IMG/VR virus record: IMGVR_UViG_3300045988_072631
Source: a virus
Strand: one strand, 5' to 3'
Length of the DNA stretch: 64,000 nt
Shown here: positions 1 to 64,000 of the stretch, in pieces
Numbering within the stretch: position 1 is the first letter of the stretch
Layout of the letters: every line of letters starts with the position of its first letter
Translations under genes and position numbers: made by a program
Notes under the pieces: model-generated
What the model was told of the DNA's origin: nothing
Database searches by the model: none
The model's input: the letters and a program-made list of their open reading frames with translations, nothing else

Positions 1-123
1 TGTATAAAAATAAGCGATGTATCACTGACAGAAGCCAACGTTACTATCGTTCGTATTAAAGACGATGGTAGTTCTGGAAAACTAGATTTCGATCATGAAA
101 TTTATTGGATAGCACTTGGCTAA
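1..123 (+). CDS. 3' end of a CDS starting upstream of the window (partial)
   Basis: Frame 1 is open from base 1 to TAA 121-123 (...VTIVRIKDDGSSGKLDFDHEIYWIALG*). No start in the window. Confidence 0.3.
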   Translation, partial: CIKISDVSLTEANVTIVRIKDDGSSGKLDFDHEIYWIALG

Positions 124-127
124 AATT

Positions 128-361
128 TTATAAATACAAAACAGAAATCTCTACCCATTGCGTAGATGAAGCATTAATTCCAAGAGATTTTCCATTATTC
201 CAATTCATCCAAATATCAGCAGTTCCAGCTATTTTATAGTTTTTGGGAGTGCCACTTTTACTAGAAGCTGCACATGCAATATAGCAAAAATAATCATCGG
301 CATTACCACTGGATATGACATGACCTATAATTAGAGCATTTTGATCATTTTCAAATTTCAC
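128..361 (-). CDS. hypothetical protein (77 aa)
   Basis: ORF track; GTG start; convergent with the partial CDS; no clear RBS. Confidence 0.3.
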   Translation of the reverse strand: MKFENDQNALIIGHVISSGNADDYFCYIACAASSKSGTPKNYKIAGTADIWMNWNNGKSLGINASSTQWVEISVLYL

Positions 362-628
362 AGTAACCCATGCATCATGAAAATACTGTGAAAGAAATTT
401 TGGTTTTTTATCAAGATTCTCAGTTAGTTCATTTACTACTGGGAAGGTATTTAAGAAAGGAATTTAAAATGTTAAAAAATTTTATTGAATACGTAAAACA
501 AAATTGGCAGAACAGACCTGCCACGGCTACTCCTATTCGCTTCGCTATGACAATAGCGCTAATGAATACGGAGAAGGGGCATTTGAGATTAACTACTGCC
601 CTATATGCGGCAGAAAGTTGGTGGATTA

Positions 629-862
629 ATGAAAGTCAATGTTGGAGACAGCCTGTATGAAATGGGCGACGAGCAGTTTAAGGGAGTTTTGAAGATTGCG
701 AGCAAAGCAATTCCGTTTGGAATTTATGCGATCAGCAAAAAAGGCATTGCTATTCTTTTGAAAGAGACCTATTCCACCCATGAGGAGTTGAAAAAGGCTG
801 TTTCTGGTTATGCGATGAAAGGATTTAAGGTTTATTATAATGAGCATGGCAGAAGTAATTGA
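629..862 (+). CDS. hypothetical protein (77 aa)
   Basis: ATG 629 lies after GGTGGA and overlaps an upstream TAA (taATG). Internal start of track ORF 605-862. Confidence 0.5.
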   Translation: MKVNVGDSLYEMGDEQFKGVLKIASKAIPFGIYAISKKGIAILLKETYSTHEELKKAVSGYAMKGFKVYYNEHGRSN

Positions 863-1217
863 GAGCATAGAAAAAGATATGCGGCGAGATTTGGAGAGCC
901 GAGGCATACCGGAAAGCCAGCAGGAAATGATTGATTGTACGACTTTAGGAGAAGAGCCAAATTCAAAGCATATTTGCGGAAGAATATCTGGTGGCTATTC
1001 ATCAAAAGTGCCGTGCATAAGTAAAGATGATTCAATGCCGGAAGAACTCAGAAGAGGTGTCGAAGAGGCATTGAAAAAAAGGTATTGCTCAACATGCAGG
1101 CATTACTTAGAGCGTGACGGAGAATGTTGCAATGCGGTTTCTGACTACTGCGGTGGATTCAGAGGTTTAGATGATTCATGCGAACATTGGGAGGGATGGG
1201 AAAATGGCAAAGTATAG
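840..1217 (+). CDS. Cys-rich hypothetical protein (125 aa)
   Basis: ORF track. CSTCRH...ECC...C...C cluster in the C-terminal half. Confidence 0.5.
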   Translation: MSMAEVIESIEKDMRRDLESRGIPESQQEMIDCTTLGEEPNSKHICGRISGGYSSKVPCISKDDSMPEELRRGVEEALKKRYCSTCRHYLERDGECCNAVSDYCGGFRGLDDSCEHWEGWENGKV

Positions 1218-1500
1218 AAAGAAACCGGTAGTTGTAGAAGCGTTTCAGTATGACGGCGATCTGATTTACTCAAATGGTGAATGGTATTGCCCAGACTGGG
1301 CTAGAGATGCATTCCAGAATGGAACCATGTATTTTGATTCTCTGGACTGTGAGGAACCGCCGGTAGAGCTGTTCATTGACACGCTGGAAGGTAAACACCA
1401 TGTTTCTGTTGGTGATTTTATCATCCGTGGCGTTCATGGTGAACTGTATCCGTGCAAACCGGATATTTTCGCAAAGACATATGAGCTTGTGGAGGAATGA
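1204..1500 (+). CDS. hypothetical phage protein (98 aa)
   Basis: ATG after GGGAGGG. MAKYRKKPVVVEAFQYDG... N-terminus typical of small conserved phage ORFs. Confidence 0.6.
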   Translation: MAKYRKKPVVVEAFQYDGDLIYSNGEWYCPDWARDAFQNGTMYFDSLDCEEPPVELFIDTLEGKHHVSVGDFIIRGVHGELYPCKPDIFAKTYELVEE

Positions 1501-1540
1501 TTTGCTTACTAAATTTAACCGATTTGCTATTTTCCCAAGA

Positions 1541-1681
1541 ATGTGTAGTTCATGTCATAGATATATATTTCTGGAAAAATATCGTAGAGCAGATGTTTTT
1601 CATCATTTTGAAGATGTTCCTAATGGGCATCCGTTTTGGAAAGAAAACATTTGCCAGGAATGCATAAAAAAGTATAGTTGA
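1541..1681 (+). CDS. small zinc-ribbon-like protein (46 aa)
   Basis: MCSSCH...CQEC pairs. Internal ATG of track ORF 1376-1681. Confidence 0.3.
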   Translation: MCSSCHRYIFLEKYRRADVFHHFEDVPNGHPFWKENICQECIKKYS

Positions 1682-1753
1682 AACAATTACCGACTGAATA
1701 TTGGTTCAGCCGCTAACCTAAAAAAATTATAGGCAGAGGTCTTACAAGCACCT

Positions 1754-4570
1754 TTGCTTTTTGAAAGTGGAGGTGCTTTTCTATTGGCATCTGAAAATCT
1801 GAAACAAACAATCCAAGGATACGAAAATTATATACAGTCGCATGGAATAGACGAAACAGTCATTGAGGCATACGTAGAAGCCTGTTCCGTGGCTATAAAT
1901 AATGAAAAGGATACAGAATATGGCTTGCAACTTACAAGGCGGTCTAAAGAGCTTATAGAACGTTACTGCATGAAGCAGACCGGTGGGACGATCTGGGATC
2001 TGGAAAAATATGCGTTTGCAAATAAAACAAGCTATGATCTGATTGACAAATTCCATTCAGTATTGCTTTTGGAAGCACAAAACAAGGTGGTTGACAGCTT
2101 TTTCCGGTATATTGAGCATAAGCGAGAACCTAAAGAACGGTTCTACATGCCACGAAGGAAACAATTTTTGAAAATTGGTCTGGTGGATGCTCTACAGGGA
2201 ATGATTGATGACAAGTACGACATTTTGTGCATTAGCCTTATTCCCGGTGCCGGGAAAGCTGGAAAGATGTCGTCTAAAGTCCTAACACCAAGTGGATTCA
2301 TTGAAATGCGTGATGTAAAGGTTGGAACAAAAGTTGTGGCCGGAGACGGAGAAAAAGCGTCTGTTATTGGAGTATATCCACAAGGGAAACGCCGAATATA
2401 CAGAATTACAATGAATGACGGAGGCTTTACAGAAGTTTCAGATAATCACTTATGGGAAGTACAAAATCGGTGTGATAGACAATTTGAAACAAGGACGGGA
2501 AATCATAGAACAAGAATAATAAAAACGGAAGATATGCTTAAAGATTTTATTATTGAAAAAGACGGAAGGAAAAACTATTCTATAGACTATGTTCCCGAAA
2601 TTAAATCCTTTGAAGAAAAAAAGTTTTATATACACCCGTATCTTCTTGGATGCTTATTGGGAGATGGTGGATTAAGTACAAAAACAATTTGCTTTACAAA
2701 AAAAGATAAAGAAATAGTTGAAAAAATCAATTCACTCATTGGCGGATATGAGTTTGTCCTAAAACATGGAAGTGATAAAGATTATTATTTGCGCTCTAAA
2801 TATGCTGCAAAAAAGCCCAACCTATTAAAAGAGGAACTAAATAGATTAGGCCTTCTTGGTACAAAATCTGCTACAAAATTTATACCAGAAGAATATCTAT
2901 ATTCAAGTCATGAACAAAGATTGTGGCTATTACGTGGATTGTTAGATACAGACGGATACGCAGAATACAAGGGAATAGAATATTCAACAGCTTCTCAAAA
3001 ACTTGCGGAAAATGTAACAGAATTAGTACGTTCTTTGGGAGGATATGCGAGCTTAACAAAACGGAAATCTGGGTACAGAGACAAGGACGGCAATAGTGTT
3101 TCGTGCCTTGATAACTATAGGATTACAATTTTGTTTAGTGCAAATCATGATAATCCATTTTGGTTAGAGAGAAAAGCTAAAATATATAATCCAAAACGCA
3201 AGGTTTGGAAACGTTATATAAAAAATATTGAGTATGTAGGAGAAGAAGAGTGCCAGTGTATTATGATTGATAATCCTTGCCATTTGTACATTACAGATGA
3301 TTACATTATTACTCACAATACTACCATTGAAAAATTCTTTAATGCTGCGGTAATTGGCTGGTATCCGAAAGACTTCAATCTGTTTTATTCCCATAGTGGC
3401 GATATTACCAGAATGTACTATGACGGTATATATGATATAGTTACTAATTCAGATGAATATGCGTGGAATGAGATTTTCCCTGATTTGTATGTGACAAGCA
3501 CAAATGCAAAGACAGAACAGTTCAACGTAGGAAAATATAAGCCGTTTCCATCTGTACAGTGCACATCTGTAGGAAGCAAAAATGCGGGTAAAGTCCGTGC
3601 TTCTAAGTTTCTGCTGGTTGATGATATGATTGGCGGTATCGAGGAAGCATTGAATCCGGCTATACTTGAAAAGTTGTGGAGTAAGTATTCCGTAGATGCA
3701 CGCCAAAGAAAAATCAAAGATACTGATGGTAAGAATTGTAAGGAAATACACATTGCAACCAGATGGAGTGTCCAGGATGTCATAGGGCGTATCCAAAAAA
3801 TGTATGAAGGTAATCCGAGGGTAAAGGTAATTGCTGTTCCTGATGTTGATCCGGTAACTGGACAGAGCAATTTTGATTATGAATTTTCCGGGTTCGATGT
3901 GGAGTTCTTTGAAGATCAGCAACTTTTGATGGATGAAATATCCTACAAGTGTCTGTACAAACAGGAACCGATCGAGCGTGAAGGACTGCTATTCCCGGAT
4001 GATAAGATCAGGAGATATTTGAATCTTCCGCATGGCACACCAGAGCTTATCACAGCACAGTGCGATACAAAGGGTAAGGGAACGGACTATTTTGTTCTTC
4101 CAGTCCTGCAAAAGTACGGTGATGATTATTACTGCGTGGATGCCGTGTGCGATAATACTGCCGATTATGAGATGCAGTATGAGAATGCTGCTAACATTTT
4201 GGTAAATAACGAGGTGCAGGAATGCGAGTTTGAGCGGAATGCTGGCGGTGATCGGGTGGCAATGGAAGTCAATAAACGTGTTGAGTCTAAAGGCTGGATT
4301 TGCAACATCACCGATACACCTACAGAGACAAACAAGGAAGCAAGAATCTTCCAGTGCTCTAGCTGGATTTTACAGCATGTGATTTTCAAAGACCCATCAA
4401 AGTACAAGCCGAATGAACCGTATGGAATAATGATGTCGTTGCTGAAACAGTATTCGGTATCCGGCAAAAAGCAACTTGATGATGTGCCAGATGTGTTTTC
4501 TAACTTTGCATTAAGGATAAACAAAGGAGTTGCAAAACGGCACACAACAATTATGTCAAGCCCGATTTAA
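1754..4570 (+). CDS. terL: terminase large subunit, interrupted by an intein
   Basis: 938-aa ORF. The exteins give Walker A PGAGK/T, Walker B FLLVDDMIG, ATRWS and a nuclease-like C-terminal half. TTG start at 1754 or 1784 (GGAGG at 1769-1773). The portal gene follows. Confidence 0.9.
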   Translation: MLFESGGAFLLASENLKQTIQGYENYIQSHGIDETVIEAYVEACSVAINNEKDTEYGLQLTRRSKELIERYCMKQTGGTIWDLEKYAFANKTSYDLIDKFHSVLLLEAQNKVVDSFFRYIEHKREPKERFYMPRRKQFLKIGLVDALQGMIDDKYDILCISLIPGAGKAGKMSSKVLTPSGFIEMRDVKVGTKVVAGDGEKASVIGVYPQGKRRIYRITMNDGGFTEVSDNHLWEVQNRCDRQFETRTGNHRTRIIKTEDMLKDFIIEKDGRKNYSIDYVPEIKSFEEKKFYIHPYLLGCLLGDGGLSTKTICFTKKDKEIVEKINSLIGGYEFVLKHGSDKDYYLRSKYAAKKPNLLKEELNRLGLLGTKSATKFIPEEYLYSSHEQRLWLLRGLLDTDGYAEYKGIEYSTASQKLAENVTELVRSLGGYASLTKRKSGYRDKDGNSVSCLDNYRITILFSANHDNPFWLERKAKIYNPKRKVWKRYIKNIEYVGEEECQCIMIDNPCHLYITDDYIITHNTTIEKFFNAAVIGWYPKDFNLFYSHSGDITRMYYDGIYDIVTNSDEYAWNEIFPDLYVTSTNAKTEQFNVGKYKPFPSVQCTSVGSKNAGKVRASKFLLVDDMIGGIEEALNPAILEKLWSKYSVDARQRKIKDTDGKNCKEIHIATRWSVQDVIGRIQKMYEGNPRVKVIAVPDVDPVTGQSNFDYEFSGFDVEFFEDQQLLMDEISYKCLYKQEPIEREGLLFPDDKIRRYLNLPHGTPELITAQCDTKGKGTDYFVLPVLQKYGDDYYCVDAVCDNTADYEMQYENAANILVNNEVQECEFERNAGGDRVAMEVNKRVESKGWICNITDTPTETNKEARIFQCSSWILQHVIFKDPSKYKPNEPYGIMMSLLKQYSVSGKKQLDDVPDVFSNFALRINKGVAKRHTTIMSSPI
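2258..3319 (+). mobile_element. intein with LAGLIDADG homing-endonuclease domain inserted in the terL P-loop (candidate class 3)
   Basis: Block A KVLTPSGFIEMRDV, block B SDNHLW, two LAGLIDADG motifs (LLGCLLGDGG, LLRGLLDTDGY), C-terminal IITHN followed by T. The N boundary is ambiguous (2258 or 2267) within the GAGKAGK duplication. Confidence 0.8.
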
Positions 4571-4586
4571 GCATGGAGGAAAGTTA

Positions 4587-5003
4587 ATGGAAACAAAGAA
4601 ATACCTTGGTCAGATCAAAAGATATGACTGTATGATCGCAAATAAAATCGAGGAAATCAAGAATCTCCGGGCAACCATATACGGGATGCCGTCATTCTCC
4701 GGTGGGGAACGTGTGCAGACTTCCGGCACAAAAGATATTGTTGGCAGCGGAGCGCCTAAAATAGCGGATATGGAGTCAGAAGTTAGGACTCTTTCTCGGA
4801 AAAGAGAGGAGATTGTCCGGCAGATTGAGAAGATCCCGGATGCGGATATGTACGATGTGCTTGCAAAGCGTTTTGTGCTGGACAAAGATTTTAAGGTAAT
4901 TAGCGTCGAAATCAAGAAATCAAAGCGTCAAACGTTTTTCATTTACGATAATGCCATTGATACGTTTGAGAAAATGTTTGGGTACCTGTACATGGGGGAT
5001 TAA
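4587..5003 (+). CDS. ArpU/DUF1492-like putative late transcriptional regulator (sigma region-4-like)
   Basis: ATG after GGAGGA. N-terminal coiled coil, MPSFSGGERVQTSG segment, C-terminal HTH-like region. The family call is from memory. Confidence 0.45.
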   Translation: METKKYLGQIKRYDCMIANKIEEIKNLRATIYGMPSFSGGERVQTSGTKDIVGSGAPKIADMESEVRTLSRKREEIVRQIEKIPDADMYDVLAKRFVLDKDFKVISVEIKKSKRQTFFIYDNAIDTFEKMFGYLYMGD

Positions 5004-5112
5004 CTGCACCAAAACGCATAAAATAGCATAAAAATGTGTATTTTCTTTAAAAAATAAGTGGTATACAATATGATTGTAAAGTTTTAAGAAACTTTTCTCC
5101 CGTCGGTAAGAG

Positions 5113-5148
5113 AGAGCATTGCTGGAAACGGCAGTGCTCTTTTCTTTT
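5113..5148 (+). terminator. intrinsic terminator
   Basis: 12-bp stem AGAGCATTGCTG/CGGCAGTGCTCT (2 G-U pairs), GAAA loop, T-rich tail. Confidence 0.6.
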
Positions 5149-5166
5149 GCAGAAATGAGGAAAAAT

Positions 5167-5364
5167 ATGGAATACAAACCTAAAACAATATATTGTCCTA
5201 GGTGCGGCAGGAAAGTTGCTACATGGGACGGACGTTCTTCTATGCCGGTGATCGGAAGGTGTAAGAAGTGTAATAAACGTGTTGTCTATTACGTTGACAA
5301 CGATGAAACAGAAATCAAGGACATACCGGAAAGAAATTGTTCTTCCGGAGTCACGTATTTGTAG
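5167..5364 (+). CDS. zinc-ribbon protein (65 aa)
   Basis: CPRCG...CKKCN. ATG after GAGGAAAAAT. Confidence 0.55.
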   Translation: MEYKPKTIYCPRCGRKVATWDGRSSMPVIGRCKKCNKRVVYYVDNDETEIKDIPERNCSSGVTYL

Positions 5365-5373
5365 AGGTGCAAG

Positions 5374-6918
5374 ATGGCGAATCCGGGAAGAAAAATAATA
5401 TGGACTGATGAACCAGAAATTACATATGAAAATGTTATTGATGTTCTCCGGGATGCAATTCTTGTTCACACAGCGAACGCACAAAGAATCCAGTTTCTTT
5501 TAGATTATGATGGTGGAGATCAGCCGATCATACGAAAAAACCCAAAAACATACAGACCGGACATAGACTGCAGGTGCAATGATAATGTTGCACATCAGGT
5601 TTCCAACTTTTGGACTGGATTTGGTTGGGGAAATGCTATAACGCTTGTCCAGAACGGAGACGGGAAAGACCAATACGTATCGGATGGAATTTCTGAGCTT
5701 AACAAGCAATATGATCTGGTGAAAATCCGTGCGAAAACGCAGGAGCTTGGACGCTTTGTCGAAATTGGTGCATTGTGTTATGTATATGTTGATACAAACA
5801 TGAATTGGAGGGAAGGGAAAAGCTATTTTACGCTTGACATCCTAGACCCAAGAACATCTTTTGTAATCAGATCAAATTACTATCCTGACAAACGTGTAAT
5901 GCTTGGTGTTACTTATCGTTGTGATAAAAGAGGAATTAAGCATTATACATGCTTCACACCGGATGCCCGTTATGAAATCTCAGAATGGAAACATGCAGAA
6001 CGAAGCGGAGAGCTAAATCCGCTTGGCATGATACCAATTGTTGAATACATCAGATCGTATGATCGTATGGGTGTGTGGGAGCATCAGATTTCGGAGATGG
6101 ACAATCTTAATTTGCTCATTTCGGATTTTTCAAATGATGTTGAGCAAAACACGCAGGCTGTATGGCACGCAAACGATGTTGATTTTCCCGTTAAGCATGA
6201 AGTCATTGAAGAAAAAGACGGAACAAAGAAGTCCGTAGAGGAAGTTGTAAAACCTAAGTCCGGAGAATGGCTTAGTACATTCACTTCACCGGACGGAAAG
6301 ACTCCGTTTGTTAAAGCTCTGTCTATTGATTATGACTACGACGGAATGCTGAATGCGATACAATATCGCAGGAATAAAATTCTGGAAAAATGCAACGTTC
6401 CTCTCACAAGTGATAATGCATCAAACATCACAGGAGTGGCAGCGAGCAATGCTTCTGGATGGGATCATGCGGAAGCGGCAGCATCAAAACAGCAGATGAT
6501 CACAGAAAGCTGCAAACTGGAAGAGGTAGAAGTTGTTCTTGCGGCAATAGTAAACAATCCAAATCTTCCGGCTGACAGCCCGTTAAAGAAAATCACTCCG
6601 GCAGACATTGAAGTTAATGTGAAACGTCAAAAACTGTATGAGCTGTCAACGAAAGTAAACAGTGCTGTAACACTTATAAAAGCTGGATTTGACGGAGGAA
6701 AGATATTAAATACCATTCCGATTTTTGACGACCCAAATGAAGTGTGGGATGCCAGCAAAGAAATGGTGAGAAAAATCCAAAACAGCGGAATTTCTCAAGC
6801 CGCAAACACCGGGGACGATATAGAGCCGGAAAAACCAAATTCTGACAGGATAATGCAGGATTTATCAGATCAAGTTACAAACAGTCCGCTGATTGATAAA
6901 AGCAGAGCCGAGAAATAA
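5374..6918 (+). CDS. portal protein (SPP1 gp6-like)
   Basis: 514 aa. Lies immediately after terL and before the head-morphogenesis gene. Size and position are typical. Confidence 0.8.
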   Translation: MANPGRKIIWTDEPEITYENVIDVLRDAILVHTANAQRIQFLLDYDGGDQPIIRKNPKTYRPDIDCRCNDNVAHQVSNFWTGFGWGNAITLVQNGDGKDQYVSDGISELNKQYDLVKIRAKTQELGRFVEIGALCYVYVDTNMNWREGKSYFTLDILDPRTSFVIRSNYYPDKRVMLGVTYRCDKRGIKHYTCFTPDARYEISEWKHAERSGELNPLGMIPIVEYIRSYDRMGVWEHQISEMDNLNLLISDFSNDVEQNTQAVWHANDVDFPVKHEVIEEKDGTKKSVEEVVKPKSGEWLSTFTSPDGKTPFVKALSIDYDYDGMLNAIQYRRNKILEKCNVPLTSDNASNITGVAASNASGWDHAEAAASKQQMITESCKLEEVEVVLAAIVNNPNLPADSPLKKITPADIEVNVKRQKLYELSTKVNSAVTLIKAGFDGGKILNTIPIFDDPNEVWDASKEMVRKIQNSGISQAANTGDDIEPEKPNSDRIMQDLSDQVTNSPLIDKSRAEK

Positions 6919-7541
6919 TGGAACATGAATTTGACGAACTGAATAATCCAAAGAGCAGAGCAATTCCATATGAGCAATATTTTGGGGAGATGGAACTGAC
7001 GGAAGAACAGAAAGAAGAGCGGATAAAAGCGTCTAAACGTATTGAAGATATGATGCTTTTTCTTTTTTCTTTACTTTCAGTCATGAAAGAATATTCCTAT
7101 GAAAATTTAGAATTTGTTGTTTCGCAAGTAAAAAATCAGTATTCCGATATTTTATCTGTAAGCATGGAAATGGATGAATACTTAAATGGATACGTGAATG
7201 ATTTTTCTGTGCAGATTGTAGAAACAACACAAAATCATATGGATGATGAATGGTATCTTTCTGATGACCGGGCAATGTTTGTTGCGGAGAATGAAGCAAA
7301 TACGACATTTAATTATCTGGAATATAAAAAAGCTGTTGAGTCCGGGAAGACAAAAAAGAGGTGGATCACCATGCGTGACCGCCATGTGAGGCATACACAC
7401 CAGCTTGCCGACGGAAAATCCATTGGAATCAATTATGTTTTTCTTGTTGGTGACAGTGAGATGTTTTATCCAAAAGATACAACATTCGGTGCAAGCGCAC
7501 GTGAAATCGTGAATTGCAGATGCTCAATTAAATATTTTTGA
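6918..7541 (+). CDS. head morphogenesis protein (SPP1 gp7 / Mu F-like)
   Basis: ITMRDRHVRHTHQLADG ... NCRCS motif pattern of the gp7/F family. ATG overlaps the portal stop. Confidence 0.75.
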   Translation: MEHEFDELNNPKSRAIPYEQYFGEMELTEEQKEERIKASKRIEDMMLFLFSLLSVMKEYSYENLEFVVSQVKNQYSDILSVSMEMDEYLNGYVNDFSVQIVETTQNHMDDEWYLSDDRAMFVAENEANTTFNYLEYKKAVESGKTKKRWITMRDRHVRHTHQLADGKSIGINYVFLVGDSEMFYPKDTTFGASAREIVNCRCSIKYF

Positions 7542-7545
7542 CACG

Positions 7546-7575
7546 AAACCGCTGATTCTTATTGGCGGTTTTTTA
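7546..7575 (+). terminator. intrinsic terminator
   Basis: AAACCGC...GCGGTTT stem followed by a T run. A second GCCCC/GGGGC hairpin follows. Confidence 0.55.
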
Positions 7576-7655
7576 TATGCCCCAGAGAAGGGGCAGAAAA
7601 AATATCGCAAGAAGTTAGAGAAAACTTAAATCGCAGAAAGAAAGAGGTATGAATC

Positions 7656-8243
7656 ATGGCAGACACTAACACTACCACTACAACAACTAAGGCAGCTGAA
7701 ACGCAGGTAAACACAGGGCAAGAGCCAACCACTACTCAGGAGAATGAAACAAAGACTCCAACTGTAGAAGAACTTATGGCGCAGCTGGCCAGCGAGAGGG
7801 CAGAGAAAGAGAAATATAAAAATGCTTCTGACAAAGCAAGTTCCGAAGCTGCTCAGTACAAAAAACAGTTACGTTCCAAGCAGACGGCAGAGGAACAGGA
7901 AGCAGAAGCAAAAGCAGAAGCTGAACGCTTGCAGAACGAAAGGTATGAGAACGCAATTAAAGAGCTGAATCATATGAAAGCTGTATCTGCTTACAAGAAT
8001 GTTTCTGAAAAATCTATCGAAACCCTGATTGAAGCTGTTGCAGAGGGAGATCACAGTGCAATTGCCACAATTATTGACAACGAAGTAAAAGCGGCGGTCA
8101 CTGCTGCAAAAGCGGAATGGATGAAAACAAGACCGGCTGTAAATGCAGGAAAATATTCATCCATGACACGTGAGCAGATCATGGCAATTTCAGACAGAGA
8201 TGAAAGATTAAAGGCTATCGCTTTGAACCCAACTTTATTTTAG
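7656..8243 (+). CDS. scaffolding protein
   Basis: 195 aa, T/E/A/K-rich and predicted coiled coil. Lies directly upstream of the capsid gene. Confidence 0.7.
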   Translation: MADTNTTTTTTKAAETQVNTGQEPTTTQENETKTPTVEELMAQLASERAEKEKYKNASDKASSEAAQYKKQLRSKQTAEEQEAEAKAEAERLQNERYENAIKELNHMKAVSAYKNVSEKSIETLIEAVAEGDHSAIATIIDNEVKAAVTAAKAEWMKTRPAVNAGKYSSMTREQIMAISDRDERLKAIALNPTLF

Positions 8244-8255
8244 GAGGAATATTAA

Positions 8256-9356
8256 ATGGCAGCTGAAACAAATTTAATCAAAAGTGCAGACCTCGTAAAA
8301 GCCAGAGAGGTCGAGTTCACCTTTATGTTTGGTGAGAGTATTAAGAAGTTAATGGAGGCTCTGGGAGTAACCAGAATGATCCAGAAACAGGCTGGTATGG
8401 TGCTGAAAGCATACAAGGCCAGAGGAACACTGGAAGATGGAAATGTCGGTGAGGGTGAAACCATTCCGCTTTCCAAATACGAGACTTACCCGATTGTATT
8501 CGATGAGATCACTCTGAAAAAGTGGAGAAAAGCCACTTCCGCAGAGGCAATCATCGAAAAGGGATACAATCAGGCAGTTATCGAGACTACAGACGAGATG
8601 CTGAAAGACATCCAGAAGGGCATCAGAAGAGACTTCTTCACATTCCTTGAAAAAGGAACCGGAAGAGCAAACGGAACTGGCTTTCAGTCCACTCTTGCAA
8701 AGGCATGGGGACAGCTTGAGGTTCTGTTTGAGGATGATGAGATCGAAGCAGTGTATTTCATGAATCCGCTGGATGTTGCTGATTATCTGGCAACCGCAAA
8801 TATCACCCTGCAGAGCGCATTCGGCATGACTTATGTAGAGAACTTCCTTGGTCTTGGAACTGTGATTTTCAATAAATCTGTACCGACCGGAAAGATTTAT
8901 GCAACTGCAAAGAAAAATATCGTGATGTATTACATCCCAGTAAACGGTGCTGATCTGAATGAAGCATTTACGTTTACTTCCGATCAGACTGGTCTTATTG
9001 GAATCCATGAAAGCCCGGATTACAACAATATGACCGCTTCCGATACTGTTGTGTCTGGAATCGTACTGTTTGCCGAGAGAATTGACGGTATTGTTGTTGG
9101 CTCCATTGGAGGTTCTGGAAGCACCACGCTTTCCCTCAACAAAGAAACGGCAACTGTTCCGATCAATGGAAAAATTACTCTTAAAGCAACTGTAGCACCG
9201 GTTGGAACGGCAGTAACATGGGAGAGTGACCAGCCAACTTATGCAACCGTTGAAAATGGTGTAGTAACTGGTAAGGCAGCAGGAACAGCAAACATCACGG
9301 CAAAAGCAGGTGGTCAGACCGCAACTTGCGCAGTAACCGTGAGCGCAGGAGCGTGA
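8256..9356 (+). CDS. major capsid protein with C-terminal Big_2 (Ig-like) domain
   Basis: 366 aa after the scaffold gene. C-terminus ITLKATVAPVGTAVTWESDQPTYATVENGVVTGKAAGTANITA matches the Big_2 pattern. Confidence 0.8.
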   Translation: MAAETNLIKSADLVKAREVEFTFMFGESIKKLMEALGVTRMIQKQAGMVLKAYKARGTLEDGNVGEGETIPLSKYETYPIVFDEITLKKWRKATSAEAIIEKGYNQAVIETTDEMLKDIQKGIRRDFFTFLEKGTGRANGTGFQSTLAKAWGQLEVLFEDDEIEAVYFMNPLDVADYLATANITLQSAFGMTYVENFLGLGTVIFNKSVPTGKIYATAKKNIVMYYIPVNGADLNEAFTFTSDQTGLIGIHESPDYNNMTASDTVVSGIVLFAERIDGIVVGSIGGSGSTTLSLNKETATVPINGKITLKATVAPVGTAVTWESDQPTYATVENGVVTGKAAGTANITAKAGGQTATCAVTVSAGA

Positions 9357-9360
9357 TCGA

Positions 9361-9672
9361 ATGTATAAGGTAATCAGATTTTTCACTGATTTGCAAGACA
9401 ATGATTATCCGTATAACGAGGGAGACATCTTCCCTCGTGACGGATTATCCGTATCTAAAGAGAGATTGGTTGAGCTTTCCAGTACCAATAATAAGCAGAG
9501 AGAACGTCTTATCGAGCTTGTCGTGGATGAAGGAAAGCTTACCAAAACAGATATTAACCGGATGCCGGTATCCGATCTTCGGAAGATGGCATCTGACAGT
9601 GGAGTGGAGAATGCGGAAGCAATGACCGGCTCTGAATTAAAGACGTATCTCATTCACTTCATGGGTCTGTAG
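9361..9672 (+). CDS. hypothetical head-associated protein (103 aa)
   Basis: ORF track; position between the capsid and connector genes. Confidence 0.5.
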   Translation: MYKVIRFFTDLQDNDYPYNEGDIFPRDGLSVSKERLVELSSTNNKQRERLIELVVDEGKLTKTDINRMPVSDLRKMASDSGVENAEAMTGSELKTYLIHFMGL

Positions 9673-9683
9673 GGAGGTTCTAT

Positions 9684-10037
9684 ATGGCATACACGATGGT
9701 TGAGCAGGTAAAAATCCGGTTGAAACAATTTCATATTGATGACAAGGAATCCGTTGTGTTTGACCATAAAGAAGACAATCCTTTAATTGAGCAATTGATT
9801 GAGCAGGCACAGCAGGAATTAATAAGCAGACGGATGTATCCGAGCAGTTATACTCAGGAACAGATTGCCAGTGATATGAAGAATTACGAGGGAGTCATAG
9901 TTAATCTGGCTGTGTATGATCGCTCACAGGCAGGTGAGGCTTACATGGAATCTTATTCAGAGAATGGAGTAAGCAGGAGCTGGAAAGACCGTGACAGTCT
10001 CTTTTCCGGGGTATATCCGATTGCCAAACTGCTATAA
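9684..10037 (+). CDS. head-tail connector (gp6-like)
   Basis: 117 aa; position and size are consistent. The family call is tentative. Confidence 0.55.
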   Translation: MAYTMVEQVKIRLKQFHIDDKESVVFDHKEDNPLIEQLIEQAQQELISRRMYPSSYTQEQIASDMKNYEGVIVNLAVYDRSQAGEAYMESYSENGVSRSWKDRDSLFSGVYPIAKLL

Positions 10038-10184
10038 CCTATCTGCCATGAGCAGAAAAGGTATCCGGTTCTTGCATGGCAGTTACCGGTTTTTGAAGAT
10101 TGAGCGTTGCCGGAAGGCAGCAGGGGCGTGCTATAGGTGGTGGAGGGCAGCACGCAAAATTAAAGTAGGAAGGCGGTATATGAT

Positions 10185-10499
10185 GTGACGATACAGGTAT
10201 CGGCAGCAATCATTATAAGCGTGTTATCACTGAGTTTTTCCGTCTTTATGGGTCTGAAAAGTGATAAGCGGACAGACACAAAGGATATTGAGGAACGTGT
10301 AAAAGAAAATACACGCATTAACATGAAACTGGATGCAATATCGAATAACACAACTGAAATTAAAAACGAGGTTTCCGAGATGAGGAAAGAGATCAATTCC
10401 CATGATGGAAGAATTGTTAAGGTTGAGGAAAGTGTAAAGTCGGCGCATCACAGGTTGGACGGCTTGGAAGAGCGTCTTAATGAGCATAAGGAGGCTTAA
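10185..10499 (+). CDS. N-terminally membrane-anchored coiled-coil protein (holin-associated?)
   Basis: GTG start after GGAAGGCGG. TM helix AAIIISVLSLSFSVFMGL followed by a heptad-rich region. Confidence 0.5.
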   Translation: MTIQVSAAIIISVLSLSFSVFMGLKSDKRTDTKDIEERVKENTRINMKLDAISNNTTEIKNEVSEMRKEINSHDGRIVKVEESVKSAHHRLDGLEERLNEHKEA

Positions 10500-10502
10500 A
10501 TT

Positions 10503-10829
10503 ATGGATATTATGCAGACATTGATTGCCAACATGACTATTATATTGGCAATTATCGGTGCCCTGGCGTTTATGGTATCTGTGGTTACACAGGTGGTCAA
10601 AGGAGTGGGATTTCTGTCAAAAATTCCTACGGATGCCTTGGTGTTTTTCCTGTCTATCGGAATTACTGTAGCTGCTTTTGCGGCCTATATGCAGTATGTC
10701 CGAATGGAAATATTGTGGTATATGATTTTTGCAGCTATCATGGCAGGATTTATTGTTGCATTTGTTTCTATGTATGGATGGGAAAAATTAACAAAACTGT
10801 GGAAGAGATTCGGCAAGGATGTGAAGTGA
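10503..10829 (+). CDS. holin-like protein (3 TM helices, basic C-terminus)
   Basis: 108 aa, three hydrophobic helices, KLWKRFGKDVK tail. Confidence 0.6.
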   Translation: MDIMQTLIANMTIILAIIGALAFMVSVVTQVVKGVGFLSKIPTDALVFFLSIGITVAAFAAYMQYVRMEILWYMIFAAIMAGFIVAFVSMYGWEKLTKLWKRFGKDVK

Positions 10830-10830
10830 G

Positions 10831-11256
10831 ATGCTTGACATTAACAAACAGCTGATGAAGTACTCACAACACGGTCAAAAAGTTACCATCTATGAAAAAG
10901 ATGATGATGGAAATATCAAATACTACGTGGATGGTGACGGAAACAAAATCCCTCTGATTGCAGATGAGAAAGTTGGTTTTTCAGAACCGAAAGAGTTTTA
11001 TACCAATATCAGTAATAAGTTGAGCGAAGTTCTGGTAAAAGAGTTTGGAGTTGACGACAGTAGCACTTATGTACAGATCGTTACCGATAAAGGATACCTC
11101 CCTTTGAAAGCCGGTGATGTGGTCTGGAAGAAGTCGGAAGTCGGTTATGATGATTCTGGACTCGTGGACAGCACAACAGCTGATTATGAGGTTAAGGGAG
11201 TTGCTGATGAGGGTCTGACTGTTGACCTGTTTTTGCTCCAAAAGATTGTAAAGTAG
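10831..11256 (+). CDS. hypothetical virion/neck protein (141 aa)
   Basis: ORF track; tight coupling within the structural operon. Confidence 0.5.
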   Translation: MLDINKQLMKYSQHGQKVTIYEKDDDGNIKYYVDGDGNKIPLIADEKVGFSEPKEFYTNISNKLSEVLVKEFGVDDSSTYVQIVTDKGYLPLKAGDVVWKKSEVGYDDSGLVDSTTADYEVKGVADEGLTVDLFLLQKIVK

Positions 11257-11263
11257 GTAATTT

Positions 11264-11587
11264 ATGAAGAAAACAGTATTGATTCTTGGAACAGAATATG
11301 CAATTATTCACGAACATTTTGGAGAAAAAGGCGAAGACGGTTTTTGCGATTACACAAGCAAAGAAATCCATATCAGAAATGATAATGAAAATGAAGTTGG
11401 TAATTTTGAATGGTTGCAAAAGAAACAGCTCCGCCACGAATTGATACATGCCTTTTTGTGCGAAAGTGGATTAGAATCCAACTATGAGCATTTCAAACAG
11501 TATGGGCATGAAGAAACAATGGTTGATTGGATTGCGATTCAGTTTCCAAAGATTCTTAAAGTTTTTAATGATCTTGATATTTTGTAG
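11264..11587 (+). CDS. small HExxH metallopeptidase-like protein
   Basis: RHELIHAF motif. Paralog of 58044-58373 (HELCHCF), with a shared ...EE..DWI tail. Confidence 0.55.
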   Translation: MKKTVLILGTEYAIIHEHFGEKGEDGFCDYTSKEIHIRNDNENEVGNFEWLQKKQLRHELIHAFLCESGLESNYEHFKQYGHEETMVDWIAIQFPKILKVFNDLDIL

Positions 11588-11594
11588 GTGCGAT

Positions 11595-12098
11595 ATGTCA
11601 AAAACCATTTCAGTATCATTGTCAGAAAAATCATTCCGGGATGCATCAAAAGAGATTTTGAAGTACAAAAAAGAAATCATTGCGAAGTGCCGGACGTTTG
11701 CGGAGCGTCTGGCAGAACGTGGTGTAGAGATTGCTCAAATGAAAATTCAAAGTCACAACGCAGTTTATACTGGTGAACTGTGGGCGAGCATACAAAAGAC
11801 TCCTGGAATGGTTTTACAGTATGGCAGCACTTATATCGTCTACACGGATTGCCCGTGGGCGAAATATGTTGAATTTGGTACTGGTATTACCGGTTCGCAT
11901 AATCCTCACCCGAATACATCTGTATCCGGTTGGAAATATGATGTTAATGAGCATGGGGAATCCGGCTGGTTTTACTACAGAGACGGAGAGTGGCACTGGA
12001 CAAAAGGAATGCCGTCCAGACCGTTCATGTACGAGACCGATCTGGAACTGATACTGGAAATTTCAAAGATTGCAAAGGAGGTGTTCGGCAATGGCTAG
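11595..12098 (+). CDS. HK97 gp10-like neck/tail component
   Basis: WAKYVEFGTG...SRPFM pattern. Internal ATG of track ORF 11484-12098. Confidence 0.65.
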   Translation: MSKTISVSLSEKSFRDASKEILKYKKEIIAKCRTFAERLAERGVEIAQMKIQSHNAVYTGELWASIQKTPGMVLQYGSTYIVYTDCPWAKYVEFGTGITGSHNPHPNTSVSGWKYDVNEHGESGWFYYRDGEWHWTKGMPSRPFMYETDLELILEISKIAKEVFGNG

Positions 12099-12489
12099 TG
12101 GTAACCAATGGGCATTTGACATTGACACAAATGTGTTTTCAAAAATCTATGCTCAGCTTCATGAGAAATATCCAAAAGCTCTTATCACTCGTGATGAGCA
12201 GTCGAGCACCACACCTACATTCCCAACGATTCTTATACAGGCATTAGAGCCGGTAGAACGGAATCCAGATCTGGAAACTCAGATCAATAGCGTGCTGTTT
12301 AGCACACAGATCAAGGTAACTACAAACAAAGACAGAAGTACAGCCATGAGCATAGCAAGCGAAGTGGCAAAGCGTTATAAGGATTTATCGTTTCAGTTGA
12401 TTGGAATGCCTTATTGTCGGAAAGAAGATAAGCTGTGGGCAGCTACATTCCGTGCAAGACGAACATTCGATTGGAACGACAGATTATAA
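12091..12489 (+). CDS. tail completion/terminator-like protein
   Basis: ATGGCTAG overlap with the previous stop. Lies just upstream of the major tail gene. Confidence 0.45.
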   Translation: MASGNQWAFDIDTNVFSKIYAQLHEKYPKALITRDEQSSTTPTFPTILIQALEPVERNPDLETQINSVLFSTQIKVTTNKDRSTAMSIASEVAKRYKDLSFQLIGMPYCRKEDKLWAATFRARRTFDWNDRL

Positions 12490-12514
12490 AGAGCAGCAAT
12501 GCTCTTATTTTTTT
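12490..12514 (+). terminator. intrinsic terminator
   Basis: AGAGCA-GCAA-TGCTCT followed by TATTTTTTT. Confidence 0.55.
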
Positions 12515-12538
12515 ACTTATTTTTAGGAGGTAAGAATT

Positions 12539-12943
12539 ATGGCAACAGGCTTAAAAAGTAGAATTGCTTATAAGGAGCCGAGTTCCAGTGCAGTAGCAGG
12601 TGCTTACTGGGCAGGAACCTACAAGCTGCTTATCAGAGCAAAATCAATTCCTTCCCCGTTCGGCTCCCAGAACATGGTAGATACTTCCACTCTGGAAGAC
12701 CTTGTTGAGACTCAAGAGATGGGAAGACGTTCTGCAGGTTCCATGGAAGTTGAAGGTGCTTTTGAGAAGAAGTACAAAGATGAGATGGTTCAGAATGAGG
12801 GCAAGAAGCTCGACTTCATTATCCTGTACGGTACTGACGGAAAAGGTTCTGAAGGTATTTGCGGATTCATTGGGCAGGAGGCTTTTGCTCCCGGTGAGGC
12901 ATCCGACGACCATCTGACTGGCACTGCTACGGTTTCCGTATAG
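12539..12943 (+). CDS. major tail protein (134-aa product ending at an amber codon)
   Basis: Strong RBS AGGAGG, flanked by terminators, upstream of the chaperone pair. See the extension feature 12944-13119. Confidence 0.65.
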   Translation: MATGLKSRIAYKEPSSSAVAGAYWAGTYKLLIRAKSIPSPFGSQNMVDTSTLEDLVETQEMGRRSAGSMEVEGAFEKKYKDEMVQNEGKKLDFIILYGTDGKGSEGICGFIGQEAFAPGEASDDHLTGTATVSV

Positions 12944-13119
12944 ACCGTCCCGAAGTGGATTGAGGATGACTATGATGTTGCGGTAACAGAGGATGAGAAC
13001 GGTTATCCGACTGCTATTACACTGACAAAAAAATCATAAGCCAGTCTGCTAAAAGCAGAAAAGCCGTGGTGACTGGCTACGATGACGAAACGGCTGAGCC
13101 GGAAGTTGATATGTGGTAA
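12944..13119 (+). other. possible recoded C-terminal extension of the major tail protein
   Basis: 31 in-frame sense codons follow TAG 12941-12943. A7 lies at 13027-13033. The -1 frame stays open for 28 codons to TAA 13117-13119. A GCCAGTC...GACTGGC hairpin starts 6 nt after the A7. Confidence 0.4.
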
Positions 13120-13130
13120 AGGTGAAATGT

Positions 13131-13156
13131 GGGGCGGTCTACGGACTGCCCCCTTT
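13131..13156 (+). terminator. intrinsic terminator (weak T tract)
   Basis: 9-bp stem GGGGCGGTC/GGACTGCCC, loop TACG. Confidence 0.45.
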
Positions 13157-13187
13157 CCTATAACAGATTCATGGAAAGGGAAAAGAA

Positions 13188-13646
13188 ATGAAAGAGATTA
13201 CAGTTAATGGAAACGACTACAAATTAGAGTTTAGCTTTGAAGCAGCAGAGAGAAAAGACTTTGTGTCTATGATGTTCCGCATTGTCTCCGGCGCGGCGCT
13301 TCTGGAAGATGCGGCTGACATGGAGAATCCGACACCTAAAGATATGATTAACGGAACAATCAACATGGTATCTGATATTCCGCACATCTGCCGTACCGGA
13401 TTTTTTGTCGGTCTGATGGAGAATAACCCGGTACCAGAGACAGAAGCAAAAGCTCTGATGAAATCATATATGAAAGAGAATAAAATCGGCTATGCAGACC
13501 TGTATGAAGACCTGCGTAAATGCATGGAGGAGGACGGTTTTTTCGAGCTGTCCGGAATCACCAAAATGCTGAGCCAGATGGCAGAGAATCAGAAGCAGAG
13601 AAAAGTGCCGCAGGATCACAAGCAGAAATCAACTGGCACAAAATAA
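13188..13646 (+). CDS. tail assembly chaperone (G-like)
   Basis: 152 aa between the major tail and tape measure genes. An overlapping -1 ORF extends it. Confidence 0.7.
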   Translation: MKEITVNGNDYKLEFSFEAAERKDFVSMMFRIVSGAALLEDAADMENPTPKDMINGTINMVSDIPHICRTGFFVGLMENNPVPETEAKALMKSYMKENKIGYADLYEDLRKCMEEDGFFELSGITKMLSQMAENQKQRKVPQDHKQKSTGTK

Positions 13647-14002
13647 TCTGGGAAGAATACTTCCCGGTGGCTTTTTCCATCGGAATTTCAATAGATGAAT
13701 TTAAGCACCTTAATCCCACGAAACTTGGATATTGTCTGAAAGGCTATGCAATCCAGGAACGTAGGAAGGATGCACAGATGTGGGCATGGTTAGGAAATTA
13801 CGGCTTGTCTGCCGTGGCTACAGCCATTGAGCATAACTTTGCAAAGCATCCTAAATCCAAATATATTGAAAAACCGATGCTTCAAGATGAAAAAGAAAAT
13901 ACTTCTGGCAACACTGAGTCGAGAGAGGAATGTGCTGTGTATGAAATGAAGCAGCGAATCAACCTTCTCCGGCAGCAAGGTTTACCAGAAAGTCCTGATT
14001 AG
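13538..14002 (+). CDS. -1 frameshift extension of the tail assembly chaperone (GT-like)
   Basis: Slippery T_TTT_TTC at 13538-13544 in the G frame. The -1 frame is open to 14002, giving a predicted fusion of about 271 aa. Confidence 0.6.
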   Translation, partial: FFRAVRNHQNAEPDGRESEAEKSAAGSQAEINWHKIIWEEYFPVAFSIGISIDEFKHLNPTKLGYCLKGYAIQERRKDAQMWAWLGNYGLSAVATAIEHNFAKHPKSKYIEKPMLQDEKENTSGNTESREECAVYEMKQRINLLRQQGLPESPD

Positions 14003-14014
14003 GAGGAAATTATT

Positions 14015-14728
14015 ATGAGAATTAACGTACATGCCGGACATAACCCGGCAGGAAAAGTTGCGTGTGGCGCAGTAGGTCTTATTCAGGAGTCTGTAGAGGA
14101 CAGGAGAGTAAAGGATGAGGTTATCAATCAGCTCCGGCAGCTTGGACATACGGTCTATGACTGTACCGTGGATAATGGCACGGGACAGAAAGACGTATTA
14201 CGGAAAATTGTGCAGAAATGCAGACTGCATGAAGTTGATCTGGATGTATCCATCCACTTCAACTCCGGTGCGAATGATAAATCAGGTAACGCCAAGACAA
14301 CCGGAGTCGAGGTACTGGTTTACTCTGCGTCCAGCAAAGCAAAAGTCTATGCTGAAAAAGTCTGTGCTGCTATTGCAAGATTAGGTTTCCGGAATCGTGG
14401 TGTAAAGGTAAATTCCAGTCTGTATGTGCTGAAAAATACCAAGGCACCTGCAATGCTGGTTGAGTGCTGCTTCGTGGACGATAAGGACGATGTGAAACTC
14501 TATAATCACTATGAGATGGCATCAGCTATCGTTTACGGAATCACCGGCGAGAAGGTCTCTGCGACCTCTGAAACCGAAAAAGCAGATGCAGGTGAGGAAA
14601 CTACCACCGGCAATCCAAAAGCTCTTTATCGGGTGCAGGTGGGCGCATACGGTGTAAAGGGAAATGCGCAGACAATGGCAGATAAACTGAAAAAGGCCGG
14701 TTTTGATGCGGCAATCGTGCAGGCATAA
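14015..14728 (+). CDS. N-acetylmuramoyl-L-alanine amidase (Amidase_3) with C-terminal SPOR domain
   Basis: MRINVHAGHNPAG...SIHFN...ECCFVDDKDD. C-terminus YRVQVGAYGVKGNAQTMADKLKKAGFDAAIVQA. Confidence 0.8.
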   Translation: MRINVHAGHNPAGKVACGAVGLIQESVEDRRVKDEVINQLRQLGHTVYDCTVDNGTGQKDVLRKIVQKCRLHEVDLDVSIHFNSGANDKSGNAKTTGVEVLVYSASSKAKVYAEKVCAAIARLGFRNRGVKVNSSLYVLKNTKAPAMLVECCFVDDKDDVKLYNHYEMASAIVYGITGEKVSATSETEKADAGEETTTGNPKALYRVQVGAYGVKGNAQTMADKLKKAGFDAAIVQA

Positions 14729-14746
14729 TTTTAGTCTGATTTTATG

Positions 14747-14780
14747 GGGCAGTAGGTGTCAAAGCTTACTGCCCTTTTTT
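14747..14780 (+). terminator. intrinsic terminator
   Basis: 10-bp stem GGGCAGTAGG/CTTACTGCCC followed by T6. Confidence 0.7.
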
Positions 14781-14854
14781 GCTTATAACGAGCAACCGGA
14801 CACAGTTTTAGGTGTTCGCTAACCATCTAAAAACTAATGGTGGAGGTGAAATAA

Positions 14855-17800
14855 ATGGCAGCAACCACGATTGATGATCTTCAGATCAAGATTGAAGCGG
14901 ATGCGAAAACTGCTTCTGATAAGCTGGATGCACTTGCTCAAAGCATGGTGAAACTGGCATCAAGCCTGAGCATCAACGTTGGCAAGATGTCTGGTGTTGC
15001 TATTGGACTTAATAGCATTACCAAGGCATCGCAGAATCTCAATTCCAGAAACATTACTACGATGTCAACGGCTCTTGGAAAGATAGCAGGTGTGGATTCT
15101 GCTCAGATTTCCAGAGTAGCTGGTTCTATGACGCAGCTCAAAAACAGCGTTTCTGGCGGTTTTAACACCGATATGAGCGGAATAGTGAATGTTGCTGATT
15201 CGTTGTCAAAACTGGGCGGTATAAAAGCTACACAGGGCGCGCAAAACCTTGTGCTCATAAAAGATCAGCTTGCTCAATTTGTGCAGGGAATGAACAGCGT
15301 AGGAACATTTACGTTTGACCCAACCGGTCTGACAAACACAATTAAAGCTATTGCGAAGCTGGGCGGAAAGACCGCAACGCAGGCAACGGCAAATCTTCCG
15401 AGCATTTCTGCTCAATTACAGAATTTTGTCCGGCAGATGAACCAGATCGGCTCTATGTCGTTTGACAACAAGAATCTGACCGACCTTGTAACGTCCATAG
15501 GCAGGCTAGGAAGCGTCGCAAGTGGGCGAGCGGTAAATAATATACCTTTGCTTGCAAACAACCTTAAATACCTGTTTGAGACGCTCTCAAAAGCACCATA
15601 CATCAGCCAGAACATTATCCAAATGACCACGGCACTGGCTAATCTGGCACGTACAGGAGCATCTAGTGGTACTGCGGCAAGATCACTGGGAACAAGTCTT
15701 TTCTCATTCTCAAAATCTGCCGGTAACGCAAGAAAGAGTGCATTTTCTTTGGCAGGTGCTATCGGCAAGTTTTACGCAACTTACTGGATGGTCATTAGAG
15801 GGATTGGACTTTTCCGGGATGCTATTGATATCTCATCCGATTTAACTGAGGTTGAGAACGTTGTCCGTACCACGTTCGGAAATATGGAGTACAAGGTTAA
15901 TGACTTTGTGCAAAACTCCATTCAGCAGTTCGGTATGTCCGAGCTTTCCGTTAAGCAGTATGCCAGTACATTCCAGGCAATGGGGACTGCTATGGATGTC
16001 GGTGGAAAACAGATCGAGAACGCAAACAGGTTCTTAAATGGTGCCACAGATGGATATATTGGATTGTCAGATTCTATGTCAGATGTGTCTTTGAATCTTA
16101 CTAAACTGACTGCGGATATGGCATCTTTCTACGACAAAGATCAGGCAGATGTAGCCAAAGACCTGCAATCTGTATTCACCGGAATGGTAGTTCCGCTACG
16201 TAAATATGGACTTGATCTGACGCAGGCTACTCTGAAAGAGTGGGCAATGAAGAACGGCATGGATGCTGATATTAAGTCCATGACGCAGGCAGAAAAGGCA
16301 ATGCTGCGGTATCAGTACGTCCTAGCAAATACCACGGCAGCACAGGGGGACTTCGCCAGAACAGCCGATACATGGCATAACACTGTTGTCAGGCTGAAGC
16401 AGTCCTTCCAGCAGTTGGGCGGCATTATTGGTGGTGCGCTGATTAACGCATTCAAACCGTTTTTACGGACTCTGAATTTTGTTATGCAAAAGGTAATCAG
16501 CTTTGCAACAACGGTAACAAATGCCCTTGGTGCAATCTTCGGCTGGAAATTTGAAGTGTCCGGCGGTGGTGTAGCTGACGAATGGTCAGATGCGGCAAGT
16601 TCGGCTGATGATCTGGCAGACAGTACCGGTAAAGCAGCTGACAATACAAAGAAGATGAAAACCAATCTTCTGGCTATTGACGAATTAAATGTACTTAACC
16701 CGGATGATTCAGATTCCGGTTCCGGCGGTTCTGGTTCCGGTGCAGGTGGCGCAGGTGGCGGTGCTGGCTCTGGTGGTCTGGTTAAGACAGACACTATCTT
16801 TAAGGATTTTCAGAGTAACATTAAAGATTTATACCAGCTTGGACGGTATATCAGCGAGGAATTGTCCCGTGCAATGGAAAGTATTGACTGGGATAGCATT
16901 TACGAAAAAGCTAGAAACTTCGGAAAAGATCTGGCGGATTTCCTTAATGGTCTTATCAATCCGAGATTATTTGGAAATATCGGAAAAACCATAGCCGGAG
17001 CGCTGAATACAGCTCTGGAATTTTTAAATTCCTTCGGAACAGAATTTGACTGGACAAACTTTGGGGAGTCTATTGCTGCTGGAATCAATAAGTTTCTCTC
17101 AAACTTTAATTTCAAACTTTTAGCAACTACATTGAATACGTGGGTAAAAGGATTTGAAAAAGCGTTCGTTGCAGCAATAAAGAAATTCAAATGGTCAAAT
17201 CTGGTAAATGCCTTTACTGACTTCTTCGGAAATTTAAGGCTTGATACTGCATTGCTTTTGTTAATTCCTGCTTCTGGTAAAGTTACAAAAGCTTTCAAAG
17301 ACCTCAACAATGCAGTAAAACTGGTATCTTCTGGAATTGGTGCTTTCACTGGTGATGCAGATAGTATTAGCTACCTAGCAACAAAATCCTCTTCCCTTGC
17401 ATCTGCTGTTAATGTGGCAGGAGATTCTTTCCAGAGATTGATGTTTGGCATTCATTACGGAGACTGGGCTGGTGGATTAAATTCAGCCATTACAAACATA
17501 AGAGATAATCTCACCGGATTGCAAAAGGGCATTATAGGTGTTACTTCCGTAGTCGCAGAATTTGCGCTCATCCGTACTGCTTTTTACGATCTTCAGTCTG
17601 GAAGTGAAAACTTAGTTTCTTCCATTTCTAAAATTGCAGTAGGAGCAGGTGCAGCGAGCGCTGCTTTGTATGTTGCATTCGGTCCCGCTGGATTGGCAGT
17701 AGCGGCATTTACAGCTTTAGCGGCAGCAATAAGCGGAACAAGTAGAGCTTTTTCCGAGCAGGAAGATATGACGCTTTACGGTGAAAAGCTGTCTGATATT

Positions 17801-19816
17801 ACAGAGCGGTTAAGAGGAACTGCACAGGCAACTGTAGAAAGAATGCAAGCTTCAAAAGAATATGTGGACGAAGTAGGAACAGCAGAAGCTACAATGGCGC
17901 AGGATTTGGCTAATCAATATTTTGATCTGGCTGAAAAAGAGAATCTGACAAACGCAGAAAAGGAAAAAATGAAATCCTTGGCAAGCAGTTTGGTAGATAC
18001 TCTTCCGGGACTTAGCCAATACTATAACGAGGAGACTGGTCTTCTCAATACCACGAGAGAAAGCGTTGAGAACTTAATTCAGTCAAAACTTGAAGATATA
18101 AGATTATCGGCAATTCAGGACGAACTTAAAAGTGCATATTCCGAGCAGATCACTGCCTACAAGACGATGAAAGAGGCTTTGGATGATGCAAATGCCAGCA
18201 AGGAAAAAATGAATGAGTTGCAGGAAAATTTCAATTTAATTCTCGAAAAGCAAGACCTTGTAGCTCAATACGACCAGCTTTCACAAAAAATTCTTACTTC
18301 CACGGATGATACCACTGCCCTTGTTGATGAACAGCAAAGATTGTGGGATGAAATCACAAATAATGGAGAAGAGACTAACTGGCTAAATTACGATTATCTT
18401 TCACAGAAACTTGGTGAAGCGTCAGAAGATCTGAACGGCTTTAAAGGCAAATATGAAGAAACTATGCAAACTCTGGCAGATGCTAAAGGGGCATATGATA
18501 TGGTTGGAAATACCATTTCAGAGCTTACCAGCATGATGACGGATGGCATGGTTGAGGCTGCTGGTAATTCTATTTCAGGTTATTCTAATACGCTTTCAAC
18601 CAGCACAGAAGCACAGGAAGCGGCAAGCCAGATGGCGCAAAACGTGTTAGATTCATTCGCAGCGGCACAGGATAGCCACAGTCCTTCCAAAAAATTTGCA
18701 GCATTAGCAGGTGATTCTGTAGACGGATATGTTGTAGGAACGCAGGAAAATGCAAGCAAAATGGAAGATGCCGGGCGCTCTCTTGCTGAAAGTGCCATTC
18801 AAAGCTTTAATGATGGAATCCGGAATAATTCTCAAAGTACCATTGATGCAATGAATGAATGGATTTACGGCATCACATCCGCTCTTTCACCGGAAGTTTG
18901 GACACCGGCATTTACCGGAATGCTTACCGGATTTCAGACGAAATGGAGTGAACTTACTACATGGTGGTCTGGAACGGCAATGCCATCCTTCTTCTCTGCG
19001 AATGTGGCTCCGTGGTTCACGGATGCATTCTGGAATGCCAAAACGAACGGCATGAAGCTTGGCTTGCAGCAGAAGTGGAATGAATTTGTTACATGGTGGA
19101 AATCCAGCATTAACCTTTGGTTTACTGTAAATGTAATGCCATGGTTTACCGTTGCAAGGTGGACAGAACAGGGCGAGCATTTCAGAAAAGCTCTGAAAGA
19201 TAAGTGGGATGAATTTTCCGATCAGTGGCATAAAGACCTTAAAACGTGGTGGAACACAGATGTCACAGTTTGGTTTACCGTTGCTAAATGGAATGCATTC
19301 GGAACAAACATGAAAAATGGACTGTACGAAGGATTTAAGGGAATTGTTCAGATGGTAGGAAATGTAATGAACGGTATGATCGACGTATTCAATGCCGGTC
19401 TTTCCAAAATCCAAAAGTCCATGAACAGCCTGATAAGTGACTTCAACAAGAATGCCGCTGTGATGGGTGTCTCCTCACTTCACAAAGTACATTTTGATAG
19501 CATTTCTCATGTTACCATTCCAGCTTATGAAGTCGGAGGTTTCCCGGAAGACGGCTTGTTCTTTGCTAATCACAATGAAATGGTTGGTCAGTTCTCGAAT
19601 GGTAGAACAGCTGTGGCGAACAACGAACAGATTGTTGCCGGAATCCGTGAGGGCGTTAAGGCTGCGGTTACAGAAGCACTGGCTCCGTATCTGTCAGACA
19701 TTGCAGATACAAACCGGGAGATTGCAGAAAAGGATGCATCCATAAATGTAGACGGACGGGAACTGGTTAATGCGATCAATAATCGTATCAGCCGGAATGG
19801 TTTCAGTTTCACGTAA
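14855..19816 (+). CDS. tape measure protein
   Basis: 1653 aa, helical and Gly-rich segments, W-rich repeats near the C-terminus. Position after the chaperones. Confidence 0.9.
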   Translation: MAATTIDDLQIKIEADAKTASDKLDALAQSMVKLASSLSINVGKMSGVAIGLNSITKASQNLNSRNITTMSTALGKIAGVDSAQISRVAGSMTQLKNSVSGGFNTDMSGIVNVADSLSKLGGIKATQGAQNLVLIKDQLAQFVQGMNSVGTFTFDPTGLTNTIKAIAKLGGKTATQATANLPSISAQLQNFVRQMNQIGSMSFDNKNLTDLVTSIGRLGSVASGRAVNNIPLLANNLKYLFETLSKAPYISQNIIQMTTALANLARTGASSGTAARSLGTSLFSFSKSAGNARKSAFSLAGAIGKFYATYWMVIRGIGLFRDAIDISSDLTEVENVVRTTFGNMEYKVNDFVQNSIQQFGMSELSVKQYASTFQAMGTAMDVGGKQIENANRFLNGATDGYIGLSDSMSDVSLNLTKLTADMASFYDKDQADVAKDLQSVFTGMVVPLRKYGLDLTQATLKEWAMKNGMDADIKSMTQAEKAMLRYQYVLANTTAAQGDFARTADTWHNTVVRLKQSFQQLGGIIGGALINAFKPFLRTLNFVMQKVISFATTVTNALGAIFGWKFEVSGGGVADEWSDAASSADDLADSTGKAADNTKKMKTNLLAIDELNVLNPDDSDSGSGGSGSGAGGAGGGAGSGGLVKTDTIFKDFQSNIKDLYQLGRYISEELSRAMESIDWDSIYEKARNFGKDLADFLNGLINPRLFGNIGKTIAGALNTALEFLNSFGTEFDWTNFGESIAAGINKFLSNFNFKLLATTLNTWVKGFEKAFVAAIKKFKWSNLVNAFTDFFGNLRLDTALLLLIPASGKVTKAFKDLNNAVKLVSSGIGAFTGDADSISYLATKSSSLASAVNVAGDSFQRLMFGIHYGDWAGGLNSAITNIRDNLTGLQKGIIGVTSVVAEFALIRTAFYDLQSGSENLVSSISKIAVGAGAASAALYVAFGPAGLAVAAFTALAAAISGTSRAFSEQEDMTLYGEKLSDITERLRGTAQATVERMQASKEYVDEVGTAEATMAQDLANQYFDLAEKENLTNAEKEKMKSLASSLVDTLPGLSQYYNEETGLLNTTRESVENLIQSKLEDIRLSAIQDELKSAYSEQITAYKTMKEALDDANASKEKMNELQENFNLILEKQDLVAQYDQLSQKILTSTDDTTALVDEQQRLWDEITNNGEETNWLNYDYLSQKLGEASEDLNGFKGKYEETMQTLADAKGAYDMVGNTISELTSMMTDGMVEAAGNSISGYSNTLSTSTEAQEAASQMAQNVLDSFAAAQDSHSPSKKFAALAGDSVDGYVVGTQENASKMEDAGRSLAESAIQSFNDGIRNNSQSTIDAMNEWIYGITSALSPEVWTPAFTGMLTGFQTKWSELTTWWSGTAMPSFFSANVAPWFTDAFWNAKTNGMKLGLQQKWNEFVTWWKSSINLWFTVNVMPWFTVARWTEQGEHFRKALKDKWDEFSDQWHKDLKTWWNTDVTVWFTVAKWNAFGTNMKNGLYEGFKGIVQMVGNVMNGMIDVFNAGLSKIQKSMNSLISDFNKNAAVMGVSSLHKVHFDSISHVTIPAYEVGGFPEDGLFFANHNEMVGQFSNGRTAVANNEQIVAGIREGVKAAVTEALAPYLSDIADTNREIAEKDASINVDGRELVNAINNRISRNGFSFT

Positions 19817-19822
19817 AATTAA

Positions 19823-19857
19823 GGCGGTAGGGTAAAACCTGCCGCCTCTTTTCTTTT
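19823..19857 (+). terminator. intrinsic terminator after the tape measure gene
   Basis: 9-bp stem GGCGGTAGG/CCTGCCGCC followed by TCTTTTCTTTT. Confidence 0.7.
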
Positions 19858-19868
19858 GTCTTTTTCCG

Positions 19869-19877
19869 TGGTATAAT
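19869..19877 (+). promoter_or_regulatory. extended -10 promoter element (TGGTATAAT)
   Basis: TGnTATAAT lies 31 nt upstream of the lipoprotein start. Confidence 0.5.
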
Positions 19878-19907
19878 CTGGGTATATTTTCATGGGAGGA
19901 AAGTTAT

Positions 19908-20540
19908 ATGAAAAGGATAGTTTGCATTGCTTTAGCAGCGGTTATGCTTACCGGATGCGGAGGTCAGGAAATGAATTTAGAAAGCGCAAAAGCCGATCTT
20001 TCTAAGTTTGAACACCAAAAATCTGATGATAGCATGATTTTAAAAAGCTATGATGGTAAATCAAAGGTTTTGTATATTCAGCCAGAATATGAGGTGAATG
20101 AGAAAAATTACACCACTGATTTATCAGAATTTGTTCTTGATACAAATAAGGTAAAATTTTTGATATTGGGTGATGGGATTAAAACCATCAATAATGCTGT
20201 ATTTAATTTTTCCGATGTTGAAAGCGTATATTTTCCGGAATCAATGGAAGTAGTGTATGATGCAACACTTAATTATTTACACCCTGATGAAGATGAAAAA
20301 ATTCAAATATACTATGGTGGAACAGAAGAAGAATGGAATTCAATTTTTACAAAATATCAGCGTCAGACAGCAAAAGAAGCACTGGACTCTTCCGATGACC
20401 CATATGAACAGGGAGCAGCTCTAGGAGCGTCTATTGCTGATAAATTAAATTCTATGATGGGTTCATATAGTGCATCTGACTTTGAATATCACTATTCTGT
20501 ATCGGAAAGTGACCTAGAAGATATAATAAAAAATTATTAA
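19908..20540 (+). CDS. lipoprotein with LRR_5/BspA-like repeats
   Basis: Signal peptide with lipobox LTGCGG. INNAVFNFSDVESVYFPESMEVV-type repeats. Confidence 0.65.
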   Translation: MKRIVCIALAAVMLTGCGGQEMNLESAKADLSKFEHQKSDDSMILKSYDGKSKVLYIQPEYEVNEKNYTTDLSEFVLDTNKVKFLILGDGIKTINNAVFNFSDVESVYFPESMEVVYDATLNYLHPDEDEKIQIYYGGTEEEWNSIFTKYQRQTAKEALDSSDDPYEQGAALGASIADKLNSMMGSYSASDFEYHYSVSESDLEDIIKNY

Positions 20541-20554
20541 ACGGAGGAGAAAAG

Positions 20555-20785
20555 ATGGCAAAAACAATCAAATGTCCTAGCTGGGGATGTGATGGAATTG
20601 GAATCCCTGCGGACACAAAGAAAAAATTTTCGTTCGGTAAGGCAATTGTAGGAAACACAGTTGGATTTGCTTTGGGAGGCCCGGTTGGTGGAATCGTAGG
20701 AGCCGCAACAGGAATCGGTGGTAAACGCGGAAAGACCACGTTTGTGTGCTCAAAGTGCGGTAGAGTTTTTGAAGCAAAGCTGTAA
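20555..20785 (+). CDS. zinc-ribbon protein with a glycine-zipper segment
   Basis: CPSWGC...CSKCG flank GFALGGPVGGIVGAATGIGG. Confidence 0.5.
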   Translation: MAKTIKCPSWGCDGIGIPADTKKKFSFGKAIVGNTVGFALGGPVGGIVGAATGIGGKRGKTTFVCSKCGRVFEAKL

Positions 20786-20797
20786 GGATGGAATGAT

Positions 20798-21052
20798 ATG
20801 TACGACAAAGAAAAAGGAATTTATCCGTCTGGAAGCTATTTGGTAGGAAGAGATTTGCCTCTTGGTCGATATATTTTTAAAGCAAAGAAAGGCGAAACCG
20901 GTATGGTAAGTCTTTTTAAAGATTACGAAGATTTTAAAAATAAGAAAAATGCAATTGTAGACCAATGGTTTGAAGACGATATACATTTGTCATTGATGGA
21001 AGAGAACAACTATCTATTTGTGGAAGAAGCAACAATCAAAAGAAATGCCTAA
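20798..21052 (+). CDS. hypothetical protein (84 aa)
   Basis: ORF track; coupled to the previous gene. Confidence 0.45.
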   Translation: MYDKEKGIYPSGSYLVGRDLPLGRYIFKAKKGETGMVSLFKDYEDFKNKKNAIVDQWFEDDIHLSLMEENNYLFVEEATIKRNA

Positions 21053-21054
21053 AA

Positions 21055-21086
21055 GTGGTGCCCTGTTATGGGGCATCATTTTTTTT
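21055..21086 (+). terminator. intrinsic terminator
   Basis: Stem 21055-21063/21071-21079 followed by T8. Confidence 0.6.
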
Positions 21087-21097
21087 GCAAAAAGGTA

Positions 21098-21144
21098 TTG
21101 ACTTTTGCCGGACAAAATATATAATAGAATTATGCCAGACAAAA
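21098..21144 (+). promoter_or_regulatory. promoter (TTGACT-16-TATAAT) with direct TGCCrGACAAAA repeats
   Basis: -35 at 21098-21103, -10 at 21120-21125. Repeats at 21106-21117 and 21133-21144. Confidence 0.55.
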
Positions 21145-21157
21145 GTGAGGTGAGAAT

Positions 21158-21322
21158 ATGAGTCCAAGGACGGGCAGACCAACAGATAACCCAAGACCAA
21201 ATAAGATTAGTATCCGCATAAGTGATTCCGATAAGCGCATTTTGGAAAATTACTGTGAACGTGAAAACGTAAATAAGACAGAAGCAATTAGTCGCGGGAT
21301 AAAGAAGTTGGAAGAAAAATAA
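21158..21322 (+). CDS. ribbon-helix-helix (CopG-like) DNA-binding protein (54 aa)
   Basis: MSPRTGRPTDNPRPNKISIRISDSDKRILENYCERENVNKTEAISRGI. Below the ORF-track cutoff. GAGGTGAG RBS. Confidence 0.65.
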   Translation: MSPRTGRPTDNPRPNKISIRISDSDKRILENYCERENVNKTEAISRGIKKLEEK

Positions 21323-21441
21323 AACAGCCGTAGCACCGACCAAAGCGTAACGACTGTTTTCACCATTCCCGAAAGACTGGTAAATTTATTATATCAGTTC
21401 CTTTCGGGAAAATCAAATAATTTTGAAAGGAACGAAAAAAA

Positions 21442-21687
21442 ATGGACAAATTTTTAGAGGTAGTATATTCCAGTCAGATAGCAGAAAGCGCAGAAAAGGG
21501 CGATAAGTGTATAGAATTCTTTCAGCCGCTGATGGACGAGATCAAAGAAATCGTAAACGAAAAGGTTTATGAGAAGTTGAGCGAAATTTTCATGGCGTGT
21601 GCTTCCAAAAATGACAGCTATTACGCCGTGGAAGGAATGAAACTGGCAATCAGTATCATGGACGGAAGCTATATTCCGCAGGTGTAA
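21442..21687 (+). CDS. hypothetical protein (81 aa)
   Basis: ORF track. Confidence 0.45.
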   Translation: MDKFLEVVYSSQIAESAEKGDKCIEFFQPLMDEIKEIVNEKVYEKLSEIFMACASKNDSYYAVEGMKLAISIMDGSYIPQV

Positions 21688-21701
21688 GGGAGGAAAGGTT
21701 G

Positions 21702-21854
21702 ATGGAAGAGAACAGAAAGAAAATTCACGAGATGGTTGACTGCATGGACACTGACGGGATGTTAGCCTACTGGGAGACATTCATGAGACGCTGGTTAGAA
21801 TACTGGGGACATGGATGCTTGGACAATATGGGAAAGAAAGGCGGTGTGCAGTAA
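21702..21854 (+). CDS. hypothetical protein (50 aa)
   Basis: ATG after GGGAGGAAAGG. The stop overlaps the next ATG. Confidence 0.35.
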   Translation: MEENRKKIHEMVDCMDTDGMLAYWETFMRRWLEYWGHGCLDNMGKKGGVQ

Positions 21855-21970
21855 TGGACTATAAAAAAGCGTTGATTTCTATGATCGAGGAAATGGAGAA
21901 CTGTGATTTTTTGTTTAAGATTTACCATTATGCCATCGTAAAATATCGCAAGGAAAGAGGTGCCAGATAA
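21854..21970 (+). CDS. hypothetical protein (38 aa)
   Basis: taATG coupling at both ends. Confidence 0.3.
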   Translation: MDYKKALISMIEEMENCDFLFKIYHYAIVKYRKERGAR

Positions 21971-22695
21971 TGACTGATATTCAGATTTTCAATAACCCAG
22001 ATTTTGGGGACATTAGAACCGTTGAGATCGACGGAAATGTTTGGTTTGTAGGAATAGATATTGCTTCAGCTCTTGGGTATTCCAATGTCAAAAACGCTGT
22101 TCCTACGCATGTAGACGAAGATGATAAGCTGAGTACTCAAATCGAGTACGCAGGTCAGAAAAGAACAGTTACAGTTATCAATGAATCCGGTCTCTATGCG
22201 CTTGTTTTCGGCAGTAAACTTGACTCTGCAAAGAAGTTCAAGAAGTGGGTGACATCAGAAGTCCTCCCGGCAATTCGTAAGAATGGCTCTTACACCATGC
22301 CGATCAGCACCAACGACAAAATCATGATTCTGGCGCAGGGGCATATGGAGTTGCAACAGGAGGTTGACAGCATCAAGAAGGACATGGAAAGTCTGAAAAT
22401 GGATTTACCGATTCTCCCGGTAGAGGAAGACCGGATAACGTCTGCTGTGAAGCGCAAGGGACTGGCTGTAATGGGAGGTAAGACCTCTAATGTGTATCGG
22501 GATAAATCCATTCGCCGCAAGGTGTATCAGGGCATCTATGCGAATTTGAAGTACAACTTTCAGATCAAGACGTACCGGGCATTGAAACGGAGTCAGGTGG
22601 ACAAGGCTATTGATATCATCAATAACTATCAGCCGCCGTATGTTCTGGCAGAACAAATCGACTCTGCAAATGCACAGCAGACCTTGATATTCTAG
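21970..22695 (+). CDS. Bro-N domain antirepressor-like protein
   Basis: IQIFNNPDFGDIRTVEIDGNVWFVGIDIASALGY ... [17 protein letters not shown]. Confidence 0.75.
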   Translation: MTDIQIFNNPDFGDIRTVEIDGNVWFVGIDIASALGYSNVKNAVPTHVDEDDKLSTQIEYAGQKRTVTVINESGLYALVFGSKLDSAKKFKKWVTSEVLPAIRKNGSYTMPISTNDKIMILAQGHMELQQEVDSIKKDMESLKMDLPILPVEEDRITSAVKRKGLAVMGGKTSNVYRDKSIRRKVYQGIYANLKYNFQIKTYRALKRSQVDKAIDIINNYQPPYVLAEQIDSANAQQTLIF

Positions 22696-22718
22696 GGGAA
22701 AACTGCTATAATAAAATC

Positions 22719-22869
22719 AAATTCAGCCGAATCCATCAGCTCCGCCCGGCTTGTCGTTGAGGGGAGAACGGGGCGAAAAGGATAGGACGAACCGAGCAAG
22801 GACGGCAAACATTTTGAGAATCACGCTCACTGGACATGGTAGAGATACTGTGTCTGGTGGGCGTTTTTT
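22719..22869 (+). ncRNA. structured leader / short terminated RNA (copy A), upstream of rha
   Basis: Promoter TTGATA-17-TATAAT (22684-22712); about 150 nt GC-rich; terminator 22824-22869. Homologous to 62732-62886. Confidence 0.55.
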
Positions 22870-22911
22870 GTTTGTCTGAAACGAACAATAAATATCACAG
22901 GAGGATGGTAT

Positions 22912-23559
22912 ATGTTAGTTGAGATCACAAAAATCCAGAAAGAAGAAGTTGCGACCGTAACTAGCCTTGATGTAGCGGAAACGTTCGGAAAGGAACACCG
23001 TAGGGTTTTACAGGATATACGTGAGCTGAAATGCAGTGAAGATTTTCGATTGCACAATTTCGTGCAGTCGAAATATGTGAATGAACAGGGTCATAATCAA
23101 TCAATGTTTATTATGACCAGAGACGGCTTTACGTTATTGGCAATGGGGTATACCGGTGAAAAGGCTATGCAGTTCAAAGAAGCATATATTCGCCAGTTTA
23201 ACGCAATGGAAAAAGCTCTTATCGGAAAAATCAGAGAAAGAGAAAAAGGCATTGCAGTCCGGCAGGCTCTTACCAATACTTTGAAACAATCAGAAGAAAA
23301 TGATCGGATGCATGGTCATGCCTACTCCACATATACAAATGTAATTTACAAAGCTGTATTTGGTAAAAATGCAAAACAGCTCCGGGAAGAGTATGGAGTA
23401 GACGATAAAGCAAATTTGAGAGACTTTTTTAGCGAAGAGGATTTAAGAATAGTCCAGTCAAAAGAAATGCTTGTCAGCGGACTCATCGGGTGTGGTTGGG
23501 GATATGACCAAATTAAGAAATTCTTAAATGAAAACAATGCCTTGTTACAGGCCGTATAA
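22912..23559 (+). CDS. Rha-family phage regulatory protein
   Basis: VATVTSLDVAETFGKEHRRVLQDIREL N-terminus. Confidence 0.7.
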   Translation: MLVEITKIQKEEVATVTSLDVAETFGKEHRRVLQDIRELKCSEDFRLHNFVQSKYVNEQGHNQSMFIMTRDGFTLLAMGYTGEKAMQFKEAYIRQFNAMEKALIGKIREREKGIAVRQALTNTLKQSEENDRMHGHAYSTYTNVIYKAVFGKNAKQLREEYGVDDKANLRDFFSEEDLRIVQSKEMLVSGLIGCGWGYDQIKKFLNENNALLQAV

Positions 23560-23570
23560 AACACATGCAA

Positions 23571-23614
23571 GCAGTCAGTGGTTTATGGAGGTTCGATTCC
23601 TCCGGCTGCTTTTT
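23571..23614 (+). terminator. tRNA-like minihelix (acceptor stem + T-arm) acting as an intrinsic terminator
   Basis: GCAGTC...GGAGG-TTCGATT-CCTCC-GGCTGC followed by T5. No D or anticodon arms. Confidence 0.5.
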
Positions 23615-23666
23615 CAGTGGGATAGGGTAGCTACCGAAAGGCGAGACGACAGTCGCTTTCCCACTG
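23615..23666 (+). ncRNA. conserved three-way-junction RNA motif (copy X) in a 5' UTR
   Basis: P1 CAGTGGGA/TCCCACTG encloses TAGGGTAGCTACCGAAAG plus the hairpin GCGA..TCGC. Same architecture as 55917-55966 (-). Confidence 0.45.
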
Positions 23667-23729
23667 ATTCAACTATTATTGTCGCAAGTGCATGCAGGAG
23701 CACACATATCTGATGTCGGAGGTATAAGA

Positions 23730-24734
23730 ATGAATGAACAGCAGAAAAAATTAACTGAAGATGAAATAAATACACAGATTGAATTTTTGTCAAGCGCAAA
23801 GTGCAATCATACATATCACAAATACATTGATATTACAGGGGATTTGATAGAGGGAACACTTCTTTCCAGAATCCTTTACTGGTTCACACCAGACAAAAAG
23901 AATAATACAAAAGTTCGCATATTTAAAGATGGGGAATATTGGATTGCAAAGCAGAGAAAAGACTGGTGGGAAGAAATCAGAATCAGTGAGAGACAGTATG
24001 ATAAAGCAATTAAAAGACTCGCTGAAAAAGGATTTATTACTTTGGCGAAGTATAAATTTAATTCTATGCCTACTGTCCATATTAGACCTGAATGGAAAAA
24101 AATCAATGAAGCAGTTGCGATCTGGAAAGAGAATTTAAGAAAAGAAATTACCGGAGAAAACAATCAGGAATTGCCAAAACAGGAAAACGGGAATGACACA
24201 AAATGTAATTCCCAAGGGAATAACACAAAGTGTAATTCGGGAGTTGCACAAACAGGCATTCCTATAACATGTATTACTAACAATGATTACAATAACAATG
24301 ATTACGATAGTATGAGAGTATGCTCTTTTTCTGCGGAAAAAGAGGTCTCTCCCACATCTGAAGGTGGTACGTTATCTCCTACGGTCACAAAGGCCATTGA
24401 CGAGGCAATGACGGAAGAAGGAGAATCACCTGCTAGCGGCTATAGAGCCGAGTTGAAGGACATAGCTGAATACTTTGTAAGCGAATATGCCAGAACGCAA
24501 GGAAAGCCGCATAAGCCACTCACAAGACCGGCTATTAGCAATATCGTATACAATTACTTGCATCAAGACGAGGACGAATACGGAATCATGGATGATGTGT
24601 GGACGCTAGACCAGTATATTCCGTTAATTGATATGTATATGCAGACGAACTACCGGGAGGGCATAGAAAAGAGCCTGTCCCACTTTATGTCCGGTTCTAT
24701 CCGCCGGAATTTAAAAGCAAAATTGATAGAGTAA
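23730..24734 (+). CDS. winged-helix DNA-binding protein, possible replication initiator-like
   Basis: ATG after GGAGG. TLLSRILYWF...RISERQYDKAIKRLAEKGFI pattern. The function is a guess. Confidence 0.4.
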   Translation: MNEQQKKLTEDEINTQIEFLSSAKCNHTYHKYIDITGDLIEGTLLSRILYWFTPDKKNNTKVRIFKDGEYWIAKQRKDWWEEIRISERQYDKAIKRLAEKGFITLAKYKFNSMPTVHIRPEWKKINEAVAIWKENLRKEITGENNQELPKQENGNDTKCNSQGNNTKCNSGVAQTGIPITCITNNDYNNNDYDSMRVCSFSAEKEVSPTSEGGTLSPTVTKAIDEAMTEEGESPASGYRAELKDIAEYFVSEYARTQGKPHKPLTRPAISNIVYNYLHQDEDEYGIMDDVWTLDQYIPLIDMYMQTNYREGIEKSLSHFMSGSIRRNLKAKLIE

Positions 24735-24832
24735 GAATCATACCGGGTGCCGACGACGTAGGCATCCGCTAACCAGAAAAAGATACTGGCAGACTGCCGG
24801 AGGGTACTTCTGCCGAGAACGGAGGTGCCTGA

Positions 24833-25246
24833 ATGGCAGAAAAAAAAATAAAAATTGGTTCTGGCATGTCCTCTTTCCTAAACGTGAACGGGGTAGACTT
24901 CCCGTGCCCTAGGGTGGGATTTTCGTATATTATCAGCACAACGGTAAATGCCGGGCGAAATGCGAACAATGCAGTCATTGGCCAGAGAGTAGGAAGAGAC
25001 ATTTTTAAGCTGAACAATATGGAATGGGCAATGCTGGATGCAGCTAAGTGGCAGAGCATGTTGGATGCAATTAAACCATATTTTGTACCTGTAACATTTG
25101 AGGACTACAGAACAGGGAGACCAATCACCATTACAATGTACCCGGGGGACAGAACGGGGGTTCCACTCTATTCAGACCCGGATTCTCATATTGTTACAAA
25201 GTATGAAAACTGCAAATTCAATCTGATTGATGCCGGTTGGGAGTGA
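24833..25246 (+). CDS. distal tail protein (Dit)-like
   Basis: 137 aa, directly upstream of the large tail tip protein. Confidence 0.5.
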   Translation: MAEKKIKIGSGMSSFLNVNGVDFPCPRVGFSYIISTTVNAGRNANNAVIGQRVGRDIFKLNNMEWAMLDAAKWQSMLDAIKPYFVPVTFEDYRTGRPITITMYPGDRTGVPLYSDPDSHIVTKYENCKFNLIDAGWE

Positions 25247-25252
25247 TAGATC

Positions 25253-27556
25253 ATGCAAAATGTAAGTGCAGCATATAAAAAGGCCATGAGGCAGCCGATG
25301 CGGAACCGTGGCTACATAACTGCCAGAATCGGAATTATCAGTTCAACGGCACAGGATAACGTAGTTGCAAAAGAATCTGATAATGATTTTGCGTACTTCG
25401 TAAACAACACAGAGGTATTCAAGGATAACACAGTAAGCCGGGTGTACGCCACCATGGAGCAGAATTTCGCAAAGGTTGACGGAACCATGTACTTTCTGCC
25501 GGAGGAATATGAAGGGTACGACTATTACAACAATGGTTTGGTGACGAGTGAGTTGCTAAGTCCCATGTACATTTCCTTTGACGGAAACATTGCGGATATC
25601 AAGGGACTTACAATTGATTTTGGGGAATGCTACCCTACTTCATTTACGGTTCAGTCTGATAATGGTACGAAAACCTATGAAAATGCCGGGAAAATATTTG
25701 TTACTGAGGATACATTTGATGCGGTAACATTCCTGCGGATAACACCGGTAACCATGGTTAATGGACAGGGAAGGATGCGAATTTTTCAATTTACCTGCGG
25801 AATTTCCAACACTTTTTCAAATAAGCAGGTGAAATCATTCACCTATAAAGACTATGTATCGTCCGTATGTGAATCTCTTCCGAGTCAGGATATGACCCTG
25901 ACAGTGGACAATCAGGATTTGTATTACAACCCGGATAACCCGGAATCAGCCGTTGCCTACATGGAGCAGGGGCAGGAGATGAAGGTGTCATTCGGATATG
26001 ATCTGGATGGTGAAGGAACAATTGAATGGGTGCCGGAAATCACCACATTCCTTAAATCGTGGTCAGCGACCGATACAGAAGCCAAATTTACCATGGTTGA
26101 TGTATTTGACTGGAAACTGAATGGAACGTATTACAAGGGTCTGTACCGCACGGAGGGCATATCTTTGTATGATCTGGCACTGGATGTTTTGACAGATGCC
26201 GGCATGAAGCCAGAAGAATATGTGATCGACCCGTATTTGCATGATGTCAAGGTATGCAATCCTATGCCTGCGGTAAAACATTCGGAAGCCCTGCAGATCA
26301 TATCGAATGCCGGACGCTGTGTTTTAAGCGTCGATAGAAAAGGAAGGGTACTAATCAGATCATCTTTTATCCCGGATATGACTTCCAGTGCCGGAATAGA
26401 TTTGCTGTATCCAAGTAATTTCCTGTATCCGGGAGAAGATGTACTACCGATAGGGGACAACGGAACGGCAGCGCAAACAGGATTCAGCCATGCAGAAAAT
26501 GTTCTGAAATCCGGAGAGCGGACAGCATATGCAATGTTCAGTAACGATTTTTCCGTGGTAGATGGAACGGTGATGTTTCTTCCGGAGTCAGAAGCGGATT
26601 ATGTTGATACGACTGGATATGTCAGTGACAGCATAGCAGATGAAAACGGGGAGTTTGAGGACATACCAAAAATTATCATCGAATTGGAGTCTGGATATAT
26701 TTGTTACGGTTTTGCTATTCAATTCCGGAATGTGGCACCTAAAGAATACCACGTAGTAACCTACTATCAGAAAGAACAGGTGCAGGATGTAACGGTCGAA
26801 AATCCTGGATTATACAGCCAGTACACAGAACAGCTTGACCGGTTCGACGTCATGGAGATTGTGTTCAAGAAAGGTTACCCAAATGCCAGAGTGGCGGTTG
26901 ACTCGGTATTGTTCGGAAATGCAACAGATTACACGCTGTCAAGAGATTACAATTTGAAGGGTTCACCGACTGCAACAAGACAAGAAAGAGTCAAAACGAT
27001 TGCAGTTAAGCGAAGCCTTTACAGAAATTCTACATTGGCAATTAAAGAATTATCGTCAGAAGAACTCACACTGGCCGGAACAGAGATCACGAAAACGATT
27101 CATTTTAGCAAAGCGTCATACGGTCTTACAGTGTCAGTAGAAGAAGGGAACGCAACGGCAGCGATTACTGTCAGCAGCAACTACTTTGCAGATATTAAGA
27201 TCACAGGAACAGCCGGTGAAAAAATCAGATATTCTGTCAAGGGATATGAATATGTTGTGGATGAACTGTATTACAGAATCAACCACAATGACACGGGTAT
27301 TGAAAAAGCATGGAGCAATCCACTTATCAGCACAGAAGAGTTGGCAAAAGATCAGGAGGAATGGCTTGCATCCTACTATCTGGGTGATGTAGATTATCAA
27401 ATTTCGTGGAACGGAGATCCGAGAACAGATGCGAATGATCTTTTCTATCTGGAATTAAAAGAAAGAGACAACACGATGATACGAGCCTACCAGAATGAGC
27501 TGAAATATAGCTCCGGATGGTCAGGCACTTTAAAAGCAAGAAAGGTGGTGCTGTAA
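25253..27556 (+). CDS. tail tip / Tal-like protein
   Basis: 767 aa; position after the Dit-like gene. Confidence 0.6.
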   Translation: MQNVSAAYKKAMRQPMRNRGYITARIGIISSTAQDNVVAKESDNDFAYFVNNTEVFKDNTVSRVYATMEQNFAKVDGTMYFLPEEYEGYDYYNNGLVTSELLSPMYISFDGNIADIKGLTIDFGECYPTSFTVQSDNGTKTYENAGKIFVTEDTFDAVTFLRITPVTMVNGQGRMRIFQFTCGISNTFSNKQVKSFTYKDYVSSVCESLPSQDMTLTVDNQDLYYNPDNPESAVAYMEQGQEMKVSFGYDLDGEGTIEWVPEITTFLKSWSATDTEAKFTMVDVFDWKLNGTYYKGLYRTEGISLYDLALDVLTDAGMKPEEYVIDPYLHDVKVCNPMPAVKHSEALQIISNAGRCVLSVDRKGRVLIRSSFIPDMTSSAGIDLLYPSNFLYPGEDVLPIGDNGTAAQTGFSHAENVLKSGERTAYAMFSNDFSVVDGTVMFLPESEADYVDTTGYVSDSIADENGEFEDIPKIIIELESGYICYGFAIQFRNVAPKEYHVVTYYQKEQVQDVTVENPGLYSQYTEQLDRFDVMEIVFKKGYPNARVAVDSVLFGNATDYTLSRDYNLKGSPTATRQERVKTIAVKRSLYRNSTLAIKELSSEELTLAGTEITKTIHFSKASYGLTVSVEEGNATAAITVSSNYFADIKITGTAGEKIRYSVKGYEYVVDELYYRINHNDTGIEKAWSNPLISTEELAKDQEEWLASYYLGDVDYQISWNGDPRTDANDLFYLELKERDNTMIRAYQNELKYSSGWSGTLKARKVVL

Positions 27557-27557
27557 T

Positions 27558-27965
27558 ATGGCGTGGATTCAGCCTAAAACAAACTGGGCGGTTGGAGACC
27601 GGTTTAATATATCGGATTACAACAGGATTAAAGGAAATCTTAATTTTTTACACGAACGAGCGGAAGAGCTTTACCCGGATTTCAATATTATCAATATGGG
27701 AGCGGATAAAGTGTATGCCGACTATCCATATGCCCGTGAAATCAATAATTTTGAGAAGAACCTGGAAACAATCAACGATAATGTTTATACGCAAGACCTG
27801 GGCGTTACAGCAACTTTCTACAGCAATGGAGCTTTTATCCAGTGGGACGAACTGAACCGGATAGAATCAGCTATGCTGAGCATCTATGAAATGTTGAACA
27901 GGCAAGAAGCAGGATTGCCAGTGCTATCGTTCAGGCTGGGTGGAATGAAAGGAGTGAGAGTATAA
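27558..27965 (+). CDS. tail-associated hypothetical protein
   Basis: ORF track; coupled (taATATG). Confidence 0.5.
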   Translation: MAWIQPKTNWAVGDRFNISDYNRIKGNLNFLHERAEELYPDFNIINMGADKVYADYPYAREINNFEKNLETINDNVYTQDLGVTATFYSNGAFIQWDELNRIESAMLSIYEMLNRQEAGLPVLSFRLGGMKGVRV

Positions 27966-28421
27966 ATGGCATTAAAGACGGATTACAAAGATGATATCAT
28001 TGCAACGGGTACGCAGAGAAAGTATACACAGACAACTAATTCTGATGGTACAGTGTCGTTCACAGATTCTACAGAGTATCAGCAGACCGGTGACACCTTT
28101 GGAGCAAAGGATATTAACGCAACCAACGTTGAAGTGAATAAACTGGAAGGAGTTAAGTCGGTGACTCTGAAAGCAAACGAATGGACAGGCTCGGCAGCTC
28201 CATATCAGCAGATTGTGACGGTTGATGGAATTAGATCGACGGATTCTCCGGTGCTTGTCAGCTTGCTGGCAGACGGGGCATCTGAGGCAACACAGAAAGC
28301 ATACAGTAAGGCATTCGGAATTGTATCTTCTGGAACTGGTTCAACTTCTGATGGCAGTGTTACATTCAAAGTATACAAAAAGCCAGCCACAGACATTACG
28401 GTTGGTTTGAAAGGAGTCTAG
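27966..28421 (+). CDS. tail-associated hypothetical protein
   Basis: ORF track. Confidence 0.5.
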   Translation: MALKTDYKDDIIATGTQRKYTQTTNSDGTVSFTDSTEYQQTGDTFGAKDINATNVEVNKLEGVKSVTLKANEWTGSAAPYQQIVTVDGIRSTDSPVLVSLLADGASEATQKAYSKAFGIVSSGTGSTSDGSVTFKVYKKPATDITVGLKGV

Positions 28422-28424
28422 GTT

Positions 28425-29276
28425 ATGGGAACTATTTTAATGCCGGGCGGCGGTGGCGGAATTGATCTGGATGTTGTTACTGCTGCGGCTGGAGATGTTT
28501 TAAATGGAAAAGTAATTGTTGGTGCAGATGGAGAGCCATTGACAGGAACGCTTGCTTTAACAGGAAATGCAGGTACGGGAGATGTACTGTCCGGGAAGAC
28601 GTTCTACAATGCCGATGCAAAAACAAAGCGCACCGGAACAATGACAAATCAGGGTGCAAAAACAGCGTCTCTTAACTGCGGGGGAAGTTATACGATTCCT
28701 GCTGGTTATCACAATGGATCTGGAAAAGTATCAGCAAAAAGTTTGTCTTCTCAGACCAGAGGAACTGCGTCTGCCGGAAATATTTTAACAGGTAAGACCG
28801 CTTGGGTTAATGGAAACATGATAACTGGCGCAATGAGGGATTATTCAAATGTTGAGCAAACAGCCACTATAGAAACGTCAGATCAAACAAAATCATGCTA
28901 CGGAAATGATGGAACTAATATAAAAGTTGTTCCTGCAATTGGTTATTGGGGTTCATGGACATTCAATAAGTGCATAAGTATTCCATTAAACAGCATTATA
29001 AAAATTGCTAGCGGTGATTGGACTGCTGGAACAGCAGGTTGGTGCGGATTCAAACCAGATATTGTATTTTTCCGAGGAAATGTGTCCGGTTCACAATTTC
29101 CAATAGGAATATATTGTAACGTAAATGGAATGTATATTAATGTGGTAGAAGGACAGTCGCAATCACACTATGGAGACAATATTTATGTAACTGATACTGG
29201 ATGGGCATATCATAACAGCATGGCATATATTGATGGAAAAGCTATTAAGTATGTTTGCTTAAAAATTACACCATAA
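28425..29276 (+). CDS. tail fibre / receptor-binding protein
   Basis: Gly-rich N-terminus and three GDVLxGKxF...TGTM repeats. Last gene of the structural block. Confidence 0.6.
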   Translation: MGTILMPGGGGGIDLDVVTAAAGDVLNGKVIVGADGEPLTGTLALTGNAGTGDVLSGKTFYNADAKTKRTGTMTNQGAKTASLNCGGSYTIPAGYHNGSGKVSAKSLSSQTRGTASAGNILTGKTAWVNGNMITGAMRDYSNVEQTATIETSDQTKSCYGNDGTNIKVVPAIGYWGSWTFNKCISIPLNSIIKIASGDWTAGTAGWCGFKPDIVFFRGNVSGSQFPIGIYCNVNGMYINVVEGQSQSHYGDNIYVTDTGWAYHNSMAYIDGKAIKYVCLKITP

Positions 29277-29283
29277 ATCAGCG

Positions 29284-30042
29284 TTACAACACATACGCCA
29301 CATAACCAATAACATCATCAACATCACCTTCTGAGCATCGGGATCTGTTATCTCTGATGCTCACATATTCAAATTTTCCATTTCCGCAAGGATTTCTGCG
29401 GGCAATGAACACATTGTCCCCGTAAATGATGATGATATCCTCGGTAGGACGTGGATTGCGGTCATTGGCAATCAGGAGAATATCATATGGAGAATAGTGC
29501 GGCATATAGTTGTCAACCGATGTTTTTATACCCATAAAAATTTGCGGCTTGATATTTTGCGGAATATCAGTGATATCAAGGAATTCAAACTCGCCGGAAA
29601 TATGTAACGTGCCGTCTGGATGTTCCTCCAGATTCATCACAGGGACAGTTTTTCTCCCTTGCCGGAAACCGCCCAAAGAAAGATCATATTGCCTGCGGAC
29701 GAACCAGCGCACAAAATACTGATAGTGTTCAGGCATTTCACGGAACATAGAAATGCAGTCCATGTCCTCTTCGGAAATAGTGTCAAGTCCGATTAGCTCA
29801 TCCACTGTAACACCTATAGCCTTAGCTAAGAGGGCGGCAGTGGACAGCTTGCAATCTTTGGAGTTCTGGTACAACAGATTTTTAAGCGTGTCAAATGAAA
29901 TACCGGCTGATTCAGCAAGTTCATGAATGGTAATATCTGAATACTTTAAGCAAATATCCAAATTGTGACGCAAATTATCTGTAAAGACAGTGTTTTCTCT
30001 GGTAAAATGTCCAGATAATTTATACAAATTTTCTTTTTTCAT
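29284..30042 (-). CDS. XRE-HTH regulator with a degenerate S24 (LexA/CI-like) C-terminal domain
   Basis: N-terminal HTH ITIHELAESAGISFDTLKNLL. The C-terminus aligns to the S24 fold, but VDNYMP replaces GDSMxP and IARR replaces the K-containing motif. Confidence 0.6.
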   Translation of the reverse strand: MKKENLYKLSGHFTRENTVFTDNLRHNLDICLKYSDITIHELAESAGISFDTLKNLLYQNSKDCKLSTAALLAKAIGVTVDELIGLDTISEEDMDCISMFREMPEHYQYFVRWFVRRQYDLSLGGFRQGRKTVPVMNLEEHPDGTLHISGEFEFLDITDIPQNIKPQIFMGIKTSVDNYMPHYSPYDILLIANDRNPRPTEDIIIIYGDNVFIARRNPCGNGKFEYVSIRDNRSRCSEGDVDDVIGYVAYVL

Positions 30043-30241
30043 AGTGTTCCGTCCTCCCTCTTTAAAGTGTTAAAATATGATTGTCTCAAAAAAGAGACAT
30101 CAACTTCCGGCTGGGGGAACACTAATCCGCATGGTGTTTCCCCATACGAATAGCTTACTTTTTTCGGGAAAATCTGTCAATCTTTTCGCATACATAACCT
30201 TTCTGCAAAATCCGACACGATTCGACAAGATTTGATTGATA

Positions 30242-30271
30242 TTGACAAAATAAGAACATATGTTCTATAAT
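30242..30271 (+). promoter_or_regulatory. promoter TTGACA-18-TATAAT containing a Cheo-type LexA box
   Basis: AGAACATATGTTCT (30253-30266) has the form GAAC-N4-GTTC and is a perfect palindrome lying between -35 and -10. Confidence 0.65.
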
Positions 30272-30322
30272 TATGTTAAGCTACTTTACGGCACATGCGG
30301 ATTTCTGATGGGAGGGTTTTTA

Positions 30323-30451
30323 GTGAATGAGAAGGAAGAGTACAGGAAACAGATCATCGAAATGATTGAGAATGTAAAAAGAAAAGATATTCTATTATAC
30401 ATTTTTAATATTACAAAGGATATTATCAAGGAGGATAAAGAAAATGAGTGA
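30323..30451 (+). CDS. small acidic/basic helical protein (42 aa)
   Basis: GTG after GGGAGGG. Internal start of track ORF 30260-30451. Confidence 0.4.
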   Translation: MNEKEEYRKQIIEMIENVKRKDILLYIFNITKDIIKEDKENE

Positions 30452-30701
30452 AAATTTATCAAATATTGTAATAAAGTCAAACGAAGAGAAGGGATATACA
30501 GAGATTTTTGTTGATGGGCATAAATTAAAAGGGGTTCGTAGTTTTGAGCTTAAAGAAGATGTCTCTGGCGCACCAACATTAACCGTAGACCTAAATGCCA
30601 TAAATTTAAGCGTGGACTGCTTGTGTTTTATGCGTCATAAAGGCTACGGTGATATGAAGATAACATTCATTGATGATGTTGGACACGAAATGGATATATA
30701 G
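30444..30701 (+). CDS. small protein, paralog of 32903-33178
   Basis: GYTEIFVDGHKLKGVRSFELKEDVSGAPTLTVDLNA versus GIFTEIRIGGRKIDGVRSYELKQKAGELPVLTIDLNA. Confidence 0.55.
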   Translation: MSENLSNIVIKSNEEKGYTEIFVDGHKLKGVRSFELKEDVSGAPTLTVDLNAINLSVDCLCFMRHKGYGDMKITFIDDVGHEMDI

Positions 30702-30706
30702 TACCA

Positions 30707-30913
30707 TTAGATATTATGTGGTGCTTTTTCCATGATAGGACATTTATTTGCCCGTTTGCATCCATAGGATTTTTGGTAAGAGCAGTCAAAGCGTTCTCTG
30801 GAAAATTTTTCTTTTGTTTCCAGAGTATTGTCACCACAATATGTTACTGAAACGGAGTAGTCTTTCTGTTGCGTAGGACAGAAACCTGTGAAGTCTTTAG
30901 TAATATAACTCAT
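30707..30913 (-). CDS. Cys-rich hypothetical protein (68 aa)
   Basis: ORF track; co-oriented with and downstream of the repressor gene. Confidence 0.45.
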   Translation of the reverse strand: MSYITKDFTGFCPTQQKDYSVSVTYCGDNTLETKEKFSRERFDCSYQKSYGCKRANKCPIMEKAPHNI

Positions 30914-30915
30914 AT

Positions 30916-31257
30916 TTACACCTCACTAAGCACGTCGATAGTATCAATGACGTGCTTTTTCTTTTTATCTGAAAGTTTCATGTATTTTTCCAAGGCGTTT
31001 AACAATTCTTTATCGTTTCTAATGGAAATCCACAGATCAGCTTGCGTTTGTAGCGGAATTTCTTTCTCTTCACCGTTTACAAGATAATCAACGGTTACAT
31101 CTAAATAGTCCGCTAATTTTTGCATTGTTTCTGTTTTTGGATTCGTTTTTCCACGTTTCCAATCGGAAAGAGTCATGTTTGAAACGCCGGTTGCTCTTGA
31201 TACATCGGCATTCTTTAGACCTTTTTCGTCTAGCAATTTCTGGTAATGTTCGTACAT
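30916..31257 (-). CDS. CI-like XRE-family repressor
   Basis: ATG after GAGGTG. LKNADVSRATGVSNMTLSDWKRGKTNP HTH. Divergent from the cro-like gene. Confidence 0.7.
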   Translation of the reverse strand: MYEHYQKLLDEKGLKNADVSRATGVSNMTLSDWKRGKTNPKTETMQKLADYLDVTVDYLVNGEEKEIPLQTQADLWISIRNDKELLNALEKYMKLSDKKKKHVIDTIDVLSEV

Positions 31258-31266
31258 AAAAATCAC

Positions 31267-31455
31267 CTCAAAGAAATTACGGAAAACTTTAAAAATGTTA
31301 TTGACTTTTAAAGAAACCCGTAATATACTAGACCTAGATTAAGGAAAGCCTTAAAACCTAGGTTATATTGGTTAGTTATATATTGTTCTGGTAGATAGTA
31401 TTATAACGGTTTTCCTTAATAATTTCAATAGTTTTTAAGGAAAGGAGTATGAATT
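31267..31455. promoter_or_regulatory. divergent switch region with TTAAGGAAA operator repeats
   Basis: + promoter TTGACT-17-TATACT (31301-31329). TTAAGGAAA at 31339 and 31435, inverted copy at 31410. Palindrome AACCTAGGTT. Confidence 0.55.
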
Positions 31456-31668
31456 TTGAAGCAGGAAAGAAAATATGGAAGTTCTTATGGAAAATTTTGC
31501 GAGATTATCAGCAAAAAAGGGATTACTCCATATCGGGTAGCAACAGATTTAGGCATTTCTCCAATGCTGCTTTCTGATTGGAAAAATGACAAAAGCAAAC
31601 CTAAGTTAGACACTATGGTAATGATAGCTGACTACCTTGGTACGGACGTAAAGCAGTTTGTTGATTGA
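31456..31668 (+). CDS. Cro-like XRE-family HTH protein
   Basis: TTG start 8 nt after AAAGGAG. ITPYRVATDLGISPMLLSDWKNDKSKP. Confidence 0.65.
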   Translation: MKQERKYGSSYGKFCEIISKKGITPYRVATDLGISPMLLSDWKNDKSKPKLDTMVMIADYLGTDVKQFVD

Positions 31669-31699
31669 ACCGGTTTAGTAGAAAGGAGGAATAAGGAAA

Positions 31700-31861
31700 A
31701 TGCAACATGACATTGATGGGTTAAAAGAAGTCCTCTACCAGCAAATTGAGAAACTGGCAGAGGAAAGCAACAGTAATTCTGCTGATGCGGAAACCAAAAT
31801 TCGCATTGCGGGCGAGATTTGCCGTATCGCAGATACGATTATCAGGATTGATGCCGATTAA
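31700..31861 (+). CDS. hypothetical protein (53 aa)
   Basis: ATG after AAAGGAGGA. Below the track cutoff. Confidence 0.45.
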   Translation: MQHDIDGLKEVLYQQIEKLAEESNSNSADAETKIRIAGEICRIADTIIRIDAD

Positions 31862-32082
31862 GTGCGGATTCGATACTGGATATATTTCTTTCTATGGACT
31901 TAAGCTCTACGAGATTTGATACGCTATGTAGACTGCTTAATTTATGCATAGCACAACATTTATACTTGGAAATATACCACGCACAGTCATGTACACAATC
32001 CTTGAAATCGTTAAGAGGACATTTACTTATCTTTACCACCTCCTTTATAGGAGAGTATATCACAGAAAGAAAGTGAGAGGAA

Positions 32083-32880
32083 ATGAACGAATTACAAATT
32101 TTCAAAAATTCAGAGTTCGGCGAAATTCGAACTGTGGTAGATAAGGTAAATAATGTGTGGTTCTGCGGAAACGATGTGGCAAAAGCACTTGGATACGAAA
32201 GAGGAGCAAAAGCAATTTCGGATCACGTAGACACGGAAGATAGACATGAAGTCCCAATTCAGGATTCCATCGGAAGAATGCAGAAGACAGCATTTATAAG
32301 CGAAAGCGGATTATATGCGCTTGTACTTTCTAGCAAATTGCAGGATGCAAAAAAATTCAAACGATGGGTCACATCCGAAGTGCTCCCGTCCATCCGCAAG
32401 AATGGCGGCTACATTGCCGGACAGGAAAACATGACGGACGATGAACTTCTGGCAAATGCAATTCTGGTGGCGCAGAAAAAGATTGCTGAACGGGACAAGA
32501 AGATACAGGAACTTGAAACCGAAGTTGTGGAAATGAATAACACCATTTCGGAAATGCAACCGAAAGTGAACTACGTTGATTTGATCTTGAAAAGCAAGTC
32601 AGCGGTTCTGGTAACGCAGATTGCGCAGGACTATGGGATGTCGGCGAAAGCATTCAACAAGGTGCTGAAAGATTTAGGAGTCCAGCATAAAGTCGGTGGT
32701 CAGTGGATTTTGTACCGGAAGTATCAAGGACTTGGATACGTCCACAGCAAAACGATTGATATTACCAGATCAAGCGGACAGGCAGATGTTGTAATGCAGA
32801 CAGAGTGGACGCAGAAGGGCAGATTGTTTCTGTATGAACTTCTGAAAAAGAACGGAACATATCCGCTGATTGAAAGGTAG
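32083..32880 (+). CDS. antirepressor (Bro-N + KilA-C-like)
   Basis: [35 protein letters not shown] ... [17 protein letters not shown], with a C-terminal DNA-binding-like half. Confidence 0.75.
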
Positions 32881-32902
32881 TCAACAAAAGGAGTGGAGAA
32901 AA

Positions 32903-33178
32903 ATGGCAAAAATCGAAATAAGACAGGTTGATGGGGAAAAAGGAATATTCACCGAAATTCGTATTGGTGGTCGCAAAATTGATGGTGTCAGAAGTTACGA
33001 ATTAAAGCAAAAAGCTGGAGAGCTTCCTGTGTTGACAATTGACTTGAACGCTTTTGAGATCGCGACAGACTTGAGGGTGCTACTTGTTAATCAGGACACT
33101 GCTGGAGAGATTAAAAGCATCAGATTCAAAGATGGGTATGAGGTTGAAATTGGCTCTCCTGTTACAGAGAGCCAGTAA
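32903..33178 (+). CDS. small protein, paralog of 30444-30701
   Basis: ATG after AAAGGAGTGGAG. See the paralog alignment at 30444-30701. Confidence 0.55.
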   Translation: MAKIEIRQVDGEKGIFTEIRIGGRKIDGVRSYELKQKAGELPVLTIDLNAFEIATDLRVLLVNQDTAGEIKSIRFKDGYEVEIGSPVTESQ

Positions 33179-33402
33179 ATTATTTGTTGAGATTTTGAAG
33201 TATGGAACATTGTTTTGGGGTGTGGCAACAACCGGACAATGCTGAATACGGGCAGATTAAACGTCCGTTTTCAAAACGTTGTTCTTCTAAATCAGAAGAA
33301 TCTACCATTTTAATCTCAACAGAATAATTCTTGCTCTGTTTTAGCAAAAAGCATATACAAAAGGAAGATGAAAGGGAACTATTCGTAAAACAGGAGGCAT
33401 TT

Positions 33403-33597
33403 ATGCAGACAGCACCATGCTTAAAGTGTGAACGTCGTGGATGCGGAAGCTACCATGATGAATGTGAGCAGTACAAAGCATTCAGAGCGGAGCAGGATGC
33501 ATTGAGCGAGAAGAAAAAGAAGTTTCGAGGTGAAAATGTTCCAGCACGACATTATAGATGGCGAGAACATTCACCTATCAAATGTCACAAAAAGTAG
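33403..33597 (+). CDS. Cys-rich small protein (64 aa)
   Basis: ATG after ACAGGAGG. CLKCERRGCGSYHDEC. Confidence 0.5.
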   Translation: MQTAPCLKCERRGCGSYHDECEQYKAFRAEQDALSEKKKKFRGENVPARHYRWREHSPIKCHKK

Positions 33598-33606
33598 GAG
33601 GGGGAA

Positions 33607-34083
33607 ATGAAAAAAATGGCAATAGCGGTAGTAATTGCATTCCTGTTGTTCGTCGGTTTTGCCATGATTGCGAATGCCGGGAGCGATCATCAGGGAGACT
33701 GGCAGGAGTACATAGAAAGACTATGCGAAAGCAAGAACATTTCACCGGAGCTTGTGGAAGCCATGATCGAACGGGAGTCTAGCTGGAACCCGGATGCGGT
33801 AAATGGTAACTGCGTCGGTCTCATGCAGGTGGATAAGGAAATTCACTGGGAGTTGATCGGAGATCGGAATATGACTGACCCATACGACAACATTTATGTG
33901 GGAGTAACGATTCTGGAAGAACTGCTTCACAAATATGGCGAAGCGGCACCGGCACTGATGTTCTATAACGCAGGATATTCCGATAATTACGGAATCGGAG
34001 CATATGAGGACGGAACACTTAGCAACTATGCTGAAGAAATTTTAAAGCGTGCAACGGAATTGGAAAGATTGCACGGGAAATAG
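33607..34083 (+). CDS. lytic transglycosylase (SLT domain) with signal/TM anchor
   Basis: ERESSWNPDAV...GLMQV...YNAGY motifs. Hydrophobic N-terminus. Confidence 0.75.
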   Translation: MKKMAIAVVIAFLLFVGFAMIANAGSDHQGDWQEYIERLCESKNISPELVEAMIERESSWNPDAVNGNCVGLMQVDKEIHWELIGDRNMTDPYDNIYVGVTILEELLHKYGEAAPALMFYNAGYSDNYGIGAYEDGTLSNYAEEILKRATELERLHGK

Positions 34084-34093
34084 GAGGAAAATC

Positions 34094-34204
34094 ATGACAA
34101 TTTATATCCCGGAATTTTGGGTAGGCTTTATGGCTTGCATTATTGCAGAAGTTGGTGCTTGCATCGCATACAGCTGGTATCTTTCACGGAGAAAGAAAAG
34201 ATGA
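34094..34204 (+). CDS. small membrane peptide (36 aa)
   Basis: ATG after AGGAGGAAA. One TM helix followed by RRKKR. Confidence 0.4.
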   Translation: MTIYIPEFWVGFMACIIAEVGACIAYSWYLSRRKKR

Positions 34205-34377
34205 AGCAGCCGAAACGCCTAACAAGAGAGCAAAAAGAAGCTGTGGCAGCAGCTAGATTTAATCCGGCTAACTGGATGCTGGTGGATGAAACAGAGTTCT
34301 ATTTAAAGATAATCCACAAGGAAACAGGAATTATTCGGTCGGTGGATAAGTTTAGAAGATTAAATTACAGGAGATAG
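34201..34377 (+). CDS. hypothetical protein (58 aa)
   Basis: ATGA overlap. MKQPKRLTREQKEAVAAARFNPANWMLV. Confidence 0.5.
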   Translation: MKQPKRLTREQKEAVAAARFNPANWMLVDETEFYLKIIHKETGIIRSVDKFRRLNYRR

Positions 34378-34379
34378 AA

Positions 34380-34496
34380 ATGAACATGGAAACTATTACA
34401 TTGCAGGACTGAATTGACAATTATGAGAAAAAAGATCAGGCAGCAGTCATTAACGACGGTCAGGTGCTTGGATTTGAACAGGTGGAGGAAAAATGA
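34380..34496 (+). CDS. small ORF interrupted by an in-frame TGA (34410-34412)
   Basis: AGGAG lies 7 nt before the ATG. MNMETITLQD*IDNYEKKDQAAVINDGQVLGFEQVEEK*. The final stop overlaps the next ATG (ATGA). Confidence 0.3.
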
Positions 34497-34756
34497 AAGT
34501 GGATTTACTGGAGGATGCGTACATATGCATCAGCAAAGACGAGTATATCAATTTGGTAGATCAGGAAACTAGAGTGAATGTTCTGGTTGGTTTGATAGCT
34601 GCCGGATGCAAGCCGAGCGGAGAGGAAATACTTCGTATCCTTGGAACGGAACTGGCAATCGTAACCGCAAACGAATTAAGGGAGAAAAGAAATGGAACTG
34701 AAACTTTTACGAATGAAGCTGAAAAACTTCACAAAATATACCGAAAAAGAGATTGA
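34493..34756 (+). CDS. hypothetical protein (87 aa)
   Basis: ORF track. Overlaps the ATPase start by 65 nt. Confidence 0.45.
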   Translation: MKVDLLEDAYICISKDEYINLVDQETRVNVLVGLIAAGCKPSGEEILRILGTELAIVTANELREKRNGTETFTNEAEKLHKIYRKRD

Positions 34757-36614
34757 TTTCTCTAATATCACTAAAATTTCCGGTATGAACGGAGCTGGAA
34801 AGTCCAGCATTGCGACCGCATATACTTGGGTACTGTTTGATTGCGACTACAATTTGAAAAGCAGTCCGGCAGTCCGTAGGGAAGTTGACGGGGAACCGGT
34901 AATGGATTCTGATGTAGAAGTAACACTGATATTCGATCTGGATGGAAAAGAAATTTCCATGCGAAAGGTACAGCACCGGACGATCAGCAAGGACGGAGCA
35001 TCCTACAAAGATGATAATAAATATTTTATCAATGATGTTCCAAAGAAAAAAGCAGAATTTGAATCGTATCTTGGAATTGATATGGGACTTTTGAAAAGTT
35101 GTTCTAATCCAGAGGCTTTTCTTACTAAAAAAGCAGATGAAATGAGAGCATATTTGTTTTCACTGTCAGAATCTTTTTCAGATATGCATGTTTGCTGGGA
35201 GAACGAAAGCCTTCATGGATTGGCAGAAAAGCTGACAGATTATTCAGTTGAAGAGTTATCTGCCATGAATAAGAAAAAGAAAACGGATATTGAGAAAGAG
35301 CTTCCGGTTCTGGACGGACATATTAAGGAGAAAGAACGAGACATCAAGTTAAAATCCGACATGGATGTGTCTGATCTGGAATTGCAGAGAAATACATTGA
35401 AAGAACAGATTGCAGAGAATCTGAAAAAACAGGCTGATAGTCAGAACATTTTGAAAGATTATGAATCTGCTACTGCCGGAATTATGGAGCTGAAATTCAA
35501 ACTGCCAGATATGCAGAATCAGGCGAATAATGTTCTATCAGAAAAAGTCCGGAAGATCAGAAGTGAAATAGCGGATAAAACAGCCGAAAAGCGGAGATTA
35601 GAAATTGAGTCTGACAATTACAGCCGGAAAGTAGAAATATTGACAGATTCAATTAAGAGATTGACCGAAGATAAGCAGAAAATGGCTGAACTTTGGAAGC
35701 AGGAGAAAGCAAGAGTTTTTGACGAAAACAGTACCGTATGCGTGTACTGCGGGCAGGAATATCCAGAGGACAAGAAAGAACAGCTCCGGTCAGAGTTCGC
35801 AGTGCGTAAAGAAGCGGAATTGAAGCGCATCACCGACAAAGGAATGTCTCTGAAATCTTCTATCGAGGAAAATGAAAAACATATTAAGACTTTGAATACT
35901 TTTTTTGAGCATAACGCAGAATGTATTCGGAATATTGAAGAAGAAATTCGACTTCTCAGAGAAAAAGAAGCGGAAATTCCGATTGCTGCGGATATTTCTG
36001 GTAATGAAGAATATAAGAAAATTCAGAACCAGATTACTGAAAAGGGAAAGTACCTGGAACAGTTTGGAAACGCTTCTGATTTGAAAGAACAGCTTAAACA
36101 GGAAGAATCGGAGTTGAACGAACAACTGAGAGCCTGCGAACAGAAAATTGCACAGTCGGATACCTCCGCAGAAGAAGAAAGACTGGAAGAACTGAAAGCA
36201 AGAAAGCTTGACCTGGGGCAGAAAAAGACGGACGCAGAGCATATACTTGACCTTCTGGCAGAACTGGAAAAGAAGAAAAATGAGCTGCTTTCCGATGAAA
36301 TCAACAGCCATTTTGGACTGGTTAAGTGGAAGTTGTTCGAGAATGCAAAGAATGGAAATTACAAGTCCGTATGCATTCCACAGGTTGACGAAAAGTCCAT
36401 TCTGACCACCATCAGCAATAAGGGGAACCGGATTCTCGGAAAACTGGATATTTGCCGGAGTATCCAGAAAATCGAGGGAATTTCAGTGCCGATCTGGTTG
36501 GATGATTGTGAGTCGTTGGACTCTGAAAACCAGAAGAAGGTTATTGATATGGTGGACGGTCAGCTGATTATGCTGATCGTAAATGATGGCAAAGAATTAA
36601 AAGTGGAGGGGTAA
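34692..36614 (+). CDS. SbcC/Rad50-like AAA ATPase
   Basis: Walker A GMNGAGKSS, long coiled coil, C-terminal WLDDCESLD. Confidence 0.7.
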   Translation: MELKLLRMKLKNFTKYTEKEIDFSNITKISGMNGAGKSSIATAYTWVLFDCDYNLKSSPAVRREVDGEPVMDSDVEVTLIFDLDGKEISMRKVQHRTISKDGASYKDDNKYFINDVPKKKAEFESYLGIDMGLLKSCSNPEAFLTKKADEMRAYLFSLSESFSDMHVCWENESLHGLAEKLTDYSVEELSAMNKKKKTDIEKELPVLDGHIKEKERDIKLKSDMDVSDLELQRNTLKEQIAENLKKQADSQNILKDYESATAGIMELKFKLPDMQNQANNVLSEKVRKIRSEIADKTAEKRRLEIESDNYSRKVEILTDSIKRLTEDKQKMAELWKQEKARVFDENSTVCVYCGQEYPEDKKEQLRSEFAVRKEAELKRITDKGMSLKSSIEENEKHIKTLNTFFEHNAECIRNIEEEIRLLREKEAEIPIAADISGNEEYKKIQNQITEKGKYLEQFGNASDLKEQLKQEESELNEQLRACEQKIAQSDTSAEEERLEELKARKLDLGQKKTDAEHILDLLAELEKKKNELLSDEINSHFGLVKWKLFENAKNGNYKSVCIPQVDEKSILTTISNKGNRILGKLDICRSIQKIEGISVPIWLDDCESLDSENQKKVIDMVDGQLIMLIVNDGKELKVEG

Positions 36615-36616
36615 AA

Positions 36617-37216
36617 ATGAGTAAAGCATTGGATATGGCAAGAGAACTGGTTAAGAAGCTGGAAGAAGAGGAAAAACAGCCAAAAGTGCAGCTTTTAACT
36701 TTGAATCCGGGAAATGTATTCAAAATTGGAGAGCATGATTTTATTGTACTGATGCAGTGCAGAGAGGAAACAGCAGTAATTTCCAAAGGATTCATGGCTG
36801 AAAATGTGAAATTTGATGAGGATTCGAGAAACTATAAAGAGTCAAATCTGAAAAAGGTTATCGAGAATCTGATCCAGCCGGTTATTGAGAAGGAAGTCGG
36901 ATCAAAAAACCTTATTGAGCATGAGGTTGATCTGACAAGTGTAGATATGCAGGATGAGTTCGGAGGATTCAAGTGCAAAGTCAGACCAATCACATTCGAA
37001 GAAGCCAGACTGTACAACAATTTACTGGTTAATAAAAACCTTAATGATTGGTGGTGGACATGCACACCTTGGAGCACAGAAGACAGAGGATGGAAATATT
37101 CAATTGCCGTTGTTGCTCCGTCCGGCCTTATCAACGACAACTATTTCAGCAACTGCTACGGTGTTCGCCCGTTTTGTATCTTAAAATCTAATATCTTTGT
37201 ATCGAAGGGAGAATGA
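36617..37216 (+). CDS. DGR target protein 1 (C-type-lectin-fold variable C-terminus)
   Basis: C-terminus WWWTCTPWS...VVAPSGLINDNYFSNCYGVRPFCI contains VR1. Confidence 0.8.
   Translation: MSKALDMARELVKKLEEEEKQPKVQLLTLNPGNVFKIGEHDFIVLMQCREETAVISKGFMAENVKFDEDSRNYKESNLKKVIENLIQPVIEKEVGSKNLIEHEVDLTSVDMQDEFGGFKCKVRPITFEEARLYNNLLVNKNLNDWWWTCTPWSTEDRGWKYSIAVVAPSGLINDNYFSNCYGVRPFCILKSNIFVSKGE
37107..37180 (+). repeat. DGR variable region VR1
   Basis: The 74 nt align to TR with 11 differences, 10 of them at TR adenines. Confidence 0.85.
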
Positions 37217-37857
37217 AAATGGGATTAACAATGAAAGCATTGCAGGAACAGATTGATGTGTTAAAAAAAGAAATGGAAGAGCTGAGAAGCGGCCAGAAAG
37301 TAGAATGCAACAAGAAATTTTCCAAATTTCTTACTATTGGTGAAACATTTGAACTGGCAGGAGTTAATTGGAAGATTATTGATATCACGAGTGATGGTTA
37401 TGTTTGTCTGTCTGATTCTATAGGTGAAATGAAATTCAGCTCTGAAAACAATGACTGGAGAACCAGCAATCTTCGAAAATATTTGAATGAAGAATTTTTG
37501 AAAAAGATGGAATCAGAAATCGGGACAGGTAATCTGATCAAATTTGAGAGAAGCCTTCTTTCTTTGGACGGTCAGACGGAGTACGGAACATGTGATGATA
37601 AAGTTTCACTTTTGACAGTGGATGAGTACCGGAAATACAGAAAGCTCATTCCAAATACAGACGATTGGTTCTGGTTGATTTCTCCGTGGAGTACACCTTG
37701 CAATGGCTTCAACAACAGTGTTACCGTTGTTGCTCCGTCCGGCAATATGCCTTCAACTACGGCGGTTACTACGGCCGCTGCGGTGTTCGCCCGTTCTGTA
37801 TCTTTTCTTCTGCAATCTTTGAATCAGAGGAAAAATAAATGCCAGAAACAGAACTGA
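37213..37857 (+). CDS. DGR target protein 2, frame-shifted inside its variable region
   Basis: Paralog of target 1 (WFWLISPWS...VVAPSG). A 5-nt duplication in VR2 shifts the frame. The ancestral frame ends at TAA 37836-37838. Confidence 0.7.
   Translation: MKMGLTMKALQEQIDVLKKEMEELRSGQKVECNKKFSKFLTIGETFELAGVNWKIIDITSDGYVCLSDSIGEMKFSSENNDWRTSNLRKYLNEEFLKKMESEIGTGNLIKFERSLLSLDGQTEYGTCDDKVSLLTVDEYRKYRKLIPNTDDWFWLISPWSTPCNGFNNSVTVVAPSGNMPSTTAVTTAAAVFARSVSFLLQSLNQRKNKCQKQN
37724..37802 (+). repeat. DGR variable region VR2 (79 nt, carries a 5-nt duplication)
   Basis: Positions 1-25 correspond to TR 1-25. Positions 26-79 correspond to TR 21-74 with adenine-specific changes. Confidence 0.8.
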
Positions 37858-38210
37858 AAGTAATTCTGAAAGCAAAAGATCTGGCAGCGCATACTTTGAG
37901 AGTGACATCGAATTGCAACCGGTATCCTAAAAAGTATAGATTTTCATTGGTGGACAAGATGCAGAATAAAGCACTTGAAATTTATGAATATTTGTACGAA
38001 GCCAACCGGACAGATTTGAAAAATTTTAAAAAGGAGCGATCAGAGTTACAGACAAAAGCAATCACAAATTGCGATGAATTGTTGTTTTATATCGAATTAT
38101 CAATGAAACTTAATATTATCAGCATGGAAAGCACGGAGTATTGGTCGAAAATGGTGTCCGATATAAAACATATGGCGATTGCATGGAGAACCAAAGATAA
38201 AGGACGATAA
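37839..38210 (+). CDS. avd: accessory variability determinant (Avd, four-helix bundle)
   Basis: 123 aa, basic and helical, lying between the targets and TR/RT. Confidence 0.75.
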   Translation: MPETELKVILKAKDLAAHTLRVTSNCNRYPKKYRFSLVDKMQNKALEIYEYLYEANRTDLKNFKKERSELQTKAITNCDELLFYIELSMKLNIISMESTEYWSKMVSDIKHMAIAWRTKDKGR

Positions 38211-38235
38211 AATTATAGGTTATGCGCTGTTTAAA

Positions 38236-38309
38236 CCGTTGTTGCTCCATCCGGCAATATCAACAACAACAATTACAACAACAGCAACGGTGTTCGCCCA
38301 TTCTGTATC
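38236..38309 (+). repeat. DGR template repeat (TR)
   Basis: A-rich AAC-codon tract (..AATATCAACAACAACAATTACAACAACAGCAAC..) matching both VRs. Confidence 0.85.
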
Positions 38310-38407
38310 AAACAGGCAGTTAGAGTAGGCAATAAGCCGAAATCAGAGAAAGATACAAAAAAGTGCATGACCTTCTCGAATAGGGTAAATACAAAGGAAT
38401 TTTTACA

Positions 38408-39430
38408 ATGGATAAAGATGTTATATGCAGCTATGAAAATCTGTATAAGGCATACCGGAAGGCTAAAACTGGAAAAGGTTTTAATGGAAGCTGTGCAAAA
38501 TTTCAGACTATGAATCTGGAAGGACTTCACTTATTGAAAGAACAACTGGAAAATCAGACATACCGGTTGAATCCGTACAACGAATTTAAGGTTTACGAAC
38601 CGAAAGAAAGAGTGATTAAATCGTGTTCTTTCAAAGACAAAATCGTCCAACATTGCTTATGCGACGAGATTTTGCATCCTGCATTAAGGGATCGCTTTAT
38701 TAGTACGAATTATGCAGGGCAGCAGGGGAAAGGTACTCATTTTGGAATGGATTGCTTGAAAGAGCAAATGATTGATTTTTATGAAGAACATAGACTTGAT
38801 GGCTGGATTCTTAAATGTGACATTAAAAAGTTTTTCTACCAGATAGACCATGAGATCCTGAAAAGAATTGTTGACTATCACTTTCCAGATGAGTACACCA
38901 AATGGTTGAATCACCTGTTTATTGAAAGCACAGAAGGTCTGGGGCTTCCACTCGGGAATCAGGTAGCTCAGGTATATGCACTTCTGATGCTAGATGGTAT
39001 GGATCACTTCATTACCGAAACACTTGGAATATCCAGATATGGAAGATACATGGATGATTTCTATTTGATCTATCCAGATAAAGAGTATTTGATGTTTTGT
39101 CTAAAACAGATCCGAGAATTTCTTGGAAGGCTGGAACTTGAATTGAATGGAAAGACACAGATTGTCCCATTCAAATGCGGAATAGCATTTACAGGTTTTC
39201 ATCACTACGTAACATTGGAAGGAAAATACATAAGAAAATTGAGTGGAACAAACAAACGAAAGATGCGTAAGAAAATCAGGAAATGGTCAGAACTGGTTAG
39301 ATCCGGGAAAATGACGGAAGAAAAATTTTTTGAGAAGTACAACGCTTGGAAAAACCATGCATTACATGGGAATTGCATTAAGTTGTGCCACTCGATGGAT
39401 TTATATGTAAAAGAATTATTGGAGGAATAA
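38408..39430 (+). CDS. DGR reverse transcriptase
   Basis: 340 aa. CDIKKFFYQIDH, LPLGNQVAQ, RYMDDFYLIY (YMDD). Confidence 0.85.
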   Translation: MDKDVICSYENLYKAYRKAKTGKGFNGSCAKFQTMNLEGLHLLKEQLENQTYRLNPYNEFKVYEPKERVIKSCSFKDKIVQHCLCDEILHPALRDRFISTNYAGQQGKGTHFGMDCLKEQMIDFYEEHRLDGWILKCDIKKFFYQIDHEILKRIVDYHFPDEYTKWLNHLFIESTEGLGLPLGNQVAQVYALLMLDGMDHFITETLGISRYGRYMDDFYLIYPDKEYLMFCLKQIREFLGRLELELNGKTQIVPFKCGIAFTGFHHYVTLEGKYIRKLSGTNKRKMRKKIRKWSELVRSGKMTEEKFFEKYNAWKNHALHGNCIKLCHSMDLYVKELLEE

Positions 39431-39436
39431 GTGATT

Positions 39437-40183
39437 ATGGCAGATACACAGGTAGCAGTAACAGAGGAAAAGAGAGAAGTATCAAGAAATAAAGTGACGG
39501 ATTACAGTCTTGGAATTTTTGGAACGTCAGATAACTTCATTATGGCTATGCAGATGGCAAAAGCATTGTCAAGTTCAACGATAGTGCCACAAACGTTCCA
39601 GAGAAATGAAGCGAATTGTCTGATTGCCATTGAGCAGGCACAGAGATTGCACGTAAGTCCGCTTATGGTAATGCAGAACCTTAATGTAATCCAGGGAAGA
39701 CCGTCATGGAGTTCCAAGTTTTTGATTGCTGCGATCAATAACAGCGGAAATTTTGATACGGAATTACAGTTCGAGGAGAAGAAGGACAAGGACGGAAAGC
39801 CATTTTCTTGCACAGCATGGGTAATGAAGAATGGTAGAAAAGTTGAAGGTATGACGGTTGACATGGATATGGCGAGAGCAGAGGGATGGCTTGGAAAAAA
39901 CGGAAGTAAATGGAAAACCATGCCACAGCTGATGCTTCGTTACAGAGCAGCATCTTTCTTTTCCAGTCTTAATTGCCCGGAACTGACTATGGGTCTGTAC
40001 ACAAAAGAAGAGATTATTGACGGTGATTTCAAAGAATACAAGATCGAAGATGTACAGGAGCAGGCTCATGAAGAGATCGTTAAGAATGCAAATTCTATGG
40101 ATTTTGAACCGGAAGAAACTGCTGGAACAGTGACTGAACCGGACGGGCAGCAGGCAATGCCGGAGTTCATGCAGGAGGGATAA
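39437..40183 (+). CDS. recT: RecT-family single-strand annealing recombinase
   Basis: MQMAKALSSSTIVPQTFQ...NVIQGRPSWSSKF pattern. The alternative GTG 39431 is also possible. Confidence 0.75.
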   Translation: MADTQVAVTEEKREVSRNKVTDYSLGIFGTSDNFIMAMQMAKALSSSTIVPQTFQRNEANCLIAIEQAQRLHVSPLMVMQNLNVIQGRPSWSSKFLIAAINNSGNFDTELQFEEKKDKDGKPFSCTAWVMKNGRKVEGMTVDMDMARAEGWLGKNGSKWKTMPQLMLRYRAASFFSSLNCPELTMGLYTKEEIIDGDFKEYKIEDVQEQAHEEIVKNANSMDFEPEETAGTVTEPDGQQAMPEFMQEG

Positions 40184-40184
40184 G

Positions 40185-40553
40185 ATGAGAGTAATTTCGC
40201 AGGATGGAACGATTGATGTTCCGTATGAAAATTTTGTATTTGGAATAACTTTAGATAATTATATATCGGCGGTTATGGATACAGCAGTAAGACCAACTGA
40301 AGTCGTGAATGGAATTATGGCTAAATATTCATCCAGAGAAAAAGCACTGAAAGTAATGGAATTGTTGAGAGAGACATATGTCGGAATACCTATCGTAATG
40401 CAGAATGTTGATGTTTCAGAAGATGTGGCAAAGGAATTTGAAAGATTAAATAAATGCGGTGTTATGGTGCGAGCAGAAAATCAGCCGTCAAAAGTAGATT
40501 TTATTAACAATGCTGTTTTCCGGTTTCCGGCGGACGATGAGGTGAAAGTATGA
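40185..40553 (+). CDS. hypothetical protein (122 aa)
   Basis: ORF track. Confidence 0.5.
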   Translation: MRVISQDGTIDVPYENFVFGITLDNYISAVMDTAVRPTEVVNGIMAKYSSREKALKVMELLRETYVGIPIVMQNVDVSEDVAKEFERLNKCGVMVRAENQPSKVDFINNAVFRFPADDEVKV

Positions 40554-40765
40554 CTCTTAAAGAACGAGTGATCGTAGAAGCCTACACAGGTTACTGTATG
40601 ACAATAGGCGAGGAAAGAGAAGAACTCTATAAATACATAGCGAATGCTATGGGAAGACCGATTTTTTCCCATGAACTTGCAGATGAAGAAATTCTAAGCG
40701 AGTTGCACGATAAAGTTAAAACGGATTTTATCAGGCTTTGCAGAGGAGAGGATGTAGAAGCATGA
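40550..40765 (+). CDS. hypothetical protein (71 aa)
   Basis: ORF track; overlapping stop/start. Confidence 0.45.
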   Translation: MTLKERVIVEAYTGYCMTIGEEREELYKYIANAMGRPIFSHELADEEILSELHDKVKTDFIRLCRGEDVEA

Positions 40766-41484
40766 TTTTAAAAACCGTAGAGAGTGGAAGCTCTGGTAAT
40801 TGCTATTTGCTCATTGCAAACAGCGGAGAAAAACTAATTCTGGATTGTGGAGCACTAGCAAAGGAAATTAAGAAAGGGCTGAACTGGGAAATCAGAAATG
40901 TTTCCGGGTGCGTTGTAACACATCAGCATGGGGATCATGCGTGCTCAGCCAAGTATCTTTCTAATATCGGAATACCAGTATTTGCTCCTTGCTTAGGAGA
41001 TGCTTCTGCAAACTTCAAGGGAGAATGGATTATCAAAGTCTTTGAATTGACAACGGTGGATGGCAAATGGACTCATACAAACGGTGATGGTTCTGAATGC
41101 CCGTGTTACGGTTTTTGGATTCATCACCCAGAGATGGGGACAATGATTTATGCAACTGACACAGAACTGATTAAGTGGAGGTTCAAAAATGTCAATCATA
41201 TTCTTCTGGGAGTCAATTATGACCCGGAATTATTATCCGGTGACGATGCAAAGAAAAACCATGTTGTCCGGGGACACATGAGCATTGATACGGCTTGCGA
41301 ATTTGTGAAAGCCAATGTGTCAGATCAGTTGCAGAACGTTATTATGTGCCATTTATCAAAAGAAAATGCAGATGCCGGTAAATTCATCGAAAAGATGAAA
41401 AAATCCGTTCCAAACGTCAATGTGTGCGTTGTGGAGCCTGGCATGGAATTAGAATTAAGGAATCCGGGTGAATGCCCGTTTTAG
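40762..41484 (+). CDS. MBL-fold metallo-hydrolase (probable nuclease)
   Basis: VVTHQHGDHA motif. Internal ATG of the track ORF. Confidence 0.7.
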   Translation: MILKTVESGSSGNCYLLIANSGEKLILDCGALAKEIKKGLNWEIRNVSGCVVTHQHGDHACSAKYLSNIGIPVFAPCLGDASANFKGEWIIKVFELTTVDGKWTHTNGDGSECPCYGFWIHHPEMGTMIYATDTELIKWRFKNVNHILLGVNYDPELLSGDDAKKNHVVRGHMSIDTACEFVKANVSDQLQNVIMCHLSKENADAGKFIEKMKKSVPNVNVCVVEPGMELELRNPGECPF

Positions 41485-41500
41485 AAAGGTGGAATGACTT

Positions 41501-41938
41501 ATCAATAAAGTAATTTTAACAGGTAGATTCGCGAAAGACCCTGACGTTAGATACTCAAACGGAGAAAAGACAACTGCGGTTGCGAGATTTACTCTGGCAG
41601 TAGAACGAAGATTCAAAGGTGATGGAAATCCGACGGCTGATTTTATCAACTGTGTAGCATTCGGAAAATCCGGGGAGTTTATCGAAAAATACTTCCGCAA
41701 AGGTATGAAAGCTAATATTTGTGGACGGATTCAGACCGGCTCTTATACGAATAAGGACGGAAACAAGATCTACACCACAGATGTTCTGGTGGAAGAAATT
41801 GAGTTTGGTGAAAGCAAAAGCAGCAATCAGCAGAGCGCAGCTCCGGCTAATCCAAGTAATGCAGTTAATCCAATGACTGATGAAAATGGTTTCATGAACA
41901 TCCCAGATGGAATTGATGAAGAGTTACCGTTTGCGTGA
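41501..41938 (+). CDS. ssb: single-stranded DNA-binding protein (no canonical start codon)
   Basis: INKVILTGRFAKDPDVRYS...DEELPFA*. The frame opens after TGA 41495-41497. The first plausible codon is ATC 41501, 8 nt after AAAGGTGG. Confidence 0.7.
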   Translation: MNKVILTGRFAKDPDVRYSNGEKTTAVARFTLAVERRFKGDGNPTADFINCVAFGKSGEFIEKYFRKGMKANICGRIQTGSYTNKDGNKIYTTDVLVEEIEFGESKSSNQQSAAPANPSNAVNPMTDENGFMNIPDGIDEELPFA

Positions 41939-41954
41939 TAAAGAGGGTGAGAAA

Positions 41955-42659
41955 ATGAAAAAATTTGAACTTACAGCAGAATGCGTAACAAATATTTTTG
42001 GAAAAAAATTATTCAGAATCAAAGCACTGGTAGCATTTGAAAATGTGAAAGAAGGAGATCTGGGCGGATTCGTGGAGAAAGAATCTAACCTCGCTAATAG
42101 CGGTAAAGCATGGGTTTGCGGTGATGCACAGGTCTACGGTGAAGCACAGGTCTCTGGTAATGCACAGGTTTGCGGTGATGCACAGGTCTACGGTGAAGCA
42201 CAGGTCTACGGTAATGCACAGGTTTGCGGTAATGCACGGGTCTGCGGTAATGCACGGGTCTACGGTGAAGCATGGGTCTACGATAATGCACGAGTCTACG
42301 ATAATGCACGGGTCTACGGTGAAGCACAGGTCTACGGTGAAGCACAGGTCTACGGTGATGCACAGGTCTACGGTGATGCACAGGTCTACGGTAATGCATG
42401 GGTTTGCGGTAATGCACGGGTCTCCGGTGATCTGGATTATGCAATTGTTGGAGGTTTTGGAAGTGAGCAGCGGACAACTACATTTTTCCGGCAGAAGGAC
42501 GGAACAGTAGGAGTGAGGTGCGGATGCTTTTACGGAACACTGGAAGAATTCAGGGGAAAAGTTAAGAAAACGCACAAAGACAGCAAATACGGACAGGAAT
42601 ACCTGATGATTGCAGATCTGATGGAATTACATTTTGCAGGAGGAAAAGAGAATGAATGA
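41955..42659 (+). CDS. hexapeptide-repeat (beta-helix-like) protein
   Basis: 18 tandem G[DEN]A[QRW]V[YCS] units followed by a Cys-containing globular C-terminus. Confidence 0.6.
   Translation: MKKFELTAECVTNIFGKKLFRIKALVAFENVKEGDLGGFVEKESNLANSGKAWVCGDAQVYGEAQVSGNAQVCGDAQVYGEAQVYGNAQVCGNARVCGNARVYGEAWVYDNARVYDNARVYGEAQVYGEAQVYGDAQVYGDAQVYGNAWVCGNARVSGDLDYAIVGGFGSEQRTTTFFRQKDGTVGVRCGCFYGTLEEFRGKVKKTHKDSKYGQEYLMIADLMELHFAGGKENE
42102..42425 (+). repeat. 18 tandem 18-bp coding repeats
   Basis: GGTGAWGCACAGGTCTAC-type units. All six frames are open across it. Confidence 0.9.
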
Positions 42660-42897
42660 GAATATGGCAGTTAGACCGGACGATAAAGCAAAATTATCAG
42701 ATGTGATTACACATACAGCGGAAATCTTGGATGGAGTTGAATGCCTTGTAAGTGATCTTGGGAGCAAACTCTATGGATATGACATGGTTTCATCACCTGC
42801 AGAAATGGGAAACTGTATGGAACAGGTACTTGTTACCAATCATGATAGATTAGCCGAAATCCGTAACAAGTTGGAGGTTATCTGCAGGAGGCTGTAA
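42652..42897 (+). CDS. hypothetical protein (81 aa)
   Basis: ATG after GCAGGAGGAAAAGAGA. Confidence 0.5.
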   Translation: MNENMAVRPDDKAKLSDVITHTAEILDGVECLVSDLGSKLYGYDMVSSPAEMGNCMEQVLVTNHDRLAEIRNKLEVICRRL

Positions 42898-43067
42898 TGG
42901 AAATGATCGAAACAAGCTTAAAGCTGTGCAAAAGCTGTAAATACGGCTTATACAATGGCACGAACGGCGGAGCAATATGCGATTACATAAGCATAACAAA
43001 GCATAGTCGCAAATGTCCGGTAGGGAAGTGCGATAAGTACCAGCCGAGAAAGAGGAAGAAGAAATGA
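42897..43067 (+). CDS. Cys-rich small protein (56 aa)
   Basis: CKSC...C...CPVGKC. taATG and ATGA coupling at the two ends. Confidence 0.45.
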   Translation: MEMIETSLKLCKSCKYGLYNGTNGGAICDYISITKHSRKCPVGKCDKYQPRKRKKK

Positions 43068-43969
43068 GAGTTGCGCTGGTTGATGTAGACGGACATAATT
43101 TCCCGAGCTTACCGCTTATGAAACTGTCCGCATGGCACAAACAGGACGGCGATACAGTGGAATGGTATGATCCGCTAACTGCTTGGAAGGACCAGCCGGA
43201 TCTTGTGTATATGAGCAAGGTATTTACATTTACACCAGATTATCCGCATCCGGTATCTGGCAGAACAATAGTCAAAGGCGGAACGGGTTATCATTACCCG
43301 GACGGGGGCTTACCGTTACCATTTGGTGTAGAGCATATATATCCAGATTATAGTCTGTATCCAGATCTGTGCAGAGATACAGCATATGGATTCTTAACCA
43401 GAGGATGCCCGCGAGGGTGTGACTTCTGCATCGTCGAGAAGAAAGAAGGAAAATGCTCTACAAAAGTAGCTGATCTATCGGAATTCTGGAACGGTCAGAA
43501 AAATATTGTGCTACTTGACCCGAATATGTTTGCCTGCCGTGAATGGAAAGATTTAAGTCAGCAGCTTATTGATAGCGGCGCATGGGTGGATTTTTCACAA
43601 GGATGTGATATCCGCCTTATGACTGAAGAAAAAGCGGAATACATCCGGCGGATGAAAATTAAGCAGATACATTTTGCTTGGGACAGGTACGAAGACCGGG
43701 AGAAAATAATTACGAAGTTCAAAATGTTCCAGGAGCTTACAGGATGGGGACGCTGGAAAATGACTGTGTATGTTCTGTGCGGATTCAACACAACGATGGA
43801 ACAGGACTTGGAAAGGATCTATACTCTGCGGGATCTTGGATACAGTCCATACGTCATGATCTATGAAAAATACAAATTAAGACGCGGAGACGACTTACTG
43901 CGACTGCAAAGATGGGTAAATTCCAGAGTTACTTTTGCGGCAGTAAAGAGATTTGAAGATTACAAATAA
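43064..43969 (+). CDS. radical SAM protein
   Basis: CPRGCDFC (CX3CX2C) at about aa 115. N-terminal B12-binding-like region. Confidence 0.7.
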   Translation: MRVALVDVDGHNFPSLPLMKLSAWHKQDGDTVEWYDPLTAWKDQPDLVYMSKVFTFTPDYPHPVSGRTIVKGGTGYHYPDGGLPLPFGVEHIYPDYSLYPDLCRDTAYGFLTRGCPRGCDFCIVEKKEGKCSTKVADLSEFWNGQKNIVLLDPNMFACREWKDLSQQLIDSGAWVDFSQGCDIRLMTEEKAEYIRRMKIKQIHFAWDRYEDREKIITKFKMFQELTGWGRWKMTVYVLCGFNTTMEQDLERIYTLRDLGYSPYVMIYEKYKLRRGDDLLRLQRWVNSRVTFAAVKRFEDYK

Positions 43970-44025
43970 CAGAAAGGAGCCGAACCTCCGGCCGGGGTAA
44001 CGATATATCGGGTTCCTTTTGAAAA

Positions 44026-45015
44026 ATGATTCAGATTTTAGAATTGTTCGGCGGTATTGGATCTCCGCGATGCGCCTTGCGCAACCTCGGGATCCCTGTA
44101 AAAGCCATCGACTATGTGGAAATAGATGAAAAGGCAGTCAGAAGCTATAACGCAATGTTTGCCACTGACTTGCCATACAAAACGCAAAGTGTAGTCGGTT
44201 GGAATTTGAAGCCAGATATCCTGATACATGGCAGTCCGTGCCAAGATTTTAGTATTGCCGGTAAACAGAAGGGCGCAGACGAAGGATCAGAAACACGGTC
44301 AAGCCTTATGTGGGAGACAATACACATTTTATTGCAGATGGGTGCATGGAAACCAAGGTATGTCATCTGGGAGAACGTGAAGAACGTGCGGAGCAAGTAC
44401 ATGGTACACAATCACAACAGATATATGTCTGAAATGGAAAAAATGGGATACACCAGTAGCTATGAGCTTCTGGACGCAAGAGATTTCGGACTCCCTCAAG
44501 CAAGACAAAGATATTTCACGGTGTCTGCACTCGGGACGGAATATTTTGATTTTTCTGATCTGATACACACACCAATGCGTAATATAAAAAATTTCCTAGA
44601 AACAGATGTGCCAGACTACTACGTGGTAACACAGCCAAGCATGTTGCGGAGAATAGATGGGTTATCTGACTATGACGGGAGCTTCAAAGGGAGAGTGCCT
44701 GTAATCAGAGATTATGCAATGACAATAACCTGCAAACAGATGCGCAGTCCGAACAGTGGGGTTGTGGATATTGGGAATGGGAAATACAGGTATCTTACAG
44801 AACGGGAGTGTTGGAGAATCCAAGGCTATACCGATGAAGATTTTGAAAATGCAAAAAGAGTGCATCCAGGGAAAGAAAATTGTCTGAACGGTGCACTGTA
44901 TAAGCAGGCTGGAAACAGCATACCTGTCCCGATCTTTGAAAGCCTGTTCCGTAAGATAATTCTCGGAGAAACAGAGAAAATTGAAGATCAGACCGGTCAA
45001 CTCCGGTTCGCGTAA
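44026..45015 (+). CDS. DNA (cytosine-5)-methyltransferase
   Basis: FGGIGS, GSPCQDFS, ENV, QRR/RE motifs, GNSI near the C-terminus. Confidence 0.85.
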   Translation: MIQILELFGGIGSPRCALRNLGIPVKAIDYVEIDEKAVRSYNAMFATDLPYKTQSVVGWNLKPDILIHGSPCQDFSIAGKQKGADEGSETRSSLMWETIHILLQMGAWKPRYVIWENVKNVRSKYMVHNHNRYMSEMEKMGYTSSYELLDARDFGLPQARQRYFTVSALGTEYFDFSDLIHTPMRNIKNFLETDVPDYYVVTQPSMLRRIDGLSDYDGSFKGRVPVIRDYAMTITCKQMRSPNSGVVDIGNGKYRYLTERECWRIQGYTDEDFENAKRVHPGKENCLNGALYKQAGNSIPVPIFESLFRKIILGETEKIEDQTGQLRFA

Positions 45016-45044
45016 CTGCCGGAGCTGTGGAAAGGAGAAGGAGT

Positions 45045-45218
45045 ATGTACTGTAATGGAAACTGCGAATTTCTGGATAAAAAACGCAAGAAATGCAAAGC
45101 GGACGGAAAGATTATTGCAGTTATGAAAGTGAAAGGAAAGCCCCTTTCCTATGACTGCTATGAGCATAGAGTAGGCTGCGTGAAAGACATGGAGGGAGAA
45201 GATAATGGAGAAACTTAA
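45045..45218 (+). CDS. Cys-rich small protein (57 aa)
   Basis: ATG after AAAGGAGAAGGAG. Confidence 0.45.
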   Translation: MYCNGNCEFLDKKRKKCKADGKIIAVMKVKGKPLSYDCYEHRVGCVKDMEGEDNGET

Positions 45219-45384
45219 ACCGTGCCATTTCTGCGGAAAAACACCAAGAATCGAACATTGGTCAAGTGGAGGAATGATGTATATGGTAAAGTGTAACAAT
45301 CCTGATTGTCCTGTGCCGGTAGTGTCTTATCCGGCAGGACATAACCTGAGTGAGGTAATTTCCGAATGGAACAGGAGGCAGTGA
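45205..45384 (+). CDS. Lar-family restriction-alleviation-like protein (59 aa)
   Basis: KPCHFCGK...VKCNNPDCPV...EVISEWNRR. Below the track cutoff. Confidence 0.5.
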   Translation: MEKLKPCHFCGKTPRIEHWSSGGMMYMVKCNNPDCPVPVVSYPAGHNLSEVISEWNRRQ

Positions 45385-45650
45385 TGAGCGGTAAATATGT
45401 AAGAGCAGATGATGTAATGGAACTCATAAATACTTCTAATCGTGGAACCTGTGATTATTTTATCGTAGATCAGATTGAAGAATTATGCAGATCAGAAAAA
45501 ATATACGATCTGGACAAGGTTGTGGAGCAGTTAAAAGAGGAAAGAGAAAATGTTGGCTTTGTGAAAGCCACAACGGAAGCGAGTGCTTATATTCGGGGGA
45601 TCAATGATGCAATCAAGATTGTGAAAGGCGGTGGAGTAGATGGAAATTAA
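45384..45650 (+). CDS. hypothetical protein (88 aa)
   Basis: gtgATG overlap with the previous stop. Confidence 0.45.
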   Translation: MSGKYVRADDVMELINTSNRGTCDYFIVDQIEELCRSEKIYDLDKVVEQLKEERENVGFVKATTEASAYIRGINDAIKIVKGGGVDGN

Positions 45651-46302
45651 ACCGATTTTATTCAATACCGAGATGGTGAGAGCAATTCTGGATGGACGCA
45701 AGACCTGTACCAGAAGGATTGTTAAAGATGGCATTCCGGATGATGCGATGTGGGGATATAAAGCATTTACTCCTAAAGGATATATATCTTGTAGAGGGGT
45801 GTATGCCGATGGATACGGCGAAGGATTTTACAAATTGCCATATCAACCGGGCGATATCCTCTATGTCAGAGAAACATGGCAGTATCTATATGAATTGGAT
45901 GGAAATGAACAGGTCATTGAGGATACGGGAAAATATTATTATGCAGCAACAGATACAATCCCGTTCGATACATATGTTGATGAAAATGGAGTGAAACACG
46001 ATCATGCGCCGTGGCGACCATCCATCCACATGCCGAAAGAAGCGGCGAGGATATGGCTGAAGGTTACGAATGTACGGGTGGAGCGGTTGCAGGATATCAC
46101 TGCTGATGACATCCGCAGTGAGGGACTTTCTTCTATTGCAGTTCATGCTGGAAATATGGAGATTGCATTGAAAGAATGGAAAAAACTTTGGAACAGCACC
46201 ATCAAGAAATCTGATCTTGACCGCTACGGCTGGGATGCGAACCCGTGGGTCTGGGTGATTGAGTTTGAGCGGTGTGAGAAACCGCAGGAGGCAGAAGAAT
46301 GA
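45640..46302 (+). CDS. ASCH/PUA-like domain protein
   Basis: KPILFNTEMVRAILDGRKTCTRR N-terminus. Confidence 0.5.
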   Translation: MEIKPILFNTEMVRAILDGRKTCTRRIVKDGIPDDAMWGYKAFTPKGYISCRGVYADGYGEGFYKLPYQPGDILYVRETWQYLYELDGNEQVIEDTGKYYYAATDTIPFDTYVDENGVKHDHAPWRPSIHMPKEAARIWLKVTNVRVERLQDITADDIRSEGLSSIAVHAGNMEIALKEWKKLWNSTIKKSDLDRYGWDANPWVWVIEFERCEKPQEAEE

Positions 46303-46550
46303 AATACACAATTGAGACAACAGAAGACGGATGGGTTGAAACGTTGGAGATAAGCGGTCAGACCTATGCGAAAAACTGGAAGAGACGTAGCAATGGTTAC
46401 TATCGGTGCGAAGAGGGAGATTTTACTGATCGAATGATTACCGATGGCTATGCCCCGGATTATCTGGAAGAGGAGCTGTATAGCGTTTTAGACGACAATC
46501 CAAACGGATTGGATATGCATAATTTAGTGCGTGATTATTTGGAGGAATGA
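46299..46550 (+). CDS. hypothetical protein (83 aa)
   Basis: ORF track. Confidence 0.45.
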   Translation: MKYTIETTEDGWVETLEISGQTYAKNWKRRSNGYYRCEEGDFTDRMITDGYAPDYLEEELYSVLDDNPNGLDMHNLVRDYLEE

Positions 46551-47011
46551 CTATGAGAGAGATTCTTTTCCGTGGGAAGCGGATTGATAACGGCGAGTGG
46601 GTAGAAGGTTATTATGTAAAAGCACTGGATATGTATGATAAGGAAATACATACAATTTTTGATACAGCGACAACTTTTTACTCATGTGGAGAAACATCCG
46701 GGTTTGAATTAGTAGATCCAGAAACTATCGGTCAATATACAGGATTTACCGATAAGAACGGTAAGAAAATATGGGAGAATGATATTATTTCATACCAAAG
46801 AGACAATGATGATTGCCCGTTTCCGAATAAGGATACGAAGAAAAGACTTGGGAAAGTATTCTATCAAGGTTTTAGATCGACTTTTGCTATTTGCATGGGA
46901 AGAAATGGAAGTAGATCTATAAATGATGATTTGTGGAAATACGTTCGGAATGGAAATCGAGTTGAGGTTATCGGAAACGTATTTGATAACCCGGAATTGT
47001 TGGAGGTGTAG
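46547..47011 (+). CDS. YopX-family protein
   Basis: REILFRGKRIDNGEWVEGYY...IGNVFDNPELLE. Confidence 0.7.
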   Translation: MTMREILFRGKRIDNGEWVEGYYVKALDMYDKEIHTIFDTATTFYSCGETSGFELVDPETIGQYTGFTDKNGKKIWENDIISYQRDNDDCPFPNKDTKKRLGKVFYQGFRSTFAICMGRNGSRSINDDLWKYVRNGNRVEVIGNVFDNPELLEV

Positions 47012-47012
47012 G

Positions 47013-47414
47013 ATGAAAAGATTAACACAAACAAGCGACAAAGGAGGAGTTGCTTTTACTTTTGATTTGACCATATCCTGTGAGCCGAATGAAGCTAAGA
47101 AGATTTTGAAAGTAGCTGAGAAATTAAAACAATACGAAGATCTGGAAGAGCAGGGAAGGCTGCTGCGGTTGCCGTGCAAGGTGGGAGATACAGTTTATGT
47201 AATACATTATATAGATAGACGCTATGTAATTTGCTCACACGTTATAAGCAAGTTTGTTATAATGCCATATCGTTTTCCAAGAGTACAGATTTATTTTGAA
47301 AAAGAGAACGGGTTTATAACAAGTGATTTCGAAGGACAAGTAAATGAGAATTTATTTTTAACCAGAGAGGAAGCCGAAGCCAAGCTGGCAGAAATGGAGG
47401 AAAGCCATGACTGA
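47013..47414 (+). CDS. hypothetical protein (133 aa)
   Basis: ATG after GGAGGTG. Confidence 0.5.
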   Translation: MKRLTQTSDKGGVAFTFDLTISCEPNEAKKILKVAEKLKQYEDLEEQGRLLRLPCKVGDTVYVIHYIDRRYVICSHVISKFVIMPYRFPRVQIYFEKENGFITSDFEGQVNENLFLTREEAEAKLAEMEESHD

Positions 47415-47739
47415 GAGTGAAGCAATTAAAGCATGTAATACAATTGTTTACGCAGCATTATCAGGCATCCAAAGAGCGCCGCTTAACATGACCAAAAACG
47501 AACTTACAGAAGCAATAAAGATGGCGATCAAAGCGTTGGAAGGGGTAAGAGTACTTCAGGATCGCATTGTAGATGTATCCCTTCTGTTGGGCGAATATAT
47601 GGCAATCGGTACGCCGGAAGAATGCTTGCGGAATAAAGATTTCTTGGATTTCCTTTCGGACAAGATGGATCCTGACGATTTTGAGATGTATTTACACATT
47701 TATAATTCACTGGATGAGAAAGGAGACAGCCGTGACTGA
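47407..47739 (+). CDS. hypothetical protein (110 aa)
   Basis: ORF track. Shares the IGTxEEC motif with the next ORF. Confidence 0.5.
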   Translation: MTESEAIKACNTIVYAALSGIQRAPLNMTKNELTEAIKMAIKALEGVRVLQDRIVDVSLLLGEYMAIGTPEECLRNKDFLDFLSDKMDPDDFEMYLHIYNSLDEKGDSRD

Positions 47740-48160
47740 GAATGAAGCACTCGAAAGCGCATTGAAAAAAATAATCGCACAGGAAAAGTCTAATTGGGGA
47801 TATATAGAAAACTTTGACGTTGATGAGAATTGGGCGGTAAGAACAGCTATTGAACATGTGAAGCAGTACAGGAAGATCGGAACAGTAGAAGAACTGAAAG
47901 CAACATCCAAATATCTGCAACTGGCCAAGAAACATGGAACTGTAGGAAAAGCTATTGAGGCATGTGCAGAATATGAAGGAATCGGAACGGTGGAAGAATG
48001 CCGGGAAGCTATGGAGAAACAGAGAAGGAAGCTTGTGAAAAATCAATATGGAACAAACTATGTTTTGAAAGCTGGTTATTGCCCTATATGTGGCTGCGGA
48101 GTTACAGCAAGGTGGGATTATTGCCAGTGCTGCGGGCAGAAGTTGAACTGGCAGGTATAA
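47732..48160 (+). CDS. hypothetical protein with C-terminal zinc ribbon
   Basis: GTG after AAAGGAG. CPICGC...CQCCG. Confidence 0.45.
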   Translation: MTENEALESALKKIIAQEKSNWGYIENFDVDENWAVRTAIEHVKQYRKIGTVEELKATSKYLQLAKKHGTVGKAIEACAEYEGIGTVEECREAMEKQRRKLVKNQYGTNYVLKAGYCPICGCGVTARWDYCQCCGQKLNWQV

Positions 48161-48162
48161 CT

Positions 48163-48297
48163 ATGGACGATGATTATGACTATTGCTATGAATGCACCGG
48201 ATACGGTGATAACTACTACGAAAATGAGGACGGAGAGATGATTTGCAGGTGTTTTGAATGCCCCTTTTTTAATAGCGGAGGTGATTTTTATGAATGA
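48163..48297 (+). CDS. Cys-rich small protein (44 aa)
   Basis: CYEC...CRCFEC. Confidence 0.35.
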   Translation: MDDDYDYCYECTGYGDNYYENEDGEMICRCFECPFFNSGGDFYE

Positions 48298-48475
48298 TGA
48301 GACAAAGGAAGAAATCAAAGTGGTTCTTGAACTGTTAAGACATACGATTATAGAGAATGGTGTGAGCATGGGAAACAGTGGGAAAAAACTGTTATTTTTT
48401 AGCACAGATCACTATGTGGCTACTGGAAAATTTGATGGATTCAGTGTGGAAATGGAGAGTTTGGTGAAGTGGTGA
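48290..48475 (+). CDS. hypothetical protein (61 aa)
   Basis: Internal ATG after GGAGGTG. Confidence 0.45.
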   Translation: MNDETKEEIKVVLELLRHTIIENGVSMGNSGKKLLFFSTDHYVATGKFDGFSVEMESLVKW

Positions 48476-48687
48476 AGATAATCTTTTTAGTTATGATTGC
48501 AATATTCTGGTTAAGTATTTCGATTGCCGCCTCCATTATGATAGGGAAAGAGCAAATGCTTTGGTATAGAAAAACAAAGGAAATATCAGAATTGGTTCTC
48601 ATGACATGCATGCTGTTGGGGTATAATATATGCTTTTTTCTTATTTTTTTAGTATGTATTTCATCTGGACTTGCCATATTTGAATGA
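48469..48687 (+). CDS. small membrane protein (2 TM helices)
   Basis: GTG start; two hydrophobic helices. Confidence 0.45.
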   Translation: MVKIIFLVMIAIFWLSISIAASIMIGKEQMLWYRKTKEISELVLMTCMLLGYNICFFLIFLVCISSGLAIFE

Positions 48688-48702
48688 TGGAGAAAACAAA
48701 AA

Positions 48703-49098
48703 ATGTCACGAAATAAAGAGGAACGAGCAAGAATGGAGGGTATGGCACAGGCCCTTAGAATTGCCAAGGCAAAAGGTGTTGAAGGACTTGAGGAAGAATT
48801 GCGAATGCGGAATATTGTTGATCTTCCGTGTGCCGTCAGCAAGGCTACCATGAATGAATGCATTATGCGGATAAAGAACAACACAGTTGATACAGTCACT
48901 ATTTTATCGGCATATATTCTTCACGAAAAATTTGGTTTTGGGAGAACAAGACTAGACAGATTTATTCATGAATTTAATTTTCAAGCAGAATGCCTTATGG
49001 ATGATTACTGTACATGGGACGACCAAATCGAAGTTCTCCGGAAAGAATGCGGACTTAATCTTGAAATTAGAAAAAATGATAAGGATGTGAGAATTTAA
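48703..49098 (+). CDS. hypothetical protein (131 aa)
   Basis: ORF track. Confidence 0.5.
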   Translation: MSRNKEERARMEGMAQALRIAKAKGVEGLEEELRMRNIVDLPCAVSKATMNECIMRIKNNTVDTVTILSAYILHEKFGFGRTRLDRFIHEFNFQAECLMDDYCTWDDQIEVLRKECGLNLEIRKNDKDVRI

Positions 49099-49099
49099 G

Positions 49100-49690
49100 A
49101 TGGACTACAATAAATTCAAGCAGGCAAAAGCTATTGAAGCAAAGAATAAGAAGCGATTGCTGGAAGTGAATCCGTATTTGGACGAAGGAAGCGGAATCTA
49201 CTTTCTTACAAGAATGGATGAAAACGGATTCAAATATGCGTATGTTGGACAGGCGGTACATCTTTTGACCAGACTGGCTCAACATATGGTAGGTTACCAG
49301 CATATAGATCTTTCAATCAAAAAGCATGGTTTGTACTCTAAGCAAAACCAAAATGGATGGAAAATTGATTTTAATTCATATCCAGAAGTTGTGCTTAATG
49401 AAATGGAACAGCTTTTTATAAAAGAATATGCAGATCGAGGTTATCAGCTACGCAACAAGACTTCCGGTTCACAGGGAGAGGGCAAGACGCAGATAGATGA
49501 TTACAGACCGCAGAAAGGCTACAGAGACGGGATTCAGCAGGGCAGAAAGAATATGGCTAGGGAATTATCATCTATCGCAGAAAAGCACCTTAAAATCGAA
49601 ATTAGAGAGGATAAAAAGCATAATAAGGTATCGCAGAAGCAGTATGAGAAATTTATGGATTTATTGAAAGCGGGTGAAGTAGATGGCTAA
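49100..49690 (+). CDS. GIY-YIG nuclease-like protein
   Basis: GIYFLTR...YVGQA...R...H and downstream E (NEMEQLFIKEY). Confidence 0.55.
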   Translation: MDYNKFKQAKAIEAKNKKRLLEVNPYLDEGSGIYFLTRMDENGFKYAYVGQAVHLLTRLAQHMVGYQHIDLSIKKHGLYSKQNQNGWKIDFNSYPEVVLNEMEQLFIKEYADRGYQLRNKTSGSQGEGKTQIDDYRPQKGYRDGIQQGRKNMARELSSIAEKHLKIEIREDKKHNKVSQKQYEKFMDLLKAGEVDG

Positions 49691-49988
49691 AGCAGTATTG
49701 GTTATGGATATGCCGGAAACTTGTTGTGATTGCAGATTTTGCAGAGAACTACATGAGGGAGTAGAGGCGTGTTGCGAGCTTGAAGATGAGCCGAACGATA
49801 ACACACAGTGTCGGATGATTGATGATTATTGTTACTATAAACCGGACTGGTGTCCCCTTCGGGAGTTGCCGGAGCGAAAAGAGGAGCTTCCAGTTGAAAA
49901 ATACGAGTTTGGCGGAATAGGAAAGGCATTTGTATCCGGCTGGAATGCATGCCTGGATGAGATTTTGAAAGAGGGTAGGAGTGAATGA
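49683..49988 (+). CDS. Cys-rich hypothetical protein
   Basis: ORF track. CCDCRFC...CC...C. Confidence 0.45.
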   Translation: MAKAVLVMDMPETCCDCRFCRELHEGVEACCELEDEPNDNTQCRMIDDYCYYKPDWCPLRELPERKEELPVEKYEFGGIGKAFVSGWNACLDEILKEGRSE

Positions 49989-50338
49989 GCAAAATTAAAG
50001 GCTATACAGCGGAAGAAATCGCACGAGATGCAAAGGAAAAACTTATTAGCGATTATGAATATTGCAAGTGTGATTTAGCTGAAATCAGACGGCATGAAAA
50101 AGAAATTGCAGATATAAGACTTGATTACAATTCAAAGATAGTAAAGTACAGGATGGAAAGTGTAAACAGAGTTCTTGACTTCATAACAAGCGAATATAGG
50201 GCAGGTAGAATTTGCAACCTTGGAACGCTATTGTGTCACTGTCAAAACAAGTTGAACGGAAATATTGACGGAATAGAATTAGACCTTGATGAGCATTTAA
50301 GAGGAGTTTACTTTAAGAAAGCTGGTGATTCAGAGTGA
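49985..50338 (+). CDS. hypothetical protein (117 aa)
   Basis: ORF track. Confidence 0.5.
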   Translation: MSKIKGYTAEEIARDAKEKLISDYEYCKCDLAEIRRHEKEIADIRLDYNSKIVKYRMESVNRVLDFITSEYRAGRICNLGTLLCHCQNKLNGNIDGIELDLDEHLRGVYFKKAGDSE

Positions 50339-50550
50339 TAACTGAACGAGATGAATGCTGCGGTTGTGCAACGGAATCGTATCCTTGCCTTGGAGATAGT
50401 TGTCATAGAAGACATACGGCGGTGCTGATCTGCGACGAGTGTGGGGATGAAGTAGAAAAATTATACAAAGTGGACGGAATGCAGTTATGTAGCAGATGCG
50501 CTTTGAATGAACTGGAGGAAGTTGATTATGAAAGAGAAAGAGGCTATTGA
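50335..50550 (+). CDS. zinc-finger small protein
   Basis: GTG start. CCGC...C...C...CDECG...CSRC. Confidence 0.45.
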   Translation: MITERDECCGCATESYPCLGDSCHRRHTAVLICDECGDEVEKLYKVDGMQLCSRCALNELEEVDYERERGY

Positions 50551-50989
50551 ATATCTGAAAACAAAATATTTGCACCCAGATAGTCCGGCTAATCCGTCAA
50601 AAGAGCTATGCATTATGCATAATGAGGCTCTTGATTTGGCAATTGCCGCCTTGAAAGAAGAGGACAAGCGGAAGAAAAAGAGTGTTACGTTAGAGCAGAT
50701 CAAGGAAATTGTTGACTATTTGAATCAAGTATGCGGAACGAGATACAAATACAATAACAAGCAGACACAATCTTACATAAATGCCAGATTTTCCGAAGGA
50801 TATACGATGGAAGATTTCAAGAACGTGATCGACAAAAAGGCAAAGGAATGGAAAGGTACGCAGTTTGAGCAGTTTTTGAAGCCCGGAACGCTGTTTTGTA
50901 CCAAATTTGAGGGATACGTCAATCAGAAAGAGAAAGTCTTCAGACCAAAAGGACAGCAGGACATTCTAGGAGAGTGGAGGGATAGCTGA
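50528..50989 (+). CDS. replisome-organizer-like protein (conserved phage C-terminal domain)
   Basis: IVDYLNQVCGTRYKYNNKQTQSYINARFSEGYTMEDFKNVID...FLKPGTLF. Confidence 0.55.
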   Translation: MKEKEAIEYLKTKYLHPDSPANPSKELCIMHNEALDLAIAALKEEDKRKKKSVTLEQIKEIVDYLNQVCGTRYKYNNKQTQSYINARFSEGYTMEDFKNVIDKKAKEWKGTQFEQFLKPGTLFCTKFEGYVNQKEKVFRPKGQQDILGEWRDS

Positions 50990-51540
50990 TGACAAGAGAA
51001 GAGACACAAAATCTTCTGGCAATGATGCAGGCAGCATATCAAAATTATAATCCACCTAGCAAAACAGCTGCGGTAAATGTCTGGCATATGATGTTGCAGG
51101 ACTTTGACTGGAAGCTTGTGCAGGCGGCATTTGTGGCATTTGTCAGAGAGAATGCCAGCGGATTTCCTCCATCTCCCGGCCAGATCATCGAAAAAATCCA
51201 ACTGCTCACTAAACCGGAAGATTTAAACGAAATGGAAGCATGGGCGTTAGTGAGTAAGGCTATCAGGAGGAGTGCTTATAATAGTCGGGAAGAGTATGAG
51301 AAGCTGCCAGAATCTGTGCAGAAAGCCGTCGGTTCGTCAAATCAGTTATACGCTTGGGCAATGGACACAGAATACAATGAAAGTGTAGTGAGCAGCCATT
51401 TTGTCAGATGCTATCGAACAATTATTGAACGGGAAAATACGATTGCGAAGATGCCGGAGAATATCAGAAAACTTATAGGACGGGTAAACCAGAAATTGGA
51501 TGGAATAGAAAGCAATGCATATAGTATAGAAGAAAAATAA
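50989..51540 (+). CDS. helicase-loader-like protein (G39P-like N-terminus)
   Basis: TREETQNLLAMMQAAYQNY...VNVWHMMLQDF...PPSPGQI. Confidence 0.5.
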   Translation: MTREETQNLLAMMQAAYQNYNPPSKTAAVNVWHMMLQDFDWKLVQAAFVAFVRENASGFPPSPGQIIEKIQLLTKPEDLNEMEAWALVSKAIRRSAYNSREEYEKLPESVQKAVGSSNQLYAWAMDTEYNESVVSSHFVRCYRTIIERENTIAKMPENIRKLIGRVNQKLDGIESNAYSIEEK

Positions 51541-51594
51541 ATATCGGAAGGAGTGAAGAGATTTGTCCGGACAATAAAGCTAGCTTTACTCTGA

Positions 51595-52221
51595 ATGATT
51601 ATGCAAGAAAATTTGATTTATGTTAAAAGATTACGGGAAAAAAGACGCATGAATGGTTTGTGCCAGAGATGCGGAAAACCATTAGACAGGGAAGGTGCAT
51701 TGTGCAAAATATGTTTAAAAGATCAGAACCAATATAAAAAAGAGACAAGAGATTGGTTACTTGATCACAAAATTTGTCCTAGATGTGGAAAAAATGATAT
51801 TTTCGGAGATGAAAAATCTTGTCCTGAATGCAGGGCAAAAGAAAATAGATATGTAATGAAAAGCCGGGAGGGTGATGGAAGATTAGAATACAACAAAAAG
51901 CACAAGGAATGGGTGAAAAAGGAACATCACAGACGTATAGAAGTTGGAATTTGCACTAGATGTGGTAAAAGAAAAGCAGATTATGGATTTAAAACTTGCG
52001 GTATATGCAGAGAAAAAATACGAAACCAGAAAAAAAGACTAACGTTTAGCAATAAACGTGATAACCGTGTAAAAAATGGACTGTGTTTCTTTTGCGATAG
52101 CCCTGTAAAAGAAGGGTATAAAGTCTGTGAAAAGCATTACGAAATGAATGTACAGAAGGCAAGGTCTAAAAAAGCGAAAGAAGCCAGAAATAAACTGGAA
52201 AAATCAGGAATATTATATTGA
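51595..52221 (+). CDS. protein with four tandem zinc-ribbon modules
   Basis: Repeated CxRCGK...CxxC units followed by basic linkers. Confidence 0.5.
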   Translation: MIMQENLIYVKRLREKRRMNGLCQRCGKPLDREGALCKICLKDQNQYKKETRDWLLDHKICPRCGKNDIFGDEKSCPECRAKENRYVMKSREGDGRLEYNKKHKEWVKKEHHRRIEVGICTRCGKRKADYGFKTCGICREKIRNQKKRLTFSNKRDNRVKNGLCFFCDSPVKEGYKVCEKHYEMNVQKARSKKAKEARNKLEKSGILY

Positions 52222-52233
52222 GAGGTGTGGCTT

Positions 52234-52635
52234 ATGAGGTCGAATTTTAACAGACTAAGTAAGCCGGAAGTTGATCTTATAATTAAAAAAACAAATTTTA
52301 CAGAAGAGGAAGAAATGATTTTCCATATGCTCTGTCGCGGAAAGAGCCTGGATCAAATATGTTTAGAAACATTTCTTCCAAAATCTACACTATGCCGTAG
52401 GATTCATTCAATCAAAGAAAAGGTAGGAGATGATAAGGTGAAAAAGCAGGTTCCAATTTGGGAAAAAGTGACACTTACATTAGAAGAGGCTGCGGAATAC
52501 AGCAACATAGGAATTAACAAAATAAGAGAGCTTTCAAATAATCCTCGATGCAATTTTGTGATTTTTGTCGGAAAAAAGCGGTTAATTAAAAGAAAAGAAT
52601 TTGAGAAATACATTTCTGAGAATGTGGAATTGTAG
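52234..52635 (+). CDS. xis: excisionase-like HTH protein
   Basis: C-terminus VTLTLEEAAEYSNIGINKIRELS...KRLIKRKEFEKYI (MerR/Xis-type HTH). Immediately upstream of int. Confidence 0.55.
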   Translation: MRSNFNRLSKPEVDLIIKKTNFTEEEEMIFHMLCRGKSLDQICLETFLPKSTLCRRIHSIKEKVGDDKVKKQVPIWEKVTLTLEEAAEYSNIGINKIRELSNNPRCNFVIFVGKKRLIKRKEFEKYISENVEL

Positions 52636-52642
52636 ACTTTTG

Positions 52643-52684
52643 AAGCCTTATGTGATAATATTTAATATTGCATAAGGCTTTTCT
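52643..52684 (+). terminator. intrinsic terminator / hairpin
   Basis: AAGCCTTATG...CATAAGGCTT 10-bp stem followed by TTTTCTC. Confidence 0.5.
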
Positions 52685-52707
52685 CATAAAGAAAGGAGAG
52701 GCGAAAC

Positions 52708-53838
52708 GTGGGAAAAGACTTGAAAGGAAAAGAACTTGGATCTGGAATCAGTCAGAGGAAAGATGGATACTATATTGGGCGGTATACGACAAGAGACGGG
52801 AAACGAGTTCAAAAAATTTTTAGAAAGTTGCAAGAGTGCAGGAAATGGGTTGCGGATTCTCAGTATTTAGAATCACATTCCAATATAGATTTTCCGGTAA
52901 ATATGCTTGTTTCCGAGTGGTACAAATACTGGATAGCTGTCAAAGAAAAAACAATAAGACTGAACACGTTAGACAATTACAAAGACCGATACAGAATGAA
53001 TATAGAACCTGTATTGGGACAAAAATTGTTGCGTGATGTAAGCATGATAGATTGTCAAAGAGTATTGAATAGGATGGCAGATGAAGGATATAAAAACACT
53101 TCCATTATGCAGGCGAAAGCAACTTTACATAATATGCTAGATTATGCATATCAGAATAATGTTTTGAGCAAAAATCCTTGCACAAAAGTTGTTCAATATA
53201 ATATTGGCGAAAAATCTTCAAATAGAGAGGCGCTTTCAATTGATGAGCAAAGAAAAATACTTAAAGCTATTTCTGGGAACAAGTACGAAAAACAATATCG
53301 TTTTGCATTGCAGACGGGTTTACGCGCCGGAGAACTAATTGGTCTTGAATGGAAAGATGTAGATTTTGGGAACAAAACAATTTCAGTCAAAAGGACATGC
53401 AGATACAAATACAAATTAAAGGAATGGCGAATAGGAGATCCCAAAAGCAGAAATGGAAAACGAACAATACCACTTACAGAAGAAGCATTTGAAATTTTGA
53501 AGGAGCAAAAGAAAATAGACAATGGCTTAAAAGTGTTAGAGTTCAAATGGAAAGATACAGTTTTTTTAAGACTTGATGGAAAGCCAGCCAATAACACAGA
53601 GTTGGATATTGAGTTGTATACTGTATGCAAAAAGAATGGACTTCCTAAAATATCAATGCATATTTTAAGACACACTTTTGCTACCAGATGCGCAGAAGCA
53701 GGAATGATTCCGAAAACATTGCAAATGATATTGGGTCATTCTAATATAACAACAACAATGAACATATATGTTCATGCCACGGAAGATCAGAAAAAGAAGG
53801 AAATGAATATGGTTGAGGAAGCTCTTAGAGTGGTGTAA
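52708..53838 (+). CDS. int: tyrosine integrase
   Basis: GTG after AAAGGAGAGG. GLRAGEL, HILRHTFATR, LGHSNITTTMNIYVH. Confidence 0.9.
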   Translation: MGKDLKGKELGSGISQRKDGYYIGRYTTRDGKRVQKIFRKLQECRKWVADSQYLESHSNIDFPVNMLVSEWYKYWIAVKEKTIRLNTLDNYKDRYRMNIEPVLGQKLLRDVSMIDCQRVLNRMADEGYKNTSIMQAKATLHNMLDYAYQNNVLSKNPCTKVVQYNIGEKSSNREALSIDEQRKILKAISGNKYEKQYRFALQTGLRAGELIGLEWKDVDFGNKTISVKRTCRYKYKLKEWRIGDPKSRNGKRTIPLTEEAFEILKEQKKIDNGLKVLEFKWKDTVFLRLDGKPANNTELDIELYTVCKKNGLPKISMHILRHTFATRCAEAGMIPKTLQMILGHSNITTTMNIYVHATEDQKKKEMNMVEEALRVV

Positions 53839-54084
53839 TTGGTACATAATTGGTACAAAATGAATTTTTAATTTTCAAAAAACGTTGATAAATCAACAAA
53901 AAATGAGCAAAAAAGAAAAAATTAAAATTATTGAGAAAAATATACTTAGGAAGGAGCTGATTCTCATTATAACTTGTTAAAGTCCTACGAATGCTTATAT
54001 TTAAAGGATTTTTGATAATTTCATGTTCACGTAGTTCATTATAATTATTTATATTTTTCAATAAATTGGTACATAAATGGTACA
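53839..54084 (+). promoter_or_regulatory. att-like AT-rich region with TGGTACA arm-type repeats
   Basis: TTGGTACATAATTGGTACA (53839-53857) and TTGGTACATAAATGGTACA (54066-54084). Palindrome GTTGATAAATCAAC. Confidence 0.45.
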
Positions 54085-54182
54085 TAGAAAAGCCTTATGC
54101 GAATGAGAATATTATGAGAAGAAAACGAAAATTTTCTTCTCTTTTTTTATGCCAGAATATAAACAGAAGGAGGGAGAAAAGA

Positions 54183-54326
54183 GTGTTTTCAGATGAAATT
54201 TTAGAAAAGATTTTTGCCCGGAAAGAATTGCAGAGACTTGATCTACAGACACAATCCGAAGTCATTCATGCAATCGAGGAAGTTTTAGAGGAGGTAAAGG
54301 AAGATGCCGGTTCCGTATCAGAATAA
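54183..54326 (+). CDS. small acidic protein (47 aa)
   Basis: GTG 6 nt after AAGGAGGGAG. Confidence 0.4.
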   Translation: MFSDEILEKIFARKELQRLDLQTQSEVIHAIEEVLEEVKEDAGSVSE

Positions 54327-54825
54327 TATGTATCCACAGATGCCGTATGGCCAGCAACAGTACGGTGTAAATTCATATCTTCCGTATATGCAGCCAAGAT
54401 TTCAGCAACCGGAAGTTCCAGTGCAGCAGGTTCAGCAACAGACTCAACCGGTGCAACAGATGCCAAGGGGACTTAACGGAATGGTCGTGCAGGCAATTGA
54501 AAACGTGACAGCTGATTGTGTGCCTATGGACGGATCAGCAGCTTTCTTTCCAAAACAGGACTTGTCAGAAATCTATGTTAAAAGTTGGTGCGCTGATGGA
54601 ACAATACGCACATTGACCTATAAACCGGTTCAACCAAATACACCCAAAGAAGTACAAGCTAACGAAGATAAAATGGCTTCTGGACTCGTACAGAACGTCA
54701 CAGAGGTATTTGAGAGACGCTTCAACGAGCTTTCCGAAAAGATTGACCGGTTGGAACTGTCAATAGCCAGACCAGGAACAAAAGGAAGAACTGCCACAGT
54801 GAAAAAGGATGGTGAATCTGAATGA
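54304..54825 (+). CDS. Q/P/Y-rich low-complexity protein
   Basis: ORF track. N-terminal 55 aa are Q/P/M/Y-rich; the C-terminal half looks globular. Confidence 0.5.
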   Translation: MPVPYQNNMYPQMPYGQQQYGVNSYLPYMQPRFQQPEVPVQQVQQQTQPVQQMPRGLNGMVVQAIENVTADCVPMDGSAAFFPKQDLSEIYVKSWCADGTIRTLTYKPVQPNTPKEVQANEDKMASGLVQNVTEVFERRFNELSEKIDRLELSIARPGTKGRTATVKKDGESE

Positions 54826-55052
54826 ATCCGATGAATTTAATGCAGATGTTTCAAAATCCACAGCAGTTTATGCAAAACATTATGGGAAACAACCAGATAA
54901 TGAGCAATCCAATGGTAAGAAATATAATGAATATGGCTCAAAGAGGAGATATACAAGGCATAGAGAAATTTGGAAGGAACATTGCAAAAGAAAAGGGAAT
55001 TGATTTTGATAAAGCATTTGCTGAATTTAAAACCCAATTCCCCATAAAATAG
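54822..55052 (+). CDS. M/N/Q-rich small protein
   Basis: ORF track. MNPMNLMQMFQNPQQFMQNIMGNNQIMSNPM. Confidence 0.45.
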   Translation: MNPMNLMQMFQNPQQFMQNIMGNNQIMSNPMVRNIMNMAQRGDIQGIEKFGRNIAKEKGIDFDKAFAEFKTQFPIK

Positions 55053-55868
55053 CTATTTGGACTTTGGAGCAAAAACTTTTTCTAGTGGCCATTTTTTTTG
55101 CAGGCGTTTGGATAAAGATTGATCGCTTATTCCGATTTCTGTTGCCCATTCATGAAGAGTCTTTGAAACTCCGTTATATTCAATGATTCTGTTTGTTGAC
55201 TTGTTTGTAGATTGAATTTTGGAATCAGCCCATCTGCAATTTTCTGGACAGTAATTTTTATCATTGTTTATTCGGTCTAAGGAAAAGCCATTTGGTCTTC
55301 CTCCGACAGAAATAGACCACGAAACAAAACTCCAAAAATTATGCCATTCATTGCACACTTTGATTCCTCTAGCGCCATACCGGTAAAATTTTGGGTGATT
55401 TGGATTTTCGCATCTTCCAAGCATGTTTTTCCAAAGTCCATAAAGTTCGTTGGCGCTTCTCCCGTCCAAGTAGTTTGGACTGTTTTTGAGCAAGCAACCG
55501 CAACTTTTTATAGATCCTTTTTTGAATTGATATGGTAAAACTTCTGTAGTTTTACCACAATCGCATAGACAAATTAGCTTTGTTCTTCCCTTTGGCTCTT
55601 TGTGTGTGGAAACAACAGTTAAAAGATTATTTCTTTTTCCGATGTAATCTTCCGGCTTTATTCTTGCGGGAGACTCGTTAGAAAACAAACATTTTCCGCA
55701 GGATTTCTGATGTCCTTTTATAACTAGGTCAGGAGCGAGAGAGATTTCTCTTCCGCAGTCACATAGAAACAAAAAACAATTAGGAACATTTGACTCAATA
55801 GCTTTTCCTAAAACTTTTAGGTGACCATATTTTTTGCCAATATAGTCTTCAATTTTGTATTTGAGCAT
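55053..55868 (-). CDS. HNH-type endonuclease-like protein with zinc-ribbon modules
   Basis: LDRINNDKNYCPENCRWADSKIQSTN pattern. CDCG...CGKC and CLCDCG...CGC clusters. Confidence 0.55.
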   Translation of the reverse strand: MLKYKIEDYIGKKYGHLKVLGKAIESNVPNCFLFLCDCGREISLAPDLVIKGHQKSCGKCLFSNESPARIKPEDYIGKRNNLLTVVSTHKEPKGRTKLICLCDCGKTTEVLPYQFKKGSIKSCGCLLKNSPNYLDGRSANELYGLWKNMLGRCENPNHPKFYRYGARGIKVCNEWHNFWSFVSWSISVGGRPNGFSLDRINNDKNYCPENCRWADSKIQSTNKSTNRIIEYNGVSKTLHEWATEIGISDQSLSKRLQKKWPLEKVFAPKSK

Positions 55869-55916
55869 AAAAATAACACCTGTCCTTTCAGTGTAAATGT
55901 CCTATACAAGTTTGAT

Positions 55917-55966
55917 GTACGGAAACTGTTAGGACAAACAGCTTTCGGGAGCTACCCTATCCGTAC
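55917..55966 (-). ncRNA. conserved three-way-junction RNA motif (copy Y) in the 5' UTR of the HNH gene
   Basis: Minus strand: GTACGGA-TAGGGTAGCTCCCGAAAG-CTGTT..AACAG-TT-TCCGTAC. A TATAAT lies just upstream. Confidence 0.45.
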
Positions 55967-56050
55967 ACAAATATTATACAACAAGTTTTATAAAAAAGAT
56001 ACTAATTTCTTGCAAGAATTAAGTATATATCAATTTCAGGAGGTAAAATC

Positions 56051-56818
56051 ATGTTTAATTCAAACACACCTTTTACAATGCCGGTAACTCCTGCTTATGG
56101 CAACGGAGGAGATGGCTTTGGAGATGGCAATGGATGGTGGATCATCCTGTTTGTTCTGTTTTTCGTATTCGGAGGATGGGGAAATGGAGGCTGGGGAGGA
56201 AACGGTTCCAACTCTAGCTATTATACGGATTCTGCGATCCAGCGTGGATTTGATAATCAGGCGGTTATCAGCAAACTTGACGGAATTTCTAATGGATTGT
56301 GTGATGGCTTTTACGCCGTGAATAACGGTATGCTTACCGGATTCAATGGAATCAACACAAACATCATGCAGACCGGATTCGGAATCCAGCAGGCAATCAA
56401 TGCAGATACCATTGCCAATATGCAGAACACCAATGCATTGCAGGCACAGATTGCAAATTGCTGCTGCGAAAACCGTGAAGCTATTCAGGGTGTAAACTAC
56501 AACATGGCACAGAATACCTGCGCTTTGCAGAACACAATGAACAGCAACACCAGAGACATCATCGACAGCCAGAATGCAGGAACCCGTGCAATCCTTGACT
56601 ATCTGTGTCAGGAAAAAATCTCTACTCTTCAGGCAGAGAATAATGATCTTCGTCAAGCAGCTTCTCAGGATCGCCAGAGCGCACTGCTCACCACTGCAAT
56701 GTCTGCTCAGACACAGCAGATCATTGATGCGGTACGTCCGACACCGGTTCCATCATATCCGGCATCTAACCTTTATGGTTATGCAGGTTGCGGATGCAAC
56801 GCAGGCTGCGGATGCTGA
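56051..56818 (+). CDS. Gly/Asn/Gln-rich membrane-anchored protein with a Cys-Gly C-terminus
   Basis: One TM helix (WWIILFVLFFVFGGW) flanked by GNGG tracts. N/Q-rich body. Ends GCGCNAGCGC. Confidence 0.5.
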   Translation: MFNSNTPFTMPVTPAYGNGGDGFGDGNGWWIILFVLFFVFGGWGNGGWGGNGSNSSYYTDSAIQRGFDNQAVISKLDGISNGLCDGFYAVNNGMLTGFNGINTNIMQTGFGIQQAINADTIANMQNTNALQAQIANCCCENREAIQGVNYNMAQNTCALQNTMNSNTRDIIDSQNAGTRAILDYLCQEKISTLQAENNDLRQAASQDRQSALLTTAMSAQTQQIIDAVRPTPVPSYPASNLYGYAGCGCNAGCGC

Positions 56819-56921
56819 CAACAGAATAATTGTAACTTAACCAAACAGGTTATGTCTGCATAGCAGAATTACACAGGGCAGGCTTAACGGTCTGCCCTTA
56901 TCATTTATGGAGGTAAATATT

Positions 56922-57344
56922 ATGGCTGAATTTGTAACTGTAGCTGCGCAGGAAGTAGCACAGAACGGAAATGTGGTTTTTTCAAACACAGCGGTAAAAG
57001 CAGGAAACTGCATCAAACACCGGGAAGGTTCCGGAATCATCACTTTAAGAGGACTTACTAACCAGTGTCGTGCAAGATATTTTGTGGATTTTTCCGCAAA
57101 TATCGCAGTACCAGCAGGCGGAACAGCAGGTGAAATTTCTCTGGCAATCGCAATCAGTGGAGAACCGGTTCTTTCATCTCAAATGCGTTCCACTCCGGCA
57201 GCAGTATCGCAGTATAACAACGTGTCCGCTGGAATCTATGTAGATGTCCCGGCAGGATGTTGCGTGAACATTGCGGTTGAAAATACCAGTACGCAGGCTA
57301 TTGACGTAGCAAATGCCAATATCGTTGTAACGAGGGAGGCGTAA
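56922..57344 (+). CDS. BclA-C-terminal-domain-like (TNF-like jelly-roll) protein
   Basis: ATG after GGAGG. The pattern GSGIITLRG...ARYFVDFSANIAV...ISLAIAISGEPV...IVVTR resembles exosporium BclA C-terminal domains. Confidence 0.45.
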   Translation: MAEFVTVAAQEVAQNGNVVFSNTAVKAGNCIKHREGSGIITLRGLTNQCRARYFVDFSANIAVPAGGTAGEISLAIAISGEPVLSSQMRSTPAAVSQYNNVSAGIYVDVPAGCCVNIAVENTSTQAIDVANANIVVTREA

Positions 57345-57349
57345 AAGCT

Positions 57350-57997
57350 ATGGATGTTAAGAGAATGTATTGCATGATTGAAAAGCTAGCTGAATGTGCC
57401 GAAAAACAGTTTGATGCCGGAATCGAAAACATTGATACTGCTGAGATGGGACAGGTCGTAGACATGATGAAAGATCTGGCAGAAGCTATGTACTATCGGG
57501 AGCTGACAAAAGCCATGCAGGAATTTGATACAGAAGATGTAATGGAAATGCTTGACCGTTATGGAGATGGACGGAAGTTTTACGATCATTACCGGTATGC
57601 AGATGGAAGATTTGCACCGAAAGGACGCGGAACATACCGTCGTGGCTATGAGGAGCCGCCTTACTACCACATGACACCGGAAATGTACCGGAACATGGAG
57701 CAGTACCGGGATATGGACAGAGGATCTGGCAGAATGTATTATACCGAGCCGTCTATGAGTTCTGACTCTGGCAGCCACATGGAAAGCCGGTATGATATGG
57801 CAAAGCGTAATTATACCGAGAGCAAAGAACTTCACCGTGGCAATACGGCAGAAGACAAGGAACACAAAATGAAAGAGTTGGAAAAATACATGCGTGAGAT
57901 CGGTTCTGACATTGCGGAAGTGATTTCTGATGCATCATCAGAGGAAAAAGCTCTTCTTAAGCAAAAAATGCAGGTTATCATGCAGAAAATCCAGTAA
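57350..57997 (+). CDS. Y/R/M/E-rich low-complexity protein
   Basis: ORF track. Confidence 0.5.
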   Translation: MDVKRMYCMIEKLAECAEKQFDAGIENIDTAEMGQVVDMMKDLAEAMYYRELTKAMQEFDTEDVMEMLDRYGDGRKFYDHYRYADGRFAPKGRGTYRRGYEEPPYYHMTPEMYRNMEQYRDMDRGSGRMYYTEPSMSSDSGSHMESRYDMAKRNYTESKELHRGNTAEDKEHKMKELEKYMREIGSDIAEVISDASSEEKALLKQKMQVIMQKIQ

Positions 57998-58043
57998 AAG
58001 TGCAGGGTGGTGCGGTTTTGCATCACCCTTTTGAGGTGCAATT

Positions 58044-58373
58044 ATGTTTGAAATTAATGGAATAAAATGGAATATAGAATTTGTTCCGGTTACAAGTCCA
58101 TTTCTGACGCGCTCTGACGGCTCGCAAAGCGTTGGAGTGACAGATGCCAACACTTCTACGGTTTACCTGTCAAACAGGCTTAAAGGGGCATTTCTGCGAC
58201 GTGTGACGGCACACGAACTCTGCCATTGCTTCTGCTTCTCATATGACATTCATATGCCGATAGAACAGGAAGAGTACATGGCAGACTGGATAAGTCTGTA
58301 TGGGTCAGATTTGGTATATTTGTTGGATGATATATTATCTGCAACTAATAATGAAAAGCAATGCGCTAGGTAG
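58044..58373 (+). CDS. small HExxH metallopeptidase-like protein
   Basis: TAHELCHCF. Paralog of 11264-11587. Confidence 0.55.
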   Translation: MFEINGIKWNIEFVPVTSPFLTRSDGSQSVGVTDANTSTVYLSNRLKGAFLRRVTAHELCHCFCFSYDIHMPIEQEEYMADWISLYGSDLVYLLDDILSATNNEKQCAR

Positions 58374-58388
58374 ATGCTTAATGAAGTT

Positions 58389-59045
58389 TTATATTTCTGA
58401 TTCGGATTGTTTGAGTTCTTTTAACTTTTGATTCCGTTTCTTTTCTCGTTCCCTTTTTCGCCGTAATCGTTCTTCTTCTGGCATTTTTACACGAGGAATT
58501 GCTTTCTTTGTTGGAGGAAAATCTTTCCTTGCTTTGTTCTCTTCAAAAAAGTTTAAAAGTTTCCAACCTTGATATGAAGTTGCTTTTCCTTTTTTACCGA
58601 GAAGAGCACGTTTTACATCAACTATTCCTCTTGCAAATTTTGAGGGTTCGCACGGAAGTTTGTCTGCATTTTTTCTTGCCCAATGAGACAAGTTGTTTAT
58701 TTCGTATATATTTCCTGCTGGGTCTTTTAAAATCCAGCTTTTGGCTTTGCTGTTTGTTTCAAAATCTCCACTATTCGGATTTGTCTTAAATTTTTCCCAT
58801 GCAAGTTCCAACTTCTTTTTATTAGATTCGCTTTTTCCTTCGCAAGAACGGTTGATTTTTTCGCACTCCGGACTGCAAGTTTTAACTTCTGAAGAAGGTG
58901 CCGCCCAGAATTCTTTTCCACAAATTATGCATTTTCTTTTATTTCTCACACCTATAGTTCTGCATTTTACGGAACAGTATAATTTGTTTCTTCCTTTATC
59001 CTTGCCGCAAATAATACACTTGTTAAAATCATTCATATAATCCAC
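58389..59045 (-). CDS. zinc-ribbon, Lys-rich protein (218 aa)
   Basis: Two CIICGK...C..KC modules and a basic C-terminus. Confidence 0.5.
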   Translation of the reverse strand: MDYMNDFNKCIICGKDKGRNKLYCSVKCRTIGVRNKRKCIICGKEFWAAPSSEVKTCSPECEKINRSCEGKSESNKKKLELAWEKFKTNPNSGDFETNSKAKSWILKDPAGNIYEINNLSHWARKNADKLPCEPSKFARGIVDVKRALLGKKGKATSYQGWKLLNFFEENKARKDFPPTKKAIPRVKMPEEERLRRKREREKKRNQKLKELKQSESEI

Positions 59046-59279
59046 AGCCTTTTATTATCATGATTTACTTCCCAGTTATTTTTTCTCCAAAAATTTCTAG
59101 GAGATTTTAATACCCCCCTATATCACGTTTTCTCATCCAAAAATCGGTTACAGGGTCGGTGAAAAAGTGGTGAAATTTTCCGAAAATTTTTTTGAAATTT
59201 CCTTGTTACGGAAGGTGAAATGGTCGATCTGAACAGGCCACCGGCGTTTCACTTGGTGACGTTGGTACGCCATCCAGCG

Positions 59280-59327
59280 CCGGTTGTTTCCCGGTTGTTT
59301 CCCGGTTGCTTCCCGGTTGCTTCCCGG
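59280..59327 (+). repeat. four tandem 11-bp iterons CCGGTTGYTTC
   Basis: Direct reading: 2x CCGGTTGTTTC, then 2x CCGGTTGCTTC, then CCGG. Confidence 0.9.
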
Positions 59328-59532
59328 AATCCTGCTTTGTGGGCAGAGAATCCAGAAACCGGTACAGGGATAAAATAATATTATAATCGTACACCAAGAG
59401 CACCGAAAACGTCAATGGCTTTTTTTCGTCCTGGTATAGTATCCCCGTTGATCTGCTGCGATCTGGGCAGACTTCGCCAACTGTATTAAGTTGTCAATGT
59501 ACAATTCTGATACTGTATTGAATCCGGGTAGC

Positions 59533-59558
59533 AGAAAAAGGGCGGACAGAATCCACCC
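59533..59558 (-). terminator. intrinsic terminator of the minus-strand block
   Basis: Minus strand: GGGTGG-ATTCTGT-CCGCCC followed by T5. Confidence 0.55.
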
Positions 59559-59824
59559 TATACCATGCAAAAATCACCGGGAAAGCCGGTTGTAACTATC
59601 ATTTTACCATCTGGACGACGGTACACGACCCCGCATCCGTCCGCAAAGGTTGACCATACAAGCCAGCCTGGCGGCGTGAGGTTTTTGCCGGTCTTATAAT
59701 CCCGGAACGCATAACGCGGAGAAATTCCGCTTTTTTCCTGCTCCAGTGCGTTGTTGATTGCCTGCGATTCTGTCACAAGCTGCACACCGTTGTGAGTGTG
59801 CAAAACATAGTTATTTTCTTTCAT
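59558..59824 (-). CDS. hypothetical protein (88 aa)
   Basis: ORF track. Confidence 0.5.
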   Translation of the reverse strand: MKENNYVLHTHNGVQLVTESQAINNALEQEKSGISPRYAFRDYKTGKNLTPPGWLVWSTFADGCGVVYRRPDGKMIVTTGFPGDFCMV

Positions 59825-59894
59825 GGTTTCTTTCTCCTTTTCAATTTCATAAAACCGCCGCCGGTAGTGATCCGGCGGGCATCCTCTGCGGCGG

Positions 59895-60104
59895 CTAGTT
59901 CAAACAGTTCTCAATATCTTTCGCAAGGTGCGGAAATGCTTTTTCTATGCCTTGCACGCTGTCGGCGTAATAATCACCAACAATTTTTCCAAAAATGCGA
60001 AGATTGCCGGCATAAAATCCGCCTAACTCATTAAAATATATGTCTAATCCTGTCACCTGTTCCGGCTTGTCTCCATACCACATATCAATATTTGTTTTTC
60101 CCAT
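59895..60104 (-). CDS. hypothetical protein (69 aa)
   Basis: ATG 8 nt after GGAGG. Internal start of the track ORF. Confidence 0.5.
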   Translation of the reverse strand: MGKTNIDMWYGDKPEQVTGLDIYFNELGGFYAGNLRIFGKIVGDYYADSVQGIEKAFPHLAKDIENCLN

Positions 60105-60188
60105 TTTCATTTCCTCCATATTTTCAAATTTTCCCGGTATCCGGGGAAAAGCAAGTCCCGGAATCGAACCGGGATAAAGCCGCCCTTG

Positions 60189-60272
60189 CTAAATTTCAAT
60201 TTTTCCGGTTACTAGTTCCCAGGTGTACCGGAGACCGTATCCGATCAGAAGCCAGAAAAGAAAATCCGCCAT
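60189..60272 (-). CDS. small membrane peptide (27 aa)
   Basis: AAGGAGGATAAAAAC then ATG. MADFLFWLLIGYGLRYTWELVTGKIEI. Confidence 0.35.
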   Translation of the reverse strand: MADFLFWLLIGYGLRYTWELVTGKIEI

Positions 60273-60286
60273 GTTTTTATCCTCCT

Positions 60287-60535
60287 TTATTCCGTGAATT
60301 TTTCCGGCAGTTCGTACCGGATAACGACAACCTCTTCACCGGTACTTTTCAGGGTTCTTGTGCCGTTGTACATGGGGCCGTTGAGTCCGAGCAGTTTTGG
60401 CTGTCCCTGCAACTCGTCGCGCTGACTCTCGTTATAATTGTAATCGTAGATAAGGCTGTTCATCTGCTCCACGTTTTTAATATTTTCCGGCAAATCATAA
60501 ACAAATTTAAAGCCGTTTCCTGATCCCATAATCAT
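60287..60535 (-). CDS. hypothetical protein (82 aa)
   Basis: ORF track. Confidence 0.5.
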   Translation of the reverse strand: MIMGSGNGFKFVYDLPENIKNVEQMNSLIYDYNYNESQRDELQGQPKLLGLNGPMYNGTRTLKSTGEEVVVIRYELPEKFTE

Positions 60536-60614
60536 ACTTTTCCCTTTCTAGCCTGCCATCATCAGAGCCGGGAGGCTGTCCCGCGGCTGACGCTCCGATC
60601 TGGAGCGTTTCGGC

Positions 60615-60941
60615 TTAAAAATAAATATAAAAGCTGTTTCCGGTGCTGTTCCATTCTCTATCCAATATGGTGACTTTTGAAAGTCTGCCGATACATCCAT
60701 AAATTCCTGTAGCGTAGTATTCAGAATCAACCCGGCACCCTTTAGCGTTAGGAAATGATTTTTTAATTTCCTCTATAATTTCATTGACTTTATGGCAGCA
60801 GACCCCGCTTTCCTCGTTGAACGGCTCCAGCCGTGAAATATAGTGTTCTGCATTTTCAAACGTGTAGATATTGCACTGTAACTTGATACCGTCCATCATT
60901 TCGCCCATTCTGCAAAGTTCCTTGTGTGATAATTTTTTCAT
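60615..60941 (-). CDS. hypothetical protein (108 aa)
   Basis: ORF track; first gene of the minus-strand block. Confidence 0.5.
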   Translation of the reverse strand: MKKLSHKELCRMGEMMDGIKLQCNIYTFENAEHYISRLEPFNEESGVCCHKVNEIIEEIKKSFPNAKGCRVDSEYYATGIYGCIGRLSKVTILDREWNSTGNSFYIYF

Positions 60942-61051
60942 TTTCTTTTTCCTTTTGACTGTGATATAATACAGTCACCTTTCTTTTATTTGATTGGTGC
61001 CGGTGGTCGCTTGGTAGGTGTCACCGGCTTTCTTTATTTGATGGTTTTATT

Positions 61052-61181
61052 ATAACGCACATATACAGCAAAAACAATATGGAATAATTCACAAAATAAC
61101 GCACATATAGCAATAAAATATGTGCAATATATATAACGCACATATAACCATTGACAATATAACGCACTTATGATATTATAA
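61052..61181 (+). promoter_or_regulatory. iteron-rich promoter region (ATAACGCACWTAT x4, TTGACA-17-TATTAT)
   Basis: Copies at 61052, 61096, 61133 and 61159, plus an inverted partial copy at about 61118. Segment 61133-61181 is repeated exactly at 61407-61455. Confidence 0.65.
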
Positions 61182-61212
61182 GGCTTATAATATAAGGAAA
61201 GGCGGTCAGAAA

Positions 61213-61410
61213 ATGAGCGAACCGAAAACATCAGCGGCACAAAGAAAAGCCGTTAGAGAGTACGAAAAAAACAACTATAGATTGAACATAGTATTCCCGA
61301 AGGGCACAAAAGAGCGGATTGAAGCACTAAACCTTGAAAAAACAAATTCCGCATTTATTCGAGATACTGTAATATCAAAACTTGATGAACTCGAAAAAAT
61401 TCTAAAATAA
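61213..61410 (+). CDS. RHH/Arc-like small DNA-binding protein
   Basis: RKAVREYEKNNYRLNIVFPKGTKERIEAL. N-terminus paralogous to 61954-62475. Confidence 0.55.
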   Translation: MSEPKTSAAQRKAVREYEKNNYRLNIVFPKGTKERIEALNLEKTNSAFIRDTVISKLDELEKILK

Positions 61411-61455
61411 CGCACATATAACCATTGACAATATAACGCACTTATGATATTATAA
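61407..61455 (+). promoter_or_regulatory. second exact copy of the 49-bp promoter/operator
   Basis: ATAACGCACATATAACCATTGACAATATAACGCACTTATGATATTATAA is identical to 61133-61181. Confidence 0.7.
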
Positions 61456-61494
61456 TATTGTCGAAAGGCAATAGAAAAAAGGAGGAACGAAAAC

Positions 61495-61746
61495 ATGACA
61501 GAAGAAACAAAGATGATTCTTGAGGAGCTTAAAAAGCTGAATGATAAAGTTACTGACATTCAGCTGACGCTGGAGAACGAGACGAACAAGAATATCAAAA
61601 TAATCGCCGAGGGTCATTTAGACTTGAGCCGCAAACTTGATGAAGCGTTAAAGGTTGACAGCGAGAAAGAAATGCTCATGATCCGGGTTAATCGTTTAGA
61701 AAATGAGCTGAGACGATTAAAAGCAAGAGTTGAAGAAATCGCATAG
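61495..61746 (+). CDS. coiled-coil protein (83 aa)
   Basis: ATG after AAGGAGGAACGAAAAC. Heptad-rich. Confidence 0.5.
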   Translation: MTEETKMILEELKKLNDKVTDIQLTLENETNKNIKIIAEGHLDLSRKLDEALKVDSEKEMLMIRVNRLENELRRLKARVEEIA

Positions 61747-61762
61747 TAGTTAAGAAAGAAAG

Positions 61763-61785
61763 CCGCCCAGAAATGGGCGGTTTTT
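61763..61785 (+). terminator. intrinsic terminator
   Basis: CCGCCCA-GAAA-TGGGCGG followed by T5. Confidence 0.7.
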
Positions 61786-61830
61786 CTATGCCCGGATGAT
61801 ATAATTCTGTATAAAAATGCTATATAGCAA

Positions 61831-61937
61831 TTTATATGAATATTTATATAAAAATTTATATATACATTTATATAAAAAAGATATATAATAATTTATATAA
61901 GTTGCTTGTATAAGAAAGCTATATAAATATTTATATA
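61831..61937 (+). repeat. AT-rich TTTATATA iteron array
   Basis: Copies at 61831, 61843, 61855 and 61867 (12-bp phase), plus 61892 and 61930. Confidence 0.7.
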
Positions 61938-61953
61938 CTGCGGAGGGTGAAAG

Positions 61954-62475
61954 ATGGCAAATACAGCGGACTACACGAGAAGAGCAATAGACAAGTACCG
62001 GGCGAAATTCGATATTATCCAGATCAAGGCACCGAAGGGAACAAAGGAACGCATAACAACGCTGAGCGGTCAGAGCTTGGCGGCTTTCTGCCTGCAATGC
62101 GTTCTTGATCGTCTGGACGAGCTGGAAAGATCAGAAACGGCACCGGAACATGAAAAGCCAGCAAATGCACCAACGGACAGCGAAAACGCAAATACAACCG
62201 TTACAGAAGCACAGGCGGAAAAGAAACCGTTGACAGATGATGACGTTATGGAGATATGGCGGCAACGTGTAGCAGAGAACGAAGCCAAGAAGAAAGCAGC
62301 AGCTAACGAAATGCCACCAGAGCCGGAACCGGTACAGGAAGAAGAACCGGAAGACGCGAAATCTGTTTTCTTGCGAGAGTTAGAGCGTATAAGAGAAGGG
62401 CAGATGCCGGAAGAGGACGAAGAAAAGGAAGCTGCTAGAGCTGCCAGCATTAACAAGGCGGATGCAGAAAGCTAA
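61954..62475 (+). CDS. RHH/Arc-like N-terminal domain protein with an acidic tail
   Basis: RRAIDKYRAKFDIIQIKAPKGTKERITTL. E/P-rich C-terminal half. Confidence 0.55.
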   Translation: MANTADYTRRAIDKYRAKFDIIQIKAPKGTKERITTLSGQSLAAFCLQCVLDRLDELERSETAPEHEKPANAPTDSENANTTVTEAQAEKKPLTDDDVMEIWRQRVAENEAKKKAAANEMPPEPEPVQEEEPEDAKSVFLRELERIREGQMPEEDEEKEAARAASINKADAES

Positions 62476-62640
62476 GAAAGCTAAGAAAGAAAAAGAAAAA
62501 CAAGAAAGAAAAGCAAAGAAAGAAAAAAGAGAGAAAAACGAGAAAAGAAAGAAGCAAAGAAAAGAGAAATAAAGAGAGTATAAAAGAAAGAAAAATAAAA
62601 GAAAGAATAAAAAGAAAAATAAAGAAGTATGCTTTTTTTA
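62462..62640 (+). repeat. about 170-nt polypurine tract
   Basis: Nearly all A/G. Contains the duplicated GAAAGCTAA and an ATG-initiated 36-codon K/E/R ORF (62462-62572). Confidence 0.85.
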
Positions 62641-62731
62641 CTGACGTAAAAAAAGGTATTTCGCGCGCGTAGCTCAACATATTGATTAAAAAAACATTGA
62701 CTTTCTAGCAGTTGTGGTATATGATTAAGTC

Positions 62732-62886
62732 AATTCAACCGGGTTCCGCAGGTTCTCCCAGATTGCCGAGGAGGGAACAAAGAGCCGCAACGGGACAGGC
62801 AGTTATAGAGCAAGGACGGCAGAAAGCAAAACAGAGGCGTCACGCTCACGAGATTAGATATAATTCTTTTCTCGTGGGCGTTTTTT
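62732..62886 (+). ncRNA. structured leader / short terminated RNA (copy B), upstream of the terS-like gene
   Basis: Promoter TTGACT-17-TATGAT (62697-62725). Terminator 62843-62886. Homologous to 22719-22869. Confidence 0.55.
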
Positions 62887-62919
62887 ATTTCCCGGAAATC
62901 ACAGAAGGAGGTGCAGAGC

Positions 62920-63588
62920 ATGGAAAAAGTGGAGGATTGCAAAGCGGATTCGGAAATATTTGAAAATGATATAGACATGTATTTGCAGATCTTCTGTGAA
63001 AACCAGAAACCGCCTATTGAGGATTTGACAAAAGCAAGTCAAAGTGTCTGGAATGCCGCGCTAATGTATGTACATAGACATATATTTAAGAATCGGGAAT
63101 ATTTCAGAAATACCGAAAATATACAGGCTAACAATAAAGCCCCTATCAGTAACTATTATATATATAATTACAATCTGGTAAATGATGTATGTGATTATTA
63201 TATATATCTATGCATGAAATATGAAAAAGAAATAAGTATATTGGGATTCAGTAATTTAACAGGCATCCCAGATAGCACGTTATATGATTGGGGATATAAT
63301 CCGCAGAGACAACTAAGCCGCGTTGGGTCGGAGATTTGCAAAAAGCTGCAAAAATACAACGAAGAAAGTCTCGAAAATAAACTTGCATCGGGCAAGGCTA
63401 ACCCCGTTGGAGTTATTGCAATACTTAACAGGCGGCACGGCTGGGCGAGTCCATACACGGCAGATAGCAACCGCCAGAGGACACAAGCATTGACGGCGGA
63501 TCAGCTGCCGAAGTTGGGACAGACGACACGAGAACTACCAGATAAAATACAAGATATAGTAGACAGTAATTGCAAAACCACAACATAA
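62920..63588 (+). CDS. terminase small subunit-like protein
   Basis: ATG 8 nt after AAGGAGG. HTH-like ILGFSNLTGIPDSTLYDW and NPVGVIAILNRRHGW. The family call is tentative. Confidence 0.45.
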   Translation: MEKVEDCKADSEIFENDIDMYLQIFCENQKPPIEDLTKASQSVWNAALMYVHRHIFKNREYFRNTENIQANNKAPISNYYIYNYNLVNDVCDYYIYLCMKYEKEISILGFSNLTGIPDSTLYDWGYNPQRQLSRVGSEICKKLQKYNEESLENKLASGKANPVGVIAILNRRHGWASPYTADSNRQRTQALTADQLPKLGQTTRELPDKIQDIVDSNCKTTT

Positions 63589-63743
63589 ACGTAAAGAAAA
63601 GGCACGATATTTTTTTACATTGTCAAAGCATGTGAAAAATTGTGGAAAATGACGAACAGGACAGAGGAAGCCGGAGAGAATAACCGGGGGAGGGGGTCTG
63701 AAAGATCAGCAAAAACCGCCCTACTAAGTCCCCCAAATTTCCG

Positions 63744-63779
63744 AAAAAAGAAAAAGGCCTCCTGCGTAAGCAAGAAGCC
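63744..63779 (-). terminator. intrinsic terminator of the minus-strand RHH gene
   Basis: Minus strand: GGCTTCTTGC-TTAC-GCAGGAGGCC followed by a T run. Confidence 0.6.
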
Positions 63780-63791
63780 AATTCCGAAGAG

Positions 63792-63962
63792 TTATTTGTT
63801 TGATACTGATACAGAATCCAGATAAGCTGTAATTGCTCTATCAAAGATTTTTGTTATTGGAACATCAGAAGAACTAGAATATTCCTTTAATCTCTGGTAG
63901 ATAGAGTTTTCCAGTGTAGTTGAAATCCTGGTACGGTTTTTCAGATCGCGATAATTTGGCAT
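63792..63962 (-). CDS. ribbon-helix-helix (CopG-like) protein (56 aa)
   Basis: GGAGAACGTT then ATG. MPNYRDLKNRTRISTTLENSIYQRLKEYSSSSDVPITKIFDRAITAYL. Below the track cutoff. Confidence 0.55.
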   Translation of the reverse strand: MPNYRDLKNRTRISTTLENSIYQRLKEYSSSSDVPITKIFDRAITAYLDSVSVSNK

Positions 63963-64000
63963 AACGTTCTCCTTTCATAAGTTTATATAAGTTTAATTCA

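Follow-up and report, generated by a model that had tools for sequence, protein, structure and literature searches.

In the window – the whole 64,000-nucleotide stretch of viral DNA that was analysed (IMG/VR record IMGVR_UViG_3300045988_072631) – two transcription units on the + strand open in the same way, with a promoter, a GC-rich leader and an intrinsic terminator lying before the first gene. One copy (copy A) stands before rha, the other (copy B) before terS. The leader domain of copy A comprises a 5′ RCCGA motif, the predicted helices P2, P3a and P3b, the loop L3, an A-rich bulge, an invariant strand and the 3′ strand of a pseudoknot. The features of copy A are:

22684..22712, + strand: promoter, −35 TTGATA, 17-nt spacer, TG, −10 TATAAT (11 of 12 consensus matches)
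22719..22810, + strand: leader RNA domain (covariance-model match, model R1, 65.9 bits)
22726-22730, + strand: 5′ RCCGA motif
22731..22734, + strand: predicted P2 5′ strand, ATCC (partner GGAT, 22780-22783)
22739..22747, + strand: predicted P3 5′ strand, GCTCCG (P3a) and CCC (P3b)
22748-22761, + strand: loop L3
22753..22756, + strand: predicted pseudoknot 5′ strand, GTCG in L3 (partner CGGC, 22803-22806)
22762-22764, + strand: predicted P3b 3′ strand, GGG
22765-22768, + strand: A-rich bulge, AGAA
22769-22774, + strand: predicted P3a 3′ strand, CGGGGC
22794..22807, + strand: invariant purine-rich strand, GAGCAAGGA, then CGGC and A (a 14-mer identical in copies A and B)
22823..22869, + strand: intrinsic terminator, stem base ACGCTCAC/GTGGGCGT (stem 22823-22864, 19 pairs), then T6; dG −26.6 kcal/mol
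22912..23559, + strand: rha, first gene after copy A (Phage_pRha, 1.6e-32)

Those of copy B are:

62697..62725, + strand: promoter, TTGACT-17-TATGAT (10 of 12 matches to the sigma-70-type consensus)
62731..62824, + strand: leader RNA domain (model R1, 71.0 bits)
62743-62748 with 62791-62796, + strand: predicted P2
62751-62756 with 62781-62786, + strand: predicted P3a
62757-62759 with 62773-62775, + strand: predicted P3b
62765-62768 (GCCG) with 62817-62820 (CGGC), + strand: predicted pseudoknot
62808-62816, + strand: invariant strand
62843..62886, + strand: intrinsic terminator, stem base as in copy A (stem 62843-62880), then T6; dG −22.5 kcal/mol
62920..63588, + strand: terS (small terminase, GP3_package-like), first gene after copy B

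Consensus scans and folding energy place both copies of the promoter-leader-terminator RNA module, which a preliminary description had picked out, at these positions. In either copy the leader is about 95 nt long and GC-rich (element GC 0.51–0.53 versus 0.41 for the window), and the terminator follows 13–20 nt further on. The distance from the T-run to the rha ribosome-binding site, earlier put at about 40 nt, measures about 30 nt. The GP3_package match of terS (25.3 bits) falls below the Pfam cutoff of 29.4; PF16677 is present in close homologues.

That the second copy is homologous to the first, as originally proposed, is borne out by a covariance model that picks exactly these two sites in 64 kb: a filters-off search of the window gave 71.0 and 65.9 bits, the third-best match scoring 12.2 bits. 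The 14-mer GAGCAAGGACGGCA is indeed identical at 22794-22807 and 62808-62821; with up to two mismatches it has three matches in place of the 0.31 expected, a number reached in no shuffle. The terminator base CACGCTCAC...GTGGGCG is likewise identical between the copies, and the transcripts of copies A and B fold better than their shuffles (z = −3.55 and −3.41). The promoter core TTGAnnTTCTAG, listed with these as a shared element, is common to copies A and B and is not conserved in the wider family, one locus (L095) having another promoter ahead of its B-type RNA.

This family numbers 102 loci with 71 distinct sequences, found in gut phage contigs and a prophage of Eubacterium ramulus (assembly GCA_977050415.1, contig CDRSNO010000001.1, at about 237-258 kb). 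Wherever the sequence reaches far enough to judge, in 94 of 94 loci, a promoter-like site precedes the element, and downstream there is a gene on the same strand, at 21–436 nt in the measured A-type loci and at a few tens of nucleotides in terS-type loci, whose ribosome-binding site lies a few tens of nucleotides past the terminator. Two diverged copies, heading two units, occur on each of at least 13 related IMG/VR contigs in addition to the window; in such two-copy phages one copy stands before terS and the other past the tape-measure gene, before variable cargo. The link to rha, by which the module was first described, holds in the window and is incidental elsewhere: in relatives the A-type copy is followed by ORF6N, Bro-N, a replication-organiser-like gene or nothing. 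All occurrences of the element were in phages or prophages, and none was beside metabolic genes.

The earlier judgement that no known RNA class fits has survived a covariance search of Rfam 15, which gave no match to the element; both copies, searched at E up to 10, drew only spurious matches to mir-999, a pestivirus UTR and snoRNA, and ten related loci yielded nothing on the element. At Rfam gathering thresholds the window yields only a Hammerhead_II match, at 60547-60615. Neither copy matched the isolate phages of INPHARED, a scan of genome contigs was dominated by chance hits in GC-rich genomes, only one hit (L206) being real, and the literature yielded nothing relevant on the invariant sequence. 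Homologues do exist, and they carry compensatory changes. Judged by these comparisons of sequence, the leader RNA is a real and previously undescribed RNA family.

The evidence for its fold comes from 29 sequences, in which 93.8% of cells pair, compared with 29–46% when the partners are slid. Compensatory changes occur in 18 pairs, and the observed values were reached in 0 of 500 shuffles. In P2 all six pairs show compensatory changes across the family; in P3a all six covary and 95.8% of cells pair. The covariation supports P2 with a bulged P3 nested inside it, and more weakly a pseudoknot between a loop GCCG and CGGC. The last corresponds to the long-range helix TTGTCG/CGGCAA that had been suspected from the two copies, and the family lends it support, for all 29 sequences pair there; the changes in its 4 bp amount to one compensatory GC-to-UA lineage and two wobble changes, with a G.U variant in L575. 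The invariant strand (AGG...GAGCAAGGA) has only single substitutions across the family. The frequent U.G pairs establish the + strand as the transcribed one. On this covariation, the leader fold is under selection.

These helices rest on a hand-curated register, checked by slide and shuffle controls and by single-sequence minimum-free-energy folds, the latter recovering P2 and P3 in several lineages. RNAalifold finds P3 unaided. An unbiased MAFFT alignment passed to RNAalifold yielded nothing but the terminator and the pairing of the pseudoknot, since MAFFT puts the variable helices out of register, and it is therefore on the curated register that P2 and P3 depend. Our first model had instead a closing helix, ‘P1’, between the 5′ RCCG and CGGC; 77.6% of its cells pair, it shows no compensatory change and it is absent in lineages L398, L464 and L575, and it was given up for the loop-to-3′ pseudoknot. 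The 5′ RCCG and the loop GCCG are rival candidate partners for one CGGC, and conservation of the 5′ RCCGA motif is a hint of a second conformation, of a kind that would suit a switch. A protein-coding reading was also discarded: the core is open in only 2–5 of 19 sequences per frame, with no frame shared, and indel lengths in the element are not multiples of three.

The terS side of the arrangement can be examined independently of the RNA. Among 1490 terS homologues, 78 loci were drawn as an RNA-independent sample of relatives with enough upstream sequence, and in all 78 a promoter and a terminator (dG <= −10) lie immediately upstream of terS. What lies between them varies: 23 loci have the element described here, 44 have a leader that we call type X, 10 a type Y and one another, so that at least three unrelated leader types occupy the same place in related phages, type X with only about 30 nt. 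A second type-X leader per phage was sought and not found, the 90 hits lying on different contigs among the 80 matches listed. Nor is there an upstream regulator of terS that co-varies with the leader; the RHH-like protein encoded there accompanies all leader types and so does not track the element RNA. The terminator base ACGCTCAC...GTGGGCGTT was also seen behind unrelated short leaders (L321, L305, L378, L311 and L382). A rough estimate (for 17 specified bases and 31 gap lengths in about 1e11 bases) predicts hundreds of chance matches in IMG/VR, and lone hits to the terminator base were therefore treated as coincidence and not as a free-standing module.

Further intrinsic terminators punctuate the late block:

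5114..5149, + strand: between the phrog_36 regulator-like gene and the portal gene, dG −17.9 kcal/mol
14746..14785, + strand: just before the tape-measure gene, 12 pairs, dG −18.4 kcal/mol
19822..19857, + strand: just after the tape-measure gene, dG −20 kcal/mol

The last of these marks the end of the first late unit and precedes copy A. Downstream of copy B further strong + strand terminators lie at about 5140, 13152, 14775 and 19847, and none is followed by a strong promoter, which makes processivity plausible. In the unit headed by copy A the next strong terminator does not come before about 30.9 kb, so processivity is not required there.

We tentatively favour, at somewhat less than even confidence, the view that each copy is an RNA-dependent, probably processive, antitermination gate. 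From the arrangement and the fold we infer that termination is overridden, that RNA mediates the override and that the effect persists along the unit. A host sigma-A-type promoter would fire into the leader of about 95 nt, which would fold into P2, the bulged P3 and the GCCG/CGGC pseudoknot from the P3 loop, with the invariant strand AGG...GAGCAAGGA between them. By default RNA polymerase would halt at the terminator and free a transcript of about 150 nt; the genes beyond the gate – terS with the head and tail genes in the case of copy B, cargo such as rha with distal genes in that of copy A – would need antitermination dependent on the folded leader. The leader could be where a factor of the phage or the host loads, in the manner of nut, or could bind RNA polymerase itself, in the manner of put, and the modified polymerase would probably pass the further late-block terminators as well, giving a processive effect. 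Thermodynamically the terminator dominates, and it does not depend on the aptamer fold; that it cannot be removed by refolding fits antitermination mediated by a factor or by the polymerase. The gate model leaves the near-invariance of the terminator's 8-bp base unexplained. A bolder version, which we think fairly unlikely, is that the leader is a new autonomous (put-like) or small-molecule- or phage-signal-sensing antiterminator RNA, the pair of which would gate both late units.

The alternatives divide according to whether the leader, the transcript or the promoter is taken as the seat of control. Were the leader a small-molecule riboswitch, an aptamer would bind a metabolite or signalling nucleotide and the ligand would alter the efficiency of the adjacent terminator. 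The build is aptamer-like and recalls transcriptional riboswitches – a compact pseudoknotted domain in a 5′ leader, with covarying variable helices around invariant junction and loop nucleotides and an intrinsic terminator less than 20 nt downstream – and the competition of 5′ RCCG and loop GCCG for CGGC offers a possible conformational switch. We nevertheless hold this reading to be unlikely. When the 3′ arm of the terminator is blocked in constrained folds of 19 representatives, the partner taken by the 5′ arm differs in each lineage; a terminator/antiterminator switch through loop GUGAG/CUCAC and GAGC/GCUC pairings was rejected, these not being conserved. The restriction to phages and prophages, with no metabolic genes, speaks against it, as do the neighbours' type X leaders, at about 30 nt too short for an aptamer in the same place, and the lack of Rfam riboswitch matches at E up to 10. 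The riboswitch-like attenuator that the preliminary description had entertained is weakened by the same two facts, the phage-only occurrence and the absence of a conserved, mutually exclusive antiterminator. It is distinctly improbable that the module is a stand-alone small RNA gene, whose transcript of about 150 nt would act in trans (for example in an immunity role, against a host target or as a sponge for a protein) and whose terminator would be merely the 3′ end of the RNA and part of its fold. Such a gene would explain why promoter to terminator forms a complete unit with a very strong terminator and a promoter that looks constitutive, and why the terminator base is conserved as much as the core, as a functional part of the RNA would be. 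It would not explain why in every case the first gene of a unit directly follows the element in the same orientation, or why the 78 terS relatives all keep promoter and terminator even with an unrelated or 30-nt RNA between; and the invariant strand has no complementary trans target on the + strand phage mRNAs in the window. An excess of similar sites consists of the AAGGACGG motif within coding sequence and of DGR repeats.

Control might lie instead in the promoter, through an activator of the RinA/ArpU/Ltr type or a repressor, with the terminator as an insulator against read-in and the leader fold having another role, such as in the stability or processing of the mRNA or in translating the first gene; this we regard as quite unlikely. 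In the late operons of Gram-positive phages the classic switch is a promoter upstream of terS worked by RinA, ArpU or LtrC proteins (PMC3152322, PMC3753634), the same regulatory point as here. The promoters might be under a DNA-binding regulator that escaped detection; the window encodes a phrog_36 ‘transcriptional regulator’, and an RHH-like protein, for which the window has RHH-like genes at 61213-61410 and 61954-62475, is encoded upstream of terS with every leader type. Yet RinA, ArpU and LtrC are activators that bind DNA at a tightly regulated promoter (PMC3152322, PMC3753634), whereas here near-consensus sigma-A promoters, which should not need an activator, are joined to a conserved RNA fold and a terminator. 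The phrog_36 gene (4530-5003), earlier called ArpU-like, matches phrog_36 only, with no Pfam or NCBIfam ArpU match, and its position is after terL instead of before terS. The spacers of the promoters lack conservation, and a shared operator sought in promoters A and B and the CI region was rejected, the TCTAGCAGTT-like sites (9 versus 3.5 expected) being scattered. Moreover, a terminator of −22 to −27 kcal/mol would stop the transcripts of its own promoter, so an override would still be needed.

The antitermination gate invites comparison with known systems. Lambda PR′-tR′ likewise has a strong, constitutive-looking promoter with a close intrinsic terminator, late packaging and morphogenesis genes behind it, a short terminated default RNA and further terminators downstream, the same arrangement as we propose here. 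Lambda Q is recruited through a site in promoter DNA and a sigma-dependent pause, and the intervening RNA needs no conserved fold. Unlike Q/qut, the spacers here are not conserved, differing between lineages with the same RNA, while selection on the RNA fold is strong. A target of the PR′-tR′ kind, as first suggested, is still, tentatively, the best reading. No conserved site embedded in the promoter was found, and no Q-, N- or LoaP-like antiterminator was recognised among about 50 open reading frames, part of the small ones included, searched against Pfam, PHROGs and NCBIfam, a weak negative given that about 87% of PHROG families lack an assigned function. With lambda N/nut the parallel lies in two RNA sites heading two units, and the leader is likewise a candidate platform for an antitermination complex; a 15-nt boxB hairpin (5-bp stem, GNRA-like pentaloop) and a boxA consensus are absent from the conserved fold, and no N-like protein was identified. 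Only a CGCUC in the terminator arm resembles the start of boxA, a likeness that falls short of a match.

The put RNA, from a lambdoid coliphage, is about 70 nt of RNA forming two stem-loops. In HK022 it is a cis-acting structured RNA that suppresses termination by the polymerase that made it (PMC9378689). Like the element, put has two diverged copies in a genome, each of them just past a promoter and at the head of its own transcription unit; judged from descriptions of put, the element differs in being a bulged hairpin of 95 nt that carries a pseudoknot, in phages of Lachnospiraceae. Among Firmicutes, conAn2 (pLS20) and canT (Tn916) are cis-acting, processive RNA antiterminators of long operons (PMC8191782, PMC11658703). 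They too stand at the start of the operon with functional terminators after them, and they are set apart by their 300–450 nt, single copy, location on conjugative elements and lack of a defined consensus fold, the element here being about 95 nt and phage-borne; ConAn in addition needs a protein, ConAn1, encoded directly upstream (PMC8191782, PMC11658703).

The issue matters beyond the window, for in a large group of phages every sampled terS is preceded by a strong terminator and, before that, a near-consensus promoter. It bears on how temperate phages of Lachnospiraceae and other gut Firmicutes switch on their late genes, and the known RNAs that control RNA polymerase are few: put, EAR, conAn2 and canT. 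The covariation-backed fold, together with the Eubacterium ramulus assembly and its prophage, a candidate lysogen, makes the question directly testable. Should the RNA mediate antitermination, it would constitute a new class of RNA controlling RNA polymerase in Gram-positive bacteria, and one that would serve as a compact, portable genetic gate.

The ~95-nt RNA between promoter and intrinsic terminator (here, the element) occurs twice in the window, once ahead of rha (copy A) and once ahead of terS (copy B). Our data show that it represents a real, uncatalogued family of structured leader RNAs in gut Firmicute phages, and that leader plus terminator is a duplicated gate ahead of late gene blocks, for which we infer a mechanism. 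The window is the genome of a temperate siphophage with nearly all genes on the + strand.

Features of the window
1754-4570, +, terL with intein-like insert
4530-5003, +, phrog_36 'transcriptional regulator' gene, overlapping the end of terL
5374, portal
8256, major head protein
14855-19816, tape measure
21970, Bro-N/ORF6C gene, several small genes before it
22684-22869, copy A
22684-22712, promoter of copy A: TTGATA, 17 nt, TG, TATAAT; near-perfect sigma-70-type, 11/12 matches
22823-22864, then T6, intrinsic terminator of copy A: 19 pairs, dG -26.6 kcal/mol
22912, start of rha, behind copy A
23679, weakly DnaD-like gene
24833 and 25253, conserved pair, 137 aa and 767 aa
29284-30042, -, CI-like repressor
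from ~31 kb, early genes: Ant, SbcC-like, RT, RecT, methylase, excisionase/integrase
37071-37193, 37703-37802, 38202-38322, 38408-39430, repeats and RT region
62697-62886, copy B
62697-62725, promoter of copy B: TTGACT-17-TATGAT
62843-62880 plus T6, intrinsic terminator of copy B: dG -22.5
62920, ATG of terS, behind copy B

Promoter and terminator were found again at each module, where the preliminary description had placed them. The identities it claimed also hold: the 14-mer GAGCAAGGACGGCA occurs without mismatch in each copy (allowing up to two mismatches there are three matches, against 0.31 expected by chance), and the terminator stem base, CACGCTCAC/GTGGGCG, is the same. The 8-bp base of the terminator, its U.G included, is nearly invariant; the 5′ RCCGA motif of the element is conserved and the AGG...GAGCAAGGA strand invariant. 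Transcripts of both copies are more stable than shuffles (z = -3.55 and -3.41), and a covariance model of the element (R1), run on the whole window with filters off, found only copies A and B, at 71.0 and 65.9 bits, the next match reaching 12.2 bits.

Evidence for the fold came from hand-curated alignments (A4, A10), padded with N – set aside in pair counting – and with the register set by hand, the variable helices being misaligned by MAFFT; from the MAFFT alignment RNAalifold saw only the terminator and the pairing of a loop GCCG with a downstream CGGC. The fold comprises helix P2 (ATCCnn with nnGGAT in copy A), helix P3a (6 bp), an A-rich 3′ bulge, helix P3b (CCC with GGG), a pseudoknot between the GCCG of loop L3 and CGGC, and an optional hairpin, inserted in two lineages. 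In the final model of 29 sequences 93.8% of cells are paired, against 29-46% with partners slid by 1-3 columns; since the sequences were aligned to fit the structure, the percentage leans towards the model, and fairer measures are the slide controls and the count of distinct pair types. Compensatory changes fall at 18 pairs, the observed values being reached by none of 500 shuffles, and covariation is seen in 6/6 pairs of P2 and 6/6 of P3a. The long-range helix envisaged from the two copies proves to be the pseudoknot: it is paired in all 29 sequences, with G-C switched to U-A in one lineage (L398/L399, loop UCCG with CGGA; L-numbers denote loci retrieved from databases) and a G.U in another (L575); its support consists of few independent events. 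The abundance of U.G pairs identifies the + strand as the one that folds. Single-sequence MFE folds recovered P2 and P3 in several lineages, RNAalifold on the curated alignment recovered P3, and no conserved reading frame was found in the element. A closing helix of the 5′ RCCG with the same CGGC was rejected: 77.6% of cells are paired, there is no compensation, and it is lost in three lineages.

The family numbers 102 loci and 71 distinct sequences, obtained mostly via IMG/VR by three routes (IMG/VR pattern scans, RNA-independent retrieval anchored on terS, and look-ups of terS homologues), and spans more than 12 lineages, between which helix sequences are fully diverged. One lineage lies inside a Eubacterium ramulus prophage, adjoining infC-rpmI-rplT, and the hosts are therefore Lachnospiraceae-type gut Firmicutes. 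INPHARED isolate phages gave no match; nor did Rfam 15, even at E up to 10, in keeping with the earlier failure to assign the RNA to a known class. Copies behind the tape-measure region (A-type) and ahead of terS (terS-type) occur together in the window and in at least 13 IMG/VR contigs. Between phages, A-type copies are more alike than are the A-type and terS-type copies of one phage, and the two are therefore old paralogous subfamilies. Relatives carry the A-type copy at the same place, behind the tape-measure region, followed by rha, an ORF6N-like antirepressor, Bro-N, or a replication-organiser-like gene preceded by int-alpA RNA; some have no gene before the 137-aa gene. Given this variety, the link to rha is incidental. 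In L361 (598-666, +) the int-alpA RNA motif (RF02996, 47.1 bits) lies directly 3′ of the A-type terminator, ahead of the replication-organiser-like gene, and a stretch that by its sequence may be int-alpA-like (AACTGGCTAGTGATTGC) lies downstream of the A-type copy in L134, L136, L142 and L151. Another group of phages has a further promoter-to-terminator unit of ~85 nt, which lies between two genes in antisense orientation (L321, L335, L338, L350, L356, L376; for example L321 1056-1309, -). Its terminator base (ACGCTCAC/GTGGGCGTT) is the same as the element's by chance, and the unit probably encodes a small antisense RNA with no relation to the element.

Several other features deserve mention. 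A type II hammerhead ribozyme (60547-60615, -, 54.7 bits) is encoded on the strand opposite to copy B, ~2.1 kb upstream of it. In an unrelated lineage a second one (L326 780-849, -, 56.9 bits) precedes the element by a similar distance, indicating a conserved neighbourhood. Between hammerhead and copy B is a perfect 49-nt direct repeat (61133-61181 / 61407-61455). Directly upstream of promoter B runs a polypurine (A/G only) tract of ~140-180 nt (62480-62620, +), possibly a site for packaging, a stretch of curved DNA or an UP-like element; related phages have comparable low-complexity stretches ahead of the terS leader. A degenerate tandem-repeat array (42100-42431) lies within ORF 41907-42659. 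A template-like repeat lies just ahead of the reverse-transcriptase gene, and each of two adjacent ORFs carries a variable-like copy at its 3′ end; template-copy adenines are enriched for mismatches (15/35 and 17/26), and the region resembles a two-target diversity-generating retroelement. Finally, TerL (938 aa) is probably intein-containing, because a LAGLIDADG/Hom_end homing-endonuclease domain separates its N-terminal part from its RNaseH-like nuclease domain.

Of the best 80 IMG/VR terS loci, drawn from an alignment of 14 TerS proteins using no RNA information, 78 extend far enough upstream, and every one of these has a TTGAY-type promoter plus terminator (dG <= -10) directly upstream of terS.

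Leaders between promoter and terminator ahead of terS
This element, 23 loci, ~95-nt pseudoknotted leader
Type X, 44 loci, unrelated AT-rich leader of ~30 nt
Type Y, 10 loci, leader of ~105 nt
Other leader, 1 locus (L468)

The conserved principle is promoter then terminator ahead of terS, with the RNA between them in alternative forms, which may be likened to nut or qut specificity classes. The type X (L411-L466 and others) and type Y (L449-L473) modules occupy about the last 270 nt before terS. Type X has a small covarying hairpin (GCGA/UCGU, GCAG/CUGU, GCGG/CCGU) that overlaps the terminator 5′ arm and is possibly an antiterminator hairpin; the AUGCCGG of its loop is similar to the AUGCCGU of L3 and is a possible recognition motif in common with the element. 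Just upstream of copy B are genes for two paralogous RHH-like proteins (61213-61410 and 61954-62475, +; motif PKGTKERI, phrog_31631). This family is found upstream of terS in 33/39 type X, 11/15 element and 5/10 type Y loci; present with all leader types, it does not track the element RNA, and is a candidate for regulating the gate in general.

How the gate operates is a matter on which several results bear together. Our leading, still tentative reading is of a cis-acting gate opened by antitermination through the folded RNA, in which the leader would either load a factor or itself bind RNA polymerase. Refolding gave one line of evidence: with the terminator 3′ arm blocked, the partner of the 5′ arm differs in each lineage, constrained folds of the element lineages revealed no conserved antiterminator, and no other part of the module comes near the terminator in stability. 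We thus regard a small-molecule riboswitch, for all that the leader is folded, as unlikely. An upstream promoter-like site is present in 94/94 loci with enough upstream sequence; promoter spacers show no conservation, no repeat resembling an operator came to light, and control at the promoter, with the RNA in another role, seems to us about as unlikely. Much the same holds for a stand-alone sRNA, no complementary target for action in trans having been found on the phage mRNAs of the window; the rest of the weight we give to no particular reading.

The terminators further on argue in the same direction as these results for a cis-acting gate, and make a processive effect plausible. Strong + strand terminators lie behind copy B at about 5140, 13152, 14775 and 19847, with no strong promoter after any of them, and late transcripts started at the terS promoter would have to run through several terminators, copy A's included; behind copy A no further strong terminator was found before ~30.9 kb. 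In ~50 ORFs scanned for a factor, none was recognised as belonging to a Q-, N-, LoaP- or Nus-like family. The phrog_36 gene, earlier described as ArpU-like, has a product with no Pfam or NCBIfam match and is followed directly by a strong intrinsic terminator (5114-5149, +), ahead of the portal gene – an odd position for a late-gene regulator.

The kind of system, a promoter-proximal terminator with antitermination, is already known. In function the element is closest to the lambda PR'-tR' late gate, but PR'-tR'/qut relies on a promoter DNA element, and none is conserved in the family; nut sites have boxA/boxB, and the element has neither. HK022 put folds as two hairpins. The element lacks such a fold and by this description is set apart from put, which is nonetheless closest to it as RNA, being likewise two-copy, promoter-proximal and cis-acting (PMC9378689). 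Also similar are conAn2 (PMC8191782) and canT (PMC11658703), antiterminator RNAs of Gram-positive mobile elements, although the size and context of conAn and canT are unlike those of the element. It is a member of none of the PR'-tR', put, conAn2 and canT systems. Nor does it follow the RinA/ArpU/Ltr paradigm for terS promoters (PMC3152322, PMC3753634), since its promoter is near-consensus and its conserved parts are RNA plus terminator. What is new is the RNA, its pseudoknot, and its two-copy use in Gram-positive phages.

Follow-up and report, generated by a model that had tools for sequence, protein, structure and literature searches.

The window analysed here is a stretch of 64,000 nucleotides of viral DNA (IMG/VR record IMGVR_UViG_3300045988_072631) with a G+C content of 40.9%. 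It holds two copies of a structured motif, X and Y, which lie on opposite strands and each of which leads a protein-coding gene (Table 1). The gene led by copy X encodes a DnaD-like helicase loader or replication initiation protein, and this protein is homologous to other motif-led initiators. The gene led by copy Y encodes an HNH endonuclease with 33-38% identity to the products of other motif-led HNH genes. These labels come from PHROGs, and Pfam returned no match for either protein; an initial annotation, made from the sequence, had called the two genes wHTH and HNH, which is about right. Rha and Bro-N/ORF6C genes adjoin copy X. When 12 kb of the window were compared with phage records by megablast, no match was obtained, and a protein search with the window matched only distant human faecal phage contigs.

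A scan of the window at Rfam gathering scores returned only a type II hammerhead ribozyme, which lies away from both X and Y. The match is full-length, with the CUGAUGA and GAAA core intact, and a stretch 83% identical to it occurs in one of the collected contigs (L305).

Table 1. Coordinates of the features in the window, in the numbering of the whole stretch. L, loop of P3; C1 and C2, sites complementary to L; MFE, minimum free energy.
Feature	Position	Strand	Evidence or value
tRNA-like minihelix with UUUUU run, directly abutting P1 of copy X	23572-23614	+	sequence
Copy X, three-way junction	23615-23666	+	MFE of the junction -19.7 kcal/mol
Copy X, P1 (CAGUGGGA/UCCCACUG)	23615-22/23659-66	+	sequence
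Copy X, core (UAGGGUAGCUACCGAAAG)	within 23615-23666	+	sequence
Copy X, J12 (UA)	23623-24	+	
Copy X, P2 hairpin	23625-35	+	
Copy X, J23 (GAA)	23636-38	+	
Copy X, P3 (GCGA/UCGC plus A-U and G.U extension)	23639-44/23653-58	+	
Copy X, loop L (GACGACAG)	23645-52	+	
Copy X, C1 (UUGUCG), complementary to L, pseudoknot partner	23679-84	+	duplex -6.6 kcal/mol
Copy X, additional small hairpin (GUGC-AUGCAGGA-GCAC), between C1 and P4	23688-23703	+	
Copy X, P4 hairpin (AUAUCU/AGGUAU)	23706-25, loop 23712-19	+	-3.7 kcal/mol
Copy X, C2 (UGUCG), inside P4 loop	23714-18	+	L:C2 -6.9 kcal/mol
Copy X, Shine-Dalgarno GGAGG	23718-22	+	
Copy X, start codon	23730	+	63 nt past motif
Copy X-led gene, DnaD-like helicase loader or replication initiation protein, 334 aa	23730-24734	+	PHROG 6493, E 1.2e-13
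Copy Y-led gene, HNH endonuclease, 271 aa	55053-55868	-	PHROG 374, E 9.7e-71
Copy Y, start codon	55868-66	-	48 nt past motif
Copy Y, P4 hairpin (ACACU/GGUGU)	55894-76	-	-3.1 kcal/mol
Copy Y, C2 (AGGACA), in P4 loop	55886-81	-	L:C2 -8.1 kcal/mol
Copy Y, C1 (AGGACA), complementary to L	55903-898	-	-7.8 kcal/mol
Copy Y, three-way junction	55917-55966	-	MFE -17.5 kcal/mol
Copy Y, P1 (GUACGGA/UCCGUAC)	55966-60/55923-17	-	
Copy Y, core (UAGGGUAGCUCCCGAAAG)	within 55917-55966	-	sequence
Copy Y, J12 (UA)	55959-58	-	
Copy Y, P2 (GGG-UAGCU-CCC)	55957-47	-	
Copy Y, J23 (GAA)	55946-44	-	
Copy Y, P3 (CUGUU/AACAG plus A-U and G.U extension)	55943-37/55930-24	-	
Copy Y, loop L (UGUCCU)	55936-31	-	
Copy Y, TATAAT -10 box	55973-78	-	6 nt 5' of P1
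Type II hammerhead ribozyme	60547-60615	-	54.7 bits vs gathering score 37, E 1.6e-08

A three-way junction in two versions

Both copies read as the initial annotation had given them, with the common core UAGGGUAGCU(A/C)CCGAAAG. When up to three mismatches are allowed, the 18-nt core occurs exactly twice in the window, against an expectation of 0.11, and two or more occurrences were obtained in only 1 of 100 shuffles. A covariance model built from relatives (R1), run with filters off, scores copy X at 53.2 bits and copy Y at 58.1 bits (E ~1e-12 to 1e-14); in the same run it found no third copy in the window, the next best match having 10.9 bits. It had also been correctly observed that X and Y have wholly different sequences in P1 (the closing helix) and in P3 (the second hairpin), and that both are still paired in each copy. 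In 105 members of the family, pairing in the three helices amounts to 96.3% (61.3% in shuffles), and changes on both sides are found at all 8 pairs of P1 and all 4 pairs of P3. The covariation score is 0.794; shuffles reach 0.157, and slid controls do not exceed 0.12. The motif is a folded single-stranded RNA three-way junction.

Some details of the junction differ from the original drawing, in which the 18-nt core was a GGG..CCC hairpin followed by GAAAG. The core is better read as two junction strands, UA and GAA, that flank P2. The second hairpin had been drawn two pairs short: the fourth A of GAAA(A/G) pairs with the last U before P1, and in both window copies P3 gains an A-U and a G.U pair. 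As a result of this extension, the true junction strands are UA, GAA and none. The pair at the base of P3 is A.C in 121 cases, G.U in 33, G-C in 13 and A-U in 12, and in the window it is G23640.U23657 (X) and G55942.U55925 (Y). This position looks like a preferred wobble-type pair, and a conserved pair of this type at a junction might bind a metal, a proton or a ligand.

P2 has the form GGG-N5-CCC with the loop U[A/C]GCN. Its sequence is over-represented in the collected relatives, and its conservation is inflated because two of the collection scans fixed the P2 sequence. The loops AGCU, ACGU and GAUC had prompted the idea of a kissing dimer formed through a palindromic P2 loop. This idea was rejected, since the loops found within fixed GGG/CCC stems (UAGCU, UCGCU, UAGCA, UAGCC and others) are mostly not self-complementary.

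Relatives and the int-alpA RNA family

Hundreds of relatives were collected from viral and bacterial contigs, and their compensatory changes support the three-way junction. At least 120 loci, nearly all with the same junction, were obtained by scanning viral contigs with TAGGGTAGCTNCCGAAA, and at least 120 more by scanning bacterial genomes with the exact core TAGGGTAGCTCCCGAAA. Among the matches listed, the P1 helix is present at 109 of 121 bacterial core occurrences, and the hosts include Alpha-, Beta-, Gamma- and Deltaproteobacteria, Acidobacteriota, Nitrospirota, Nitrospinota, Planctomycetota, Spirochaetota, Bacillota and others. The motif-led genes are diverse, 95 of them falling into 55 clusters. 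They comprise replication initiators (DUF1376, HTH_36/DnaD-like), HNH and GIY-YIG homing endonucleases, and small moron-like or prophage genes; one motif-led protein of 962 aa we take to be primase-like.

Copy Y and its HNH gene have their closest relative in a gut Alphaproteobacteria MAG (L240, CANRJO010000012.1, about 1513-1975). The two leaders are 80% identical and their tails before the start codon are identical; P1, P3 and the loop differ. In E. coli, a close relative is carried by a lambdoid prophage in 44 of 5426 complete genomes. It follows the lysis genes and precedes a DUF551 gene (L322, NZ_CM129871.1, locus 6001-6086), and the RefSeq annotation of this record has no ncRNA feature at that place. 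Second copies of the motif occur in the same phage contig at L012 1640-1693, L017 617-671, L002 5926-5980 and L034 3843-3896. These second copies differ in P2, where hairpins such as GGG-AAUCGCGA-CCC and CCU-UUAGC-GGG are found. A single phage can have the leader on several of its transcription units, as is also the case in the window. Other Rfam RNAs present in the collected contigs are HEARO (IscB-type omega RNA; L009 4332-4517, 90.2 bits), GP20-b (L001 4621-4676, 50.6 bits) and C4 antisense RNA adjoining isrK (L046 4306-4533).

The initial annotation did not recognise the motif as a known riboswitch or ribozyme. This part holds, as permissive scans to E 10 gave no match to any ribozyme or riboswitch family at X or Y; the motif nevertheless belongs with a known Rfam entry, RF02996, the int-alpA RNA. 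In a permissive Rfam scan, copy X aligns with the full RF02996 model (positions 1-71) at 22.7 bits (E 0.011), and copy Y gives no match to this model at E up to 10. Neither copy reaches the curated gathering threshold of 35.8 bits. Relatives with the same 17-nt core do so at 8 of 14 tested loci, with scores of 36.7-50.1 bits. Because these core-sharing relatives pass the gathering score, X and Y are sub-threshold, divergent members of the int-alpA RNA family. Three further loci, L006, L009 and L018, are also below the threshold; all have an A-U closing pair in P1, and in L006 and L009 this pair is accompanied by G.U at the P3 base. The variant represented by X and Y, which has both of these pairs, is under-scored by the Rfam model, and the int-alpA family is therefore under-annotated. 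A scan with the literal Rfam consensus of P2 (CTAGCCCN5GGGCGAAAA) was of no use: it gave 4 matches, none of them motif-like.

The window copies share with int-alpA RNA the order P1-UA-P2-GAAA(A)-P3-(C)U-P1, a pseudoknot between the P3 loop and the 3' tail (CGACAG with UUGUCG in X, UGUCCU with AGGACA in Y), and the occurrence in phages and prophages. They differ from it in the closing pair of P1, which is A-U, in the base of P3, where G.U replaces A.C, and in the 3' junction, which is UU instead of CU. These departures in P1 and P3 are substitutions that keep the pair (C-G to A-U; A.C to G.U). A further difference lies in the genes that follow, as X and Y lead a replication initiator and an HNH endonuclease rather than an integrase or alpA, and the window copies do not lie in an integrase or alpA neighbourhood in Proteobacteria.

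The int-alpA RNA motif was described in a survey of 224 candidate structured RNAs (PMC5737381). No functional study of it was found in the literature searched.

The P3 loop has two alternative partners in the mRNA leader

A Shine-Dalgarno sequence and a start codon lie downstream on the same strand in 230 of 249 unique motifs (92%), in contrast to 37% of random positions in the same loci. The distance from P1 to the start codon has a median of 34 nt. This strand-specific placement, together with the compensatory changes in P1 and P3, bears out the original argument that the motif is a folded RNA and not a duplex site. An operator or recombination site in duplex DNA, bound by a phage DNA-binding protein, would suit the P2 region, which is near-palindromic as DNA, and the integrase and alpA neighbourhoods from which the family name derives. 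Such a site is scarcely credible, however, when P1 and P3 vary freely with pairing kept, including G.U pairs that are meaningful only in RNA, when the motif has a fixed orientation towards the gene that follows, and when the idea of a palindromic loop has failed.

Across the family, -10-like hexamers accumulate 1-11 nt 5' of P1. The element is probably a 5'-terminal mRNA leader, with a transcript start predicted from the -10-like hexamers only. In copy Y, the position of TATAAT before P1 (the spacing becomes 4 nt if two outer pairs are added to P1) means that the transcript would start at or next to P1; the promoter scan missed this box because a -35 element is absent. For copy X, the scan found no recognisable sigma-70 promoter, and this copy may be reached by read-through or exposed by processing.

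The minihelix that abuts copy X has a 6-bp acceptor-like stem (GCAGUC/GGCUGC) and a canonical T-arm, GGAGGUUCGAUUCCUCC. It was called terminator-like and has a weak tRNA-Sec match of 16 bits; ARAGORN reported no tRNA there. The minihelix may be a terminator, a decayed tRNA or tRNA remnant, or a processing signal, since related contigs have a real tRNA-Ser at this place. In four of them (L002, L017, L026 and L102), the motif begins 2-4 nt past the tRNA-Ser gene. In the same four contigs and in L280 and L297, an array of 4-5 tRNAs (Gln, Lys, Met, Tyr, Ser) ends 2-4 nt before the leader, which here is of the int-alpA type and heads a replication-initiator gene. With a tRNA array so close upstream, the 5' end of the leader could arise by tRNA 3' processing. 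As a general rule, tRNA adjacency was rejected: it is a property of one phage lineage, to which only the tRNA-like remnant before X can be added.

The initial annotation gave the element an extent of about 50 nt. The three-way junction is indeed there, but the element runs about 50-65 nt further downstream, through C1 and through P4 with C2, and the earlier coordinates therefore leave out its 3' portion. The initial annotation had also overlooked that the loop can form a pseudoknot with the tail, that a second complementary site lies at the ribosome binding site, and that the element probably stands at the 5' end of the transcript. Two direct repeats in the tail, C1 and C2, each have sequence complementarity to L, the loop of P3. 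C1 starts a median of 8 nt past P1, and C2 starts 8 nt past C1. From the end of C2 to the start codon there is a median of 7 nt, and C2 therefore overlaps the purines of the Shine-Dalgarno sequence. At least two loop-complementary sites of at least 5 bp are present in 151 of 221 non-redundant leaders, which contain 168 distinct loops; about 38 are obtained in the control, in which loops and tails are re-paired at random. Most apparent single-site leaders have a second site of 4 bp or a mis-called start codon. The mean best match with L is 5.29 for C1 and 5.62 for C2, compared with 3.41 +/- 0.16 and 4.42 +/- 0.12, respectively, for shuffled partners.

The loop bases used by C1 and C2 are 90% the same, and the two pairings therefore exclude each other. 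Their mean energies are nearly balanced, with -8.0 kcal/mol for L:C1 and -7.4 kcal/mol for L:C2, both being duplex estimates without tertiary or loop-closure terms. The geometry of L:C1 is that of a classical H-type pseudoknot: 0 nt separate it from the 3' strand of P3 in 128 of 151 leaders, about 2 loop bases are left free on the 5' side, and the linker is pyrimidine-rich. C2 lies in the loop of the hairpin P4 in 102 of 151 leaders, which makes L:C2 a loop-loop kiss; the Shine-Dalgarno purines are in the P4 loop and 3' strand. Both X and Y match this two-partner layout, with pairing energies (Table 1) that are likewise duplex estimates. In copy Y, C2 continues into the purine-rich ribosome binding site. 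The tail of copy X has 63 nt, compared with the family median of 34, because of the additional hairpin between C1 and P4.

A second complementary site that overlaps the Shine-Dalgarno sequence is a further difference from int-alpA RNA, as it lies outside the 71 positions of the Rfam model. As far as checked, this site, the exclusive pairings and the consistent leader position are absent from the Rfam description. Rfam types the family as 'Gene; sRNA', whereas the data here point to a cis-acting leader. A trans-acting sRNA of the Rfam type is one way to account for the element; another is a nascent RNA that, like put of phage HK022, is promoter-proximal and modifies RNA polymerase for terminator read-through, and copy X does lie just past a terminator-like hairpin. 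Neither idea predicts that the loop should be complementary to a ribosome site. Moreover, each loop matches its own tail and not a shared target, a start codon closely follows most copies on the same strand, and there is no terminator between the motif and the start codon, because P4 abuts the latter. We regard both ideas as very doubtful.

Self-cleavage is another reading. Some copies lie directly past tRNA genes, and theta (HDV-like) ribozymes occupy the same post-tRNA position. The element also resembles hammerheads (Rfam clan CL00010) in its three-way junction, in the GAA that is followed by a helix-opening A-U pair, and in its occurrence in phages, the window itself holding a type II hammerhead. 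A loop-to-tail pseudoknot, which hammerheads often use (PMC3088659), is common to both. A self-cleaving ribozyme of a new class or a degenerate relative of the hammerhead, which would process phage transcripts, is nonetheless highly unlikely. All copies have the UA strand in place of CUGAUGA, and between the extended P3 and P1 there is no unpaired nucleotide that would correspond to the cleavage site (H17, between stems III and I, in the hammerhead). The junction strands are 2, 3 and 0 nt long, compared with 7, 3 and 1 in hammerheads, and the pseudoknot joins other elements. Ribozyme families, the hammerhead among them, gave no covariance-model match at X or Y even at E up to 10, in agreement with the initial statement that the motif is not a hammerhead. 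In most copies the 5' edge coincides with the transcription start, so that nothing would be left for cleavage there to remove. A ribozyme also leaves C2 and its overlap with the Shine-Dalgarno sequence unexplained.

A candidate translational gate and its known counterparts

On balance, we consider it somewhat probable that both copies are cis-acting translational gates, which alternate between a pseudoknot that exposes the ribosome site and a loop-loop kiss that buries it. The gate would work as follows: The RNA would fold into a compact three-way junction in which UA and GAA are the only unpaired strands, and which would place P1 and P3 side by side. The 3' part of L could then pair with C1, about 8 nt past P1, to give an H-type pseudoknot stacked on P3 and possibly on P4. 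P4 would form directly next to it and present in its loop C2, the near-copy of C1 that overlaps the Shine-Dalgarno sequence. With L on C1, the ribosome binding site would lie open in the loop of P4, a weak hairpin, and translation would be on. With L kissing the P4 loop, the site would be buried in the kiss and in the P4 stem, and translation would be blocked. The conserved junction and the P2 hairpin may set the prevailing state or sense what sets it. The assignment of the on state to L:C1 is tentative; in ColIb-P9 repZ, it is a pseudoknot between a loop and a sequence near the ribosome binding site that activates translation.

The same fold could be a constitutive structural leader that does not switch. 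Its junction and pseudoknot would hold the 5' end in base pairs and so protect the mRNA from decay that depends on this end; the leader would also insulate the ribosome site of a mobile gene cassette from upstream sequence and display this site in a hairpin loop. In favour of such a leader, the motif is found at or near the 5' end of a transcript or just past a tRNA, and it precedes numerous moron-like and homing-endonuclease cassettes that are unrelated to one another. L:C1 has on average a slight energetic advantage over L:C2, and the topology, with its three-way junction, its pseudoknot between P3 loop and tail and its P4, is like that of flavivirus exonuclease-resistant RNAs (xrRNAs). In the latter, the loop of P3 in a P1/P2/P3 junction is paired just past P1, and a P4 hairpin follows. 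The likeness, including a P4 able to stack on the pseudoknot, is one of topology only, as there is no sequence similarity. Furthermore, the element lacks the 5' strand needed for the second pseudoknot and the ring of an xrRNA, and in its P4 loop lie both a complement of the P3 loop and the ribosome binding site. A ring of the xrRNA type was rejected: with -10 boxes 1-11 nt before P1, there is little or no upstream strand, and an RNA that begins at P1 has no 5' strand to thread the ring. No conserved complement of J23 was found upstream of X or Y. As for protection of the 5' end, a plain hairpin would be enough. A constitutive leader also leaves unexplained why a second complement of the loop is kept in the P4 loop across 168 loop sequences. 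We therefore think a non-switching leader improbable, although it deserves more weight than the sRNA, ribozyme and duplex readings.

Among the points that count against the translational gate are the heterogeneity of the downstream genes, which give no clue to a ligand, the Rfam typing of RF02996 as an sRNA gene, and the lack of a recognisable promoter at copy X. If the gate is regulated, the diversity of the genes that it leads speaks for a signal of a general kind or for a device that is purely kinetic, and not for feedback by the encoded protein. As in riboswitches, a structured domain in the 5' leader is combined with alternative pairing of the ribosome binding site; the gene associations offer no metabolic clue to what a ligand might be. 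A bolder proposal, which we make tentatively and hold to be rather unlikely, is that the int-alpA fold is the sensor domain of an unrecognised riboswitch-like class, present in more than 10 bacterial phyla and in phages, prophages and mobile cassettes. A ligand or a universal cellular factor would stabilise L:C1, the pseudoknot supported by the junction, and in this way free the ribosome site from L:C2. Genes for replication, homing endonucleases and integration would then be expressed according to the state of the host.

The int-alpA family is very widespread, and the layout found here makes the function of this orphan motif testable. Should the translational gate prove to switch under regulation, control at this point would be common among early and selfish phage genes, and the element would also be a compact and portable part for translational control.

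There is precedent for control at the ribosome site, as hairpins that sequester this site control the phage homing endonuclease genes I-TevI, mobE and segB (PMC3014915). In the ribosome-site hairpins of I-TevI and mobE, in the pseudoknot of ColIb-P9 repZ, and in pseudoknot riboswitches such as SAM-II and preQ1-II, as in the proposed gate, a loop or an upstream strand at the Shine-Dalgarno sequence decides ribosome access. The genes under translational control by alternative pairing likewise include homing endonucleases and replication initiators. The element differs from these systems in having no recognised ligand, antisense RNA or leader peptide, and in its architecture: the loop that opposes the Shine-Dalgarno sequence is borne by a conserved junction domain, and a decoy copy of its target, C1, competes for it.

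Follow-up and report, generated by a model that had tools for sequence, protein, structure and literature searches.

The locus considered here raises two questions: whether a diversity-generating retroelement (DGR) cassette lying in the early replication and recombination block of a phage, rather than in its tail module, is complete and active, and what the two proteins it diversifies are for. Within the window (the whole stretch of 64,000 nucleotides analysed), two target genes (T1 and T2), avd, the template repeat (TR) and a reverse transcriptase (RT) gene follow one another in the order given by an earlier sequence-only reading, and Pfam and PHROG matches of the flanking genes bear out its placement of the cassette between an SbcC-like ATPase and RecT (Table 1). 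The element is most probably a complete, presently active DGR in a ~60-kb temperate phage of gut Clostridia (probability about 0.85), and coordinates can be given for each of its parts, including RNA elements lately defined by cryo-EM. Both this type of DGR and targets with the DUF6273 domain have already been described; the interest of the locus is its non-structural position. A two-target cassette in the early region of many gut Clostridia phages calls into question the default assumption that DGR targets are receptor-binding proteins.

Table 1. Features of the DGR cassette and its flanks (positions refer to the window).
Feature	Position	Strand	Remarks
SbcC/Rad50-like ATPase, upstream flank	34692-36614	+	stop 2 nt before T1 start
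Target 1 (T1)	36617-37216	+	199 aa, intact; N-terminal helix, then DUF6273-like domain, VR1 at C-terminus
VR1	37107-37180	+	74 nt; direct repeat of TR
IMH-like 3' end of VR1	37160-37180	+	from comparison of 3' 21-mers
Target 2 (T2) ORF as it stands	37213-37857	+	frameshifted within VR2; out-of-frame tail overlaps avd
VR2	37724-37802	+	79 nt (not 74); includes 5-nt insertion
5-nt insertion GCCTT in VR2	37749-37753	+	placement ambiguous within 37747-37753; breaks T2 frame
T2 native C-terminal coding frame	37754-37838	+	ends in GVRPFCIFSSAIFESEEK and stop; out of frame with N-terminal part
IMH-like 3' end of VR2	37782-37802	+	from comparison of 3' 21-mers
avd (accessory variability determinant)	37839-38210	+	123 aa; PHROG 3206 "Avd protein of DGR", 1.3e-22
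Long-range duplex, 5' strand	38217-38228	+	just 3' of avd stop; resembles cPRT Stop upstream strand
TR (template repeat)	38236-38309	+	74 nt, 22 adenines; AAC/AAT-rich core at TR positions 21-52
TR 3' end, IMH*-like	38289-38309	+	from comparison of 3' 21-mers
Spacer hairpin (GAGUAGGC…GCCGAAAUC)	38323-38344	+	conserved; candidate protein-binding stem-loop
Spacer segment GAUACA	38352-38357	+	putative template:primer duplex with TR 3' end UGUAUC (38304-38309)
Long-range duplex, 3' strand	38362-38373	+	Sp strand of cPRT-Stop-like element; pairs with 38217-38228
Short stem-loop (38375-77/38383-85), then A-rich run UAAAUACAAA	38375-38395	+	covariation
DGR reverse transcriptase	38408-39430	+	340 aa; YMDD and LGNQVAQ motifs; Pfam RVT_1
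RecT-like single-strand annealing protein, downstream flank	39431-40183	+	start 1 nt after RT stop

Alignment of VR1 with TR gives 11 differences in 74 positions, ten of them at TR adenines, just as the sequence-only reading had counted them; the remaining one is a C68 to T change. With 22 adenines in 74 nt, at least ten of eleven differences would fall on A by chance with a probability of 8e-6. For VR2, once its insertion is set aside, all 13 differences lie at TR adenines (P = 5e-9). The codon strings previously read from TR (NINNNNYNNSN) and VR1 (LINDNYFSNCY) are those found in the sequence, and differences spread over all four bases, which that reading had named as an outcome speaking against a DGR, are not seen, the changes being adenine-specific. 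The same bias is evident beyond this genome. Among close relatives (23 distinct VRs) mismatches occur at a rate of 59% at TR adenines vs 0.4-4.5% at the other bases, and in the wider family (53 loci, 104 TR/VR pairs) 1102 of 1176 mismatches (93.7%) are at TR adenines. The TR itself recurs letter for letter in three related loci (L003, L006 and L016). A search of the entire 64 kb for a third VR, including one of the remote type present in Toutatis, found none.

Adenines outside TR positions 21-52 are essentially not randomised: in the 23 distinct related VRs, A14 is replaced by G in 21 and A65 by G in 18, and A72 is still A in 22. Both A14 to G and A65 to G are common to VR1 and VR2, so that the single A-to-G change formerly thought to be shared by the two VRs (A65) is indeed shared but is not the only one. 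In the 3' 21-mers, position 65 is A in TR and G in both VRs, and VR1 has in addition T68 where TR has C68. It is plausible that A65 to G marks the IMH boundary, as had been suggested, but some related VRs retain A65, and the change is therefore no strict discriminator between IMH and IMH*.

Judged by comparison with known proteins, RT and Avd identify the cassette as a DGR. In a comparison with PDB chains the RT best matches 8ub7_A, a 328-aa RT chain that we take to be the DGR RT of Bordetella phage BPP-1, over its full length (E = 2.5e-37), whereas group II RTs reach 2e-9 and retron RTs 6e-9; it also matches PHROG 1423 at 9e-104. NCBIfam models of group II, retron and Drt RTs all score far below their cutoffs, and the clustering with retron or group II RTs that would speak against a DGR is thus not found. 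The motifs YMDD and LPLGNxxAQ noted earlier are present, the latter as LPLGNQVAQ, whose LGNQVAQ is a [LIV]GxxxSQ-type motif. The 123-aa ORF taken for an Avd is also upheld, by the PHROG match listed in Table 1 and by NCBIfam DivGenRetAVD as best match (4.8e-13; 49 bits, below the 80-bit cutoff), with Pfam bAvd at 2.6e-5, also below cutoff.

The RNA around TR is predicted to adopt a layout that matches the published BPP-1 cPRT Stop, in which a duplex between upstream and spacer strands is accompanied by a stem-loop and adenosines (10.1101/2023.10.23.563531). Over 55 loci, the long-range duplex has compensatory changes in 9 of 11 pairs, with 98.7% of cells paired. The spacer hairpin (pairs 38328-30/38336-38 and 38323-24/38343-44) has more than 96% of cells paired and two compensatory pairs, and the short stem-loop has 91.7% paired, with three of its four pairs compensatory. 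For the helices overall, 97.2% of cells are paired vs at most 42% in slid controls, and 147 double-change cells are seen vs 39 in shuffles; in 500 shuffles the number seen was never attained. The GAUACA segment sits 4 nt before the stop-duplex strand, and in the alignment another clade has GUGG/CCAC there; by analogy to the BPP-1 work (10.1101/2023.10.23.563531), GAUACA:UGUAUC is the putative priming site. An Rfam search with the TR-spacer RNA returned no family at the gathering threshold.

From these elements the following mechanism may be proposed. In a transcript covering the avd end, TR and the spacer, the stretch just behind the avd stop would form a cPRT-Stop-like duplex with the spacer, while the spacer would also pair with the TR 3' end, thereby priming cDNA synthesis. 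A complex of RT and Avd would then turn TR into cDNA, misincorporating opposite adenines, and this cDNA would be exchanged for the homologous sequence at the 3' end of a target. The expected outcome is that two single-domain DUF6273 paralogues of about 200 aa have 11 codons of a C-terminal loop (the AAC/AAT-rich core) rewritten.

By sequence comparison, T1 and T2 are small DUF6273 proteins of a family already known as C-type-lectin-like DGR targets. Their paralogy, as first suspected, is clear from 40% identity (E = 3e-30). T1 matches phrog_9958 at 2e-30 and Pfam DUF6273 with 21.9 bits, just below the 23.5 cutoff; T2 matches phrog_9958 at 7e-42, and an intact T2 orthologue reaches 40.9 bits with DUF6273 (PF19789) vs the 23.5 cutoff, covering model positions 25-169 of 172. 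Public sequences contain 4324 T1 homologues, with high entropy concentrated at aa 171-181; in 116 homologues it amounts to about 3 bits at most of these VR codons and to no more than about 1.5 bits elsewhere. An AF2 model of T1 reached pLDDT 42 with a 48-sequence alignment and 75 after 120 distant homologues were added, and features a helix at residues 2-19; the N-termini of both proteins are charged, helical and free of any hydrophobic signal, in keeping with the charged helix and missing signal peptide reported earlier. The sequence-only reading had proposed a check for a C-type lectin fold in the target C-termini. A Foldseek search against the PDB yielded no C-type lectin (best E = 1.4), a fold search in BFVD gave matches only to other predicted DUF6273 models, and a profile built from the T1/T2 alignment matched PDB sequences only spuriously (S100 and others, E ≥ 0.05). 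As neither the profile nor the Foldseek search of the PDB lends support, a lectin fold is not claimed from our own data. DUF6273 has, however, been described as a C-lectin-like DGR target in gut phages (PMC10743442, PMC11792537, 10.1101/2024.10.15.618418), and the ligand and role of the targets, previously left open, need qualifying to the extent that the DUF6273/phrog_9958 family is already published as DGR targets. Neither an Ig nor an Fn3 domain was found in T1 (199 aa) or T2 (204 aa), which are accordingly not counted among the tentaclins, and the match of phrog_10993 ("Hoc-like") to T1 and T2 is limited to its lectin-like part. For DUF3310, fused to DUF6273 in nd12-like proteins, a "SaV-like" identity was considered and dropped, as PHROGs assigns this segment to "nucleotide kinase" families.

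By analogy with other DUF6273 DGR targets, T1 and T2 may be oligomerising ligand-binding modules for a variable ligand on bacterial surfaces or in the environment, a reading we adopt tentatively. A surface-binding role fits poorly with two features of these proteins: they have neither signal peptide nor virion anchor, and they are encoded in the early region in every lineage examined.

Both target genes are co-oriented with the early replication and recombination block. The identity of the flanks rests on Pfam AAA_23 (2.5e-15) and PHROG 77 (SbcC-like, 1e-52) for the ATPase, and on Pfam RecT and PHROG 561 (1e-72) for the annealing protein. When the 7.5-kb region was compared with GenBank phages at the nucleotide level, two weak fragments were all that matched, and relatives were found through protein searches. 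The order target-target-avd-TR-RT is found at 64 of 74 related loci, all in Clostridia genomes, and the tandem cassette is present in at least 64 species-level genomes. The identified clusters of flanking genes at these 74 loci (Lin1244_N, a replication-protein-like domain; SSB; S24 repressor; ParB; PcfJ; ERCC4; HNH) are all early, DNA-metabolism or lysogeny genes. A scan for promoters found fewer promoter-like sites than in shuffled sequences.

This context is compatible with T1 and T2 being early cytoplasmic binders retuned by the DGR, acting in counter-defence, in host takeover or as superinfection-exclusion sensors in the lysogen. In its favour, T1 and RT abut the SbcC-like and RecT genes at gaps of 1-2 nt, with no terminator-like site found on the plus strand between 33.2 and 43 kb; the N-termini are of the signal-less kind described above; homologues in FP_Brigit, FP_Toutatis, nd4, nd12-like and other phages lie among genes for regulators, methylases, ParB, replication proteins and RecT; no structural gene is found among the identified flank clusters of the 74 loci; and targets are kept in many relatives in which avd-TR-RT has been lost or truncated (L001-L015). 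Nevertheless, we consider this reading unlikely on balance. The same domain occurs in extracellular architectures, i.e. in tentaclins with Ig chains and in the Pioen target with its tail-fibre N-domain (PMC10743442, PMC11792537), position in the genome is not equivalent to timing of expression, and early regions are common insertion hotspots for accessory cassettes (10.1101/2024.10.15.618418). It is more speculative still to extend it to small DUF6273 proteins in general, as a DGR-rewritten class of early non-virion phage proteins (counter-defence or host-takeover binders, or prophage sensors) with the tandem cassette as their dedicated mobile module. If true, it would provide the first demonstration of a phage DGR whose targets are not adhesins of the particle surface. 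Cultured lysogens in which the role of the targets may be tested exist, for example Lachnospira intestinalis CLA-AA-H89B (L038).

The placement of the cassette might also be functional in another sense, in that integration of single-stranded cDNA would be favoured if the cassette is expressed together with phage DNA replication and with SSB or annealing proteins of the RecT type. For the BPP-1 DGR in E. coli, retrohoming has been found to depend on the direction of replication and to be inhibited by ExoI (PMC12875486), RecT starts immediately after the RT stop, and SSB is one of the commonest neighbours in the family (11 loci). This proposal nevertheless appears doubtful: a RecT homologue lies within 6 kb at only 2 of the 74 loci and an SbcC-like gene at 5, a change in lagging-strand gap size had no effect, and annealing proteins were outside the scope of that study (PMC12875486).

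The cassette of this genome carries a lesion which the sequence-only reading had not mentioned, the insertion in VR2 and the T2 frameshift that it causes. The T2 ORF, which starts at 37219 according to gene callers, is out of frame past ...VVAPSGN, and the conserved T2 end GVRPFCIFSSAIFESEEK is found in another frame, its stop codon beside the avd ATG. Removal of the 5 nt in silico yields a 204-aa T2 identical to the intact orthologue of locus L016 outside the VR. The insertion is missing in 15 IMG/VR relatives and in L016 and L018-L021. The inserted GCCTT equals VR1 positions 19-23 and also an A-mutagenised copy of TR 19-23 (GCAAT), and may have arisen in the last VR2 event or by a later slip. 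Because of the +5 frameshift left in VR2, T2 is probably non-functional in this genome until a new retrohoming event restores VR2 from the intact TR, a repair that we infer from the proposed mechanism. That the hypervariable region was wrongly assembled or sequenced and T2 is really intact seems rather improbable. VR2 is heterogeneous between samples, mixed populations can give chimeric consensus sequences, and VR2 is in frame in all other relatives; but the exact frameshifted 212-aa product was called on 7 public contigs produced by two assembly pipelines, with an ENA SPAdes-type assembly and the Logan assembly of run ERR3451329 among the sources, indels occur in 9 of 104 TR/VR pairs of the wider family and thus are real events, and slippage indels in AAC repeats are on record (PMC12875486). 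The 7 contigs may stem from a single individual or study.

Public assemblies provide a natural loss-of-function control for RT-dependent diversification. Contigs were grouped at a fixed T1 allele, and consensus contigs, not reads, were compared. Where avd-TR-RT is deleted, one VR2 sequence is found in 10 of 10 contigs; where it is kept, there are 7 distinct VR2s among 8 contigs in one group and 6 among 6 in another. In the sole two RT-positive contigs that share a VR2, TR has been overwritten by VR2. Two modes of failure are thus on view, a frameshifting VR indel and the overwriting of TR by its own VR. As far as can be judged from these consensus sequences, turnover of VR2 is RT-dependent and takes place at the present day. 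The refuting conditions named in the sequence-only reading have all turned out in favour of a DGR. VR2 appears to be the hot target in this lineage, and VR1 to have been quiet recently, although the quiescence of VR1 is partly an ascertainment effect, contigs having been picked for identical T1. The two repeats have two mismatches (VR1) against one (VR2) to the TR 3' end. A hot VR2 and a quiet VR1, one base apart in their IMH-like 3' ends, represent a testable asymmetry. T68 as the sole cause of VR1 quiescence was considered and dropped, as the hot VR2 of the P0043 group has T68 as well. That the cassette is a relic no longer diversifying, or its RT a retron, group II or defence RT merely near a repeat, is most improbable, for although avd-TR-RT is missing or truncated in many relatives and TR is corrupted in two, RT, Avd, TR and RNA helices are intact in this genome, the models of the other RT classes score as low as stated above, and contigs with flanks 99.4-100% identical carry different VR2s whereas RT-less contigs show no such variation.

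Among known systems, the BPP-1 DGR (mtd-avd-TR-brt) shares with this cassette the gene order target-avd-TR-RT, adenine-specific mutagenesis of AAC-rich codons at the target C-terminus, presumably the nearest solved RT (8ub7_A), and the resemblance of duplex, stem-loop and adenosines to cPRT Stop. It has one target, in contrast to the two tandem targets found here, which as single-domain proteins of about 200 aa lack the beta-prism and beta-sandwich tail-fibre docking domains of Mtd. The TR of BPP-1 is 134 nt long, compared to 74 nt here. Moreover, just 1-2 nt separate the putative IMH and IMH* of this cassette, the VRs have no evident GC-rich hairpin on their 3' side, and the cassette is found among early genes instead of at the end of a tail operon. 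Treponema TvpA and Legionella LdtA, two bacterial C-type-lectin DGR targets, also have a C-terminal VR with AAC-type codons, in their case on a ligand-binding scaffold. Both carry export signals, as secreted proteins or lipoproteins of the cell surface, whereas T1 and T2 have no such signal.

The gut phages nd4 and nd12 (Baykov et al. 2023, PMC10743442) come closer. T2 is about 33% identical to their tgt2, which likewise consists of a single globular DUF6273 domain between short helices with the VR at the 3' end, one TR serves two VRs, and tgt2 of nd4 also adjoins replication genes. Their second target, however, is a tentaclin with an N-terminal lectin-like domain and Ig domains, whereas here both targets are small tandem paralogues and the window holds no Ig-domain target. 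Small DUF6273 targets of about 33% identity are also found in the Faecalibacterium phages Lelie, Toutatis and CP11 (PMC11792537; 10.1101/2024.10.15.618418), as early-region core genes that are kept in genomes lacking the DGR core, comparable to L001-L015 here. Toutatis has a Hoc-like protein as its other target, and 17 kb separate its small target from TR, while in the present cassette both targets are located directly upstream of avd.

The gene order proposed by the sequence-only reading (an SbcC-like ATPase, the targets T1 and T2, a 123-aa ORF, the RT and RecT, in this order on the + strand) was confirmed, as was the assignment of the RT to the DGR type rather than to retrons or group II. 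Among solved structures, the RT is closest to the 328-aa chain 8ub7_A (a full-length match at E 2.5e-37), which we take to be the DGR RT of Bordetella phage BPP-1, compared to about 1e-9 for group II and retron RTs; the NCBIfam group II, retron and Drt models all scored far under their cutoffs. The reading of the 123-aa ORF as Avd-like is in line with its matches to PHROG "Avd protein of DGR" (1.3e-22) and, under the model cutoff, to NCBIfam DivGenRetAVD (4.8e-13). T1 and T2 are indeed paralogues (40% identity over 134 aa, E 3e-30) and both belong to phrog_9958. Pfam DUF6273 scored 40.9 bits with intact T2 (threshold 23.5) and 21.9 bits, slightly below that threshold, with T1.

Features of the DGR cassette and its flanking genes in the window
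Feature	Position	Strand	Remark
SbcC-like ATPase	34692-36614	+	ORF, first in order
T1	36617-37216	+	ORF
VR1	37107-37180		11/74 differences from TR
T2	37213-37857	+	ORF as it stands
VR2	37724-37802		79 nt
avd	37839-38210	+	ORF, 123 aa
Gap between avd ORF and RT			197 nt
TR	38236-38309		74 positions, 22 adenines
Conserved hairpin	38323-38344		alignment of 55 loci
Short stem-loop	38375-38385		followed by UAAAUACAAA; alignment of 55 loci
RT	38408-39430	+	ORF, 340 aa
RecT	39431-40183	+	ORF, last in order

Alignment of TR with VR1 bore out the earlier count of 11 differences, 10 of them at TR adenines, the remaining one being C68→T; with 22 of the 74 TR positions being A, 10 or more of 11 differences would hit adenines by chance with P 8e-6. 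If a 5-nt insertion is allowed, VR2 differs from TR at 13 positions, all of them adenines (13/13, P 5e-9). A search of the whole 64 kb gave no repeat copies beyond these three.

The 5-nt insertion, GCCTT at 37749-37753, was overlooked in the sequence-only reading and breaks T2. Past this point the ORF runs out of frame and overlaps avd, and the conserved end of T2, GVRPFCIFSSAIFESEEK followed by a stop at 37838, lies in a different frame immediately 5′ of the avd ATG. Deletion of the 5 nt in silico yields a T2 of 204 aa that is the same as the orthologue of the related contig L016 outside the VR. Where VR2 was found in IMG/VR relatives, it is 74 nt long in 12 of 13 and 77 nt in one, and in frame in all 13; five other contigs with the window's exact T1 likewise have an in-frame VR2. 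In the wider family, 9 of 104 TR/VR pairs contain indels, 8 of them with lengths that are multiples of three. That the frameshift is an artefact is highly doubtful, since ENA and Logan assemblies yield its exact product on 7 contigs and the window is 100% identical to ENA ERZ826364 NODE_392 across 8.6 kb; on this sequence evidence it is treated here as a presumably real allele. The inserted pentamer is the same as VR1 positions 19-23 (37125-37129), and replacing both adenines of TR 19-23 (GCAAT) would yield it as well. Candidate origins of the pentamer are slippage in cDNA synthesis and exchange between VRs; slippage has been reported for AAC repeats (PMC12875486).

A search with T1 yielded 4324 homologues. 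Among 116 near-identical ones, entropy was about 3 bits at 8 of the 11 VR codons (aa 171-181), with lower values at 172, 177 and 180, and at most about 1.5 bits outside the VR codons, where residue 49 was highest. In 23 distinct VRs of close relatives, mismatches to TR amounted to 59% at A versus 0.4-4.5% at C, G and T, the adenine bias whose absence had been named as counting against a DGR. Adenines 14, 65 and 72, outside the core 21-52, were nearly fixed in this set, which supports the proposed IMH boundary; A65 as its mark is less secure, being retained in four related VRs. At the TR 3′ end, two mismatches are found in VR1 (G65, T68) and one in VR2.

Ten contigs from ten samples with one T1 allele, in which avd-TR-RT was lost, all carry the same VR2 (10/10), whereas eight contigs with readable VR2, another T1 allele and a retained cassette have 7 different VR2s, and six contigs with the window's T1 have 6. 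The only RT-positive contigs sharing a VR2 are the related contigs L125 and L127, whose TR is overwritten across the whole 74 nt by VR2 sequence. Since VR2 is constant without avd-TR-RT and variable with it, and the two sharers have an overwritten TR, VR2 turnover in these contigs tracks an intact local cassette. The contig sets having been chosen for shared T1, their VR1 is necessarily constant. However, single T1 alleles recur on 13-20 contigs and T2 alleles in RT-positive backgrounds on 1-2, and VR1 has thus been much quieter than VR2 recently. In the two contigs with replaced TR (L125:4118-4191 and L127:4118-4191; GCA_003604815.1 QZMB01000138.1 and ERZ27274243), TR flanks and spacer RNA are unaltered, which suggests VR-to-TR conversion or self-homing that disabled the element.

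Whenever the contigs of the 15 IMG/VR relatives extend into the flanks, the targets are invariably placed between RecT and the SbcC-like gene. Both T1 and T2 are present in 13 of these relatives (L005 has a single target, and the L008 contig ends past T1), and full avd-TR-RT in only 3, with stubs or nothing in the rest. The segment corresponding to window 37839-39430 was lost repeatedly (L001-L015 and L112-L121), leaving stubs of Avd residues 1-21 or 1-31 or of RT residues 297-340, and in one loss group a 110-aa ORF stands in its place; all these relatives except L005 kept T1 and T2. A scan of species-representative genomes gave 74 loci from gut and rumen Clostridia, the closest, with 64-69% identity, in Lachnospiraceae such as the isolate Lachnospira intestinalis CLA-AA-H89B. 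Two tandem DUF6273 genes occur in 64 of the 74 loci, Avd in 59, and RT directly downstream, in the same order, in 54; two VRs accompany 51 of the 53 detectable TRs, and 93.7% of mismatches in these 53 loci are at A. Conservation of the flanks is limited to 5 loci for the SbcC-like gene, 2 for RecT and 6 for MBL, so the cassette rides on many backbones. The family comprises 762 clusters at 50% identity (E ≤ 1e-3). Some small nd12-like DUF6273 proteins (homologues P0241, P0253, P0265 and P0313) have an N-terminal DUF3310 segment, labelled "nucleotide kinase" in PHROGs, and others a Dam-like or Hoc-like extension; 90%-identity clusters of up to 23,439 member sequences point to extreme hypervariation of these homologues.

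Recurrent identifiable flank-gene clusters of the 74 loci encode Lin1244_N (a replication-protein-like domain), SSB, S24 repressor, ParB, DUF3102, PcfJ, ERCC4 and HNH proteins, and no structural genes are among those identified. Among more distant homologues, FP_Brigit gp06 precedes exonucleases and RecT, FP_Toutatis gp24 has methylases and a replication initiator around it, and nd4 tgt2 adjoins replication genes; a like early context is seen at the nd12-like, L036 and L037 loci. The recognisable structural genes of the window (TerL, portal, MCP with Ig domain, tape measure) occupy 1.7-20.5 kb, and none of the window's genes could be identified as encoding a tail fibre or receptor-binding protein. 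Around residues 377-459, the TerL ORF (1754-4570, +; 938 aa) includes a LAGLIDADG/Hom_end homing-endonuclease segment, for which an intein is the simplest explanation. The module order at 14015-14728 and 19908-33178 is unusual, with an Amidase_3-SPOR endolysin directly 5′ of the tape-measure gene and, scattered 3′ of the latter, genes for a DnaD-like protein, a Rha-like regulator and three BRO/KilAC antirepressors. A 767-aa protein (25253-27556) matches only phrog_13879, of unknown function, with no Pfam or NCBIfam hits. In the same early block as the cassette, 1.7 kb 3′ of RecT, a 250-aa protein (41907-42659, +) features 17 in-register copies of an 18-nt unit encoding hexapeptides GDAQVY/GNARVC (Pfam YdcK beta-solenoid, 1e-20). 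A radical-SAM protein (phrog_9298, 6e-106) and, after it, a DNA methyltransferase follow (43064-45015, +), and a radical-SAM-like protein adjoins the cassette in 3 other loci as well. A type II hammerhead ribozyme (60547-60615, −; 54.7 bits, gathering score 37) falls in a region of GC-skew sign reversal and of a change in coding strand. Nearby, at 61070-61455, a 49-nt sequence with ATAACGCAC motifs occurs in two perfect copies (61133-61181, 61407-61455) and a third, 65% one at 61070; these could be an attachment-site remnant, operators or iterons.

For T1, the AF2 model from 147 aligned sequences (pLDDT 75, pTM 0.72) combines a helix at the N-terminus (residues 2-19) with a mixed alpha/beta domain and a VR loop of low confidence. 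Foldseek gave no match of this model in PDB (best E 1.4), and those in BFVD were limited to predicted DUF6273 proteins of gut phage MAGs (E 1e-4 to 4e-3, TM about 0.5). Because the DUF6273 domain occurs on clearly extracellular architectures, we lean tentatively, with a probability of about 0.45, to surface-ligand binding by T1 and T2. An intracellular early function seems rather unlikely, and is kept alive by the lack of any export or anchoring feature in both proteins and by the early-gene context in every lineage examined. With a low probability, placement beside replication and recombination genes could matter in its own right, since recent work links DGR retrohoming to the direction of replication (PMC12875486).

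RNA covariation was analysed in the interval from avd stop to RT start, aligned across 55 loci. A long-range helix, 38217-38228 paired with 38362-38373, encloses TR and 52 nt of the spacer and shows compensatory changes in 9 of 11 pairs. Overall, 97.2% of cells are paired, versus at most 42% with partners slid, and double-change cells number 147 compared with 39 after shuffling; none of 500 shuffles attained 147. The segment GAUACA (38352-38357), four nt 5′ of the Sp strand, could pair with UGUAUC at the 3′ end of TR (38304-38309), by analogy as the putative template:primer duplex; the other clade has GUGG/CCAC at the equivalent place. In the cryo-EM structure of BPP-1 RT-Avd-RNA, an avd:Sp duplex, a stem-loop and A-minor adenosines make up the "cPRT Stop", predicted in 207 of 278 DGRs (10.1101/2023.10.23.563531). 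The helix, stem-loop and A-run of the window share the layout of this BPP-1 element.

In the literature compared, we found no description of the tandem small-small target architecture as a widespread cassette, of its consistent early-region context, of the RT-dependent contrast between hot and cold VRs, of the frameshift and TR-overwrite failure modes, or of covariation support for a cPRT-Stop-like RNA in this clade. DGRs with DUF6273 targets in gut Clostridia phages are already published, as are small single-domain helix-flanked targets, two VRs per TR and targets persisting without the DGR core, and the locus of the window is a further example of this kind.
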